A stretch of 62,246 nt of DNA, counting the filler, from Dimargaris cristalligena (lineage: Eukaryota), in assembly GCA_003614675.1 (NCBI GenBank). It is 4 parts of 4 records of this genome, joined end to end, with 100 filler letters (N's around TTAATTAATTAA, not from the genome) between each part and the next. Parts side by side here need not be neighbours in the genome. Positions count along the whole stretch, not along the records: positions 31,228 to 46,689 come from ML002887.1; 3 more parts are not named here. One strand, written 5' to 3'. Of this stretch, positions 1 to 62,246 are shown in pieces (position 1 is the stretch's first letter; each line of letters starts with the position of its first letter). The notes beneath the pieces were generated by a model. The model was not told the DNA's origin. It did not search any database and saw nothing but the letters and a program-made list of their open reading frames with translations. Made by a program: the position numbers and the translations under genes.

Positions 1-61
1 TTTATTATCTATCTTTTCAAATAAAGTTCAGTTTTCAAGGATTTGATTTCAGTTCTTTACA
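1..61. repeat. Dispersed repeat fragment at contig end; reverse complement of 31021-31080
   Basis: TTTATTATCTATCTTTTCAAATAAAGTTCAGTTTTCAAGGATTTGATTTCAGTTCTTTAC matches the reverse complement of GTAAAGAACTGAACTCAAATCCTTGAAAACTGAACTTTATTTGAAAAATAGATGATAAG with few mismatches. Confidence 0.8.
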
Positions 62-2623
62 CATGGGAGTGTTTACAAAGAGAAGGCTGCAATCTCACAT
101 GTATTTGTCCATCACATCTGTGTGTAATGTATATTGAAGAATCCCCTTGACATGATCCGGGTAGTCTAACCCTGCCATCCAACCATCTGTTACCCCAATA
201 TCACTTTAGTAGTGCTTGCCTTTTTTTTTGGGCTGTCGGGGTACAAGGGGTTATGTCACCAATATTTTAAACTTGCTCCAGAATAGACCACTTGGCCGGT
301 TCTCTACACTGGCGGGGTATAGCCTAGAGGTCCACTCCGAGTGCACCCTTACACCATTGTGCATTTAAATAATGAATTTAGTTGCCAACCCTGGAATGAA
401 TGAATTACAAGTGACTTATTATGCTCGTATCCACTCCGAAACTGACATTAGAATATATGACCCAATTGTTGGAAATATAAATATGATGGTAAACACAAGT
501 ACCTTCAATTGCAAATATAAAGATTTAAAGAAGAGAGAAAGAACCGCAAGGGGCAAAGCTAGATGCCCGCGGGTAGTTTTATTGTATTGGAAATAGCAGT
601 AATGATGATAAAAACGTTGTTCCGAGTATAGGACAATATAATCATAGATAGAGAAAGTCCCGGGTATTAGGACGGACCAATCAGAGTCAAAGATTCGGAG
701 AGGCGGGAGAAATGAATTTCCAACACCAATCGCCAGTTGATTGTACCAACATAATATTTATCAATCTGATGATACCTCTCTTCACTCATACATGTGCTCA
801 CTCCCTCGCTTCGCAGTGCATTCCGCCTGGGACAAGCTATATTGATAGTGAACCCCATTTCTATGCCGTAGTGGTGGTGGTGGTTGATTTATTTACAAGG
901 AGTGATGATGAAAATACCTTAAAAATACACGGGATCCTCTGGATCTCCTCCCAATCGTAACCTAATCGCCTACCCACCTAGGCATTCTATCTCAAGGAGT
1001 AGCCTGGTTTTATTGACGGATTCGAATGGCCAGAGATAAAGGAACCATGTTCCCGGTGGGAATCCCTCTTGGCGGGAGGACCGTTATGCCGTCCGGCTGC
1101 AATAACCTACTAATTCGGAAGAGTCCACGAATTCAAAGAAGCCGTATTCTTTAGTCCCCAATGAATCCTCGGCATCAGGTATGGTTCCCTTTGGACTCCG
1201 GCATCTCTAGCCTGAAGAGGGGTGGTATTGTCAATGTAATATGTAGTTTAAAAAAACTAGGTTTGCCCCCGCCTGCTTCTCGGTGCCCATTTTATGTGGT
1301 AGATATAATATTGGGGCATTTACCCAGTTTGGGTTTTGGCAATAGAAAGTAAACATATGTATTGTAATGACAGCTGGATTTCTGCTACCCAATGTTGGCC
1401 GTGGGGTATAGTGCTATACGTGGACAGGGGGTGTGGTTCTAATGACTATACCCGAACTCCGCCTTAAAAACAATTATATCTCAGCAGTTGGGGTAAATCA
1501 AGCCGTAGCATATGTTTATTTTCTATAAAATTGGTCCTGCTTATTAATTTTTATCGAATGTAATATAGTGGCAAATTCGGTATGTATGTATAGATATGAC
1601 CATCCTTGTGCCATAGACTGACAGGAATATTTGCACTACAGACGGGTTGAATCGCTAATTCAATATTATTCTGTCGAATTTACCGGTACGTTTAAAACTG
1701 AGATGTGTCTATGAGACACCCACGCCTTTTCTCAACTCCAGGGTCTTTCCGGCAGTTTCTAGTTCATGGCTGGTTGTTATACCCCAACCAAGCGCAATTC
1801 CCGGGGGCTTTCCACGGGGAAGTCAAGATCAATATCATCAAACATGGATACAACCGGGTAAGTCTAGGCAGTACTCTAATGTATTCGTTGGCCACCTGTG
1901 CCCTTCACCTAATAAATTCGGAATTGTTCATGCATTTCAACAACCCCTCTCACATTGGCAACTGCACGAATGGGTAACGCTACATGATGCCGTGGGGGAG
2001 GGTATTGAACCTAGGCATCCGCCTGGTTTTTTTCTCGTTGGGGGGTATCCACAACCACCACGATAGGGACTGCAACCATGTAGTGAACCCCACAGTATGG
2101 TCAAGTGAGCGGGAAGAGGTTTACACCAGGTGCGCTAAGCCTAAGTAATCCCACCACGCCAGGCTGATCATGGCTGGGGAGGAGAGGGGAGGTTGGGCCG
2201 AAAGGCTTTGTTTAATAGTCCCTGTCTGGTTTTGAAGGCAGCATTGGAAAGGTGGGATGAAATTTCCCCAGGACCACTCGCGACCCACCCCGCCCAACTG
2301 GCCGATGCGGGGTCGTAATTGGTCAGCGGGGCGAGGGATCAGGAGGTCCGCGAAATATTGTCCCTCAACACTGCTGGGTGGGGGGTGGTCTCTCTCCTCC
2401 TCCTCCTACACACACCGCTGCTTTGCCTTCCTGGGCGGAGTGAGCTTGCTTGCAAACCAAGTTACTCGCCTCCCCTATTTATTTACCTGGCCTTTTATTC
2501 TAGACTGTTCCTGTACCTTTTTTGTCACTACGCGGTTCTTTCTTGCTCTTGTTTTACCCGATCCCTTTTTATTATATTGTATTCTTTTTGGCCCCCTCCA
2601 TTGCCCATACCACACTATCCACC

Positions 2624-3198
2624 ATGGCTGACATCAACACCGTTGCGAAGCAATTCACCGACTACTACTACTCGACTTTCGACAACAACCGCGCCCAGCT
2701 GGCCAACCTCTACGTAAGTTCCACCTACCGACCCACCATCTGTTCCGGTTCTATCGAACTCCTCTTTTTTCTCTTGCCCTGGGCGGAGTATATGCGTATG
2801 CGTATACCTTTACCACCACTCGCTAAGCCTGGTTCACTAACCCCCCGCCCCTCCTTAATATGTATGGCCATTCCTGGCGGATCCTCTTCCCTCCTCTCCC
2901 ATCCCCTATACAGAAAGATGTCTCTATGCTGACCTTCGAAGGGACCCCGATCCTCGGTGGCAACAGCATCACCGAGAAGCTGGTGAGCCTCCCTTTCCAG
3001 AAAGTTGCCCACCAGGTCTCCACCTTGGATGCCCAGCCCTCCAACCCCACCACCGGCTCCATCCTGGTCAATGTCACCGGCAAGTTGCTGATTGACGAGG
3101 AACAGAACCCCCAGCAATTCTCCCAGACCTTCAACCTCATACCCGAGGGCGGTAGCTACTGGGTCTACAATGATATCTTCCGCCTCAACTACGGTTAA
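2624..3198 (+). CDS. NTF2: Nuclear transport factor 2; join(2624..2713,2914..3198), 124 aa
   Basis: MADINTVAKQFTDYYYSTFDNNRAQLANLY / KDVSMLTFEG...EKLVSLPFQKVAHQVSTLDAQPS...FSQTFNLIPEGGSYWVYNDIFRLNYG; a GTAAGT...CAG intron joins the two parts in frame. Confidence 0.97.
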
Positions 3199-4116
3199 AT
3201 GCGCATCTACTACTCTTACCTACCGTTTCATCTGCTTGTGACCCCCCTCCCCGCCCCTTCCTGGCTCTGACTCCCAGTTTTAATTTGTGGGGGGTAGTAT
3301 AATGGCTGTTTAGCAGGGGGATGTGGTAGATAGGGGAGTAGTGGGAGAAGAGAGAGGGACCTTGGCCTGTTCTTTTTAGTTCAAGTATTTGTTCTCTTAT
3401 ATACCCCGCTTCCCCCTTTTTTTCTTGGTGACGTGTCCACTATAAGCGACATTTCCATGTGGCATGTTTTGTCCATGGTCTAATAAATCGATTTATTTTT
3501 ACTCGCCCTCATTAGACAGACTCGCAGGTACTCAAATGGCCTAGTTGTATGGCATATCTGAGTTGAAATCGCCTGCTGTTCATCTGGATGATGATGGATT
3601 AGGGGGATACTCTGTATGGCAGTGGTGATGGGGTTGGGTATGTGCTACTTATAGATACACCACCGCAATTACTCCTAAACCAAAGCGTGCCAACTTGCTT
3701 TCAAGTAACGTGACTTATTTTGGGAGAGCTATGCAGTCCATACTCTTTGGCTTGGTCTATCTCATATTATAATCAGGGGAACTGAAATTGGTGCTTGGGG
3801 GGAATTAGTATGGTAGTCCTCCTCCCCCCAATGCCACAACAGCCACCACCAGTTGCAAGGAATACTGTCTATGTTAGCGGTATTGAGGCCCCCCAAGGAC
3901 TACAGGCAGGAATGAAGGGGTGCCCTTGAAGATCAGATTCCGGATCAGCGCAACTTTTGGGAGTTAGAGCCGTCTTTTGTCGTTGAGAATTCACCCCTTT
4001 GCTTCTTCATCCTGGTCAGCAACAGCTCCTCTTCAATTCGGTTCGTATACAACCTTCCTTTCCAATATATATATCCCTACACCTACTCACTCACTACCCC
4101 TTTTTCTCGTCCCATC

Positions 4117-4889
4117 ATGAGCTACCGACCGGGCTACGACCATCTCCCGCGCGACAACTGGGTGGATCCCACTCCCCCGCCCGCTCATATCCAGGATGTG
4201 CCCAATGTCGGCGCCACCTCCGCGATCCTAACTTCCGCCGCCTTTGCCCTGGGCGCCCACTGCGGCGAGTACAATGAGGATTTCATGCTCTGCAAACGGG
4301 ACAGTGCCAACCCCGCCCATTGTTTAAAGGAAGGGGCCCGGGTCACCCGCTGCTCCATTGACCTGCTCACCCAGTTGCGCGCTAACTGTCTGAAGGAGTT
4401 GAGCAGTCACTGGAATTGCCTGGAATTGAATAACCATGAATTCCAGTACTGTCGCAAGCAGGAGCGGCCCCTTAACCAATGCATTTTCAGCAAATTCGTA
4501 AGTAGAGAACTTCTATTATAGGCATGGGGGTGAAGACCCGCCAAAATTACCACCAGGACATGTGCGATTAGGGGACTGGCGCTGGGCCCTGCTTTCTTTT
4601 ATAACCTTGGAATCTCTTTGCCTTCACATTCCTGCCAGAATAACTGGTATTGTTTGACCCTGTCGATATACATACACACACATATATATATATATATATA
4701 TATCCGCCTCTTCTATGCCTTTGGTTTATTAATATATATATTGTATTATACTTCCTCATATAATATCCCCTTTTTAACCATCACCTTGACCAGGGCTACA
4801 CCAAGACCATCCCCGGCGCGGCCAAGAACGCAACCCCCGTCCATGAACTTAAAAAGCCCTACTTCGGCAATACTCCCAACACTTTCTAA
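4117..4889 (+). CDS. NDUFA8: NADH:ubiquinone oxidoreductase subunit NDUFA8 (20.8 kDa type); join(4117..4497,4794..4889), 158 aa
   Basis: Four CX9C motifs (CGEYNEDFMLC, CLKEGARVTRC, CLKELSSHWNC, CRKQERPLNQC), VGATSAILTSAAF motif, and a GTAAGT...CAG intron giving the GYTKTIPGA...PVHE tail. Confidence 0.93.
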
Positions 4890-7049
4890 GTCCGACGGTA
4901 CTCTCCGCTCCAAACGTGGTGTGAGATATTACCCCCGAGCTATCTCCCTTGCCCCTATTACCACGTTTACCTCTTTACTATATTTTACCCTGTTTATTTA
5001 TCTGCTGGTTATACTATACCGCTCCCTGCGTTTTCTTCATTTTTATTTTATTTTATTTGGTCACCCTTATTAACCCACCCCGCGTGCCCTGCTGATTGAT
5101 CTTATTGTACCGGACTACCGAGAATAACATCTCCGGAGTCGTCAATAAATAGACGAATGATTTTACCATTTTTTTACCTTGGCCCCCCCAATAAGCACAA
5201 TCATGGATTCTTTTAGAACAAGAATATGCAAATCAAGAAATATAAACATTGGCCCCAACGCACCATACCCTCTATAGTATCTCTGGTGCTATTGGTGGGG
5301 TGAAACACCACCCCCTAATGGCTTATCGGGTGGGCCAGGTGTGATGTCTTGCCGCATACGACTCGCTTATAATTCAAACGGAGCAGCAGGCGAGGAGAAA
5401 TGGTTTAGAGGGGGATAACCAGACAGTGAATGGGTTTAGGTTACCCGATGGAATGTTCCGAATTCGAGAAAATTGGTCCACTTTTGGTGAGATATTCGCT
5501 TGCAATGCACTGGCGTGGGAGAGGATGGGGCTATTATACCACACCCTTCTCTCTACCTCATCCTTGGCACAAGTCATTCTTAGAACTTCGTTCTGAACTA
5601 CTGGCGATGATGGGCCCAGCAGGGTGTATTAGTGTGTACTAACCGTGGACATATATTACTGGGGTTGATGCGGTCGATGGTGTGGCTCTCCGTCGTTCTT
5701 CGAAAGTCTTGGCTGGTCTTGGGCATGCAGGGATACCTCCCTGAGATACCAAAAGTGACATGAAAAAAACACGGGAATAGACAGTGGCTCTCGTTCTATC
5801 CCAATGCAACAATATACGAAAACCTGCTCACTCACACTCACTTACTTACTTATCCACACACACACGTATATATCCGGCCGGGATTAACCCCGCTAATTCG
5901 GCGATTTCCGACCACTCTCCTGTGGATGATCGTCTTTGGGTCCAGCGAACCATATGATACGGTTACGCCATCAGGTGGATTGGGTGAAGTTGGTATAGAA
6001 GAAAAGGGCCTTACGCAACCCAAGGATAATTGGGATAATAATAATATTATAGGGGACCTATCATCAGTCCAGCTAACTATTCATTATTATTAAATAATCC
6101 CCTCTTTTTGCCTCAATAAACCCAGTAAGCAGGGAGGTGGTATAGGTGGGGAGAGGAAGGGCTTGGCAAACGCCGAAGCCATACCGCCGTTTTCTTGGGT
6201 TCGACTGGCCCGTCCAAACGAAGGGGTAAGACAGAGGGAGGGATTGGTGGAGTGGGGAGTCTTGGCATCCCCCTGCTGTCACACGTATAGCCCTAGGTCA
6301 AGTGCGCCGAGATGGAAAAGCCGGTCATTTTGCATTACTACAGCAGTCATCTTTAGTATACATTTATATTTATACATGTATATCTTGGCTATTAAGACCG
6401 CGGATAAAATAGAGAGAAGGTGAGGTCTGCCGCCGTCGCGTGATATATGAGTGGTGGTGGTCTATAGAGAGAGATAGCCAAGCCAAGCCTTTCTGTAATT
6501 GAATGTGCGGTAGTCCGATGGCATAGAGAGGGGTAAACATACACAAATGGCTGGGGGGAGAGAGTGGCTGTTTAAAAGGTCTTCATGGTAGGTCCTCCTC
6601 CATATACTATCTATCTACATACCTATAGGCTGGAATTACGGGCTTTCTCTCTCGAGCTCTCTCACTTTCTGTCTATCTGACCAGCTCTTTATTCCTTTCT
6701 AGCTTTTAGTACAAGTCCTCGTCTACTTTTCATACCAACGGAGTTCAGTCTACATTATTTCCCATTACTAGTTTCGCCCTGCGCTGCATTTCAACGCAAC
6801 CTAAACCATAAACACTCTGCGGGTAGCAGCTGTTTCCAACCTGGCGTAGTTGAAGTCCGAGAATAGTATTGTAGACTATACAGCCCACACCCGCTGATAT
6901 ATATATTTCGTCACCGAGTCTTAGTAGCTCCTAAGTTTTAGTTTCGCTCGTAACCCCCCTAAACCCTACTCCGCTGCCCCTTGTTGGGCTCCAACCAACA
7001 CCACCACCCCCCTCCCATTTAACACACACACACACATCCCTCCGACACC

Positions 7050-9344
7050 ATGGCCTCACCAGTCAACCCCAACGTCTCTATCCTGAAACGTATGTTTCCT
7101 GATATCGAGCCCGACATCTGTGAAGCAGTCCTCCAAGCCAATCAGGGCAACCTCAACACCAGCATCAGTACTTTGCTCGAAATGTCCAACCCGCAATCCC
7201 CCGCCGCCAAGGCCGCACCGGGTTCCACCACCACTCCCGCCCAAGCGGACGCCGGCGAAGAAGGACCACGCACCCCCGTGGTGGACGCATTCGCCGACAC
7301 ACCCAGTCCCGCTCGGCAAGGCGCAGCCGCTTCGCCACCGTGGACTGCGTCGTCGACCGAACCCCGCGACCAAGTTCCGGCGGAAGAACCCGGACTGGCC
7401 AATAACCGCCAGTCGTCGCCTCCACCGCCCTCTACGACCGCCGGTTTAGCGACCCCGGAAACGGCCCTGGCTAACTCGCTCTGGGCTGTAGAAGGGTCCC
7501 CTCACCAACCAGTGGACCCCGCTGGCGTAGGGATATCATCCTCAGGCCAAATCCCCACCGAATCCCTCTTGGCCCATGCACCCGCTGTCTCAGGTGAAGG
7601 GAGAGAAGTAGCGGCAGTCACCATGGGATCCAGCCCAGTCTCTGTCCCATCCGCTACTACTGCTACTACTACCACCACTACTACTGCTGCTGTTGATACG
7701 GTGGCAACCGGCAGCGAAGGTAGCCACCACTCCAGGGATAATATGGAATTCAACCGGGCAGAGGCTGCACCCATGTCGGAGCAGGCTTCGTCCTCTCCTG
7801 CCGTGGATACCAGCCGGGACGAACAAATTGCCCGGGATCTCGAACTGGCCCTTCGTTTGGAAGACGAGGAGCGCGAGGCCTTCGAACAACAGCAACAACA
7901 CCAACAACGCTCGCAACGGCAATCCTACCAATTTGCCAACCAAAGTGGAGAAGGAGCCCCGCCTCCCTTGCCTTCGCGCCAATCACTGCAAAACCCCCGC
8001 CCCGTCTACAACGAACAAGGTAACTACGCCTTTTTACAGGATAACCACCAGCCCAACAACCGGCGCTACCGGTACAGCGACGAAGACGAACCCGATTTCA
8101 TGAACAAAGTGAGTGCCTTTACCGAAACCACCAAAGTCAAGCTGCAGGGATTCTTCCACCAGGTATCGCGCAAATTCAACGAAGCCGTTCATACCGAGGG
8201 CGGTGGCTCTGGGGAAAACTATAATGAAGGTAGTAGTAGCAGCACCCCTCGACCGGCGGACTACACCGGCTATACTAACGCCAACCCCAGCACCAATGTC
8301 AATGACCCGCAACGGCGCGCTAATCAGCGTCGCTCGCGGTTTATTAATGATGATGAGGACGAAGATGATAATGATGATGACTTGTACGGGGCCCCTCCCC
8401 CACCGCTACCGCGTCGACATACCGAACCGCCGCAAACACCGGGCTCGGCCGATGGGTTCCGGACGGCGGAGTACCCTTTTCACGACGACTTTGATCAACG
8501 GCCACCTCCGGCACTGCCCCCACGGAGTCGGGATGAGTCGCCGCTTGTATCCGCCGCCCCCGCGCGGAGTCCGGTGATGGCGACGGTGCAACCGGGACGC
8601 ATTATCACGGCCGGTATGGGCGGGAGTGGAAGTGGAAGTGGAAGTGGGCGAAGTGATGGGGGAAGAACCCCAGTGACTCCATCCCACCTTTCCTCCCCAC
8701 GATCCCCTACTACTACTGCTGCTGCTGCTGCGGGGGTTGTTTCTGCATCTGACCGCCCCGCGTCGGGATTCGCGGTCATCTCCACCCCCCGTAGTGCCAC
8801 CGACCTCTGGTTTGACGAGGAACAACAGGCTGCTGTCACCACCCCCTCCGCACGGCTTCTACATTCCCGGCAGCAGCAACTTCTCAACCCCCACAACACC
8901 ACAGTGGGCGTAGGAGGAGTCAATGGTGCCATTGATTCGGATTTTTCGGATGTGGATATGAGTGGACATAGTCCCCAGACCACCAACTACTTCAGTCCCT
9001 CACCGACGATTTCCGAACTGCCAGCGGATAATATTAAGAATAAGACTTCTGGAGGAGGAGAGGCCGGCGAACGGGCGTCGGCGGGAACTGCTGCTCTAAC
9101 CAGCGGGGAGCCGCACCGGCCCATGTCGGCCATGTCGGAACCCCGCTCTAGTGCTAAGGCCGCGGCCGGGGCGAGTTGGTCCCCCGAAGTAGGTAATAAT
9201 CATACAGCTACTGGTTCCCCCTCCATTCCGGCCGTCCGGGCGGCTTCCCACCCACCGCCGCACCATGGGAATGATACGGCCGATACGGAATGGAACCTCA
9301 TCGATATGGATATCCACCCCAGTTTCCAAACCAAACAACCTTAA
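7050..9344 (+). CDS. CUE-domain ubiquitin-binding protein, Cue5-like, 764 aa
   Basis: N-terminal CUE domain (LKRMFPDIEPDICEAVLQANQGNLNTSISTLLEMS, with MFP and LL motifs), QIARDLELALRL helix, long disordered remainder, single long ORF. Confidence 0.8.
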   Translation: MASPVNPNVSILKRMFPDIEPDICEAVLQANQGNLNTSISTLLEMSNPQSPAAKAAPGSTTTPAQADAGEEGPRTPVVDAFADTPSPARQGAAASPPWTASSTEPRDQVPAEEPGLANNRQSSPPPPSTTAGLATPETALANSLWAVEGSPHQPVDPAGVGISSSGQIPTESLLAHAPAVSGEGREVAAVTMGSSPVSVPSATTATTTTTTTAAVDTVATGSEGSHHSRDNMEFNRAEAAPMSEQASSSPAVDTSRDEQIARDLELALRLEDEEREAFEQQQQHQQRSQRQSYQFANQSGEGAPPPLPSRQSLQNPRPVYNEQGNYAFLQDNHQPNNRRYRYSDEDEPDFMNKVSAFTETTKVKLQGFFHQVSRKFNEAVHTEGGGSGENYNEGSSSSTPRPADYTGYTNANPSTNVNDPQRRANQRRSRFINDDEDEDDNDDDLYGAPPPPLPRRHTEPPQTPGSADGFRTAEYPFHDDFDQRPPPALPPRSRDESPLVSAAPARSPVMATVQPGRIITAGMGGSGSGSGSGRSDGGRTPVTPSHLSSPRSPTTTAAAAAGVVSASDRPASGFAVISTPRSATDLWFDEEQQAAVTTPSARLLHSRQQQLLNPHNTTVGVGGVNGAIDSDFSDVDMSGHSPQTTNYFSPSPTISELPADNIKNKTSGGGEAGERASAGTAALTSGEPHRPMSAMSEPRSSAKAAAGASWSPEVGNNHTATGSPSIPAVRAASHPPPHHGNDTADTEWNLIDMDIHPSFQTKQP

Positions 9345-11120
9345 GGGGAGTGTTGATTACCCGTTACTTTTTTCGTTTTCTTGAAGACCATTTTGCCACC
9401 CTAGCATCCCCACCCTACTTCTCACATAAATAGCCTTTATCGCAAACATTATTGGTCTATATTTTTTCATTCTTTCCAATCGTTAACTGGGTTAGCTCTA
9501 TATATTTACCTCAGCCAAACGCAAAACCCCCTCCATTTATATAAAATGATTTTGAATGAGGTGGCTTCTATATGGCAGTGTATTGTCGAGTATGGTCGCG
9601 TAGAGTTACTTACCCACTGTGTCTCGTGGTATCCCCGACTGTCTTAACCCCGAAGGTTGTGAGTTAGAGCCAGGAGCATCTTTAGTTTCTCATAATATAC
9701 CCACTTATCTCGATTTATTTGGGCCCAAAGAGTGGGAATCTTCACCCCGCCATACATCCCTCTCCTTAAGCCCCTGGGACCCCCCCCCCCCGCATGTCGT
9801 TTCAACCAAGCCAGGAATTCGATGCCAAAGATCATCAGGATACCTGGCTGCTTTGGAATGGGCACGCAACTGCCGAAGTGCCGGATAAAACGGGCTCTAA
9901 AGTAGTCTAAATATATGTAAGTGCAGGATGGAATACCCATGGTGCCCCCTCCCTTTCTGTTCCTAGACGTGCATCAGCAACACGGGGGTGAAGCAGGATA
10001 CCCAAGTCGGCTTAATTACTGCATTTTATTTACCTGTAGGTTCCCCCCTTTCCAGACATTTGATGGCCAGGTCAAAAGGGTCTGGGACTTCCATGGGGTT
10101 ATGTGTCGGGCAATACTCCCAAGGCGGGAGGGGTGGCTGAGAAAGGGATGCTACTTTTTCCATTTCATCTGCTCATATCCGGTAAAATATACCAACCAGG
10201 ACTGGGAAATAGGGGACAATGTGATCAGATAGGCCCGGGGAGATTTCGCCGGATTTCACACCAGTCCCCTTGAGTTCCCATTAGGGAGTTTGGGCCACTA
10301 TATTTTTACAGAGGTGGCTGGCTTGGGCCGTATACTTTCATGGAGTGGGTCGTGTGTAGAGTCGCGTTTGTTAGATTTCCGTTTCATCGATTAATTTAAC
10401 TGCTATTAACCGAAATAACTGTGTAGAACTGCTTTATACATGGCTTGGTTTATCTGAATTCCAGCCAAATAGTGAAGTATGTGTTTGGTATCGAATTCCT
10501 ATAATTGCATCCCTTTTCTGCCCTATTCCCTCAACCCCGAGCAGTGAGGGGTGCCGAAACAAGGACTCTGCGTGGAAGTGTAGTGTTTACCTGCTGATTG
10601 GAATTGGCCACCGTTCGTAGCGCGTGCATCTGGGGGTACTTGTCTAATGCTTCCAGGCACACTGTACATATCGACGGTCGTTCCCCGTGTCAATCAATTC
10701 GAGCCCTGTCGATCCGTCCTCTAACAAAGTCATTTGATGACACATCCCTATCATCAGCCTTAGATATCAACTAGGCTATATAACTCTCTCTCTCTCTCGC
10801 GCCCTCCCGCACTTCCTCCTCCAATCCTTCACTGTAATTTGCTTTGTAGTATATACTCTGGCCACTCTATCATACTCATACTGTGGTTGCCTGACTTACT
10901 TGCTATTCGGTATCCGTCCACTTGTACTCTCTCTGTGTTGCTTTCCCTTTTAGTACTCAGTATCTATCTCTCTTTTTTTCCTAAGCTGACTTGTCCCTAA
11001 TATAACTTATTGCCTATACCCCTCCCCTTGCATTCCATAACCCGCTAAGTCTACAATTTTCGCTACATTCCCTCCGCGCATTCACCCACCCGTCAACTCA
11101 AGTGACATTACTTCGCCACC

Positions 11121-13352
11121 ATGTTTATTTCCATCATCGGTAAGACCACGTCTCTCTGACTTTGAAATTCAAACAGCCAGGGAGGTAATTGGGCAAGGCG
11201 CGGGCTCTTCTCCCACTAATTCCGCCTACTTTACATTACCCTAGTGCCACAGGCCACCAATGTTCGCCCGAGCCAAGTCGGGCAGCCCACCAGAGGGGCA
11301 TATTGGCATGTCTAGGGTGTCTATACCACACGCAACCTGTTTATTTTGTCCTAGACAAGGCAGCGCGTACCAACCCCTGTCTCCCGAACGGCCGTGGGGG
11401 TATTTTAGCCGGAAACCCCCTAATTTTCCGGACCATGGATCATTTACCCAGCATGCCATTAAAACAGGAAATCTCATAGCAAACGGTATGATTTATAATT
11501 CCTTTCACGAATCCCCCTATCACTACTACTCTAGGCCCCGACTGCAGTGGCAAGAAAACCACCATGCAGTACCTCATCCAGAAGCTGTCTTTCCAGGCCC
11601 TCGCCCTTGGGCATAGACAGTCCTTTATGCCCGAGGATACCATGGTGTTTAGCCACGTTACGGAGATGCTCCGCTATGTAACCCAGAATTGGCGGTCCCA
11701 CTTCGTGGCGTGTGACATTGATCGCCTCCAGGATTTAACCGTGCTAAGGTAATTGTAAATGATAGGAAATGGCTAGTCACTTCATATCCCCCGTCTGCAA
11801 AAAAATAGATAGCTGGCTATGCTGGAGCTGTCGAAATAGATGCAGTATACCGTATGTCGGGGCGGTTATAATCGTATGCAATGCCTTTCCTTCCCGACTA
11901 TGACTAATCGAAACATTTAATGAACTACTTTTTTATATACCATATACCCATTTCCGGATGTAACTATGGAACGCGATTATCCAGGAAACGCCCCTTTTTC
12001 CTCTTAGTGGCAATTGATGCGCCCGTTAGTCTGCGCTACCAGCGCCTTAAGATTCGGTAAGATCTGTTACTACACGGACAACATTGGCATGGTTATATTA
12101 ATATATATATGTCTTATAGCTGGCCCTTGGCTTCTCTAGTCCCCTTTACAACTCCGATTTAATGGCCCCGTGTAACTAATCCCATCTGTTCACTACGTTA
12201 CATTCAACTTTATTTAGGCATACTGGTGAGGTGGATACCCTGCCGACCCTAGAGGATTTTGTAGCCCACCACGACCAGGAACGGTTCCATTCATGGACCC
12301 CCGCTATTAAGCCCCAAGCCGTGGCGAAGGCCCTAGCCACGACTACAGTCACAACCATGCCTGACAAAACCACCCCGCCCCCACCCCAGCCCCTCCTGAC
12401 CCCCGTCACCACGCCCCAACCCACGCCCTTTTACAAAGTCCTGTCTACCGCGGACCTATACATCGTCAATTCCTATTCCACCCCGGCCGCCTATTTCCAG
12501 TACCTCGACGATCTGAACCTCCTCAACCCCGAGCGCCTGCGACCCTCCTGGGACACCTATTTCATGATGCTTTCCGAACTGGCTTCCCGCCGGTCCAACT
12601 GTATGAAACGCCGGGTGGGGTGTATCCTGGTAAAAGACAACCGCGTCATTGCCACGGGATATAACGGGAGTCCGCGCGGGATACGGAATTGCGCCGACGG
12701 GGGCTGTCCGCGCTGTAATGCGGCGACCCCGTGTGGAGAATCCTTGCACCATTGCTTGTGTTTGCATGCCGAGGAAAATGCGCTGTTGGAGGCGGGGCGG
12801 GTGCGCGTGGAGGGATACGGCCGGTGTATCCTGTACTGTAACACATGTCCCTGTTTAGGTAAGTTGGCCAAAATGTATTATGGACTATATTTGAGATGTA
12901 AAGGGACAAGTATCCTAATACAGGGAATGCGCCGGCTAGCTGCTATTCATATGCGAATAAAAAAAAAGGAACAGCGCCACGGTATTCTCCAGTGGCAGGA
13001 TTTGTAGTACTTCAGGGCTGGTAATAATCGTAAAATATATATATTACATTGCTATGGTATCTACTCGGCTCGACTACCCATGGCTATAATTTGATGGGTA
13101 ACACTTGCTCCGTGGTGCCTTCTTGTCACATTGTGTAATACACGGGAAATTCCTTCTTAATAATCCAAACTGGTGAATGTAGGTTGCGCCAAGAAAATCG
13201 TCCAGGTAGGCGTTCAGGAGGTAGTCTACTCGCAGGCCTACGGGATGGATAAACTGTCGGCCCAGGTCTTTGCCGAGGCTGGCGTGGTTCTGCGTCAACA
13301 TTTCCCACCGCTGCTTAAGATGGATATTGAGGGCGACTTTTACGTTTTCTAG
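11121..13352 (+). CDS. DCD1: dCMP deaminase; join(11121..11139,11535..11748,11985..12056,12218..12858,13183..13352)
   Basis: RPSWDTYFM, RSNCMKRRVGC, TGYNG, CLHAEENALLE and PCLG|CAKKIVQ zinc motifs; five exons join in frame through GT-AG introns; N-terminal MFISIIGPDCSGKKT. Confidence 0.93.
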
Positions 13353-15518
13353 ACTTGTAGAAACCAGGTATATATATATATATATGTATTCGAATATATC
13401 AATATAGTGCATGTTTAAAAGGTTGGGCTCTTCTGGCATTGTACTTTTTAAAGGCCTTCATTCTCGCTGATACTTCATTGGATTGTAAGGTATAATATAT
13501 CCGAAACAGTTCTGGGGTTAATTATTAGGTTATGGGCAAGTTATGATTGATAAAGGTGAGAAATAGGGTGGCTCGGTGGGTTCAGATTAAGTCGGGTACG
13601 GAGTGATTGATGTGGCCGGGCCTGCTTAAACCGTAAACGCATACCCCGATCATAAACTATTTTTTGGATTTTGGAAAAGGTGAAGAACATTACTGAAGGC
13701 TCAACCTTCATCTTTTCCAACCCGGGCTGGTACTTTGGCAGTCTGGGCTCATCATCCAGTTTTCATTATTTCTATTCGGGCAACTTTTTTAGTTTTAGAG
13801 AGTTGGGGCATATCCCCAGCCTAGGTATCCTCCAGCCTTCATTATTTCGTTTATTATTCCAGTTAGCTCTCTTCAAGTATTCATTACAATCCGTTGGGGG
13901 CTTCCCAGTACTATATAGTAGCACTGCAGTAAGTCACTATGTTTATGCTCTTTTCTACTAACCAGGTTTTCTTTAAATACCCGCTGGGAATTCTCTCCCC
14001 ATAAAGGCAAGCAGCTTTACACCCTTCAATTTTATTATTATTAGTTTTCCCCCGATCCACCGGTATGATCTTACCTGCGCCATCCCTTGGCCCAAACCCA
14101 TTCGCTGTGCCCTGTCCACCACGTACTAGAAGGTTCCCCCCGAGTGATCTCAGCGACTGCCTAGTTGTTCCTGTCAAAAAGTCCAGACAAGAACCGCCCC
14201 TGCCAAGTGCGAGTTTTTATTCCCCCAAGAGATCTATGTTTAACATTGGGCTGTCACTGCTTCAGCCGGTACTGATATAAGGTTATCAAGGTCCTATTAT
14301 CATCGTTTGGCCTCAATTCCAGTCACAACACAATACAACAAGCCGACTTTAAGAAAAGATCTGATATTAATAACACGCCAGCTAAAAAAAGCAGTAATAG
14401 AGATGGATAGTTGTACTGGTATACTATGCTGCTGGTCTTATTGGTTTTGATAATTTGCTTGTTTCGCCACCAATGGCTGCCTATTGCTCGCTCTGCCATA
14501 GCCTATTTGCCAATACAGTTCCAACGGATTGTCCATGGACACGCACACTGGATGACTTCCACCTGTCTTGTAACGGCGGGACATTACCGTGACGGTTTAA
14601 AATTTGGGATATTTCAATAACATCTGAGTTTTGGATTTAGAATTAATAATGGTATGTATTATCCCGCTTCCCATGTAGCATTTTAAATCGTTTGTGATGT
14701 GATGTGATAGGTGATCATTTTCTCAATTCTAAATTATAATAAACACATCGGAGTATCCCCCCTTGATTAAAGATAAGTAAAGGCAGCATATATATATATA
14801 TATATAATAGATTGGCTCCCAATAGGGGGATTATTGGGATTTCCCCGGGCCTATCATTTTATTAGTCGTCTGTGGTGAGTCGGGACCAGTCGATTTGGGG
14901 TCGGTTGTGTTGAGCCAAATACTCGTTGGCCTTCTTGAAGTGATTGCTGGTGAAAAATCCCCGGTAGGCCGAAAGAGGGGAGGGGTGAGCGGATTTCAGC
15001 ACGAGATGTTTTTTCTACATAGGCAAGAAATCAAGGGGTGTAATAAAAATATTTAAAATCCGGACGGGTGGCCCCCATACAATATCGGATTAAAAATATA
15101 TAATTGCAGGTAATAATAATACACAGTGAATCCGAATAGTGGATTGATCCAAGGAAGAGTGTGAGTTTCGTGAATATCTTGTGTTTGAGCATAAAAAAGA
15201 AGGCATTAAGCCGGCCGATTCATTCGGGCAACCTTCAACAACAGCGGCATCGACTACAAGAATTTACCTTATCGATTCCGCTGCCTTTCTTCTGGGCGTA
15301 AGATCCCCAAAGTAGGAATACCACATTGGACTTCTTTTCATTCACGTAACGGATAACGGCATCTGATCAGGGGGACACGCATATAGTAATTATAACAAGG
15401 AATATTAGTGTTAGTCATTCGATTGCCAGTCGTGAGTGAACTTCTTGAATCAAACCCGCCTATATATATATATATGTAAACATATCATTCTATGGGCATC
15501 CCTCGCCCATTTTCCTGT

Positions 15519-15618
15519 NNNNNNNNNNNNNNNNNNNNNNNNNNNNNNNNNNNNNNNNNNNNTTAATTAATTAANNNNNNNNNNNNNNNNNNNNNNNNNN
15601 NNNNNNNNNNNNNNNNNN
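15519..15618. other. Artificial contig spacer
   Basis: 44 N + TTAATTAATTAA (stop codons in all six frames) + 44 N. Confidence 0.98.
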
Positions 15619-18600
15619 CCCCCCCCCGTCTAGCATCATCGAGAAAGGTAAATCGCCGGGGTGGTGGTGGGACCCCTGGTCGGTTCATTTCTATTTTTTA
15701 AGAAAACGCGCAAGAGGTCACAGCACGGCGCTTTAATAGTTGGTCGGCGGTGACCCTCTCTCTATATGCAAGCATTCATTCACCAGGGTCCTGCTCTGTC
15801 CGGTCCTGTTGTATGCCACCCTATCTTGTTGGCAGGGTTCATCAGGATTATAATTGATACTGACGTGCATACCGCCGAATTCCAGTCTCCAACCCTCTTC
15901 TTTCCTGCCTCGGCCTTACTTTGGTATGGATGGTCATCAAGAGAGAGAGAGAGTCTCCCATTAATCAATGAACTTGTCCGCACCGCACTGAATTACCACC
16001 TCCCACTGTGACCGGCCACAGGTTCTCGTCCAGATATTTCCGCTTCCTTATCCTCTCTCCTTCTAGTAGTGCATCCATCTTCATTTGCCTTATATCCCCA
16101 CTGCATAGACCCGTCGTCGTCTTTTACCCTTCTTTACTCACTTCTTGCCTAGACCCTCTTCGCTTTTTCCTGGCTTATCCGCCCTTCGTTTTGTAAACCG
16201 AACCAACCGTGCTCTGCTTTTCCGTCCTATGCGAAACAACAGGTAAGGTTGACAACGCCCTCCTCTTTTACCCGATTCCCCTCCATTTAACCCGCCCCCT
16301 TTCGCCGAGGGGAGTCTACTTGGCCTTTGGAAGGGAAAGTAAAGATAAGGAATGGAAGGGTCCTGCGGATAGCTCGGTGCGACCGAGTGAATGAGTGGGC
16401 TACTGGTAGAAGTCGCCTCTATTTGTCTTGAAAGCCCCGGTCCCGGAGACATACCTCTCTTGAATCCACCGCACCTACCTATGGTCCGCCATCACTACTG
16501 GATTCAGGCAATCGTTGGTCCCCTCCCCTCCCCTCTTTCTCTTCCCGAACCCGGACCCCGTGCCCAAAATTTCCCTCTTCGGGTGCTCTCGTAACTGACG
16601 TGCGCTCCGTCCTGAATTGATGACATCGACTGTTGCACAGAAAAGGAGGAGGAAATGGGCTGTGATAGGTTTGGTGGCTGACCGAGTCTCCCGTCAGTCA
16701 GGCACCCTACTAGTCCGTGCTGGTCCTTCGTTTTATTTTTCTTGGGCTGCACCAGGAGACGCCGGGTCGCTCCGTTACATCTACTTTCTTTATCAGCGTC
16801 CCTCGATGAAGAAGGGTTATCTGGGTTGAGCTCAGTGTTGGCGGGGGTGAATCATCGAGTCTCCTTTTCGATGTTCAAGATATGCGGACTTCCCTCCACT
16901 TTTACCATTATATTTTTGCCTCCCTCCCTCTTTCCTATTTCAGCCAGCGTGTGGTTCGTTTACCTATAAGCCTGGCTTAACTCTGGACCATGGTGACCTT
17001 CGGCCGTTTCTCACCCGGCCCATTCATCATCATCCATACTTCTTCACACCAACATTGTGTCCTGGCGTGGGTGCAAGCCCTCCAATGGCCACAATTAGAA
17101 CGTAATCCTTCCCTTTTCTTCAGACATGTCCGCTGACTGGAGGAAAGAGGGGGGGAGTAGTGGGAGAAAGTGAAAGTGGGGGGGACTGGAAAGGCAGAAG
17201 ACAGACGGGGACTATCCATCATGCTCTCTCTCTCTCTCTATCCTAATACTGCTTGCTTGCCACTCACCGTCTCCTTTTTTTTCTGACCAACCTCTGCCGT
17301 TTTTTCACACTATCCCATTTTTTTCCGTCCACGCTGACCAGGCAACTCGCATACCGCTAGACAGTAGTGAACAACCTCACCGCCATTGCTGGGAGTGGCT
17401 ATATGCGTCCGGAATAATCCACCCCTGTCGTCCTCCTCCTACTCCCCCCGCTGGGAATACTGTAGCCAAAGGTAATAATTATTCTCTCTCCCATGCTCTC
17501 TCTCTCTCTCTCTCACTAGTCCACCACCCTCTCCTCCTCCACCTTTCACCCTCTGGCTATATGCGCCCACTCATGGTGTCGGGGTGCGTTCAGTCAGTCT
17601 GGTCTCCTCTATTCCTTTTCTAGTGCTTTTTCACCCTCTTCTATTTCTTGTCTGAATCGCGCTTGTCCCGGCCGTCGCCCTGTCCCGTCTTGGCTACACT
17701 CTCTGCTATACTATATTCTCTGGTTTCCGCCTGTGTTGCTCCATTGCGTGGGTTTCCTTTTCTCTTAAGACTGTTTGCACTCACTCATCTCCGAGTCTAT
17801 ATTCTGTGTACCTTTCTTCTTATGCATGTGTCGACCTGCTTATTTCTCCTTCCCTCTTTTTAACCGCCCCGGTCCGACTCGTCCATATATACCGTATTTC
17901 CAAACCAAACCAACCCCCCATTACTACCACCACCCACCCCCAACTGCCGTGTATTATTACCACGCCCCTCTTTGCCTCATCCCCTCCCCACTAGTTCAGC
18001 CAACCTTCTTTCTGTCCAGCGCACCTGCTCCGCTGTTTATCCCGGCGTCCGTTCCAATTGCTCGCCCCTTACCCGACTCGTCTAGTAGCCCGCCGTGCTC
18101 CTGGTGTCAGAGCCCCCCTCTTACACTGTACCTTGTCCTCCACCCATTTCCCGTTTCAATTGTTATTGTGGTGCGGCTCGTCTGCTTACCATATTTCTCG
18201 GTCCCTGTCCGCCAAAGCCACCCACGCGACCCTGGCCAGTTGTAGACCTCCCAATCCTAGTTGCCAGCCAGTGGGGCCTACGTTCACCCTTTCTCCAACC
18301 CCCCTTTTTACTTGTATATTATCGACTCTCTCCTTCACCGAGGATATTGCGCTAGGTTTCCATTGTTAAAGTCCGCTCGCTGCGTGTAACTTCTTACTAG
18401 GACCAGTTCCACACTGCCTCCGATTAATCCGTCGTACATATAGCCTCCCTATAGTCTCTCGGCTTGGTGTATTTTTCCGCCGCATTCCCTTCGTCTAGCT
18501 TTAGCCCGTGTTTCCCTACACATTGCGTAGCGTATATCTATTATTCCGTCTAGATCTATTCCACCCTCACCCGGTTTAGTGATTTTGGACCCGTTTCGTC

Positions 18601-19158
18601 AAGTAATCACTTCTCCCTAGTGGCAGCGGTTAGCCCGAATCCACCAGTTCCTTCTCTCTCGGGCACTCTTTCCCCGAGTAAAATATCCACGCCAGCCGGT
18701 CTTCTCCGCCCATTTTTCATTCATTTAATGGTGATTCAATTGGTCATGTAATGGCCTGAATCAGTCAACCAGAACCTTCTTATTTATCCGTGTGTATTTT
18801 TTGGGTGTATTCAAATCACCCCTGTCAGGCTATATAATCCCCCCTCCCCCTCCTCCCTTTTCCCTCGGTATTAGCTCTCGTCATTAAGCGGATATCAAAG
18901 TGCCACCACGGGAGTTTCTATTCATATCCTTTACTCTCATACATCAACCCCATTCCACAGCCCCTTATTTCAGCCTTTTCTACTTCTCACAACCACTCCC
19001 CCTCCATAGCTGTCTTTGGACCAGTCGCTGCTCGGCTCTCTCCCACTTGGCCGCGGTTTACTCCCCCCGCCACCTCCATCACGCATATCAGTGCCACCTA
19101 CCTGGGCTACTTGCATTCCCCCGCCCCGGAGTACTTCCGAAGCGTGTTGTCCCCACAC

Positions 19159-22100
19159 ATGAGCATGTCGGGGTCGACCTCCAATATATCCTCGTTTCCC
19201 ACATCGACCTTGTATTATTCCGAATACGGACCCGGCTCGGTGCCTTCCGATCCCTCCCTCACCCTCCATAAACCAGTCTCCGGTAGGACGGCCGGCCCAC
19301 TGGAAATATCGCACCATCGTGATCCCACCGGTTTACCCATAACCCCTCATTCTCATTACGCCCCACTCTCGGCTGGTCACTATTCCGGCTCCGGAATGAC
19401 CCATGCTGCAACCCCAATCACTCCCCTATCGTCGTCCGCATCATTATACCCCTACACCAACGGTGGTATGGACCCATCCTCTGACCCAGACTCTACCCAC
19501 CCCCCATCAGTCGTTTCCCAAGCATCCGATACATCATTACCCAGCACCGCCAAGGTGTTTCATCCCCATAGCCCGCTCCGTAACAATTTCCAGAGCACCC
19601 CGACAAGCCTCGAGCGGCCAATACCAATTCCTGATCCTTCAGGTAAGTTGTTGTCCTTGATAATAATCTGTCCTGTTATTTTTAGTTCCCATGTCTTTAT
19701 CCACTGATCCGGAGGGCTGCCTCCTGCTCCTTGTCTATTTATTAACACACCAACTCTTCCCACCTTATCCTGGCTGGTTGATCAATTGTTGTCGACCGTA
19801 TATACCTATATCTCTTTCTATCTATATATATATATTACTAAATGGGTGCTGTATTTTCAACGCGCCTCGAATTAGAAGTCAAGGGGGTTATGACACGATC
19901 GCGAGCCATGCGCCAGAAACAACCCGCCATTGAAGAACCCAAGGACGAGAACTGCGCTCCTGCCGAGCCCGTGCCCGAATCCGCCAAGCCCGCCCGCAAA
20001 CGAGGTCGCCCCGTAGGGGCCAAGTCCCAACAAGTGGCCACCAAGCGCACCAAGCCCAGCGATGTAGCTATAACGGCGCCCAATACAGGGCGGCGGCGAA
20101 AGTCCGGAGCCTCCGGTGCTAAGCCCACCGAACCAACCGCCTCGTCCGCCAGCGGTACTGGTGCGGCTCAACCGACATCCGTGGCTGCCGGTCCCTACCC
20201 GATGGTCGTTCCAGGAATGCAGCGGGACCACAAACCCCAACCTTTGGCACCGACTTACCTCGGCGTGGCGTCCACTGCGTATTACCCTCTTTCGGCCTCA
20301 GCCCACACCACCCAGACCGTCGGGGAGGTACCAATAGCCGCCAAACGTCCCGTCGGTCCGTCGACATACAAGTATGATGCGAGCGGTCAGTCACTAGTTG
20401 GTAAAAAGCACGCAATGCCTTCCACCAAATTGGCCATGGGCCACAAGAAAATGATGAGAACCGCCGAGCCCGCCAACCACAGTTGGGACAACTCTGAGGG
20501 GCATTACATTGTAGTACCGGGTCAAGATTTTACCGATCGCTTCTCAATTTGTAGTCAGCTGGGTCAGGGTACTTTTGGGCGGGTTATCGAATGTTACGAT
20601 AAGGTCAACAAGTCCAAGTGCGCCATTAAAATTATCCGTTCTATTCAGAAGTACCGGGAGGCGGCTAGCGTCGAAATCCGGGTGCTTAACCGTATCCGTG
20701 AAAAGGACCCCAACAACACCTATCGCTGTATCCACCTCCGAGAGCACTTTGAGCACCTCAACCACGTTTGCATGGTCTTCGACCTAATGGGCTCTAGCGT
20801 CTTTGATTTCCTCAAGTCGAACGATTTCCACGCCTTTGCTATGCGGGAGATTCAGCACTTTGCCATACAACTCATCCGGGCCGTATCCTGTAAGTATTTA
20901 GACAATTCCCATCTTACTGTTGTCTATTGTCGATTCGATCAATGTAATCCCATTCTTTTTAAATATGGCCTGCGACTTGAGCCGTGCTAACCCACTCTTG
21001 GTTGTTGATGTTTTTTTTTTCACCCACCTTTACTTTGCCTACTATCTTCTCTGACCCCCTCCCCTCCCTCAGTTCTCCATCGGCTTAATCTCATTCACAC
21101 CGACCTTAAACCCGAGAACATCTTATTGGTCCAGACCGATTCCTATTTGAAGCCCTCCCTCCGTGACAAAAACGGAACCACCAAGGTTCTCAAAAACACT
21201 GATATTCGGCTGATCGACTTTGGCAGTGCCACTTTCCAGAATGAGTTTCACAGCTCCGTGGTTTCAACACGGCATTACCGGGCCCCTGAGATCATTATGG
21301 GTATTGGCTGGTCCTACCCCTGCGATATGTGGTCAATTGGCTGTATTTTGATGGAGTTTCTGACAGGTGATGCCCTTTTTCAGACCCATGATAATGCGGA
21401 GCACTTGGCCATGATGGAACGGGTGTTGGGGCACCTGCCTGTAAGTATGATCCAACAGTCCAGTTCGTCGGCCAAGCGGATGTTCAATCAGCACCAGCTG
21501 ATCTACCCGACCCCCGAAACCAAGCCAGCTGCCATCGAGAATGTTAAGCAGATGCGGACTTTGGAGGCGATCGTAGGCAACGAGTCCAATCAAGTCTATG
21601 CCCAGTTTCTTAATCTGGTGAAAGGCTTACTTACATTTGATCCTCGTCAGCGGCTTACGGCCGACGAGGCCCTCAACCACCCTTTCCTACGGCTGCCGCT
21701 TAACGAGACCAAACAGCCCCGGTTCCCCTCTGTGGAAACCGCCACCACCCCCTCCCCCTACCTACCGCCCGGCGGCTATAGTTCTATCCCCAATACCCCC
21801 ACCGGCGGGGGCCTGGTCACCCCACGGGCCAAAGTAGCTACATCAGGGGCCTACCCCTTCACCATGAACCTCCCTTCGGCCAACCTCCACCCCAACAACT
21901 ATGCGGAAATGTCATCCCCATCATACGCAACTCGGGGCCACCTTCTGATGCAGCCTAATATTGGACGATCGGCGGTGGGCGCGCCATCCCCACGGTTTCC
22001 GCCCGGGACCTACCTCTATCCCTCGGCTGATGGTTCAGGCATGGGGGTTAGCCTGGGAGCGACTGGCGCCACCAACCCAAACGGCTACGATAGCTACCCT

Positions 22101-23513
22101 AGCAGCCCTTATGGAATGCCGATGAGTATGGCCCGTTCCGCGGAAGTTGGCTCGGCCACTACACCGCTCTACCCAACCCTTTCGATCCACCACCAGATAT
22201 CGCAACACACCCCGCTGACCGCCACAGTACCCTATAGCCCAAGTACCCCACTGGCTAGTTTGGATTATGCCCGGCGACCCTCGCTCTCGGGACCACATTA
22301 TCCATCGTCGGGTTTTCATAATGCGGTACCATATGTACTACCCCCCATGCACCCAAGCGGACTCGCTTCGCCTTCGATGGGAGGGTTTCCGGGAGGGCAC
22401 TCGGTAGCGTCCGGGGGTGCCTATGCTCCCACCGGGTTTCGGCAACCCACGACCCTGGGCAGTAGTCGCAATATCTACCCAGTGGTCAATGGCACCGGGG
22501 ATCAGACCGGATCCGTGGTCTCCACGCCAACTTCCACTTACCCGCCTGGCTCTACGATTGGCCATGATTCGAACGATGTAAATCGAGGCTACCCCTCTAA
22601 CAGTATGGCCAATCCCTCCGTAAGTAGTAGTAGTAGTAGTGCTTATCCGGTTGCCAGCCCTCGGGCCCTGCCTTATGGTTACCCCCCGGGTGGCACTATG
22701 GGGCCGGCTAAGCCCCTCCCCCAATTGCCCACGGCATCCAAGGATCACAGCGGGGTTCTCTCACCTGTTGCCCGGTTTCAGCAACCCAACGTGCGGCGGT
22801 CACTCATCGGACAATCCCTGCAGCGGGTCAACCGACCGTCCCCGCTTGCCAATCTAACCAGCTCTGCCCTGTCCGAGTACGGCCACCCGTCAGCTGCAGG
22901 TAGTGGTCCGACTAGGTGGAGCCGAACTACACCGGCCGCCCAGCCTGTAAACTCCTCGGGCAACGGCACTACTGCGCCGTTGCGTTCGAATAATATGCCT
23001 GACCCGGTACCGGCGGGTCACCATTATATCACCCATATGCCCCCGAACCTCGCCGACCCCTCCTCGGCTCGCCCCGGCCCATACGAATACGCTGCACCCA
23101 CTACCCCGGCAGAATGTAATCAGCTACCCCGGCCCCGAATTTACGGCACTGACTCTAATAATCGACTGCCCGCAACGGCGACCCACCCGGGTCATTTGTA
23201 CACTCCGGGGTATGCTTCAAATTCGGTACCCACTACTCCTCACTATCTGTATCCATCCAATTGGAATCCAGCCGGGGAAGGGGAGGGGGTTTTCGATTTA
23301 GCTACGGGACCTCCCTCTCAAATGGGCAGCAACCGGGGGAATTTAGCCTATGGTGGTGGTGCCCCATCGACCGTTGATCCCGAACACGGTGGGCTTGACA
23401 CTCCTCTGGCGCTACTGGCATCGACCGCGGACTATTCTGTGTCCCACCGGACTATCTCTGGTAGTTCTGCTGATACCCATCATTCCAACCCAATGGATCG
23501 CTACCTCCAGTAG
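19159..23513 (+). CDS. lkh1: LAMMER dual-specificity kinase (Lkh1/Kns1/CLK family); join(19159..19642,19876..20889,21073..23513), start uncertain
   Basis: GQGTFG, AIKIIR, HTDLKPENILL, LIDFGSA, STRHYRAPE and the family signature EHLAMMERVLG; two phase-compatible GTAAGT...AG introns. Confidence 0.93.
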
Positions 23514-25865
23514 AACGGCGGGGAACCCCCCACTCATTACGCCAAATAGCACTTGGCCCTTCTCTTCCTTACCCCTCGCCTTGCCATATACATTTCTCGC
23601 CCATTTGCTATCAAATTGTTTCCCCGGTTTCTGTTTTTCTATAATATTTTTTAGTTCACACCCTCACTCTCGATATTTTCCCATTTTATTGTCATTGCAT
23701 AGTTTTTACCGTCATGATGTATCTTTGCATTGCCAAGGGCGACAATTCGTATAGTATCCCCCTGCCATATTTCGTATTTATCCATTCTTTTTAGTATTGA
23801 AGTAAGAACCATATCCCAATGACTGGCTGTACTATTTTAACTGCGACTATGGGGAGTCTGATGCGAGCACTGTTTTGATAATGATATGCCACCGCTCAAG
23901 TCATTCCCCGAATCTAATACCACTGGGCTCTTAACCTTCACACCCCACCCCACATTATTCTATTTTTATTGTGGTATCTTGAAAAATACTAATAATACCA
24001 CTTTAGACTGTCTTATCCTTGTTAGTTCCGTCATACCCCCAAGCTATATGGTTTAATATAGGGGGGAATTGCCGTTTGTGGTGCTAAACTATGATTATCG
24101 TATATTTATTTTTAATTTTCGGCCAATATGATTTATACCCACTCTTTTAACTATAAATATCATTTTACTTTTCCTTTTGTGGTCCGACGGCTGATACTAC
24201 TAGGGGTACCGATGGTACTTGATTCAACTACAATAGCAAGGCTATCGAGATGGTGGGTATGACTTTACTGCCCTAGTTTTCCTACTTATGGTCATTTCCG
24301 AATAGACGCGATGATAGGCCGCTGAGATGAAATGCAGCTGTATTATGTGGTGCGCGGTGGTATGCTTTGAGTCGACTTTATTCGGTCGAAAGGTGCGATA
24401 ATCCGACAATGCCATCTCACTCCTGCCTAGATGACGGAACCAATCGGGTCGTAAATTCTGAATATCATTCATTGCATGTAAGTGGCCGCGACTCTATCAG
24501 GTAAACTCGATGAAAAATTGGTGTGGCGATTTAAGAGTCCAGACCAGTAGTTGGTAAGTTAGCCATGCCTCTCCCTATATTACCTCGATTGGTGGAATAT
24601 TTTATTGTTGCACCTCTCTACCAGTAATCCTTCGGAACTAGGACCATTCTATTGATACTACTGGACTAGGAAGGCTTAGAATGTGTTGCGTATGTTACAC
24701 TTGCTCCTAATATATCGGTAGGATTGACCTTAACGGCTGGGTTCGCTTTTAAATTTGTCATCTGGTGGTATTTATAGTGTAGGTGAGGGCGGCTATTAGT
24801 CAGCCCATCTACGACCATACTAAATCGGACTTCTTAGTGCTGTGGGGATTCATGGCCAATAAGGTACATTGCATTTGTGTGTGGACTCATGTTTCTAAAG
24901 GTGTGGTGGTGTTGCTGTTAAGAAGGGAAAAACACGCGTAGCTTAAAAATCACCCAAATCCAAGAGGGCTTCAACGGTCTATCCAGCAGTGTCTAATTAT
25001 TAGAGAAAGGTGAGATTGGACAATACATTTGATCCGGTGGATACAGATGGGGGGGGGTATGTGGTTTATAGTTGCCGTGCATGGGTTAGCCTTCTTAGGA
25101 GCAGTATAGCTTCTGCAGGCTGCTGACGTTAGCCACCAGCTGGCAATACATTGAAGGGTATGTTCAATAATAAACGAGGGGGGGGATGTAATACCCGCGA
25201 TGAATAGAAGAGATAGCCGCCACTTACGGCTGGTCTGTTGTAGTCTATCCAAGCAGCCTCGGAATTGAGGCTAAGGTTCTCGGCTCCTGGATGTGGGTGT
25301 GATTTATCTATTTGACGCCTATGTTTATTAGCCGTGGTTGTGCATCATAGGCATAGCTGCCCTCCCCTACTTAATCGCCATTCCTCTTCCTCTCCTCCTT
25401 ATTGCCTCTCTCTCTCTCTCCTGGGCACCCACTAGTAGTCCCTGCCACTTCGCTTTTTAGTTGGTAATAAGGCTGACCAATAGCCCCCCTCTCTACCCTC
25501 CTGCCCCTCCTTTATTGAATAGACCCTTATTTCCGCTATTGGGTTCCGCATTTCCCTTCTTATACACCCACTATTATAGTTCTAGAGGGTTTTGCTCTTT
25601 ACTCGCCATCCCCCCCTGGTCGGTTACCCTTCTTACTTTGGCAACAGCTAGCTCGTTGGCCAATTTGAGTACCCGAACGAACCACAGCGGCCGTCAATAG
25701 TCTCCTAAACTAGGCAACCCTACTTGCCTTTTCGGGCCACCCCCCACACTCTCACCCGACGACCCTCCTCAACCTAATTACCACCACTGCTCCTATACCC
25801 CTCGCCCAGCCCATACTCCAGGCCGTTCCCCCTTCCGCCTAGCCTACTCCTGAACCACCCAAAAC

Positions 25866-27653
25866 ATGTCGCCAGCCGACGACCCCCAGGCCCGGGAACC
25901 CGCTTCTTCCGGCACCCCGTCCATATCCGAGTCGACGAGTGAGGGTGGTAAGCACATCACGCCAAAAGACACCCTGGGTCTTGGCTCCGGCCTGATTCCC
26001 GCCTCGCTTACCCTGGGTTTTGACTCGTCTTCTCTAGCCACCCCCACTGAATCCCTACTTGACCCGTACGTTGGGGGTGAGGTCGAAGAGGGACTATCGT
26101 CCGGTCGGCGGGGTATTCGGGGTGCCGACGGCCCGCATACGGAGACCGACCCCCTTTTGGATAGCCATTCCTCCGTTCCCCATGGGGGCCGCGGGGAAGT
26201 GGTCCATATCCACCCTGAGCGCGACCTCACGGGGGTCTGGTCCTGGCCCGAAGGACTCAAGCAACTAACCGCGTTGGCGCGCCTGGCATCACCCATTATG
26301 GTGGCCTCGGGTATTCAGAACCTCAACAGTATCGTGGGTATCGTTATTTTGGGTCATATGGGCACCCTCGAATTGGCCGTGGCCACCCTGGCCCTGACCA
26401 TCTATTCGTTCTCGGCCATCGCCCCACTCCTCGGCCTCTTAACCGCCCTCGATACCCTCTGTAGTCAAGCCTCGACGGGATCGCGCCGGCCCGGCATGCC
26501 CGGCATCTACCTCCAGCGCTGCCTCTTGCTCTGCTACCTCAGTTTCATTCCCGCCATTATCATGTGGTGGAATGTCCGACCCATTCTGACGTATCTACGC
26601 ATGGACACCGAGGTGGTCAATCTCACTGCTTATTATATCCGATTTTTGATTCCACAGACCTTCGTGGCGTGTACCTTTGAAGCCATAAAGAAATTCTACA
26701 TCGCCCAGGGTCTCCATCGCCCCATCGCCGTCATTCAAATCACCTGTACGCTAGTGGGCCTGCTGTTTTTCTACATTTTGGCGGTGGCCCCCGTCACATC
26801 GGTGGGCATTGTCGGGATTCCCCTGGCCAATTTCTGTTCCTATAGCCTGAATCTGGGCGTGGCGATTTACTGGCACCAAACCCGCGGCCGTAAGATCGGC
26901 TGGGCCGGATTCTCCTGGGAGGCGACGAAGGGATGGGGTCGGGTGGCCCGTTTGGCCGTCCCGGGTGCCTTCATGGTAAGCACCGAGGTGGTCACGTTTG
27001 ACCTACTCACCCTAGCCATGTCCTATGTGGGCACCACAGCCTTGGCTGCCCAGTCCATTTTCATGATTACAATTCAAGGAGTGACGTTGATTCTCATGAG
27101 TCTCGGGGTGGTCACGGCTAACCGGGTCGGCAATTTCCTGGGCCTGGCCATGCCCCATCGGGCCCGTCTGGTGGCCTGGACCGGCCTGGGCAGCGGAATA
27201 GCCTGCGGGCTTCTCATGGCGATCGGTTTGGTGGTGGTCCGTAACCATTGGGGGGCCATCTTCAACAACGACAAACAAGTCCAATTAATCGTGGCGACCG
27301 TCATTCCCTTGCTGAGTTTACTCATCGTCAGCCAGGCCCTCAGTCTGCTCTGCACCAACATTCTGCGCGGGCAGGGCCGACCCCAGATTGTCGCGGTCAT
27401 CAACCTCATCGTATACTACGTCATCGTCATTCCCGCCGGGGCAGTCAGCCTGTTCTACTTTAAATTGGGCATTGTAAGTTTGTGGATGTCCCTCTTGGCG
27501 GGCGTGTGGCTGAGTGCCCTGAGCGTGCTGTACGTTGTATTGCGGTCCGATTGGGACGAGGAAGTAGTGAAGTGCCGCCATCGGCTGGCCCACGATCATC
27601 GGCGTTATTTGCGAGAGTCGCCGGAATTATTGAGTGGCTCGGAGGCTGAGTAG
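25866..27653 (+). CDS. MATE-family multidrug/toxin efflux transporter, 595 aa
   Basis: About 12 hydrophobic helices; motifs GHMGTLELA, ALDTLCSQA, GIYLQR, RLAVPG, LAAQSI, NRVGNFLG, ILRGQGRP, DWDEEV. Confidence 0.92.
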   Translation: MSPADDPQAREPASSGTPSISESTSEGGKHITPKDTLGLGSGLIPASLTLGFDSSSLATPTESLLDPYVGGEVEEGLSSGRRGIRGADGPHTETDPLLDSHSSVPHGGRGEVVHIHPERDLTGVWSWPEGLKQLTALARLASPIMVASGIQNLNSIVGIVILGHMGTLELAVATLALTIYSFSAIAPLLGLLTALDTLCSQASTGSRRPGMPGIYLQRCLLLCYLSFIPAIIMWWNVRPILTYLRMDTEVVNLTAYYIRFLIPQTFVACTFEAIKKFYIAQGLHRPIAVIQITCTLVGLLFFYILAVAPVTSVGIVGIPLANFCSYSLNLGVAIYWHQTRGRKIGWAGFSWEATKGWGRVARLAVPGAFMVSTEVVTFDLLTLAMSYVGTTALAAQSIFMITIQGVTLILMSLGVVTANRVGNFLGLAMPHRARLVAWTGLGSGIACGLLMAIGLVVVRNHWGAIFNNDKQVQLIVATVIPLLSLLIVSQALSLLCTNILRGQGRPQIVAVINLIVYYVIVIPAGAVSLFYFKLGIVSLWMSLLAGVWLSALSVLYVVLRSDWDEEVVKCRHRLAHDHRRYLRESPELLSGSEAE

Positions 27654-28380
27654 AAGAATATACACTGCCACTCCCCTCATCGCGTCGCGTCATACATGCC
27701 CTCCAGTCATCCGGTATAATTTCTTCATAACTGACCCGCCCCACTTGGTCGTGTATTTTTATATTGATTTTCCCGGTACTTTTTATTTGTTATTCCCTTC
27801 TTGTATTACTGCTCATTGGATACTACTTCTGTATACGGGGTTGGCCTTCACCCTACCACATGGTCATTTTGCATCGCTATTTTATTTATAACCACTTTTA
27901 ACTATTCCTAACCCATACTCGACACCTTTCTTCTGACATATTTTGCACACCTAGGCAAGCAATATTGGACAATATACGGGGTTAATCTTATTGTCAAGGA
28001 CTGTTATTTCTACACTGAGAAGCATTTTTCAGTATTACTTTTATGCTTATGCATCGGTTATTTTAAGCGATGAAATCTAACGAGATTTTGCCTGATTTTT
28101 AGACCAGCAAAATAATACTGTGTTAAGAATAAAGTAGATATTTTGAACATTGGGACATGCTCGATACTATTTTAGTCGAGGAGATAAATATGCTTATGGT
28201 TAGGTAAATTGGCGAGAAATACCATTCTTAGCCGCCGTGTATAGCCCATTGGGAGGGGGGGATGCCCGCACTAGTTACTGCCGGTGGGCCAAGCGTTTAT
28301 TTACTTGCCGTAAAGTACAAGCCCCCTGACATTTTACCCTGAGTGTGCCCCATGCTTCAGGCTATCCCTTTAGCCTTCGC

Positions 28381-29061
28381 CTAGCCAATTCTGAAGCATT
28401 CGTTCAGCTGGTAGGTGGCCGCAGTGTCATCCAGGCTGTTCCGGTCCAGCTGAATATAATAAAACCCACCGGGCTGTTCCCGATACTTCGGGGGTAGTTG
28501 ACCGGCCTCGTAAGCATTAACCGACGCCTCGTCCGAGCAAATAATCACGCGTCGGAATTGGGGTGTGGATTCGGGTAATGTTTCGGATTTTTTGAGTAAC
28601 ACCCCGTCCGCCGTTCCCTGGCGGTACAGTTCGAACGTCTTCTTTAATCGGCGCATCGCCCTAAACATTTGCTTTGGTTTGACTTCAAAAGGTGTGGGGG
28701 CAGAGGCAGTAGCAATAGCTATAGTACGCAGACGGAGGGAGGTGCGCGCGGCACTTTTTAAATACGAAGCACTAAGCCATTGGGATCGGAGGCGCGAACG
28801 ACGGCGTTGGGAGATAGGGAAAAGGGCCGTTAGTTGCTCACACAGGTCGCTGTTAGTCAAGGATGAGTAGTTGTCGTTGTTGTCATCGTCATCGTCATCG
28901 TCGTCGTAGCCGTAGCCGTAGTCACCAGTAGAGTAGCTGTAGCTGTAGGTGCTATGGTGGTCGTCCGGGTAGGTGGGTGAGATGTCTCCCTGCTTTGGTT
29001 TATCGGCTTGCCCTAAGGAATTCAGGAAATTAATAAGCGACTGGTTTTGGGTTTCTTTCAC
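28381..29061 (-). CDS. Hypothetical protein (226-codon ORF, no ATG start, next to a decayed repeat)
   Basis: Open frame with coding-like composition and an acidic D-run; no recognisable domain; the 5' end runs into the repeat. Confidence 0.35.
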   Translation of the reverse strand: MKETQNQSLINFLNSLGQADKPKQGDISPTYPDDHHSTYSYSYSTGDYGYGYDDDDDDDDNNDNYSSLTNSDLCEQLTALFPISQRRRSRLRSQWLSASYLKSAARTSLRLRTIAIATASAPTPFEVKPKQMFRAMRRLKKTFELYRQGTADGVLLKKSETLPESTPQFRRVIICSDEASVNAYEAGQLPPKYREQPGGFYYIQLDRNSLDDTAATYQLNECFRIG

Positions 29062-29099
29062 TTGTTGAATAATACCATGAGGTTGTACAGAAGGGGGTA

Positions 29100-31127
29100 T
29101 TAAAGAGACTGACTGGAGGTCATTAGTATCTAGAAGACTCTGATGGGAATAAAATAGTATTTATATTAATGCTTAAGTGTAAAAAGGAGAGTACAAGATT
29201 AGTGGCCAGGGGGTAAACTAGGAGACCCTCATATCAATGGGTGTTATTATGGGAAGGTAATATATAATAACAAGACCTAATATAAGTGAATTATTTAATA
29301 AGGCCTTATTCCTATTAAGTTAGACTAGCTGGTACTCTATATAATACCTGTACATTTAAAAATTGTAAATTGTAAAATATTGTATCAGACCTTTTAATCT
29401 GACTTAATCCAGACACAATACTATCCATCTCCATTAGGCCTTATAGTACTATATTAACCTTCCTATAGTCACCCCTGGTACCATAGGATCACCCTATATT
29501 ATATAACTATTCCCTTTCCAGACTCCTCATTTTGCACTAATCACTCTGGTGCTAATCTAAAGACTCTTCTAGCTACTATCAGAGTCTTCTAAGTCCTCAT
29601 GGCTGTCTGGTTGGCCAATTCATTGTACCCTAGTCTTAGTGGTATCCTTCTCTAGGGACCTCCCTCTGGAGTTGTCCCCATATATATATATATAACTGGG
29701 CCCCATTGGGACTGGTTCAATTCCTCAGCTTATTCTTACCCCCTTAGACTAATTAGTAAGTGTGCCCATTGCACATCCCTTGCCTATGCCTGCATCTTAT
29801 AGCCTTTATTAGTTGGTACTGTGCCCCCCACCTAACACTAAAACCTACTTAGCTGAGTCTAAGCCCTGTCTGCTGTTAGTGGCCTATCCTCAGGACTCTT
29901 GATGGACTAAGAGTGGTAAACCCCAGCAATAGTATATCTACTTAACCTTTTGTTGTGCTACCTCTCCAAGAACTACAAACTTCAATAGTACCTATTCCCA
30001 GGCCCAGGTTACCAGGACATCCTTAGGACTAGCCCTACAGGAATCCCTAACCCTTAAATACTAAATATCCACATGGCTTCCCCAGTAGCTAAGCCACCAA
30101 CTTTATTAGAATAAACACATTCAGAACTTAATCAAAACCAGAAACACCATTGATGTCCCCAATATTACCAGCCAGTAACATCAAGTAACCCAGGACCACC
30201 AGTGGTTATTCCAATAATAGTATCAAGACCAGCTACTGCTTTCCATTGCCCCTGAATACCCTAACCCCTTTAATTCATTCCTGATATATAAATAAGGGGT
30301 AATTACCCATCATTAATAAAGCAGACTTTAATACCCTGTTTCTTGCCTTTGAGATAACCAATTCTTTCACCAATTTTTACCAGGCATTTATTATTATTTA
30401 AACTTTTATTTTAATGATTCTCCCATTATTGCACAACATTTTTAGTTATGGCTACATATAGAGAGAATAATTGTAGTTTCTTATTTATACAGGGTTGCAA
30501 GGAGTAGCACCTATATGGCATTTTAAATCTCCACCCTGGGGGTGTCAAATAAAAGAAAGCATTGGCCACTGCTACTTAGTAACAGGGCCTTGCTGGCCAC
30601 ATGTAGAGTTTAGCCCTGTATCCCTTTAGATCTGCCAAGTAAAGTCTCTATCAGCTAATTTAGTACTGAGGTGGGTGACTACTTGGGAGTAGTTATTGCT
30701 ATAACTTTTTATAATTTCTTCACAGCATTTATTTAAGTAACCTTACTATATAGTTGAGTGACCTTTCAAATGGAATAGGGATAGAAAAGTAGGGAAGTCA
30801 TTCTTATATAGCTAGTGGAGTTAGACCTAGCCCAGGAAGTTTTAATTTATTTAATCTACTTAATGGTGTATACCCTATATTCAGTAGTTATGAACTTAAC
30901 ATGAAATATAGTTTAATAGTATTACCCTCAGACATTATTGAAAGCTGTTAACACTTAAGCCTATTTATTAACCTTATTTTCTTATAGTGACTTTGCAGGG
31001 CTGTTGTATCCATCTGTATCTGTAAAGAACTGAACTCAAATCCTTGAAAACTGAACTTTATTTGAAAAATAGATGATAAGAAGGGAAAGGTGATGATAGA
31101 CTTGCTGTTCCAAGAGGTGGCAGCAAG
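29100..31127. mobile_element. Decayed, CpG-poor repetitive DNA (transposon relic, family unassigned)
   Basis: No ORFs, AT/TpA-rich and almost no CG; 29464-29915 is homologous to 46908-47580, and 31021-31080 to 1-61. Confidence 0.7.
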
Positions 31128-31227
31128 NNNNNNNNNNNNNNNNNNNNNNNNNNNNNNNNNNNNNNNNNNNNTTAATTAATTAANNNNNNNNNNNNNNNNN
31201 NNNNNNNNNNNNNNNNNNNNNNNNNNN
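31128..31227. other. Artificial contig spacer
   Basis: 44 N + TTAATTAATTAA + 44 N. Confidence 0.98.
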
Positions 31228-31305
31228 AGATCCTGGCGGATTGCGTTTCGAGGTGACTCACAAGACCAGATGCGACGCGGCTAAATATATCTTATTGTTG
31301 TCAAT

Positions 31306-31357
31306 TAGAAAATACAAGTTGATGAAAATCCTAGAAAATACAAGTTGATGAAAATCC
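31306..31357. repeat. Perfect 26-bp tandem duplication upstream of the structural gene
   Basis: TAGAAAATACAAGTTGATGAAAATCC x2. Confidence 0.9.
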
Positions 31358-31395
31358 AAAATGTTAGAAAACACGTATAAACATGAAAGAACTTG

Positions 31396-33678
31396 ATGAT
31401 GCAAGAGACGAACATAATGGCGGAATATGTTGCACATACAGAAAAACAAGTTAGATCGAGACTTACAAACACAAGGGGTGGTGACGCCATGGCTTCATCT
31501 GCCGATATTCTCTTTGAAAACGAGTTCGTTGGAGACACATACAAAGAAGTTCCCGAAGATAAACAAAATGCATACAAGAAATTTTTCACAGCGAAGGAAG
31601 AAAAAATGAAAAAATCCGCTCAAATTTCTGCGGTGCAAGCATTGAATGTAAAACCAGCAGCGACAAACACAGCGCTGATGGACAGAAAAGATGTATATAG
31701 ATCTAAAGTTTCCGGGGTACCTCTCCAGTTCAACCAAGGTCCGTTGGATCCGGTTGTTGAAAAAGCAAATCTTGTAGAAAAAAAGAGGAAAATATTTTTC
31801 GACTCTGGTGATAGGGATACGGACGCTTATCCAGATGCCTCAGATTTTGTGATTTCATGCGGCCGTATTTTTCATAATGTCAAAAGCATCAGGCTTGTCA
31901 GTCTTGAATTTCCCAATGTTGTAAAAGCTATCGACACATTGAAAAATAATCAACTCTACTGGATAAACATTGAAGACGATTCACTCGATCCACCTTATCC
32001 GGTTTATACAGCAACAGTGTCCCCCGGCTCCTATTCTCTGACAACACTTCAAACAGAATTGACAACAGAAATGGCCATTCCGTTCAGAAACGATGGTCAA
32101 GTTTACTCCGACGGAACCTTTCCAATTCATCATCTATTTGTGGTAACTGTCAATCTTGAAACAGACTATGTTGGTTTTACAAGCCTTGTAGCTCAACCTT
32201 GTGGCCAAAATCCGATTACAACAACGGGTGGATCCACACTTATTTCTTTGACGCAAAATAACCATGGATACGTAAATGGGCAATTGATTTACATCCTCGG
32301 CGTTGTAGGTATCCTCGGTGGTTTGCAAGCATCTGACATCAATGGATCTTTTAGTATAACAGTTATTGACGAAAATCGCTTTACATTTAACGTCCTTGTT
32401 GTTGCTACCACAACGGTTACTGGAGGAGGTACACTCGTCAAAACAGGTCGTGAAGCGCCCTTTCAATTTTTGTTCGGCCAGAATCTTTATCCTTTAGCTG
32501 ATATCATAGGGTTCCCCGTTGAGAATTCGTTCGTTACGATTGGACAAACTGATCCGATAACAGCAAATACCAAAACAATCACAGAAATCATACCAGGCGA
32601 AAACGAAACAAGCATTATTTGTCCTGACCATCGCATATTACCTGGCGACAAAGTGAATTTAGTAAACGTGAATGTCACACCAAGCATATATCAAAACGAG
32701 AAATACAACAGAATATTTACGGTTTATTCAGTTCCAAGTCCAGATGTTTTCACCATAAGATACGGAACACAACACGTTTCCGACATTTCGACCGCCTTTG
32801 TCGGAACACAAACGTTTCAAATGTATTATCCTGGACATGGATTCAACCGAATTGTAGATATCACTCAAATAGGTCCAAATTTGGTCCAAATCACCACATT
32901 GTTCCCTCATGGCTTTACATCAACATCCACTGTGCTCCTAAAACAAACCAATTCCGTCCCAAATGTCGACGGGTTTTACAAGGTTATTTTGATGCCAAAC
33001 AGTCTGGACACTTTCGCTATTCAAAGCTCAAATTTGAGTCACCCTTTGTCTATTGTGACCCCAGGATTTTCTGGTATCTTGAGTTCGGATCAAATATTTT
33101 ACCTTACAAACGTAACTTCCCTTGGTGGTTTTACAACATCAGATCTAAACAATGTGCCGTTTACTGTTCGCGACATAATTGATGAAAATAATTTTACATT
33201 TTCGGGAATTTATGGATTATCTCAATTTGCAGAAACAGGAGGAGGTTCCGGCATTCGAATCAACTCCAAAATTCATGGTTGGAGGGGTACCCAAAGCAAC
33301 AATGATACTGGTTCTTTGTACAAACCAGTAAGAATGTCTGGAGATAATTACGCATTCATGTGTTGTCCTGGACTGAATTCTGATTCGATTAGCAATAGCG
33401 GACCGGTTGAGAATATTTTAGCAAAGATATTTGTCAGTGTGATTCCTGGATATGTTATATTTAATGATTTTGATGGTTCACCAATCGATTTCGCATTGCC
33501 GATTTCAACTCTAAAAGACTTTCATTTTCAGATAAAAGCAAAGGATAATAGCTCTGTTCTTTTCAACGGCTTGGACTATTCCTTTGGGATAGAATTGATT
33601 GAGTTGATTCAAAGTACACAAGACATGTCAATGAATCAAACATCCAGGATAATGCCACCTGGTTCATCCAAAAAATAA
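31396..33678 (+). CDS. NCLDV virion structural protein, penton/DUF5901-like fold with inserted beta-rich repeats
   Basis: N-part IFFDSGDRDTDAYPDASDF...FHNVKSIRLVSLEFPN and C-part FALPISTLKDFHFQI...FNGLDYSFGIEL match a motif pair common in giant-virus proteins; internal HG-x-x-x-G...NG...TF beta repeats. Confidence 0.65.
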   Translation: MMQETNIMAEYVAHTEKQVRSRLTNTRGGDAMASSADILFENEFVGDTYKEVPEDKQNAYKKFFTAKEEKMKKSAQISAVQALNVKPAATNTALMDRKDVYRSKVSGVPLQFNQGPLDPVVEKANLVEKKRKIFFDSGDRDTDAYPDASDFVISCGRIFHNVKSIRLVSLEFPNVVKAIDTLKNNQLYWINIEDDSLDPPYPVYTATVSPGSYSLTTLQTELTTEMAIPFRNDGQVYSDGTFPIHHLFVVTVNLETDYVGFTSLVAQPCGQNPITTTGGSTLISLTQNNHGYVNGQLIYILGVVGILGGLQASDINGSFSITVIDENRFTFNVLVVATTTVTGGGTLVKTGREAPFQFLFGQNLYPLADIIGFPVENSFVTIGQTDPITANTKTITEIIPGENETSIICPDHRILPGDKVNLVNVNVTPSIYQNEKYNRIFTVYSVPSPDVFTIRYGTQHVSDISTAFVGTQTFQMYYPGHGFNRIVDITQIGPNLVQITTLFPHGFTSTSTVLLKQTNSVPNVDGFYKVILMPNSLDTFAIQSSNLSHPLSIVTPGFSGILSSDQIFYLTNVTSLGGFTTSDLNNVPFTVRDIIDENNFTFSGIYGLSQFAETGGGSGIRINSKIHGWRGTQSNNDTGSLYKPVRMSGDNYAFMCCPGLNSDSISNSGPVENILAKIFVSVIPGYVIFNDFDGSPIDFALPISTLKDFHFQIKAKDNSSVLFNGLDYSFGIELIELIQSTQDMSMNQTSRIMPPGSSKK

Positions 33679-33744
33679 AGGTCAAAAGCATTGATACTTT
33701 TTTTACACCAATTTTGCAATGTAAAATCAAAATACCAGACAATT

Positions 33745-34110
33745 TTCAAAATTTATCGATAAATGTTGAAATCACAAATGCTTGCAAAAGTTAGAATCGT
33801 CGCAAGAAATCTTCAAACTTTATCGATAAATAAATTCCAAAAGTATATTTTCTTCACAAAATTTGAAAGTAATGTCAAACAATAGTGAACTTTTACCGAT
33901 AAATAAATTTCGCAACAAAACTTATTGACAAAACTTAATATTCCAATTTGTTGACAATTCATTTATCGATAAATAAAAACGATCTTTTTGCAAAAATTTT
34001 GAAACAAATCCAGACAATGACCAATCTTGAAGCGACCACAAACCCTATCGATAAATAAATGTTGGAATTGCATCTATTTGTCGCCATCAAACAAACCGTA
34101 TCGATAAATA
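33745..34110. repeat. Array of regularly spaced TTTATCGATAAA(TAAA) palindromes between convergent genes
   Basis: Cores at 33755, 33822, 33895 (ACCGAT variant), 33965, 34047 and 34100. Confidence 0.85.
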
Positions 34111-35015
34111 AAAATAACCATAACAGCAATCATCACAAGGCAAATGATACACAGACATGTACAATGGAAAAGCAGTTTAAGTTTATCATTTCGAACTGCA
34201 TTATAATGTTGAATCAGTAAATCAAACAATCTCATATTCGGTTTCTTTTTTCGCCATAATAAAAAGGCTGGGAAATATCCAAAGTTTGGTCCGTTGAAAT
34301 GTAGAATACAAGGAAATGTGCCTGTCCGTTTGTTTTTGAAAACATGTTTCGATGATTCATTTTGATCCAGATCACCGAGAACACCTGCCATGCACATAAA
34401 CACAGATGCTTCGGTGTCTAATTTTACAGTCTTCCATCCTTTGTGGTCAATTTCATTGCGATGTTCCAAATATATTGTTGTATGATAACGTTGATCATCT
34501 TCCGATATGTCAAACTTGTGCGTTTTCAATAGTTTGAGCAAAACCGATCCATAAAAGATGAACGTACCCGAATTCAAGAAAGGATACGTTCCAGAAATTT
34601 TTCCCTTAATTTTATACTCGTTCGCACGATTGGGGTCGGGGTGGCAAAAATTTTCTGCAGAGTAAAGAACATGGGTTTTCATTTCCAAAAAATTGTTGTA
34701 GATATCTTTCAAGGATTTTAACATGAGAACGTCAAATGCGTCCGTGAAAAGAACAACTGCTTTCGGATCATGTCGATTGACATATTCACAAAAGTTTAGA
34801 ACATGGTGCATTTTTACTCCAAAATTTTGCCCCCAACGCTGAAGTCGCCCGTCGTCTTGGCCGAGTATTATCAACTCGACTCCAAAATGTTTGACAGTTT
34901 CTTGCAAGCGCGGAAGGTTTTCGTGCGTTTTTGTCGCAACTGTTATGTAATAAACAGGTGTTGCATCATGCATGATTGAACGTTTCTGCATCCATTCCGT
35001 GTGAACTTTTTCCAT
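34074..35015 (-). CDS. PLOD/procollagen-type glycosyltransferase domain protein with C-terminal transmembrane helix, 313 aa
   Basis: ITVAT, VLFTDAFDVL (DxxD), LYSAENFCHP, PFLNSGTFI, DDQRYHT, LDTEASVF and ILHFNG follow the PLOD N-terminal GT motif order. Confidence 0.85.
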   Translation of the reverse strand: MEKVHTEWMQKRSIMHDATPVYYITVATKTHENLPRLQETVKHFGVELIILGQDDGRLQRWGQNFGVKMHHVLNFCEYVNRHDPKAVVLFTDAFDVLMLKSLKDIYNNFLEMKTHVLYSAENFCHPDPNRANEYKIKGKISGTYPFLNSGTFIFYGSVLLKLLKTHKFDISEDDQRYHTTIYLEHRNEIDHKGWKTVKLDTEASVFMCMAGVLGDLDQNESSKHVFKNKRTGTFPCILHFNGPNFGYFPAFLLWRKKKPNMRLFDLLIQHYNAVRNDKLKLLFHCTCLCIICLVMIAVMVIFIYRYGLFDGDK

Positions 35016-35148
35016 CGTCTTTGAATACTAATACTAACTGACAAATTCTTATTTGACAAGACATTGCTTTATGATCAGACGCGCGTTCAATGACTGAAAG
35101 TTTAAAATTTATATAAAGAAATACATCTGTTTTTGGAGTATAGACAAC

Positions 35149-36171
35149 ATGGTTGCAGGAAGACGCTCAAAAAAGTTAGTGGATTGCGATGATGTGTATG
35201 AATCACCTATCGGTATTTCTCAACATCAATTAGAAAATGAAACGCAACCACTCAAATCCAGCGCTGGCGTAAACAATTTCGTAGAATATGTCCCGGATGA
35301 AAATTACCTGTTAGAAGTCAGAACTACGTCTGGAAATATTTTCAAAAACCTTCTAGACACTCTGAAGGCAGTATTGAATGACGCCAACATTATATTCAGT
35401 CCTGCAGGATTGAAATTGGCAGCTGTCGACTCAAAAAATAACGCATTTGTTCATTTGGTGATGGAAGCAGAAAAATTTGCATTTTTTCACTGCAAATCCG
35501 CCCAGCTGGTTCTCGGCATCGATATTAATGTGCTTCAGAAAACGATCAAAACAAACAAGGCGAACGATCTTCTGTGCTTTGTAGTAAGAAAAGATGATCC
35601 CAGTCATTTAGAAATAACATTTCACAATATTCAAAAAGGGGAAAGAATTACAGACAAAATCGCACTGTTGACTCTGAAAGAATCAATTATAAAGGATGAG
35701 ATTCGTATGAATCTTGGGTTGAAAATATCCAGCCAAAGTTTTCAAAACATTTGTCGCGAAATGGTCTCCTTTGAAGCAACCAAGATTCAGATCGAAAGCA
35801 CAGCAAATGAGTTGGTGTTCACAAACAAACTTGATGGATCCAATGCCCCGAACGGATTTACCACTCGTCGAGTTGTCATATCTATCGATAACACCGGTGA
35901 CAACGATCAGTCGAATATTGAATATCAACCTGCAAAAGGAGTTTTTGATTTAAAATTTCTCAAATCATTTGCAAAAGCCGCAAATCTAAGTCCCGATGTC
36001 ATCGTATACTTGACCAACTATTCACCCATAATTTGCGAGTACTCTATTTCGGGTTTGGGAACCCTCCGATATCTTTTATCTCGGGAAGAAGGATATGATG
36101 ACTACGATGACGAATATGATGAAGACGACGGGGAATCATGCGATCAGCATGATGATTATGAAGACAAGTAA
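35149..36171 (+). CDS. PCNA: Proliferating cell nuclear antigen (viral-type sliding clamp), 340 aa
   Basis: LEVRTTSGNIFKNLLDTLKAVLNDANIIF...AVDSKNNAFVHLVM...FQNICREM...GVFDLKFLKSFAKAANLSPDV...PIICEYSISGLGTLRYLL; intronless; acidic tail. Confidence 0.92.
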   Translation: MVAGRRSKKLVDCDDVYESPIGISQHQLENETQPLKSSAGVNNFVEYVPDENYLLEVRTTSGNIFKNLLDTLKAVLNDANIIFSPAGLKLAAVDSKNNAFVHLVMEAEKFAFFHCKSAQLVLGIDINVLQKTIKTNKANDLLCFVVRKDDPSHLEITFHNIQKGERITDKIALLTLKESIIKDEIRMNLGLKISSQSFQNICREMVSFEATKIQIESTANELVFTNKLDGSNAPNGFTTRRVVISIDNTGDNDQSNIEYQPAKGVFDLKFLKSFAKAANLSPDVIVYLTNYSPIICEYSISGLGTLRYLLSREEGYDDYDDEYDEDDGESCDQHDDYEDK

Positions 36172-36320
36172 TTCTTTTTCCTTTCATGTGTCTTTCGTCT
36201 CAATATGATAATACTGTTTAATCGAAAATAGTAAATATTATAAAAAATCGCGTAAACATTTCAAAATAAACTTAAAAATACATGTTAATACAATCTAGGA
36301 TAAAGCAAAATCTGTGAATA

Positions 36321-36734
36321 ATGGACGTGTCTTGGAAAACAATAAAAAAAGGTTACAAACGCGTTTTGCAAACTGCTTTTGCAACGGAATCAAAACGCGA
36401 AGAAGCACACACTACATTATTATTATTTTTGTGTTCCGTAAGCGATCTATATCTCAGTGGGGATGTCCAAGTAAAAAGCGCTCTGGCACATTTGGGACTT
36501 GATGACTTTCCTTTATCAGATGCACCAGAAGATAATTCGTCAAATGACGAAAACGAAACATTACAGCATACTGGATTTAACATTCAAAGTATCCATTCGA
36601 ACATGCTTCCTGCGGAAATGTTGCGACTGTTTCCGTTTTCAGCGTATCTCAATGCAAACAACAACGCACGCAATAACGCAACGGACAGCACTAACGACAA
36701 TCCAAATCTTTCGAGAAATGACTCACAATCTTAA
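36321..36734 (+). CDS. Hypothetical viral protein, 137 aa
   Basis: ATG-started ORF filling the gap in a gene-dense contig; no recognisable motif. Confidence 0.6.
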   Translation: MDVSWKTIKKGYKRVLQTAFATESKREEAHTTLLLFLCSVSDLYLSGDVQVKSALAHLGLDDFPLSDAPEDNSSNDENETLQHTGFNIQSIHSNMLPAEMLRLFPFSAYLNANNNARNNATDSTNDNPNLSRNDSQS

Positions 36735-37073
36735 TAGATCGCTTACTTGCTGAAACGGTTTTTTATCTATCATCTCTATTAATTTTCTTTCCGTTGGTTC
36801 TTTCAATGTGCTTATTTGAAAAAAATCTATCACATTGACTATTGAAAGAACCTCATCACATGACATTTCGTTCAAACTGTCCAAATCATCAAACAATTTG
36901 AACAAATTATCCAAGACAACCTTTGAAATGTTAAAGTAAAATTTTTCCTTTGAACAGCCCAGATCATTGATCATGTCGCAAAATAAATTGACACCTTTTG
37001 AAAAAATTATTTCTTTTGAAAAGAAAAACTCAAAGTCGTCCAAACTGATAACGAAAATTCCAGTTTGTGTCAT
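36723..37073 (-). CDS. Skp1/BTB-like protein, 116 aa
   Basis: FVISLDDFEF...LFCDMINDLG...NISKVVLDNL...VLSIVNVIDFFQISTL...LIEMIDKKPFQQVSDLL parallels the Skp1 POZ and dimerisation motifs. Confidence 0.6.
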   Translation of the reverse strand: MTQTGIFVISLDDFEFFFSKEIIFSKGVNLFCDMINDLGCSKEKFYFNISKVVLDNLFKLFDDLDSLNEMSCDEVLSIVNVIDFFQISTLKEPTERKLIEMIDKKPFQQVSDLLRL

Positions 37074-37313
37074 TGTTTAACGTTTTTTCGCAACTTTCCA
37101 TAAATATGAATTCGTTATTGGTAGACGCTCGATTGATGGTTCAGTATATATTGAAATATCCTTTTTACGTTATTTTCTATATTTTCGTTTCGAAACTTCA
37201 AACAACTTTGATATTTCCAGAATATTTCGGATTGAACATTGTCCAGAAATGGATTTTCACACTATTTATGATTCTCGTCATTGCCTTTATCGATAAAACG
37301 TATCTAATCGTAT

Positions 37314-38264
37314 CTAATCGTATCTATCTTTAAATTTTTCGTGTATTCCTTCTAAAAGCCGCTTCTTTGCAGTGTCATAAGGTCTGATCACTTTTAGACA
37401 TTGATCAAATGTAAACCAACCCACGTTGAAAATTTCACCACCGTCGCGAATGATTTCGATTTTATCTCGAGGCAAGACGTTTTTGCCCGAAATCTCCGCA
37501 ATGTAGTAAATGTGACGATATTGAATACCATTGGTTCCCACAAAAAGTTCCTCGCGTGGATTGTCTGTGATTATTTTGACGTCATGGTGATTATAACCAG
37601 TCTCTTCACGAAATTCTCGTTTGGCGCAGTCAATATTAGATTCGTACATGTTCTTTCTACCTTTTGGAAATCCATACTCTTGTTCTGTCCACCTACATGT
37701 GGTTTTCGAAAGAAGATCTTTGATATCAAGCTTCATAAATCTTTTTTCAGCATTTTCATATTCATTAATATACAATTTGCTGCTGTGATTACTCCATAGA
37801 CCGAACCACATGTCATAAAAAGATTCCTTTGATAAACGCATTCGTTCTTCGCATGTCATTTCTTCCAGGTAAATTTTCAAAACTTTGAACTTTTCATTGC
37901 CAGAATCTGGGTATTTGCCTCTGAGAAGATCAATGTATCCCATGGTGTCTTTACGTTGGACCATCAGGTAAAGAATTTTCGCATCTTCCGTGGGAAGAGG
38001 AATCGCATCAGGGCTTGAATTTTCATGAATCGGGCATTTCTTCCTGCTTACATTTTCCACCGGTCCCAAATTTACATAGTCACGAGCCGTAATTACCACC
38101 AAGCCAAAACTCGTTGTTGGTTCTGAACATTCTTTCCAAATATGACCCTCCTGTCCACAATTTACGCAGCAAAATCTTTTCCGTTTTCTTTCAGGAAATC
38201 CCCCACGATTTATTCGATTCTTTAAATTTCGGTGATTTTTTAGTTCGTCCATCAAAAAGTTCAA
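37314..38264 (-). CDS. Nudix hydrolase, NCLDV mRNA-decapping enzyme type, with N-terminal CCHC zinc knuckle, 316 aa
   Basis: CVNCGQEGHIWKEC, TSFG, YLMVQRKDTMGYIDLLRGKY, Nudix box GFPKGRKNMYESNIDCAKREFREETG, ELFVGTNGIQYRHIYYIA. Confidence 0.9.
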   Translation of the reverse strand: MNFLMDELKNHRNLKNRINRGGFPERKRKRFCCVNCGQEGHIWKECSEPTTSFGLVVITARDYVNLGPVENVSRKKCPIHENSSPDAIPLPTEDAKILYLMVQRKDTMGYIDLLRGKYPDSGNEKFKVLKIYLEEMTCEERMRLSKESFYDMWFGLWSNHSSKLYINEYENAEKRFMKLDIKDLLSKTTCRWTEQEYGFPKGRKNMYESNIDCAKREFREETGYNHHDVKIITDNPREELFVGTNGIQYRHIYYIAEISGKNVLPRDKIEIIRDGGEIFNVGWFTFDQCLKVIRPYDTAKKRLLEGIHEKFKDRYD

Positions 38265-38378
38265 ACCTCAAAGTAGATGAATCCATGTTATTGACAGCGC
38301 AGAAAGTTTGTTTTGATGCGTTCTTCGCATTTACACGAAATATTGTCAAATGTATATAAAGTCGATATATAAAGTCGA

Positions 38379-39356
38379 ATGACTTTTATGACAAATAAGT
38401 TATTTCTAATGTTTTCCAATTTTACCACCATCAAATCAAGAGACTCTTCCAGTTTGGAACTGACTTTGGAAAAAAACAAAAAACTTTTTGATATTCGTCA
38501 GAGGTCCAACGAAATTTGGATTCAGACCAACCGAGTCAATGTAATATATGGTTATTCTGCAAGTATTTTTAAACCAGGCCAGGGTTCTCTTGTTGTCAAG
38601 ATAGATGATGATCTTCGTAAAACTGTAGAAAAAGTCGACACACTCGTATTTGACGAGATAATTCGAATTCATGCTGGTAGTATCGTCGAAAATGTCAAAA
38701 TTACTCCAAATGCTGTCAAAGCCATGTATAGGACAAGCTTAAAACAAGACAAGTTGAAATTAAACTGTTCAAGTTTGAATTGTGCTTTTTTTTCCAAAGA
38801 TAATATTCTGTTGGAAAATGTCGTGTTGGAAACTCTTCTCCCTAAAAACTCTATAATAAGTCTTATTATTCAACCCGCTTTCGTTTGGATGATGGACGGC
38901 AAAATCGGCATCCGATGGGAAGCCCGACAAATTAGGATACACGAGCAAATAAACAACGAAGAAATCATCGATCGAACACTGCCGGACACTAAACAACAGA
39001 ATTATCAAAAAGGGTCTGATTCGCATCTAAATTCAACAAAAATTGGGAAGAACTACGAAGATTCAAACACTCAAATCAATCATCTTTTCAAACACAAGGC
39101 AAATGTCAATCCAAACAAGAGATTATTGTTTCCTGATGATGATGATTATGCAAAAAACAGTGAAGTTATCGATAAAAATACCACGAATCTTTCCCGCCGA
39201 TTATTGTTTCCGGATAATGATGATGAACCTTCGAATACAAAAAATATTGAATTTATCGATAAAGTTACCACGAATCTTTCACGCCGATTATTGTTTCCGG
39301 ATGATGATGAACCTTCGAATGCAAAAAATATTGAATTTATCGATAAAGTTTGCTGA
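38379..39356 (+). CDS. Putative viral single-stranded DNA-binding protein (OB-fold, DUF2738-like) with repetitive acidic tail, 325 aa
   Basis: IWIQT, VEKVDTLVFD and IIQPAFVWMMDGKIGIRWEARQIRI resemble NCLDV SSB motifs; acidic C-terminus. Confidence 0.6.
   Translation: MTFMTNKLFLMFSNFTTIKSRDSSSLELTLEKNKKLFDIRQRSNEIWIQTNRVNVIYGYSASIFKPGQGSLVVKIDDDLRKTVEKVDTLVFDEIIRIHAGSIVENVKITPNAVKAMYRTSLKQDKLKLNCSSLNCAFFSKDNILLENVVLETLLPKNSIISLIIQPAFVWMMDGKIGIRWEARQIRIHEQINNEEIIDRTLPDTKQQNYQKGSDSHLNSTKIGKNYEDSNTQINHLFKHKANVNPNKRLLFPDDDDYAKNSEVIDKNTTNLSRRLLFPDNDDEPSNTKNIEFIDKVTTNLSRRLLFPDDDEPSNAKNIEFIDKVC
39110..39351 (+). repeat. Three tandem ~70-87 bp coding repeats (xRLLFPDDD...IDK), each ending in the ATCGATAAA palindrome
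   Basis: Units 39181-39267 and 39268-39351 are near identical; a more diverged unit precedes them. Confidence 0.9.
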
Positions 39357-39385
39357 TGATGACGATGAAATTCAATAATTCCCGA

Positions 39386-39802
39386 TCACGATTCTCGACA
39401 ACCAAATCTTACTAACACCACTTGTTGGCCGAGTAAATTGGTTTTTTCTTGATGTTTTTTAGTGTTGCACGGTTTGTCATCGTCATGTCTACTCAAAAGG
39501 TTTATCATAAAAAATGTCCCGCGCATTCTATTCTTGTGTTTGACATAGCACAACCTCCCGTACAATCCTTGCAAGTAATCATTTAAACAACGTCCATCAA
39601 TGCCTTTCAATACCATCAATTCCAACACGAGTTTCACAAGTGACTTTACTTTCTGTTTTGCATTTGACTTTTGCCTTATTATATCGTTTTTGGCGGACGA
39701 TCGGGCATATTTCATGTTTTCTGAACATGTCCAAATATTACCAACTAAAAATATTTGTGATGGTCTTGCAAGTTCACAACAACAGTTTAGCGTGGGGATC
39801 AT
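39386..39802 (-). CDS. Hypothetical viral protein, 138 aa
   Basis: ATG-started ORF filling the space between neighbours; no motif recognised. Confidence 0.45.
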   Translation of the reverse strand: MIPTLNCCCELARPSQIFLVGNIWTCSENMKYARSSAKNDIIRQKSNAKQKVKSLVKLVLELMVLKGIDGRCLNDYLQGLYGRLCYVKHKNRMRGTFFMINLLSRHDDDKPCNTKKHQEKTNLLGQQVVLVRFGCRES

Positions 39803-39967
39803 GGGTTTTAATGTTAAATGTCAACATGTACTATGAACATGTATTATGAACATGTTAACATTTATATAAATATTTAGTGCAAAATTTATTGATGTATTTC
39901 GTATAAAACAGCAACAAAAAATATTAGATAATAGATAATCGATAATCGATAATCGATAATCGATTTT

Positions 39968-40624
39968 TCATTCGCTCAAATTTGACATAAGTTGATACTG
40001 CATATCGATCGGTTCAGTTAAAGGCAGAGTAATCTTTTGAGCTTCGTCTCGTTCTAGATCTGTGTAAAGATCAGACAGAAAAGTATCTCGCTCTTGACGC
40101 AATTCCTCTGTTCGCTTCTTAATAAGAGCTTCGAGTTGTTGTATCTTGAACCAAACTGCTGCAGCATGTTGCCGTTTGTTCTCAGATGCGCTGGCCAAGG
40201 CAGCTTTTCCTTCCTGTGTTTTCGCATACTCCAGATCTTTGGCATGTTTTTCTTTGATTTCTCGGAATTCCTTATCCCAGTTTTTGTCCATCTCTGCTTG
40301 CTTGTTTCGGTGAGATTGAATCAATCCAGTCAATTGACTGTTTGCATATTCGACATTCGACACTTCAAATGGGTTGAACACCCATGGAGACCACTTTCCA
40401 ACTGTACCTACAAAAATGTCAAAATCCGGGTCTAACGCTTGATAAGCCATGGATAGTTTTCTTCCTTCCTCTTCAGTTTCGCAAACGTCATGGATTTTGA
40501 AACCATAGGTATCGTGTTTTTGTCTGCTTTCCGGGCTAATCATACTTGCCAAAAAGTATTTTTTCCCTGGAAGAGGCGGATTGTCATGAAGTATAGCCAC
40601 CTTTGTGCTTTTGATGTCTGACAT
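39968..40624 (-). CDS. Conserved NCLDV protein, DUF5832-like (start taken at MSDIK; upstream in-frame codon at 40675)
   Basis: DNPPLPGKKYFLASMISPE...GFKIHDVCETEEEG...LDPDFDIFVGTVGKWSPW...VEYANSQLTGLI. Confidence 0.75.
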   Translation of the reverse strand: MSDIKSTKVAILHDNPPLPGKKYFLASMISPESRQKHDTYGFKIHDVCETEEEGRKLSMAYQALDPDFDIFVGTVGKWSPWVFNPFEVSNVEYANSQLTGLIQSHRNKQAEMDKNWDKEFREIKEKHAKDLEYAKTQEGKAALASASENKRQHAAAVWFKIQQLEALIKKRTEELRQERDTFLSDLYTDLERDEAQKITLPLTEPIDMQYQLMSNLSE

Positions 40625-40742
40625 TTGACTATTTTTACTTTGGTATTTCAAAAAACAATTAGAAAAAAAACGCACCGCATGAAAACGTCAACATTCGTCT
40701 CACGGATGCAAATTTTTAAATTTCCAATGATAAACGACAATA

Positions 40743-42101
40743 ATGAGTGGATTAAATGGGATCAAAGTGGAAACGGGTCAAGACAAAGTGGTCAACACCA
40801 TCCCCGCCTTGCGTGTTAACATGAACAACGTGGAATTGGCCTCTAATCAAACAGCACCAAAATCACGAATTGAGATCCCCGAAAGAAATAAACCAACAGA
40901 AAATACCGATTCTGATTCTGGGGAAGATTTCAAATTTTTAGAAAATGGGAAAAAATCAAAGATTGTACCACTTGCCGAAAAAGACAACAACTTGGACAGC
41001 GAATCAGAGAGGAGCAATCGTTCAGCAAGATCTAAAAACTCACAATCTTTTCCAAATGCTCAAGATAATTATACGCCTCGTTACAATTCCCGAGCATCTG
41101 ATGATGGAAAAAATGGAGAGCACCGATCATTCTCGTCTCCAACACCAAATAATGATGATTTAAAGGAAATTTCATTTGATTCTTCTCGTTCATTTCAAAG
41201 AAAAATAACTGCCACGTTGACACCAAACGAACTAAGGAAGCAAAAGACTAATTACCTTTACCAATACGAAAAACACAACAAAGATTTCAAGTATTTCAAT
41301 AGAAAATACACCATTCATGATGATGTTGATGAAATTCGGGACGCTGTGGAAAATGTCAAACGGAAGAAACAAACAGAAGAAGTAATAGAATTTTGGAAGA
41401 AAATGATGATGTTACTAGTTGCGTGCATTACAATGTTGAACTCTACCTTTAATCCCATGGACATCGATTTAGAAACATGGAAAACAAATATGAATTACGA
41501 TTTGAACATTGGTAAATATGACGATCCATTCGAAGCACTAGTCGACAAATACAGCGGCAATTCCGCTTACGGACCCGAATTAAGAATTCTCGGTTTGATG
41601 GGGATGAACCTTGTTATTACAGTCATGGCTCAAAGAGAAAACAAAAATAAACTAGCTGATATTGCTTTGGAAAAAGAGAAAATGAAGAGAGAAATGCGAG
41701 AAGAAATTTACAGAGAAAACGCCGCACTATACGCTGCGAACCGAGCGAAACAAGAACCACTTAACGATCGACCTGTTTACATTCCTGCGTCCGCACCCAG
41801 AACTCAGGTGCCAATCCCATCACAACAAATGAAGGGTCCATCTGACTTTGATGAAATGCAGCAACAGCTGGCAGACGTCAATTCGGATTGCAATAGTTCC
41901 GAATTCCCCGGTGACCAGGAAAGTATGATGAGTTTACGTTCTGAACATGCCCCGAAAATCGAAATACGCGATACTGTTGACGAGATGACCCTAGAAAAAA
42001 CAATTCTGACCATTGAACCGAAAAAAATCAAAGAACCCAAACGAAGAGGTCGCCCTCCAAAGAGCGTTTTTCAAAACGATGTAAAAGTAATTAGCGTCTA
42101 A
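40743..42101 (+). CDS. Conserved NCLDV protein, DUF5767-like, 452 aa
   Basis: KQKTNYLYQY...IEFWKKMMM...LNSTFNPMDIDLETW...YDDPFEALVDKY...GPELRILGLMG...QMKGPSD. Confidence 0.75.
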   Translation: MSGLNGIKVETGQDKVVNTIPALRVNMNNVELASNQTAPKSRIEIPERNKPTENTDSDSGEDFKFLENGKKSKIVPLAEKDNNLDSESERSNRSARSKNSQSFPNAQDNYTPRYNSRASDDGKNGEHRSFSSPTPNNDDLKEISFDSSRSFQRKITATLTPNELRKQKTNYLYQYEKHNKDFKYFNRKYTIHDDVDEIRDAVENVKRKKQTEEVIEFWKKMMMLLVACITMLNSTFNPMDIDLETWKTNMNYDLNIGKYDDPFEALVDKYSGNSAYGPELRILGLMGMNLVITVMAQRENKNKLADIALEKEKMKREMREEIYRENAALYAANRAKQEPLNDRPVYIPASAPRTQVPIPSQQMKGPSDFDEMQQQLADVNSDCNSSEFPGDQESMMSLRSEHAPKIEIRDTVDEMTLEKTILTIEPKKIKEPKRRGRPPKSVFQNDVKVISV

Positions 42102-42126
42102 CAAACATTTATCGATAAAATGTTTC

Positions 42127-42426
42127 TCATTTCGGATGCGAGACTGTCGACTGGGTAACGGCAATATGCGTTGGGGGTTTGTGGCACCCCGGATACAATG
42201 ACATAAAATATTGTAAAATCAGGAAAAACAAAGTCATTGCCACAGCGTGTTGGAAATTTTCTGTCGATTGGTACATTATGCAAAATAACGTAAATGTCTT
42301 GATAATTGAAGTGTCCAACAAACTCCCACACAATAGCTGAATGTCATTGCCAACATATCTCGTTGCGAAGTATGACATGTAAGAAATTAGGCATTTAAAA
42401 GATTTGTGTGCAATCGTGGAATCCAT
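42127..42426 (-). CDS. Small viral membrane protein, 99 aa
   Basis: FATRYV...IIKTFTLFCIMYQSTENFQHAVAMTLFFLILQY resembles a small multi-TM family seen in giant-virus core clusters. Confidence 0.55.
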   Translation of the reverse strand: MDSTIAHKSFKCLISYMSYFATRYVGNDIQLLCGSLLDTSIIKTFTLFCIMYQSTENFQHAVAMTLFFLILQYFMSLYPGCHKPPTHIAVTQSTVSHPK

Positions 42427-42574
42427 TGTTCAACTGTTTTAGTCGTGTTTATCATATCCATCCGTAAAAAAACAACCTCGTTTCTGTTTAATGGCTGTTT
42501 TTACATGGCACCCGTCCATTCGTCGAATAGGTTTGTAAAATTTAGAATCTATATAATAGAAGCAGACATAATTG

Positions 42575-42829
42575 ATGAATGAAGCGAAAGATCTCGGAAC
42601 AGATGAAAACGACCACATTACTGCTCTTAAGACGTGTAAAGATGTAATTCAACATGTCCATGTTTGCAACAATTGTCAAAGACGACTATCGTTTGATCCA
42701 ATTGAGAAGGCTCTTTTAAAAACTCATTCAGTCAAAAACGAAATCATCGAACTCGTTGCATTTTTGGCAATGGGTTCATTTATTATATTTTTTCTTCATT
42801 TTATGGTTAAGTTCAAAAGTGTAAACTAA
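42575..42829 (+). CDS. Small viral protein with C-x5-H-x3-C-x2-C motif and C-terminal TM helix
   Basis: CKDVIQHVHVCNNC followed by IIELVAFLAMGSFIIFFLHFMV. Confidence 0.65.
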   Translation: MNEAKDLGTDENDHITALKTCKDVIQHVHVCNNCQRRLSFDPIEKALLKTHSVKNEIIELVAFLAMGSFIIFFLHFMVKFKSVN

Positions 42830-42859
42830 CGATACATTACAAGAACAGAGTGATTTTGT

Positions 42860-43366
42860 TTACGAACATTTGTGAATATTTTTCAAATGTGCATATCTGG
42901 GATTTTTGCGCATAATTTGGCTCCTCAGGTTAACATTGCTCAATCCAGAATCTGGGTTATAATAGTACTCATCTATTTTCGAACTTTTTTCTTTCATTTT
43001 TGGTTGAGCAAATTCGATCCCAAGTTCTTCCTTTAGTTTGCGTTGTTTTTCGTTCCATTTTTTTGTTTTGGAAACGTCCGCAGCACTCCAAGAGATGTAG
43101 AGTGTATTCTCATCATTTTTTCGCTTTACATAAAACTCTTTCTTTCGCAAGGCTGCTTTGAGATACTCCATGCATTCTGTAAAATTATAGTTTGTCGTGT
43201 CTGGAATGCTTATTGGAACTTTAATAGTTGTGCATGTTTCGTGACAAATTTCATAAACCATACGTATTTCAGCCAAGGCTTTTTCCAATTGAATTTGATA
43301 TTTTTTATATCTGGACTCTGATTTTGCATGTTCCTCTTGAATAAGATCAGATGCTTTCAGAGTCAT
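42860..43366 (-). CDS. Conserved NCLDV protein, DUF5759-like, 168 aa
   Basis: YQIQLEKALAEIR...CTTIKVPISIPDTTNYNFTECMEYLKAALRKKEFYV...LYISW. Confidence 0.75.
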   Translation of the reverse strand: MTLKASDLIQEEHAKSESRYKKYQIQLEKALAEIRMVYEICHETCTTIKVPISIPDTTNYNFTECMEYLKAALRKKEFYVKRKNDENTLYISWSAADVSKTKKWNEKQRKLKEELGIEFAQPKMKEKSSKIDEYYYNPDSGLSNVNLRSQIMRKNPRYAHLKNIHKCS

Positions 43367-43529
43367 TTATTATTAAACATTGATTTTTTATTGTTTTACA
43401 ATAACACGTTTCTCAATAGCGGGAAACACTGAAATTTGTAGATAATCAATTTCTCAAAATGAGCTAAAGCGTTTCTCATAAAAACCACAGTCTCCATAAA
43501 CCTAGCTTTCGTCCGTCAGTCAGTCAGTC

Positions 43530-43999
43530 ATGTCGTCGGCAAGGTGCAACCAACCGTCGCAAAAAGCTCGCTCCCGCTACCGTCAGCTCCCTGCCGTCAC
43601 GTCCTCGACAGCGCCTCAACAACCTGCTCAACTTCAACCCGCCCTCAATCCAAACTGGCCACTTAACATGCGCCCATACTTGGTCGGAGGCGGGCCCCAC
43701 GCTCACAAGGTAGACTGGCGCCGGGAGTTCCTGAAAAACCACCCGGAACTCGTCTCCCCTGAAGACCAGGAGGCGGCTTTCGCTGCATTCTGGAAGGGGT
43801 TGATTAAGCTCTACGAAACTGGTAAATGGGGTCGAGGAAACTTACGTCCGAGGCGGGGGAAGGGACCACCTGCCAACAAAACACTAATGTCCTGTTCGTT
43901 CGCCCCGTTTCAGATTGGTCCTGGCTGTCTTCTTTGTTCTCTTGGCTAACCTGCGGTTTTGTCCATCCCGGCGGTTCCAAGGATAAACAAGCTTGGTAA
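43530..43999 (+). CDS. Hypothetical GC-rich gene with probable spliceosomal intron; join(43530..43821,43914..43999), 125 aa
   Basis: GTAAAT donor at 43822, CTAAT branch, pyrimidine tract, CAG acceptor at 43913; the spliced frame ends TDWSWLSSLFSWLTCGFVHPGGSKDKQAW*. The unspliced alternative is 43530..43949. Confidence 0.45.
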
Positions 44000-44212
44000 G
44001 TAACGCGGGGGAGGGCGGGATGGACGACTCCATTTCTTCCCCAGATCTTTTAAATCCCGCGCTTTTCATGCTTCTCATGCTTTTTAGCTTACCATGGTAA
44101 CGTCTACATGCCTTACCGCGGTAACCGTCGCTTCCCTTAGATCTTTCTTTTTAGATTCGGAAAAAATCAATATTCGTGAATTAGTTCGAATAAATTCAAC
44201 AGTTAAACACCC

Positions 44213-44322
44213 TCGAATATTTTTCTTTCATTTTTGGTTGAGCAAATTCGATCCCAAGTTCTTCCTTTAATTTGTGTTGTTTTTCGTTCCATTTTTTTGT
44301 TTTGGAAAGGTCCGCAGCACTC
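44213..44322. repeat. Direct duplicate of an internal piece of the DUF5759-like gene (42979-43088)
   Basis: TTTTTCTTTCATTTTTGGTTGAGCAAATTCGATCCCAAGTTCTTCCTTTA...TCCGCAGCACTC is present twice with only a few substitutions. Confidence 0.92.
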
Positions 44323-45110
44323 ATAATCACAATCTCATTTATCGATAAATCATATTGCAAATTCATTCAACATTCTGCAATCACAACCATAATCACAATC
44401 TCATTTATCGATAAATCATATTGAATAATTTCTTTCTCAAATTCATTCAACATTCAAAAATCACAATCGCAATCATAATCACAATCTCATTTATCGATAA
44501 ATCATATTGCATAAGTTGTCAAATTCATTCAACTTTCTCAATCACAAACATAATCATAATCACAATTTGTTTTATCGATAAATCATATTGCATAAGTTGT
44601 CAAATTCATTCAACTTTCTACATTCACAATCATAATCACAATGACAATCATAATCACAATCTCATTTATCGATAAATCATATTGCATAATTTGTCAAATT
44701 CATTCAACCTTCTACATTCACAATCATAATCACAAAGACAATCATTATCATAATCACAATCTCATTTATCGATAAATCATAATGCATAATTCGTCAAATT
44801 CATTCAACATTCAACAATCACAATCATAATCCTAATCCTTGCAAATCCCAAATTCTTCCAACAATCATAACTACATCCACAAACGTATGGCAAATTCGTT
44901 TAACATTCACAATCACAATTTGAATCTCATTTATCGATAAAACATATTGCATAATTTGTCAAATACTTTCAACATTTTACGATTACAATCGCAATACCCG
45001 GTAGTAATTTATAGAAAGTCTTTGACAAATTTTGCCTTTGCATTACAAATTACATATTCTACTTTCACAATCGCAATCACAATCACAAATTAACAATCAT
45101 TTTGCGAACA
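44323..45110. repeat. Tandem array of 7 palindrome-containing units separated by variable CA(C/T)AAT runs
   Basis: Core CACAATCTCATTTATCGATAAATCATATTGCATAA-TTGTCAAATTCATTCAAC; ATCGAT at 44341, 44407, 44493, 44574, 44668, 44768, 44933. Confidence 0.93.
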
Positions 45111-45149
45111 TTCAATTTCTTCGTAATTCAACTTTCCGAACCTGGTTTG

Positions 45150-46133
45150 TTAAATTGACTTTCGTCTGGTAACATATCTGCTATTTGACAAACACTTATT
45201 CAAAACAACCTGTCTGTTTGATTTGTGGTGTATCCTGGCACTTTCATATCCTTTCATAAACAAACTTTTTTTTGTAATAAAATCAATATCGAGGTCAAAA
45301 CAATGACTTTCAGAGCATGTCAATGAAATTGTTAGAGATAAGCGATCATCTAAAATTCCTTTTTGAATTGAATCGATGAGACCTTCACTTTTTTTGATGG
45401 AACAAGAAAACAAATTGTATAGAAAGTTTTCGAAAGAACTTGTTTTTCGATTTGAAAGTGATCTAATGTCACATCCAATAACATAATCGCAAGGGTCCAG
45501 TTGTGGGTTTCTTAGCTTGAAATCTTTTATGCAATGCAGTATCGGATAATTATCCATTACACCACCATCAACGTAATGCTTTCTGTTATGTTGGACTGCG
45601 GAAAACAGAAAAGGGACAGATATTGATATTCGGATCGCATCAAGAACTCTCATATCGCCAAATTTTTCCGGACAAAAATAATCAATCTTGTGTGCGGAAA
45701 TGTCACATCCAGTGAAAATGAGCCTTTTTTTAAATTTTGACTCAAAATCTTTGAATGTTATCATGGGATTAACACCGTTTTCAACCATGATATCCACCAA
45801 ATGCGCAATGAAATATTCTCCTGAATCTATCCCAAAGGTCTCGAAAAACTTTGAAATATTGCTATATTTTAAAATACTTTTATCAAAAACGGACAATTTC
45901 TTGAAAATGTCATCACAAGACATACCGGTTGCAACACACATTGCAACCACTGTACCGATTGATGTCGCAACAAACGTATCAACGTTATTCATCATTTCTT
46001 TTTCCTCCAGATATTTCAGAGCTCCCAAATGCGCGAAACCCGTCGTTCCCCCACCTGACAAACACACACTTTTGTATGACATTTTCTTCATGATATAAAA
46101 TTTCAGAATCGCAATAATGTTTGAACGCACCAT
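45150..46133 (-). CDS. Patatin-like phospholipase (NCLDV type); true start may be at MKKMSYK
   Basis: LSGGGTTGFAHLGAL, ATSIG nucleophile elbow, FGIDSG, AIRISISVPFLF, YVDGGVMDNYP. Confidence 0.92.
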   Translation of the reverse strand: MVRSNIIAILKFYIMKKMSYKSVCLSGGGTTGFAHLGALKYLEEKEMMNNVDTFVATSIGTVVAMCVATGMSCDDIFKKLSVFDKSILKYSNISKFFETFGIDSGEYFIAHLVDIMVENGVNPMITFKDFESKFKKRLIFTGCDISAHKIDYFCPEKFGDMRVLDAIRISISVPFLFSAVQHNRKHYVDGGVMDNYPILHCIKDFKLRNPQLDPCDYVIGCDIRSLSNRKTSSFENFLYNLFSCSIKKSEGLIDSIQKGILDDRLSLTISLTCSESHCFDLDIDFITKKSLFMKGYESARIHHKSNRQVVLNKCLSNSRYVTRRKSI

Positions 46134-46140
46134 CCATATT

Positions 46141-46494
46141 TCATATTTTGTCTTTTGATTGGAAACAAATCTCTGGACATATCATGGAATCAAATGCCAA
46201 AATGTTCAAGTCAAAAGTATCGTCCATTACCATCGAGATTTCCAAAGACTCCTTCGGGTATAGATTACCATCCTTCACACTATAATATAAAATAACAGGC
46301 AAAATCTCGTACAGGTACAGAGGGTGACTTGTTTCTTTATCAATGTCCATCAAAGTGAGATTGTTGATAAGAATGCCAGATGGGTAAGTGACATGGAATA
46401 ACGAATTAGGTTTGCCACATAGTCGTGTTTCCAATACTTGTCTGTCACCATTGGTTCTCAAAGTCCAATAAACAAACTTTCCGTCTCCAGACAT
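46141..46494 (-). CDS. Hypothetical viral protein, 117 aa
   Basis: ATG-started ORF tightly packed upstream of the patatin gene. Confidence 0.6.
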   Translation of the reverse strand: MSGDGKFVYWTLRTNGDRQVLETRLCGKPNSLFHVTYPSGILINNLTLMDIDKETSHPLYLYEILPVILYYSVKDGNLYPKESLEISMVMDDTFDLNILAFDSMICPEICFQSKDKI

Positions 46495-46689
46495 TTTCGA
46501 TAATATTATATATGATACGTGTTCTGAATCAGCATGTTTATCGATAGAGACACTGTATTGAGCTGGCCGATTGTCCGTCGATATCTCGAACCATGGAACA
46601 GGTGATTGAAGCCATTGAAGATATGAGAGCGGTGACCAACGGTTTTGTAATCGAATTGACGAAATCGAATCTGATGGAGGAAAAATGAC

Positions 46690-46789
46690 NNNNNNNNNNN
46701 NNNNNNNNNNNNNNNNNNNNNNNNNNNNNNNNNTTAATTAATTAANNNNNNNNNNNNNNNNNNNNNNNNNNNNNNNNNNNNNNNNNNNN
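46690..46789. other. Artificial contig spacer
   Basis: 44 N + TTAATTAATTAA + 44 N. Confidence 0.98.
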
Positions 46790-46907
46790 CATACTCGTCA
46801 GGGGCAGGGGCAGGGGCTCATTCACTCGTCAGGGGCATACTTCCGATAAGTACGAAAAATAGATAAAAAATAAAAGTAGGTAAAAAATGTGGTAAGTTCA
46901 CCACACC

Positions 46908-47920
46908 ATAGTCACCCCCAGTCCTACAGGATCACCCTATATCATATAACTATTCCCCTTTTGGACTCCTTATTTTACACTAATCACTCTAGTGCTAATC
47001 TAAAGACTCTTCTGGCTACTATCAGAGTCTTCCATATCCTCACACCCATCTAATTAGTTATTTTATCCATCAGTAGTCTTAGCAGTATCCTTCTCTAGGG
47101 ACCTCCCTCTGGAGTCATCCCTGTATATATATAACTGGGCCCCACTGAGACCAGTTTAATTTTACAGCTTATTCCTTACCCCCTAGTTTATCCCAATAAA
47201 CCATATGGGAGTAGTTCAACCAGGCTATATAACGAAAAATCCATTTGGGAGAGGTTCAACTGGGCTGTATAATGAAAAATCCATTGGATGAAGCAAATAT
47301 GACTGGTTAAAAATAAATCTCCCATATATTATCCCATACAATTATCATTTAAAACCTTATACAGCTGGACCGAACTTCACCCATATATATACTCACCCCC
47401 CTTATATTAACTAGTAAGTGTGCCTGCTGTATGTCCCTTACTTATACCTACATCTAGTAGCCTTTATTAGTTAATCCCATGCCTCCAACCTAATACTAAG
47501 ACCCACTTGGCTGAGCCTAAGCTCCATCTGCCATTAGAAGCCTATCCTTGGGACCCTTAACAAACTAAGAGTAGTTAACCTGGGTAACAGATGTTTGTGT
47601 CTAAGATGGCTAAGTAACCTATGACATTCTTGGACCTCAAGCCTACCACAATGCCCTCTATAAAATTTATATTAGTTTCCTAAATCAATTGGTACCCCAG
47701 GCCAACCCCCCTTTTCCCACTACTAGACCTGAGCTTTCTTTGAATGGCCTACTGGTCCATTTAGCCAACCCCCACCACCTTCCCTGAGTGAATGTCACCA
47801 TTATAGAATCTTATTTGACTTAACCTATAGACACACAATCCTAACCCATAAATATCACAAATCTAATTGCCATTAGCCAGCTCAGGCATTAGATATTCCA
47901 TAACAACCCCCTACTAATAT
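46908..47920. mobile_element. Second copy of the decayed CpG-poor repeat, interrupted by a MITE
   Basis: 46908-47183 and 47401-47580 align to 29464-29743 and 29744-29915 in the same orientation; CpG-poor composition continues to about 47920. Confidence 0.75.
47203..47386. mobile_element. MITE copy A (with internal ~40-bp duplication)
   Basis: Ends ATATGGGAGTAGTTCAACCAG ... CTGGACCGAACTTCACCCATAT are imperfect inverted repeats; homologous to the reverse complement of 52387-52530. Confidence 0.8.
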
Positions 47921-48422
47921 TATAAAGACGGAACGTTGGCATTTTAGCTTGGCATGTAGTCATTGTTTAATATTAAGGATATTTGTCACTTTTACAATTG
48001 TATCCATACAGCCAAGTCTTATCTGCAACTGTAATTACGGTGAAACGGAATTGAGTGCAACGAGATACTAGCTACGCGATCCAATTATACATGCTCTCGT
48101 GGATTGCTGATTTCTTTTAAATAAACCAGATATCATAGTTGAGGCGTAAATTTAGTTCGTATTGCTATAAAGTAATTACCAACCTCGGAGTAGGCTGATT
48201 GCTACATCTATACATGTTACTACAATTGCCCATTGTCAGAATTTACGTGAACATCAATTTGGATTATATATTCGGATCACTCCCTACAGCTTCAGTATAC
48301 AGGGAAATCTAGAAATGCAGCACCCAAAAATTAATGAGTAATAAAATAAAATCGGAATATGGGCATACCATGGCCCATGTGTATTGGTCCGTCCGCCCCT
48401 TTTCTGTACACAAGGTATCCGC

Positions 48423-50334
48423 TTACGACTGTTTCTTAGTTTCAAAAGCCGGAATGCCCGTAATAGCTCTGCCCAGGATCAAAGCGTGCACATCATGGGT
48501 CCCTTCGTACGTGTTCACCGCCTCCAAATTCATCACGTGGCGAATAATGTGGTACTCATCACTGATGCCGTTGCCGCCTAACATATCCCGGCACTGGCGA
48601 GCGATGTCTAGGGCTTTCCCGCACGAATTACGTTTGATCAGGGAGATCATTTCCGGGGCCACTTGACCTTCGTCCTTGAGACGTCCCACGCGCAGGCAAC
48701 TCTGGAGGCCTAGGGCAATTTCGGTATGCGCGTCCGCCATTTTCTTCTGGATGAGCTGGAAGCTGGCCAAAGGAACCCCAAATTGGCGGCGCTCGAGCGT
48801 GTAAGCACGCGCTTGATCCAAACAGAATTCGGCGGCACCCAGGGCCCCCCACCCGATACCGAAACGGGCGTTGTTGAGGCAACCGAAGGGGCCCTTGAGG
48901 CCGCTGACCGCGGGGAGAAGTTGGTCGGCGGGGATTTCGACTTCGTCCATCATGATCATACCGGTGATGGAGGCCCGCAGCGAAAACTTACCCTTGATGG
49001 CCGGGGCCTCAAGACCTTTGGTACCCTAGGTAAGTGTAGAGTTAGAGAGGCAATTGTAAATAAGGCACGCTAGTGAATATTATATATAGTGATAGTCCAC
49101 ACTGGCGGTTAAGAGCGGGGAGGGAATAACCCAAATAGATTATGGGACGCCCATATTTGCAATCTATGCAGAAGTAGTAGGCAATATCATCAATACATAT
49201 AACTGAAAGGGGCTTTACCTTCTCGATAATGAAGCCACGAATTTTGCCGTCCTCGCTCAAATTCTTAGCCCAGACCACGAACACATCGGCAATGGGCGAA
49301 TTCGTGATCCAAGTTTTCGAGCCATTCAACACATACGTACCCCGGTCAGTTTTGCGGGCGGTCGTTTCCATCCCGGCCGGATCACTCCCGTGGTTCGGTT
49401 CAGTCAAACCGAAACAACCAATCAGTTTACCTTTGGCGAGTTCAGGGAGGTACTTCTTCTTCTGAGCTTCGGTACCGTAGGCGTGGATGGGGTGCATAAC
49501 CAACGAGGATTGGACACTCATGGCCGAACGGTAGCCACTGTCGACGCGCTCTACTTCGCGCGCGGTGAGGCCGTAGGCCACGGAAGAGACTCCAGCACAG
49601 CCATAGCCTTGGATGGTGGAGCCCAATAGGCCGAGCTCACCCATCTCTTCCATGATGGTACGGTCGAAGTTTTCGTGGCGATTGGCCTCGAGCACCCGGG
49701 GGAAGAGCTGCTCCTGGCAGTACTCTTTGGCAATGCTGTGGATGGTGACTTCGTCTTCGGTCAGCTGGGCATGGAGGTTGAGCGGATCGGTCCAGTCGTA
49801 TTTGACGAAACCTGGCCATGGTGGGGTGGCGGGTGGTCAGTGGAGGGAAATGTGGGTGTGTATGTATGTGTGGTTGTAAGTAAATAAAACAAAACTAGAT
49901 GGGTTGGATATATCATCTACTGTTGATAAAGCGAGGGTCTGAGTAGGCGCCGTGGGCATTTTCAGCGAATAGCGGGGTTTTAACAGTAAGCTACATTTGG
50001 GTGGGGGTTGTTTCAAAGGTACTTACTGGACTGGGTGGCCATAGTGCGGCGGGTAGCCTGGGACACCGCCAGAGTCGACCGGGCTATAGAGGGTACCCGT
50101 CAAACAAGGATTGCTTTGGAAAATTCCAGGGGTTAGTAGGCTACGAGGGATAGGTGGCATGGTTTGCAATAATACTGTCGCATTAGCCAACCCCGGCAGA
50201 TGCCGGAGGGCTAAAGTACTGCCAAAAGAACCGCCTCGGTAGTGAAATAAAAGCAGCTCCGGGGAGGGAGGCTGAGATTAGCCAAAGGAACACCTCCTAC
50301 CTGACAAAACCGGGCGTGATAAGCGGCTCAACAT
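48423..50334 (-). CDS. GCDH: Glutaryl-CoA dehydrogenase, mitochondrial; complement(join(48423..49025,49219..49811,50027..50083,50301..50334)), 428 aa
   Basis: [78 protein letters not shown]; Arg/Ser-rich presequence [15 protein letters not shown]; all introns GT-AG and phase-compatible. Confidence 0.96.
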
Positions 50335-50884
50335 GAGGGCATTCATACTGGTGGGGGAGTAGAGTTTCAATAGAGGAGAGTAGACTGTACTTGTAATAGA
50401 AAAGCCTGGCAAGGCGGGAAGAACAATAACAAGAACAAGAAGGGTATTGGATGAGAAAGTATTGAGTAGGAACTGTATTAACAGAGGAAGAAAGCCGGGT
50501 ACGCCGAACTTCGGGCGAGGCAGTCAATATAGCCACCAGACTAGAGTGACTGCTCAAGGAATAGTGTGACTAGGGGCCACTAGATGCACCACCCCCCATT
50601 ATGAATATAGGCCACATGACCCAGCTATTCACACTGCCCAGGGAATTTGAAATACAACCATAATAATCCCGCTATTCTGGCGGAGTTGCCCAGGTTCCAA
50701 CCAGTGGGATTGGCAGACCTCGCTGAACGTGGCCCACTGTCCTATACTCATTCTACTTCGCCCTTCCCTCCCATTCCTTGGTCAATGTCGTTTTATTTTG
50801 TCAACACCCTATTGTAGAGGAGTCCCTGGGACAGAATCGGTTAGCATAGTCCTATCCAGCAATATCGTATAGCCCAGAGCTAAC

Positions 50885-53800
50885 ATGTCACCCACATCCG
50901 CCGTCCCGTCCGAAGGTGGCAGCAGTAGCAATAGTAATAGTAATAGCAGTAGCAGTAGCAGTAGCCTTCGCCGCTTTTCCGTCACCGCTGGCCCACCCCA
51001 TGCCACCACCCATGCCGATCGGCTGGCACTATTTCCTGGCTTCACCCCCGCCCTAGATGCTGCCCAGCAAAGGGCCATTGCCGCTATCCAGCGTGATCTC
51101 GATTGGCAGCGCCGGCAACAGCCTAAACGACCAACGAGTCGGAACGATACCGCCTCTCCCTCTACCCCGGGCCGTCCATTGGTCCCGAATTCTCCCCAGA
51201 CGCCCATGCGAATGCGGACCCGGGGCCGGGCCTTTTCTGAGCCTTTTTCCGTCTACGAACCCCTCAGTCTAGACCCCGCGCTAGCCGAATTTTACCATAC
51301 CGCACTGGAACTAGGCCCCGTGGACTGGGCCTCGGGCCCCTCTACCCATTACACCCAGGAAGTGGTGCTCGTAAGGGAAGTGTGCCAGCTGTTGCTTGGT
51401 CGCCCGTCCCTGCTATTTCGTTCCCGATCCAAGAAACCCGCGCCGTCATCGGCCATTACATCCTCACCACCCAATTCGCCTTCGCCATCGACTCCACAAT
51501 CAATAGCGGCATCAGCATCGGCGACCGACCAGTGTAGTCTGTCCGGTTCCACTTCTCCTCCGGGCTCGGCTAAACATACCTTCCGCCCGGCCCGCTTACG
51601 GTCCCAGTGGAAACTAGCCCATCTCACCGTTCCCGCCCTCGACCATATTCTCCAGGATTTCAACCAGTTAAGTGAAACGCTGCGGGAACTACGGGAGTGG
51701 GTAAACCGGGTTCTGATCCCCTCCGAAGCCCGCCCTTTTACACCCAATCGTGCACCCCTATCCATATCCCTACCCCTACCCCCACCGCCTCCCCAGACCC
51801 AGGTGGGCCAGGCCTTTGCGTTTAAACTCAAGGAGTATCTAGTGACTTTTGACAAGGCGATCCGGAAAGTCGAGCTGGATTACTTTACGACCCGTCGGAA
51901 CAGCCCGTCGTCCAGCAGTCCTACTTCACTCACGGACACCGCGGCGGGTAACAGTGCCCCACTAGGTTCCCTCCTTCGTTTACGCTGCGAGCTAAATGAC
52001 CAATGGCACCAGATCCAGTTTCTATGGGACCTGCTAGTCGTCCGTCTGGATGGTGGTCGCACTCATTCATCCGCCCAAACCCAAACCCACACTCCTGCTA
52101 CCACCACCACCGTCACTGCGGCCGCCTTTACCTCTCGAATTTTGGACGTTTTGTACCAGACCATTGAAATCCACCAACTCGAGAAACCCGGGCCTAGTTA
52201 CCGTTTAGCCGTCGAGCTATTCACGGCTGCGGTAGTGCCCTACCTTGATCTCATTTCGGAATGGGTGAATCGCGGCGCTGCTGACGATATTTGGGGCGAA
52301 TTTGCCATTCAAATGTAAGTTGCCACAGTCATACCAGTTAACAAACACTCCCTGTTGCTAAGCATCACCTGCCCCTAGATTGGGCAATATGGGTGAAATT
52401 CAGCCCAGCAATATAAGGGATTACATTATATGTCTATGGGAGAATATATGGGAATTTTATTTTTAACTAGTAATATTGGCCGAATCTAATGGATTTTTCG
52501 TTATACAGCTTAGATGAACTTCTCCCATATCAACTAATAGATGTTCATGCATCACCCCTTTTCTTTACTGCCTTATACCACTGTAGGACCAGTCAATCCG
52601 AACCAGCCTTGTGTGGATTTTGCCCTCGCTTCCTAAGCCCCCATATCCAAACTATCCTCAATCACGGTAATGAAGTCCGACTCAATCAGCGCATCCTATC
52701 CGTAGCCCAGCGTACCACCCCTGTCCAGTGGTACGATCTTGCATCGGTGGTACTTCCCCATCTAGTAGCGGCTCTTGGACCGCCGGACAAGCGGGTCACC
52801 TTCGCATCCCTCCCCCCTCCCCTTCCCCATACTCGACCTCCTCTTGATCCGACCCGGCGATTTGTTAGTAATATTCCCGAGCCGGCTAGCCTCGAGATTT
52901 TGGATATCGATCCTGATACGGCCGACGATCTCGCCGTACTCTTCCAGAAGCACCGCGTAGAACCTGCACGGGGCCCTGCCTCTTGGGCACCCCATTCTGC
53001 GTATTCCCAACCCACCGCCACCGCCGCCGCTACTTTACGAGTCCAGCCCCCTGCCACGCTAGGTCGGTCGGCGGTTTTCCAACCCATTGGGTACCGGCTA
53101 GACCAATCCCTAAATGCGTTCCTCAAAACCCTTCGCCAGGCCGTGGGACCCACTATTCTGGCCAATTTCCACCGACATACCCGTTGGCGGGACACCTTCC
53201 GGCACTTCAACGAATTATTTTACTTACTCGACGGTACGCTGCTCGCCTATTTTCACCGGCAGTTTTTTGACCTACCGTACCAACGTACCACCACTACTAC
53301 TACTATCACTGCACTGACCTCATCCAAAGATGGGTCAGATGCGGCCCCACAACGGAAGGCCCTCCAGCGGGACAATTTACTGCTTAGTGAACTCAACAGT
53401 ATTCTGGGTGAGTCCTTACACCAACACCCCGTTTGGCGACGGTACGCCAGCCACGTCCATATCACCGGCACCCAGACACTGGCTTTAGCTAAATGCTCGC
53501 AAGTTAGACCCCATATGGTATTCGAGGTGATTAACCAACTCACGATGGAATTTGAGGTAAGTCGGTAAGGCGAATCCGGTATTCCTGTCGAACGGCCCTA
53601 TGTAATCATGATCAAACTCTATCCGATTACTTAGGACTGGCTTACAGCAATGATACGGTCTCTCTAAGCGGGCCAGCCTTATTAGGGGATTCCTTATTTA
53701 CTGAATACGCACGCGGGCTTGATTTAACATTAATCGGTATTATCCTATGTTTTGTCGTCGGTCTACCTACCTTATGTTTTTACTTTCGGTCGTTTTTGTT

Positions 53801-55277
53801 TGTTTTTTTGTGGGGATTTTCGTAGCTACCGCCCATTACCCAGGCCATATTCCCCGCGGCGTTTATGCGCGATTGCCAGGCTATCCAACGGCTACTCTGG
53901 CAGGTTAAATTTGCCCACCATACCCTGAGTCGACTCGATTTCCTCAAACCGCTGCGCCTGGCGGGGTACGCCAGCGGTCCCCAACGGCGGGACCATGCCG
54001 CTAGAGTGCAGCGGCGACAGGCTATGCAGTCCGCTAATCAGCAATTGGCGATTTTCTACCGCATTCGCATGAAACTGTTCGCCGCAGTAAATGGCCTCCA
54101 GTACTATCTAATGACCGCGGTAAGTGGGTGTTTTCGGAGAATAGCAGGCGATTGTTGGTTAATCATACGTTTACTTGGGGATATTCATATATTCCAAACC
54201 ACTATTCGTATACTCTACCTATTACAAGGCCGATGTGCTAATCAAACTTATCATTTACAATATATCTTCCCGTAATCTTTCTTCACCCCCCGCCCCCACA
54301 TTGAACACGTTCATTTCGGTTAGACCTTACATGTGGCCTGTCAGCGCATGGTTGTAGACCTTGATCAATGGTTTAAGGCAGAGACGACGGGCGTGTCCCT
54401 TACGCATATCGTGGAAAACTTGACCCAGTTTACTCACGAACTCTTACACAAGTGTCTCCTGGATCAAAAGGTAAGTTGGTCAATTGTTGACGTCTTTTTA
54501 AATTAGTATGATTGATTCCCGCCTGCATATTCCATAGTTGCAATTCGAAAGGGTCATCTGAAACTGAAATGCGAATTTGGACGATTACAGTGTATGATGT
54601 AAATTCGGGACAGATACCTGTCTATAACTGTTCTATCCCTTTTTGGCGTACTGATTAAGTTTGATCATAGTCGACTTTGATGCAGTTGGGGTATTCAGTT
54701 GCCACATACTCCCCCCCCCTTTCTCACCTCCTCTTAATCAAACCCAACATCTTACCATGTATTGTAATGCTCTTTCATTATCTATAATCATCGGGATATG
54801 TGCATCCCTAGTCTGCCGTGATCATGAAACACCTCAGCACACTGCTCCAACTAGTCCCCCGCTTCCAAGAACTGTTTGCCAATTTCAACCATATCCTGGC
54901 CACCTACCCTTCTTTACTTGGTACCCCACTGCCGGCGCATCGCCCATCGCTGACGGAGCAGTCGGCGGTTGATATGCGGGATCGGATTATGGGGCAGGTC
55001 CGTGAATTGGATCTGGAGTACACCCGTATTCGAGACTTCTTGGTTAACGTGCTACAAATCTCCGCTAAGCACCCGGGTTTGGATAGTCGTAAGTTGTTGT
55101 TTTTTTCAATTTTGGTGTAAAGAATCGCAATTCCCGCATGGTATGATGGACCATAAATGTAAATTAACCGGCCTATGCTAATCGGATTTACATTATCAAT
55201 ACTGTTTTTTTTTCTCTGCCCCCTGCTCTACCCAAATGTCCCTAGTACACGTCCTCGTGATGTCCCTATCGGCTTAG
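50885..55277 (+). CDS. Gamma-tubulin complex component (Spc97/Spc98/GCP family, probably GCP5-like); join(50885..52314,52587..53556,53826..54119,54324..54470,54812..55088,55246..55277)
   Basis: LVREVCQLLLG, GQAFAFKL, PYLDLISEWVNRG...DIWGEFAI, PRFL...ILNHG, LLWQVKFAHHTL, RMKLFAAVNGLQYYL, LHKCLL; six exons in frame. Confidence 0.8.
52387..52530. mobile_element. MITE copy B, 144 bp, inside intron 1 of the GCP gene
   Basis: ATATGGGTGAAATTCA ... TGAACTTCTCCCATAT terminal inverted repeats; second copy at 47203-47386. Confidence 0.82.
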
Positions 55278-56025
55278 GCCAGATGCAAAAGTGGCTCGGT
55301 CTCCGCATGTGGCCCCTTTGCCGCTTGGCAGTAACCGCCCAAAAACTATTCCCGGTTGGCCTGGGATAAGTATAGTGAATAATAAAGAGGATTCTATTAT
55401 ACCCGTCCTTAAATTGTGGAGGATATACAGTGTATTGTATAATCTGATTAGGCGTGGATCGACTATAGATAGGACCAGGGGCTACAGACAAGATGGACAA
55501 TCAAAATCAGCCTTTTTTCTTAAAAAAATATTTAAAAAATCGAAATCACCCCGCTTGGCTGGTATTAATGTAAGATTTTTTTGCCACCATGGCTGAGGGG
55601 ATTCGCGGCTTTGGCATTGGCCGTATATTCTTGTGGCTGCAGTTGTTATGGTCTTCGTATCATTGCATGTAAATTGTTCCCAACAATAATTGGCTTCATC
55701 ATTCCCAGTTTTCTAACATGGCCTCTATGCCGATGTTGGGGCCATTGAAAAAGCATTAGTAAACTTAAGAGCATTTAGTCATTCCTGAGAAAGCTGAAGC
55801 CTGAAGTTGGGGGAAGGGTGGGGTATGGGTGTGAATGGAGAAGGAGAAGGAGTAAAGAAGGGGAATTATGTGGCAATTTATGTTCACATTCTCTCTGGTA
55901 AATATTGAGGGGGGAAGAGACCAGCTCGAGCCTCTTCCGAATTGTGGCGATGCCGAACATACAGACTTGGTTGATGGAGGGTGAGATGAAGCCATACAGT
56001 TTCGTTCATTTCCCTAACCCTCTCC

Positions 56026-56061
<36 letters not shown>

Positions 56062-58885
56062 TTATTTTTTTCGGTACAAGTAAAATACGGGCCGTCGAGA
56101 ACAGTGTAATCGCCAGATGGGAATCTTTGGTGTGGCGCCAAGAAGTGATACCACATTGAGCTGGAATTGACGATGGTGGCAAAATACAGATGTTGGGGAG
56201 AGTGTACCAACACAGTCCGCCACTACCACTGGCCCAAAGGATTCGACAGTCGATTCGGATGGTTGAGATTTACCGTATAACTCCATATCGGAATGCTCCC
56301 TAATCGCCCCTCTGGGGGACTCTTCCGATACAGACATTAGTCCAGAAATCCAAGGGAATTAATCTAATCTCGGACTTGTGCAGGAGAAATGGGTGTGGGA
56401 GAGGGAGAGGGGTATTGATAGGTGGTGATTTGTCCATTCATCAATACTGCTGCTGTTCCGGCTATATTGAAAAAGGAGAGGCATAGACCATAATGCAAAC
56501 CAACCACTACAAGAATATATGTATCTATTCGTGTACTATGAAGTCGGTACTTACCAAATGTAGCCCGATTTAGACCGGGCGGTGGCGGGCTAGGAGAACC
56601 GGATGAACAAAGCAGAAGCGCTCTGGGAAAATGAGAAGGCAATGGTGGAGGGTGTTTGGTTATGAGAAATCCAGAGAAGGGGAAACCCATTTCTGGTTAA
56701 AATACCTTCCTTTAATAATAACCTTTCCATATATACATAAGATTCAATCGTCATACCTTGGTGAAATGGACGCAGCAATGTGCCTAGAGAACGGCATCTG
56801 CAAGGCTTGGCGGTGTAAGTTATTTTCGGATTTTTGGGCTGTACCAAGTGGTTCAGGGGTAAGATACATAGCAAGAGAAGCGGAATTAAGAATACTGGTT
56901 GGGTGGGTGACCCATACGGATTTATTAAAGCCCCGATCCGGATTTCGGGCAATGGCCAAAGTGTACGAAGGCAACCGGGCTATACTCTCTAATAAGCCAG
57001 CCGGTCTACCCTCACCTTACCTAATTTCAGGGCATGACATGGCTTTGTTTTCTTTTTTCTCTTTCGAAGGGAGAGATGGTGGGTGGGGCAGGTTCATATT
57101 TACGAAGGCATCGGTCGTGGCTTCAATGTATCTAGCTGGCCTGTTTGCCATCTCGGGATGCTTGCTTGTGTGCGAGAATATTCGTTCATTGTGCGTGTAT
57201 ATATATATGTGTGTGAGTATATAAAAATGATCCATGGTGATTGCCTTGACCCACGCCTGTTCCGTAAACTTGCCCCCCAATGTATTATATCGGTTCGGAG
57301 GGAAATAACCAAATGGCAATGGACAAACAATACGTTAATTTTTTGGGGGGAGGGTCAGCGATGGCAATCACCTGCATGACTCGGATATTCCAATAACCAC
57401 CAAATGGTATCTGTATTTAATGCACCAAATACTGCCGCCGACAACGCCAGTGCAGACCCAGGCATCGAGATTAGGGGTAGGTTTGGGGACGCCTGAATCG
57501 CAGGCCTGGAAGGCTTTGGTTCTGCCATTCGTGACCCAGCCAACCGGGGATTCGGCACTGACGGTATCTCGAAATCGGGAGGAATAAAAGGTGAAACACT
57601 GTACCCATACCCATAGCCAACCGCGGCACTACCGATGACAGCGTGACTTGGGGTTGGGCGACTCCAATCCCGAACTAGAGCGACTGGAGGACAATGGTGC
57701 GAGAGTCGAAGGAGAGGAACGGTTTCGAACAGCCGTAGAGGACCGCGAAGGTGGGGCTTGTGTAACAAAGGTTGGCACTCTTGACAGGTAGTTAGTAGGT
57801 CATTGTCGAGTGCTGAATATCCACTTCCTTGGTGAGTATCGGTCGTAGGATTGGGTGGATAGGTGTTCTGAAAAAAGCGACAGGGAAAACTTTAACTATA
57901 AAGAGGTGTGTTGCCTAAACATCATCGAGACCAGGGGGGGAGGGAAATACGAAGGTTGGCCAACAGTATATGCTTGTGAATCACCGTGGCTGTATGCATC
58001 TCCACCTCAGGCTGCACATTGCAGCTTACATATAAAGTACGCCCACACCGCCGTTTCCTCCTTCGTTGCTCTTTTACGTTTACTTCTCTCTCTCTCTCCT
58101 TATTTTCCCGAGTCTATATGGTCATTTGTCCGGTTACGCTTTAGACAAGCCGTTCCCCTGTGTACACCGCCACCACCCGCTGTTTCTCTCCGACTCCCGC
58201 TATTATTTCCGGGTCTTCGTTCCATGCTCCGAGAGTGTCGATATAGCTGCACGCACCTAATCATTGTGGCTACTACTCCGCCTCGTACATTCTCCCAAAC
58301 CAACCGTGCGTCATTGCAATCGTCTCCAGGGTTCCTCCTTCTATTTTCCTGTATATAACTCCCTACGTTCTACTACTTTCTTGTCTATTCTGAAAATAGT
58401 CGCATATAATACTCCCCCCTTGGACCGTCCCCGTTTTTGCTACATGAATACATTGGCATTGTTGCCCATACCTATCCCGCTTCGCCGTCCTTTTATAAAC
58501 CTCGGTCCCACCACCCCCCTCTGGCCTTCTCTAATTCCCAGCTTCCACTTTTATTGCCTTATCTGAGTAACGTTAGCAGCCCCCCTGATACTCCCTATTT
58601 ATTCTTATCTCTTGTGAACTTTAAACGTGATTCAATTCTCCCTTCACCGTATCTCTTCCTTTAACAAAAGACTTTCCATCGTATCTCCCTGCCTTGCCGA
58701 AATTATAGCTACGGGCCTCATTTTTAAATTGCCCATCCTTTCCCCGCTTCGAGTATCGCCAAGTCCTTTGCAAGGTTGCTGGACATTGATTGGCGCCACA
58801 ATATTACTCGCACCCTTCATCGCCACAATTACATAGTAATATAGCCACGGCCTTATCTAGTTCTGGGAGCATTCCAGCTCGGATA

Positions 58886-61800
58886 ATGCCTATCGCCGTT
58901 CCCCAAAAAGAATCCCGGGCCATGAATGGTCTAGAGGCCCTGGCCTATCGGAGTTTCAACGTTCCCAAACCAGAGATCGTTCTCGACAAATCCGTATATC
59001 CGGCTGAACGAGGTAGGTTCTTTTTCTCATCGTATATTATACATATATATATATCTGTAGATCATCCATATCCCTTGACATGCACGGCCTGAGTGAAGTA
59101 ACAAACTGCATATGGTAAAATACGTGTAACCGCTAGTTTATTTACACCTATCCACATAAACGACTCTGGTGCGGATCTGGCTGGCTGAGAAGGGTATCCC
59201 AGAGATGGGTGGGGAATTGTGGAATCAGGTGCACAATACGCATGGCCGTTTTCATAATAAGGTGTGAATCCGTAGTGACCACCTTTTTACTCTACTCCAC
59301 CACCACCGCCCACCTCCTCTTGGGCTGTCCTAGACTCCTAACTGTGCATTTGGAAGTATATGACAATGTTCCGACTATCACTCCAGGGGGAGGGCTAAAC
59401 TGTCGCCATTCATCATACTTGGTCGGTTTACACCTAAATCGAGAGTGTATTTTTGAATTTCTGATCTCGTTTTCACACTAACACCCCCTGGCGGTGTAGT
59501 CTTGGTGATACGGAGTTGGCAGTCGACTGTTGCTTCCACTCTTTCCCCTGGTTTTTGTGATTCCCTACGCAACTCCGATGTGTAGTTCTTTTCTCGCCCA
59601 TTCAGAGTACCTACCTTCAAATTAAGTACCCATCAACCTATGGCTATGGGATGTACCATCTTCCAAAAGTCATTGACCATCATTATGCCCCTTACTCTTG
59701 TTAAACTTTTTACCACCAGATGAACTTCTTTGCGTTGCTGAAACCCTCCACAAATGCTTTCATAATGGTAAGTAGAGATAAATTCGTAGGGGGAATCAGA
59801 CCCAAACTCAGACGCAACCCCGAACCCCCCTTCCTTCCTACTTTGTAGAATGAAGTCATCTGACCAACTTAATGAATCCTGGAACTAAGTGATAGTTACA
59901 GGCAACTATGAGTCTCACCGTTCCATCGGTTCCAAGTGACTGACTTGAGGCCGCTCTTTCTCACCAACCCCCCTTGCTAACGCCAGTGTGTACTATGTAC
60001 CTCGCCCCTGGTTCTGTCACTGCCTCCTTTTCTATACACCCGTCTTGCTTATTCTCAGACCCCGTGACCGAATATATGCTTGACTCGGTCAAAGATGTAA
60101 GTCTTATATCACACACACCCTCTACCCTTAGGTAACCGGATACTACTATCTCTACTCGGGTGGGTCAATCGGTCACCGGGTGGTCGTGGGTGGATTTCCC
60201 TATAAAATTAGGATCGGATCAGCATGTTCTGAACCCCCCTGCCAATATATCCAGACATTTTCTGACCAGTGGGCGTATGTGTATATTTGCACCACCGACA
60301 ACCGACCCTTTGTTTGATCCCCCTCCCTGCAGTGGTCTCCTCTATTTACGATAATGAAAGTGGGGTTGGAAATGGAAGATAAATGGCAAAGACGAGGGCC
60401 AGAAAAGAAAAGAAGAGGGATTAGCTACTGTACAATAGGGCTATCGTACACTCGATAACCACTCAAGCGAGGAAATGTCTTGTCAATGGACTGCCTTATT
60501 GGGTCCCTATAGTTACTTGCCGTGATTGTCGCCCGCCTTCCTTCCCACGCCTTCTCCACCATTTTCATTTGACTTGCTTCACACAAATACTAACCCTCCC
60601 ATTTATGGATTCTCTTCTCCCACCCATGGTGCTGTTACTATCCTTGGATCACCTAGGTTGAGAAACGACCCTCTCTCCACCGGCGCTACTTCCAAATTCT
60701 AACCAATCTGGCCTACCTTCGGGGACATGTCCATCACGTCCACGACTTTAGCGGCGTTATCCTGTGGTTTCCGCCCAGTGTGACTCTCAGCAGCAATCCC
60801 CTCCACCTGATGCGGGCCGGTTTCTTTGACCTTCTCCGCCATTCAGGTTTGGAGGGATTCAAACGCTTCGCCACGGAACTCATGCCTCTCTGTGAACAGG
60901 TCAAGGCTCGCACCCTGGGCCCCAAGGCCAAATGCTACTACATCTTCGCCATGGCCGTTCTGGGGGCCTACGAGTCTCAGAACCTGGCCTTCCCTCTGAT
61001 GGAGCACGTTCTCCGCGAGGCTGACGAAAACCACTTGCCATGCCTTACCGAATGCTGTCGCCCTGAACTTCTCCCCCTCTATCTTGACTTTGGCTTCCTG
61101 ATTCTGGATGTACAGTACTTGGGCAAGGGGGATCAGGCTAAGAAAACCAAGATTTGGTTCCTTATTCGCGAACCTTATTCGAGCAAATCGACGGCCGCCC
61201 ATGACGACCATGACCACCATCATCACCTGTTCCATTCGTCCCGCTCTTCTAACAAGCGCCAGTCAACGCTAGTGGGGGATGGGGAGGAGATTATGCATAT
61301 TCACCACCACCACTCGGACCATACCCCACAGGACGCTCCCATCAATGGGGGCGATCATTTGTGCGACTCGAATCGACCCACAGCCACCTTCCAAGCTATA
61401 CCCACTTCACTCAGTGCCGGTATATCCCAACAACTCAAGAAGCGTGGCTCCCTCTTTGGTCTAGGGGCTATCAAAGGCTGGCGGCGGAGTAATCACAGTA
61501 AAAACCGGGTGCCCAGTCATCTCCGGGGTGAAACGTCAAATGCCAACCTGACTAGTGGTCCTCACCCCAAATCCGGCCACACCAGCCGCCCGTCACCGGT
61601 GACAAAGGCCACGCCAATCCCCTACCCTAGTCAAAACGCCCATCATCACACCCATCCCCAGCGACGAGGCGATCCCGAAATCCCAGTTAAACTAGAGGTG
61701 GCCATCCCCGCGTCGCTTCCTCGGGTGCCGACTCATCACGGTGACAATTTTGCACTAGGGGAAAGTGCCGATATTCAGCGGGCGGTCCCCCACTCGCTTC

Positions 61801-62237
61801 CGTCCCCCCGTCGCGGTGGGGTGTATTTTGCCCAATTCCACGACGAATCCCTCGGGGTAGATCTTTCACTACCATCTCAGCTCCCGGAAGGCACACCTAC
61901 GACCATGGTTGGGTTGGCGGACCCGAGTTATTTCGATTCGAGTCTTGAGGCGAGCACTCTACCGATCCCGCAGTTTGCAACTTTCCATCACCGCTACGAT
62001 TATCACTTTGGCAGTAGTCCACCACAGGAGGTGGATTTCGGCCCTTCAATTGAGACTGCCTACCAGCGCATCTCTTTCTCTGATGCCCAGTGTGGAACCC
62101 AGCCACCCCTGGCTGCCGTAGATCCCCATCATGATACCATTGCTGAGGATGTTGAAAGTGACCCGATGACTATGCTGCCACCCACTGGGCCCCTTCCCCC
62201 AATTCCTACCGAGCCGTTTATTACCACACCCTACTAA
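58886..62237 (+). CDS. GNAT-fold (N-acetyltransferase-like) protein with long disordered C-terminus; join(58886..59012,59720..59767,60059..60096,60657..62237)
   Basis: AETLHKCFHNDPVTEY, FSGVILWFPP, YYIFAMAV, LMEHVLREADENHLPCLTE, LYLDFGF; four exons in frame through GT-AG introns. Confidence 0.72.
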
Positions 62238-62246
62238 CCTGGTCGT

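Follow-up and report, generated by a model that had tools for sequence, protein, structure and literature searches.

The window analysed here, a stretch of 62,246 nucleotides from the Dimargaris cristalligena assembly, is made of four separate contigs of ~15.5 kb each, joined by spacers. One of them, a whole contig of 15,462 bp (31228 to 46689, 36.8% GC), is a fragment of the genome of a Nucleocytoviricota member, a large DNA virus not described before. N runs on each side (31128 to 31227 and 46690 to 46789) bound it at exactly the coordinates that a first-pass annotation had given for a giant-virus contig. The abrupt switch to AT-rich, packed, intronless ORFs reported in that annotation is real as far as composition and ORFs are concerned, but it marks the border between two contigs, not a join inside one genome, because the contigs are separate and only linked by spacers.

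Composition and gene content of the viral contig

We compared the viral contig with the rest of the window. Its GC content is 0.368, against 0.485, 0.502 and 0.491 in the other three contigs, and a tetranucleotide check within the window showed a contig consistent with itself (correlation of 0.90 between left and right parts) and apart from its neighbours (at most 0.36 with the five neighbour-contig segments tested). It carries 15 compact, intronless, AT-rich ORFs, with a coding share of 76% overall and 86% in the left 12 kb, and GC3 of the viral ORFs is 0.29-0.47 compared to 0.58-0.71 for D. cristalligena exons. Both compact, intron-free coding and a composition unlike that of the host are therefore present. 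The two ends are AT-rich, viral-type sequence, BLAST of the contig against the three host contigs of the window gave no similarity, and neither a D. cristalligena host junction or flank nor any sign of decay (stops, frameshifts, pseudogenes) was seen on it, all 15 ORFs being open.

Pfam searches recovered GT_PLOD, PCNA, NUDIX and patatin, together with DUF5832 and DUF5767 above their cut-offs and DUF5901 and DUF5759 below theirs. All the genes that had been named from the sequence alone (PCNA, a CCHC-knuckle Nudix, a patatin, a PLOD-type glycosyltransferase, DUF5832/5767/5759-like genes and, by fold, an SSB) are indeed there. The first ORF (31396 to 33678, plus strand) encodes a conserved giant-virus protein of 760 aa, DUF5901-type and possibly structural, whose DUF5901 score of 25.1 bits falls short of the curated cut-off of 26.4 bits. 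It has 45 homologues, at 30-58% identity when the fungal-assembly copies are left out, and aligns over 93-99% of its own length to most of them; its nearest Atlas clusters are 99-100% viruses, with Nucleocytoviricota the commonest. It is followed by a PLOD-type glycosyltransferase (34074 to 35015, minus strand; GT_PLOD, 1.2e-38), whose C-terminus is, from the translation, a hydrophobic stretch, and by a PCNA sliding clamp (35149 to 36171, plus strand; PCNA_N 1.7e-16, PCNA_C 2e-13), whose N-terminus is extended by ~50 aa and whose tail is acidic. The best non-self relatives of this PCNA reach 58% identity and 330 bits, while solved cellular PCNAs reach at most 114 bits and the yeast protein 45 bits; judged by these scores, the viral clamp is far from cellular PCNAs.

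On the minus strand, 37314 to 38252 encodes a Nudix hydrolase (NUDIX, 1e-10) with an N-terminal CCHC zinc knuckle, the translation showing a knuckle of the form CX2CX4HX4C (CVNCGQEGHIWKEC) together with a full Nudix box. This protein is a candidate mRNA-decapping enzyme, a role proposed by analogy with the Nudix enzymes of poxviruses, ASFV and mimivirus. Two members of giant-virus families exceed their curated cut-offs, a DUF5832 protein (39968 to 40624, minus strand; 1e-11) and a DUF5767 protein (40743 to 42101, plus strand; 2e-17). The DUF5759-like protein (42860 to 43366, minus strand; 4.5e-4) falls short, with 20.4 bits against a curated cut-off of 25. A patatin-like phospholipase (45150 to 46133, minus strand; 2.4e-29) completes the set of recognised families.

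Five ORFs could be assigned to no family. Pfam gave no match for those of 137 aa (36321 to 36734, plus strand), which also had no match in the 15 related loci examined below, 116 aa (36723 to 37073, minus strand), 99 aa (42127 to 42426, minus strand) and 117 aa (46141 to 46494, minus strand), and only noise-level matches for that of 138 aa (39386 to 39802, minus strand). One more small ORF, orf84 (84 aa, 42575 to 42829, plus strand), has a weak relative (tblastn, 4e-5) in three related loci, L010-L012, where it adjoins the homologue of the 760-aa protein.

The ORF at 38379 to 39356 (plus strand) had no Pfam match of its own, nor any match in the PDB at sequence level; among its relatives (n = 56), DUF5871 was matched in 20 of the 48 aligned members. 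We therefore assigned it by fold. Its AF2 model (pLDDT 89) contains a DUF5871-type OB domain at residues 1-190, and Foldseek matched it to the phage Enc34 SSB (2.3e-6) and also to ASFV CP312R and T7 gp2.5, the ten best PDB matches (E 2e-6 to 2e-4) all being either SSBs of the gp2.5 type or phage proteins related to them. Among the best 50 viral structure matches in BFVD, 42 of 42 named rows were large DNA viruses. The model thus points to an OB fold of the gp2.5 type, and supports a predicted T7 gp2.5-like single-stranded-DNA-binding protein. The likeness to Enc34 (5odj), T7 (1je5) and ASFV CP312R (7yeq) lies in the OB domain (Foldseek E 2e-6 to 1e-4, TM 0.41-0.53), whereas sequence identity to them is just 9-14%. 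The tail of gp2.5 is acidic with aromatic residues, and so is the C-terminal part of this ORF; unlike in T7 gp2.5-type SSBs, however, the acidic motif is present three times, in an 87-bp coding repeat that gives three C-terminal repeats ending in LLFPDDD-type motifs. The contig hence carries a replication module made of the PCNA clamp and this predicted SSB.

A different type of sequence lies at 43500 to 44140 (plus strand), where composition and homologues define an island of ~60% GC holding a small gene apparently split by a GT..AG intron. With a GC of 0.59 and a GC3 of 0.65, against 0.29-0.47 in the viral ORFs, this gene stands apart from the rest of the contig and has the composition of a eukaryotic nuclear gene. 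It has two homologues in total, both proteins of the chytrid Blyttiomyces helicus. RKO94291, encoded on a 22,186-bp contig, has 1 difference in the first 97 residues, and both exons of its gene model are encoded in the island; the other, on a 15,146-bp contig, is 69% identical. Just right of the island, 44213 to 44322 is a 110-bp duplicate (95%, repeat family D7) of part of the DUF5759-like gene (42979 to 43088), a trace of rearrangement. Repeat analysis then delimited a non-coding tandem array with units of 66-165 bp (44312 to 45001), which includes seven copies of a 28-nt near-palindrome centred on TTTATCGATAAA. This 12-nt palindrome occurs 14 times, always in the viral contig, with 0.02 occurrences expected from shuffles, and has 0 copies in each of the 14 related loci with matches. 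Upstream of genes, AAAATTGA is the mimivirus-type early promoter, a feature of Imitervirales; here this word is not enriched, its single copy in the viral contig falling within a coding region, and the shorter AAATTGA stands at most 120 nt upstream of 1 of 15 genes.

Relatives among giant viruses

We examined the gene neighbourhoods of 15 related loci, 14 of which had matches. PCNA, DUF5767 and the 760-aa protein are found in the same order and within ~6 kb on six distinct GVMAG or metagenome contigs, and DUF5767 homologues adjoin PCNA and the 760-aa protein on nine distinct contigs (10 loci, two of them on one contig). In addition, three contigs (L010-L012) hold a distant patatin homologue together with DUF5767, orf84 and the 760-aa protein, and 11 contig sizes are common to the match lists of the 760-aa protein and PCNA. 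The nearest uncultured IMG/VR giant-virus contig, GVMAG-M-3300015360-128 (L006), is 47-52% identical to the viral contig, and the others that carry the gene cluster (L001, L005, L008, L009, L013 and L014) 25-38%. These contigs resemble ours in that homologues of PCNA, DUF5767 and the 760-aa protein lie near one another, but differ from it by a rearranged gene order. One distant relative, L001, further encodes a MutS-HNH protein, a type characteristic of Imitervirales.

Genes of giant-virus families are thus present, namely DUF5767 and DUF5832, and the Atlas and BFVD neighbours are giant viruses as well. Together with the Pfam families, the shared gene cluster and the Atlas clusters bear out the giant-virus call of the first-pass annotation. 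The same holds for its remark that the proteins are diverged, as the best non-self relatives of the contig proteins are only 47-58% identical, all of them from metagenomes or GVMAGs. Within the phylum, the virus may belong to the Imitervirales/Algavirales part or lie close to it, the fragment being one without a hallmark gene: MCP, PolB, the A32 ATPase, VLTF3 and the D5 primase-helicase had no Pfam match among the 15 ORFs of these 15 kb.

Origin of the viral DNA

The viral DNA occurs in nearly identical form in two assemblies and under three run labels, with extra copies in B. helicus. Protein names assign the window to the D. cristalligena assembly: its protein RKP35367, on a contig of the same length as the viral one (15,462 bp), is identical at 340 of 340 residues, and a 729-aa protein on the 22,186-bp contig of B. 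helicus is identical to the viral-contig protein at 729 of 729. Two recorded contigs carry the exact DUF5832 sequence, the longer being that of 22,186 bp, and the two assembled copies differ by one residue in the GC-island gene. The B. helicus assembly has, moreover, a second copy of three genes at 92-95% identity, with consecutive accessions on a 30,099-bp contig; ungapped, 206 of 218 residues agree for DUF5832 (RKO94577, 94% identical), 246 of 259 for PCNA and 612 of 667 for the 760-aa protein. At the level of reads, 0.79-0.98 of the sampled 31-mers of 34000 to 43400 were present in six runs from three studies of differing release years under three organism codes. One run among these six covers the window's host contig in 30 of 30 bins and also contains 0.97 of the viral words.

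The first pass had taken the virus to be associated with the fungus, either endogenous, episomal or co-sequenced. The contig does stand in the D. cristalligena assembly, but near-identical DNA lies on a longer contig in the assembly of an unrelated chytrid, where a second variant is also found, and the link to D. cristalligena is therefore doubtful. The endogenous option is without support here, as neither a host flank nor any pseudogene is present on the contig. Overall, the viral contig is not demonstrably part of D. cristalligena.

We consider it probable (about 0.6) that the virus stems from the bog-water sample of B. helicus and was carried over into the D. cristalligena libraries. In this sample, handled in the same single-cell project as D. 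cristalligena, it might have been resident in the chytrid itself or have belonged to a protist sorted along with it, and its DNA would have passed into the other libraries at the sorting, amplification or sequencing stage. We infer both the direction of this transfer and its route; the direction is the most likely one given the second copy and the GC-island paralogue found in B. helicus only, the longer contig and the impure sample. The B. helicus sample was a spruce-pollen/bog-water enrichment with much non-target DNA, sorted without purification, and that of D. cristalligena an almost pure spore preparation from agar (PMC6784888, PMC8042348). Contaminant screens were directed at bacteria and mammals, not at viruses (PMC6784888, PMC8042348). 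Against carry-over stand the reported pooling of libraries by species and a MiSeq test that showed no crosstalk in the fungal pipeline (PMC6784888), as well as the one-residue difference between the assembled copies and the differing release years of the three studies.

It is unlikely that the sequence is a pipeline or reagent contaminant foreign to both fungi, such as a virus of protists living in water or sorter fluid, that entered the libraries of several projects independently. Its presence under three organism codes in three studies and the frequency of close relatives in environmental assemblies would fit such a source, but a single assembly, that of B. helicus, contains the two variants as well as the GC-island paralogue, and the island, with its apparent spliceosomal-type intron, resembles a nuclear gene of a GC-rich eukaryote.

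Rather more doubtful is that the D. cristalligena culture is the true home of the virus, be it as an episome or provirus or by way of Cokeromyces recurvatus, the host grown with the fungus, and that the B. helicus assembly is the contaminated one. Besides the contig itself and the viral share of the host-covering run, a capsid-protein match in D. cristalligena (PMC13533422) speaks for it, and the GC3 of the island also fits D. cristalligena exons. Against this, the second diverged copy and the island paralogue occur only in B. helicus, whose contig is the longer, lists of 45, 46 and 2 matches contained no other protein under a D. cristalligena name, the contig is free of host junction and decay, and the fungus came from an almost pure agar culture. 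We likewise regard as very unlikely a giant virus really living in D. cristalligena, a walled, non-zoosporic mycoparasite, with the same virus in the chytrid. That fungi so distantly related are all infected by, or carry, one and the same virus is highly improbable: near-identical sequence does stand under three organism labels and in two named assemblies, but the named hosts, a chytrid from bog water and a mycoparasite grown on agar, have neither phylum nor habitat nor culture in common, and all come from one sequencing pipeline. Finally, old endogenous elements inherited or acquired separately by each fungus, although known for giant viruses in early-diverging fungi (PMC7017919, PMC13533422), can be set aside because of the near-identity across assemblies and labels (proteins of 340 and 729 residues 100% identical, 96-98% of 31-mers shared across labels), to which the open ORFs, a 760-aa protein near full-length against most relatives and the absence of host flank can be added.

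Giant viruses of fungi

Giant viruses of fungi have been established only recently, and the view of the first pass that they are barely characterised is outdated, since a family of giant viruses from zoosporic fungi, the Mycodnaviridae, is now on record and the D. cristalligena capsid match is in print (PMC13533422). According to that source, fungal giant viruses are confined to zoosporic fungi with one exception, this very match, the ground for listing Zoopagomycota as the third phylum of hosts; B. helicus is not named in its main text. Our contig resembles the Mycodnaviridae described there in being a gene-dense giant-virus contig in the assembly of an early-diverging fungus, with a GC unlike the host, and in carrying PCNA, one of the genes they have in common. 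A host assembly with two related viruses, as may be the case in B. helicus, is also reported for them, and a chytrid source of the contig would fit their host range (PMC13533422). Unlike them, it is filed under a non-zoosporic fungus and has no marker gene, integrase or host junction. With the endogenous giant-virus elements of fungi it shares viral genes in a fungal assembly, but those are backed by long host contigs, stop codons and frameshifts (PMC7017919), none of which is found at 31228 to 46689.

As the viral DNA in D. cristalligena is nearly identical to that in the B. helicus assembly, the Zoopagomycota exception may be an artefact, and the published capsid match, the sole non-zoosporic fungal case, warrants re-checking. 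The mining of single-cell eukaryote assemblies for viral elements calls for a check on sequence common to assemblies. The conserved gene set and the TTTATCGATAAA palindrome could aid recovery of the remaining viral genome, and B. helicus, an uncultured bog chytrid, may carry two related strains of a virus not yet described. If D. cristalligena and the chytrid did share the virus, it would be a fungal giant virus whose host range spans phyla, and the first for Zoopagomycota; otherwise, the host range of giant viruses in fungi may be purely zoosporic.

A giant-virus contig beside three fungal contigs

Six runs of N in three pairs cut the window into 1-15518, 15619-31127, 31228-46689 and 46790-62246, that is, contigs A to D of near-equal size (15,518, 15,509, 15,462 and 15,457 bp), each spacer consisting of two 44-N runs with a 12-base piece between them. 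The first-pass annotation described an abrupt switch to AT-rich DNA at contig C (ML002887.1, 31228-46689; hereafter the viral contig). Results showed that the change in composition is real; since the N runs bound contigs, its place is the boundary of unrelated contigs and no junction within a chromosome. The apparent feature switches at 15.5, 31.2 and 46.7 kb are all assembly boundaries. GC content is 36.8% over the 15,462 bp of the viral contig and 48.5-50.2% in the other three, and tetranucleotide correlation between the two halves of the viral contig (r = 0.90) compares with at most 0.36 against five segments of neighbouring contigs.

The three other contigs resemble the ordinary nuclear DNA of a fungus, with exons encoding a protein kinase, a MATE-type transporter, an acyl-CoA dehydrogenase and long low-complexity proteins. 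At the end of contig B, a 5S rRNA gene (30589-30707) lies within an AT-rich host repeat (29061-31127), parts of which recur with 77-94% identity at the starts of contig D (46908-47580) and contig A (2-64). The depth of words from this repeat in the sequencing run X2 is 8,000-159,000, versus 47.5 for most of the remaining contig (bins 4-142), and its tetranucleotide correlation with the viral contig is 0.29-0.30. The 5S-linked repeat is therefore of very high copy number and non-viral.

The description of the viral contig as AT-rich, tightly packed and intronless held up: it carries 15 ORFs, introns are not apparent, coding sequence makes up 76% of the contig and 86% of its left 12 kb, and GC3 of the ORFs is 0.29-0.47 versus 0.58-0.71 in host exons. 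Every gene named in the first annotation is also present. Pfam matches were obtained for GT_PLOD, PCNA, NUDIX, patatin, DUF5832 and DUF5767, matches to DUF5901 and DUF5759 fell under the curated cut-offs, the translated Nudix ORF shows a complete Nudix box as well as a CCHC knuckle, and a candidate single-stranded-DNA-binding protein (SSB) was recognised by its fold. No tRNA genes were found. Two intergenic repeats were also observed, a (GATAATC)x5.4 tandem repeat with four ATCGAT cores directly downstream of the DUF5832 gene (39927-39964) and a perfect 26-bp duplication (31306-31357) located 40-90 nt upstream of the gene encoding a DUF5901-type protein of 760 aa (31396..33678, +).

The call of a giant virus was borne out. 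First, the 760-aa protein has 45 homologues, which show 30-58% identity when copies in fungal assemblies are set aside, and the Atlas clusters closest to it are 99-100% viral, Nucleocytoviricota being the commonest assignment. Second, the viral-contig PCNA has 46 matches, the best non-self one at 58% identity and 330 bits, and is distant from cellular PCNAs, none of those with solved structures exceeding 114 bits and yeast PCNA reaching 45 bits. Third, the genes are clustered in GVMAG and other metagenome contigs. Eleven identical contig sizes recur between the match lists of the 760-aa protein and PCNA, which suggests linkage between them in numerous uncultured genomes. We compared 15 related loci; a metagenome scan with one protein provided four loci at 35-37% identity (relatives of the 760-aa protein at 50-58% identity lie outside the compared loci), and an alignment-based scan of viral contigs provided ten. 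Six distinct contigs among the 15 loci share one gene order of PCNA, DUF5767 and a homologue of the 760-aa protein over a stretch of about 6 kb, and three further ones carry patatin, DUF5767, orf84 (42575..42829, + on the viral contig) and a homologue of the 760-aa protein.

The nearest locus, GVMAG-M-3300015360-128, shares 47% identity in the 760-aa protein and 52% in PCNA, and no hallmark gene was found in its gene content. A distant relative, locus L001, encodes MutS (domains III and V) fused to an HNH nuclease at 317-2419, adjoining an AAA ATPase, PCNA and DUF5767; MutS with an HNH domain is typical of Imitervirales. As the mimivirus promoter word AAAATTGA is not enriched in the viral contig and no marker gene was found on this fragment, its placement stays at Nucleocytoviricota, near Imitervirales/Algavirales.

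A near-identical viral sequence in two fungal assemblies

Three entries make up the 90% cluster of the 760-aa protein. The D. cristalligena entry RKP35367, from a 15,462-bp contig, is a mis-spliced model of the same gene (340/340 residues identical). The second, 729 aa in length and matching at 729/729 residues, comes from a contig of 22,186 bp, and the third is RKO94580 of the chytrid Blyttiomyces helicus (612/667 identical) on a contig of 30,099 bp. The contig of the 729-aa protein is taken to be that of B. helicus RKO94291, as both are 22,186 bp long and carry genes near-identical to ours. The 30,099-bp contig also encodes DUF5832 (206/218) and PCNA (246/259), with accessions adjacent to that of the 760-aa variant; no fewer than three of its genes (proteins P0001, P0101 and P0158) have collinear, gap-free counterparts on the viral contig at 92-95% protein identity. 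A near-identical copy on 22,186 bp and a diverged one on 30,099 bp indicate that the B. helicus assembly contains the viral sequence together with a second collinear version, 5-8% diverged, corresponding either to two strains of related virus or to two integrated copies that have diverged. According to the source paper, B. helicus was inferred to be non-haploid (PMC6784888). A single copy was seen in D. cristalligena.

The viral contig also contains an island of about 60% GC (43500-44140), whose ORF has a GC3 of 0.65. Only two homologues of this ORF were found among 5.8 billion proteins, both from B. helicus, and no usable match was found in the Atlas. The first is RKO94291, differing by 1 residue in the first 97, and the second, a paralogue at 69%, lies on a contig of 15,146 bp. 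Because the window also encodes the second exon of the model of RKO94291, a GT..AG intron of 266 nt (43822-44087) is implied, which is intact in the window. A nuclear-type intron is unusual within otherwise intron-free viral DNA. A rearrangement is marked directly to the right of the island, where 110 bp of the neighbouring DUF5759-like gene are duplicated. The island has the look of a GC-rich eukaryotic genome fragment within viral DNA, and its known kin occur only in the B. helicus assembly.

Sequencing runs were compared by 31-mers. Six runs, from three studies and under three organism codes, contain a 0.79-0.98 share of the 31-mers sampled from 34000-43400, which at this word length means near-identity, and no RNA run was listed with the viral words; the share of viral words is 0.00 in runs X7-X10, a low share being no proof of absence. 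Four runs were compared with host contig B (15619-31127). Contigs of X2 cover 30/30 bins in pieces of up to 7.7 kb with 0-3 differences; the host of the window therefore goes with one organism code and the viral stretch with three. X1, X7 and X3 gave only scraps of 18-108 nt, where missing cover proves nothing and carries no weight here.

Origin of the virus

The association of this virus with D. cristalligena, proposed at first, is not established and probably wrong, given that the same sequence and a second version of it are present in the B. helicus assembly and that the viral stretch occurs under three organism codes. Our search of the literature returned no report of a B. helicus virus or of sequence common to these two assemblies. 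The most economical reading, to which we give a probability of about 0.6, is that the virus came from the B. helicus sample, where it may reside in the chytrid itself or in a co-sorted protist, and was then carried over into the D. cristalligena libraries. That sample had been enriched on spruce pollen in bog water, and B. helicus was chosen for containing DNA of many non-target species (PMC6784888). The contigs were screened by tetramer PCA and with databases of bacteria, mouse, human, cat and dog (PMC6784888). A second paper describes the B. helicus sample as heterogeneous, sorted directly and unpurified, and the D. cristalligena sample as almost pure (PMC8042348). A survey of 2,543 genomes found capsid genes confined to zoosporic fungi, bar one match in D. 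cristalligena, and counted Zoopagomycota as a host phylum (PMC13533422); neither "contamina" nor "Blyttiomyces" occurs in its main text. Against carry-over, the source paper took precautions against crosstalk, which had been met in the bacterial pipeline of the centre and was absent in a test of the fungal pipeline (PMC6784888), and a one-residue difference separates the two assembled copies.

That the virus is a contaminant belonging to neither sample is rather improbable, and a true association with D. cristalligena appears less probable again. A real virus of multiple hosts is very unlikely. Separate old insertions in each fungus are excluded by the near-identity of the copies.

A candidate SSB, a repeated palindrome and proposed gene functions

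The ORF at 38379-39356, named SSB at first, has no Pfam match of its own, so its fold was used as a test. Its N-terminal 214 residues have 56 relatives, of which 47 were aligned and nine left out (match deep inside a longer protein, or partial domain cover); DUF5871 was matched by 20 of the 48 aligned members. Sequence and profile searches against the PDB gave no match, and the single-sequence fold was uninformative (pLDDT 35). The alignment-based structure model reached a pLDDT of 89, and the solved structures that it matches best are SSBs, from phage Enc34, ASFV (CP312R) and T7 (gp2.5). Among the 50 best rows against viral structures, all 42 named ones are from large DNA viruses. The 3' end of the gene contains an 87-bp coding repeat (2.8 copies, 39121-39350) encoding repeated "...NIEFIDKVTTNLSRRLLFPDDD..." units.

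The window has 14 copies of the 12-nt palindrome TTTATCGATAAA (33752-44941) versus 0.02 expected, all of them in the viral contig, and the 8-nt core TATCGATA of the palindrome has 19 copies there and none in the three host contigs. Six genes have TTTATCGATAAA 7-115 nt past the stop codon and a seventh has it at the 3' end, most of these sites falling between convergent genes; a further seven copies form a non-coding array. FIDK codons in the SSB repeat spell the palindrome, placing 2 of the 14 copies within coding sequence. The 12-mer was found in none of 14 related loci with matches, and a 14-nt palindrome in IMG/VR gave, among the matches listed (80 loci), isolated chance sites only and no array. 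Predicted RNA hairpins at 7 sites are weak, at -0.5 to -8 kcal/mol, with z < -2 at one. A stable hairpin terminator is thus unsupported, and our guess favours a candidate site for a dimeric protein, which might mark transcript ends or serve in replication.

The 760-aa, DUF5767, DUF5832 and DUF5759-type proteins, all conserved in giant viruses, have no assigned role. Judging from their families, PCNA and the gp2.5-like SSB would act in genome replication. The tail of gp2.5 contacts the polymerase and, by analogy, the three acidic LLFPDDD-type repeats of the SSB may do the same. The knuckle-Nudix enzyme would remove mRNA caps, and the patatin lipase and PLOD-type glycosyltransferase would act on membranes and virion glycoproteins.

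Follow-up and report, generated by a model that had tools for sequence, protein, structure and literature searches.

A GC-rich island with a candidate spliceosomal intron in a giant-virus contig of the Dimargaris cristalligena assembly

A viral contig in the genome assembly of Dimargaris cristalligena (GCA_003614675.1) contains a short GC-rich island whose composition and codon usage are foreign to the viral backbone and cell-like. The island is real, not an assembly chimera, and it varies between close strains of the virus. It carries an orphan ORF whose sole homologues, judging from protein searches, are found in the assembly of Blyttiomyces helicus, and the ORF is interrupted by a candidate spliceosomal intron. 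On our preferred account, for and against which we find the evidence about evenly balanced, the island is recently captured cell-like DNA that came to rest in a Nucleocytoviricota genome, at a non-coding hotspot rich in repeats.

The viral contig and its GC-rich block

The window, i.e. the whole stretch of 62,246 nt analysed here, consists of four pieces (1-15518, 15619-31127, 31228-46689 and 46790-62246), and the side-by-side order of these four contigs of ~15.5 kb carries no meaning. The original prediction placed the island in a 'viral contig', a description that is apt for piece 3 but not for the window as a whole, which is four contigs joined by 100-nt spacers. Pieces 1, 2 and 4 have a GC content of ~50% and contain interrupted cellular genes, among them genes for a protein kinase, a MatE transporter (piece 2), an acyl-CoA dehydrogenase and a gamma-tubulin complex protein. 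The MatE protein shares a 90%-identity cluster with a protein assigned to Dimargaris cristalligena. Piece 3 has a GC content of ~36% and tightly packed, uninterrupted ORFs. Its protein families include DUF5767 (2e-17) and DUF5832 (1e-11) as well as weak matches to DUF5759 and DUF5901, and further products are a PCNA, a NUDIX protein, a PLOD-type glycosyltransferase and a patatin. Atlas clusters bearing DUF5767 are 100% viral with Nucleocytoviricota as the commonest phylum, and piece 3, with its dense, intron-poor ORFs and virus-restricted families, is a fragment of a Nucleocytoviricota genome. The window contains no capsid or polymerase gene. Viral ORFs are absent from the AT-rich ends of pieces 2 and 4, and therefore no virus–host junction is visible in the window. 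The features of the locus and its surroundings are listed below; X1, X3, X4 and X7 denote sequencing runs, and P0001 is a protein of the B. helicus assembly.

15519-15618, 31128-31227 and 46690-46789, no strand: spacers of 100 nt each, made up of 44 N, TTAATTAATTAA and 44 N
42860-43366, minus strand: DUF5759-like viral gene, its start codon at a distance of 77 nt from the block's left joint
42979-43088 and 44213-44322, no strand: direct repeat of 110 nt, 95% identical
43444-44052, plus strand: 609-bp block, present in the window, X1, X3 and X4 and absent from one X7 contig
43444-43447 (left) and 44053-44056 (right), no strand: 4-nt direct repeat AATC, which fits both indel joints
44087-44196, no strand: high-copy viral repeat of 110 nt, recognised by depth, diverged copies and self reverse matches, and holding the second 'exon' of P0001
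44358-44831, no strand: tandem array with periods of 81 and 94, its core the palindrome TTTATCGATAAA, with related copies from 44312 to ~45000

An island of elevated GC had been predicted at 43500-44140, and the elevation itself is borne out: windows of 200 nt across 43500-43999 have a GC content of 0.505-0.605, with flanks of 0.29-0.35, and the background of piece 3 without the island has a mean of 0.360 (sd 0.047) and a maximum of 0.49. The predicted limits had to be redrawn. Comparison of strains gives 43444-44052 as the unit instead, and 44087-44196, in the right part of the island as first drawn, belongs to the virus itself as one of its high-copy repeats. The 609-bp block has an overall GC content of 0.54 (0.54-0.59 is cited for it, vs 0.36 for the viral piece), and its first ~56 nt are AT-rich and similar to the adjoining viral sequence. 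The third codon positions of exon 1 have a GC content (GC3) of 0.65, compared with 0.355 in viral genes and 0.612 in the cellular genes of the window, and the host-versus-viral codon log-ratio amounts to +0.27 per codon. The non-coding parts of the island are GC-rich too, and its composition is therefore not due to amino-acid content. The palindrome TTTATCGATAAA has no copy inside the island and none within 90 nt after the island ORF, no viral promoter motif shared by the region upstream of the island ORF was seen by eye among 14 upstream regions, and Rfam and tRNA scans of the region gave no match.

A gene fragment, the high-copy repeat and the tandem array adjoin the island, which places it in a repeat-rich, rearranged and non-coding stretch of ~1.7 kb. 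The summed depth of the bin 44048-44145 exceeds that of the flank ~20-fold in X1 and 3.7-fold in X3, and the repeat at 44087-44196 has many diverged copies that continue differently on either side (loose ends). It contains two 12-nt palindromes, TTACCATGGTAA and TTACCGCGGTAA, at 44089-44100 and 44113-44124. Further to the right, 44213-44322 repeats an inner part of the DUF5759 gene, copied to this side of the island; a fragment ORF of 56 aa on the minus strand (44196-44366) fuses this DUF5759 piece to repeat sequence. The window contains 14 copies of the palindrome TTTATCGATAAA, where 0.02 are expected, and all of them are in piece 3 (33752-44941). Outside the tandem array most of them lie within ~90 nt after stop codons, and six of the ten viral genes checked have a copy within 90 nt after the stop; judging from these positions the palindrome looks like a viral 3'-end or termination signal.

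The island was followed through the sequencing runs. The region 42800-44400 is contained wholly or partly in seven of 11 listed runs, six of which contain at least half of the sampled words; not one of the 11 is recorded as RNA. The seven runs come from four studies, and four of them (X1, X3, X4 and X7) were compared over 41500-44420. In X1, X3 and X4, which represent three studies and three organism labels, single records of 1131-1210 nt extend from 42986 to 44116 or 44196 and cross both compositional borders and both indel joints, with 0-2 letters differing. The depths of island and viral flank are 2094 vs 1535 in X1, 12.3 vs 12.3 in X3 and 13.7 vs 13.1 in X4. Alleles at 43543, 42757 and 43373/4 distinguish the three runs, which amounts to at least three haplotypes, and the joints therefore do not go back to one chimeric molecule. 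Read continuity over both borders, which had been proposed as a check, is thus secured by contigs from three runs that bridge both of them and by an island depth close to that of the flank.

The fourth run tells of a different form. X7, from a fourth study and with a fourth organism label, matches 43136-43286 without any difference, shares the 43373/43374 variants with X4, and contains one 151-nt contig (depth 3) in which 609 nt are left out and 43443 is followed directly by 44053. The block is absent from a close viral relative at the same site, an observation on the thin basis of this one contig in one run. A 28-nt flank pattern did not retrieve the island-less form in a longer context from viral and metagenome contigs.

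The island gene and its candidate intron

The coding features of the island are as follows.

43530-43949, plus strand: unspliced reading frame, an ATG ORF of 139 aa, residues 101-139 predicted to be disordered
43530-43821, plus strand: exon 1, 97 codons plus 1 base, the sole part with homologues and a coding signal
43822-43913, plus strand: candidate spliceosomal intron of 92 nt with a GTAAAT donor, CTAAT at 43884-43888, a pyrimidine tract and CAG, GC content 0.554
43914-43999, plus strand: candidate exon 2, 28 residues including the split codon, four of them Trp, plus the TAA stop
43996-44044, plus strand: second, weak GT..AG segment, found by eye; its GTAAGT overlaps the stop, CAG follows 49 nt on, and there is no CTRAY

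The original prediction described an ATG ORF with an embedded GTAAAT...CTAAT...CAG segment of 92 nt and a Trp-rich spliced product, and both were recovered at these positions. Removal of the segment joins 43821 to 43914 and would yield a product of 125 aa that ends at the TAA at 43997-43999 and has seven Trp residues, four of them within the last 28 residues. The CTAAT lies 26 nt before the 3' AG and is followed by a pyrimidine-rich run, and the donor agrees in five of six positions with the GTAAGT of two cellular introns recovered in the window. One of these (20890-21072, 183 nt, GTAAGT...CTGAC) joins adjacent kinase ORFs, the other (52315-52508, 194 nt, GTAAGT...CTAAT) joins adjacent GCP ORFs; placed at ORF ends, both look genuine and provide a local reference for splice signals. 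On its motifs, the candidate intron fits what is expected of a U2-type donor, acceptor, branch point and pyrimidine tract.

An intron finder was set to require segments of 40-300 nt that start with a GTRWRT donor in an open frame, carry CTRAY at 8-45 nt from their end as well as a pyrimidine tract, and finish with YAG. On the real sequence it returned exactly one candidate, 43822-43913, while dinucleotide shuffles gave any candidate in 16 of 2000 cases and a candidate with a tail of at least 20 aa in 8 of 2000. The 11 viral ORFs gave three candidates, none with a tail of at least 20 aa, and 10 cellular ORFs gave ten, two of them with such a tail. The shuffles overstate the rarity of the signal, because the criteria were set after the candidate had been seen. 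As far as its signals can tell, the 92-nt segment is built like the cellular introns of the window and unlike anything else in the viral piece.

For the coding signal, a codon model was trained on the window's cellular ORFs. In this model the frame of exon 1 outscores the other five (-0.002 per codon, vs -0.20 to -0.39), which is below true cellular windows (mean 0.085, sd 0.053); among these control windows the true frame was the best in 40 of 41. The same model gives no coding signal for the read-through frame or for exon 2 in its spliced frame, and searches for a homologue of candidate exon 2 likewise found none.

Searched by word index, 5.8 billion proteins yielded two matches among 22 candidates, and phmmer with exon 1 against 1.84 billion representatives gave the same two and P0004, which was rejected as spurious, being a translated tandem repeat. 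The genuine matches, P0001 and P0002, both come from Blyttiomyces helicus and are annotated as hypothetical proteins. P0001, of 114 aa, is the same locus in the B. helicus assembly, on a contig of 22,186 bp that carries BDK51DRAFT_28904 and 28905 and where it adjoins a DUF5767 gene; its residue 5 corresponds to the 43543 allele found in X1 and X4, and its final 17 residues (98-114) correspond to 44087-44137, inside the viral repeat. The gene model of P0001 uses the donor put forward in the original prediction and a different acceptor (44086, in the viral repeat), and its second 'exon' is probably mis-modelled. The model is no evidence for splicing, because the available part of the project paper (PMC6784888) makes no mention of RNA-seq or transcriptomes. 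P0002 (BDK51DRAFT_46839, 133 aa, on a contig of 15,146 bp) is identical to the island protein at 66 of 96 residues (69%), over positions 1-96 only. The similarity ends at residue 96, beside the proposed donor at 97, the C-terminus of P0002 has no match in the window, and on the strength of this alignment P0002 is a true paralogue. The homologues fit neither the 125-aa nor the 139-aa form, the similarity breaking off at residue 96.

Further searches with the island protein yielded little. In IMG/VR the exon-1 protein has a 20-residue low-complexity match (L001), which was put down to chance, and a search of the same resource found no relative of the neighbouring DUF5759 protein. For exon 1, JGI metagenome contigs yielded nothing in a protein-profile search (118 pattern matches went without confirmation), the ESM Atlas contained no usable match, Pfam (E up to 10) and NCBIfam (E up to 1) no family, and the best hit of a PDB profile search, with an E-value of 0.69, is meaningless. 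The AlphaFold2 model of the 139-aa frame has a mean pLDDT of 54.6, and its only confident part is a two-helix hairpin; the predicted structure comprises a disordered N-terminus and helices at 56-70 and 77-97, with block-mean pLDDT values of 72-84 over residues 51-100. We lean towards the view that the 92-nt segment was a real intron in the source gene, and consider it much less probable that it is spliced in the virus.

Recurrence of the viral contig and the question of the host

Piece 3 recurs in the Blyttiomyces helicus assembly at an identity of at least 99.6%, the DUF5767 protein of that copy differing in two of 452 residues and the island ORF in one of 97. The viral contig appears in the assemblies of a chytrid and of a zoopagomycete, and also in runs that bear three organism labels. 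The carry-over of a single DNA preparation is argued against by the alleles, which differ between runs. Among the papers searched, none names both Blyttiomyces helicus and Nucleocytoviricota. According to the available part of a 2026 paper, Dimargaris cristalligena is the only non-zoosporic fungus with a match to a giant-virus capsid protein (PMC13533422); the recurrence of the contig suggests that this attribution should be checked, and the text-format part of the supplements of that paper mentions neither fungus. As a practical caution, host claims made from either the D. cristalligena or the B. helicus assembly need checking, the viral contig being nearly unchanged in both.

The island had also been proposed as a means to identify the real host. 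Its sole relatives are indeed in the B. helicus assembly, which is a hint, but one of the two, P0001, is the same viral locus. If the island is a fresh capture from a cell, it would mark, at the molecular level, the true host of a virus now present in the assemblies of two unrelated fungi. The recovery of viral contigs within fungal assemblies resembles the situation in the Mycodnaviridae, the giant viruses of zoosporic fungi (described in the available text of PMC13533422); the window contains no capsid or polymerase gene by which to place the present contig in that family, and the contig recurs nearly unchanged in a second assembly. The B. helicus assembly also includes a diverged DUF5767-DUF5759 pair (P0010, 66%; P0012, 80%) on a contig of 30,099 bp that carries BDK51DRAFT_26860 and 26861, and this pair belongs to a second virus of related type or to a paralogous segment of the genome.

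Origin of the island

Capture of cell-like DNA would have proceeded as follows. The source would be a cellular, fungus-like genome. Its DNA was most likely taken up in genomic form and not by way of a cDNA made from spliced mRNA, probably through illegitimate recombination guided by microhomology, namely the AATC at both joints. The captured cargo would have included a 5' leader, the first coding exon (97 codons), the intron-like segment and a short Trp-rich tail, and the target would have been a rearrangement-prone non-coding stretch, 77 nt upstream of the DUF5759-like gene. The event would be recent, since the composition has not yet drifted towards that of the virus and close strains still differ. 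The cellular donor, the gain event and the function of the intron in the donor are what we infer, and we take the island for a near-neutral passenger of the virus.

The original prediction, that a eukaryotic gene was captured at the DNA level, fares well on the side of the island itself: its composition is foreign, the viral palindrome is missing from it, contigs of three runs bridge it and one contig of a fourth lacks it, and the signals of its candidate intron are well formed. It fares less well on the side of the homologues, which fit neither form of the product, and P0001 has its acceptor elsewhere (44086). Against capture also counts that no near-identical donor copy was found, P0002 being only 69% identical, and that this divergence is about that of the neighbouring viral paralogues (66% and 80%); P0002 may itself be viral. 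The indel is not coextensive with the foreign DNA, because its left ~56 nt are AT-rich and virus-like, and the X7 form may be a deletion rather than the ancestral empty site.

Capture of a compositionally foreign gene into a viral backbone, varying between close strains, is akin to host-to-virus capture in the Nucleocytoviricota, and fungal giant-virus assemblies are described in the available part of PMC13533422 as mosaics of viral, bacterial and eukaryotic genes. What differs is that the island gene is an orphan, the databases offering just two relatives, and that genuine coding sequence may be confined to its first exon. Spliceosomal introns are likewise not foreign to giant viruses. In pandoraviruses they have been validated by RNA-seq in 7.5-13% of genes, and chloroviruses have them too (PMC5995976, available part). 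A short GT-AG intron, here a candidate, inside a viral ORFan gene resembles these viruses, which have a nuclear phase; unlike the pandoraviruses, we are dealing with a single candidate, proposed from the sequence, in a foreign-looking block of an AT-rich virus whose 11 other ORFs in the window have no comparable candidate. Introners and other transposons, cell-derived and intron-related, occur in integrated dsDNA viral elements of giant-virus and polinton-like type, as set out in the available text of PMC11957031. Introners, however, are multi-copy and generate an intron where they insert, whereas the 92-nt segment has one copy, inside a larger single-copy block.

As it stands, the island is one more case of two known phenomena, the mosaic genomes of giant viruses and intron-bearing viral ORFans. 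A bolder version of capture holds that a giant virus linked to early-diverging fungi very recently took an intron-bearing gene as genomic DNA from its true, chytrid-like host, and that this gene is transcribed and spliced during infection; we consider it decidedly improbable. It would, if true, name the host and show that the transcripts of an AT-rich, mimivirus-like lineage pass through the host nucleus, as a spliced transcript would reveal a nuclear step in the viral cycle.

Capture by a virus has to be weighed against the possibility that the viral piece is itself resident in a cell. Piece 3 could be a provirus or endogenous viral element in a chytrid-like chromosome, and the island host DNA that invaded after integration, in which case the host would splice the intron ordinarily and nothing special would be implied for the virus. 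This we regard as unlikely, although it has precedent: giant viruses of zoosporic fungi are reported to be integrated or persistent, with contigs at host-like coverage (PMC13533422, available part), and in Euglena eroding endogenous giant-virus elements are reported to have been invaded by transposons and duplications (PMC12455990, in the part available). The gene fragment and the tandem array would pass for signs of decay at the locus. Yet piece 3 is viral-like throughout, without a cellular flank, its viral ORFs are intact, and no viral ORFs are present at the AT-rich ends in pieces 2 and 4. Recurrence in runs of three organism labels would moreover be odd for a chromosomal insert.

Another reading is somewhat less likely again. 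The island could be an old resident gene of the virus lineage, or a selfish inter-virus element with a composition of its own, and X7 would then have lost it in a microhomology-mediated deletion, for which a 4-nt microhomology is as well suited as for an insertion. P0002 (69%) is diverged to much the same degree as the paralogues of DUF5767 and DUF5759 (66% and 80%), and the virus-like AT-rich sequence in the left end of the indel agrees with this reading. Nevertheless a GC3 of 0.65 and GC-rich non-coding parts are unexpected in a genome with a GC3 of 0.355, the island ORF is not followed by the viral 3' signal, and the paralogous DUF5767-DUF5759 pair is on a 30,099-bp contig from which P0002 is missing. 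Moreover, exon 1 retrieved no more than the 20-residue low-complexity match from the viral contigs of IMG/VR, and nothing from the JGI metagenome contigs.

The presence of AATC at both joints, and presence or absence between near-identical backgrounds, would also suit a small non-autonomous transposon that duplicated a 4-bp target site, a reading close to the 'small mobile insert' that the original prediction named as its alternative. It is very unlikely: the block 43444-44052 has neither terminal inverted repeats nor LTR-like ends, and no transposase, Pfam family or Rfam match. Nor are there extra copies, 43460-44047 being at single-contig depth in X1, X3 and X4 with no further copy at an identity of at least 85%, and the other 46 kb of the window containing none.

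Finally, an assembly or amplification chimera of cellular and viral DNA might be suspected from the sharp break in composition and from the amplified single-cell DNA used by the source project (PMC6784888, available part), but it has next to no probability, with the same joints in three runs of three studies under different alleles, island depth close to that of the flank, and the same gene neighbourhood annotated in a second assembly.
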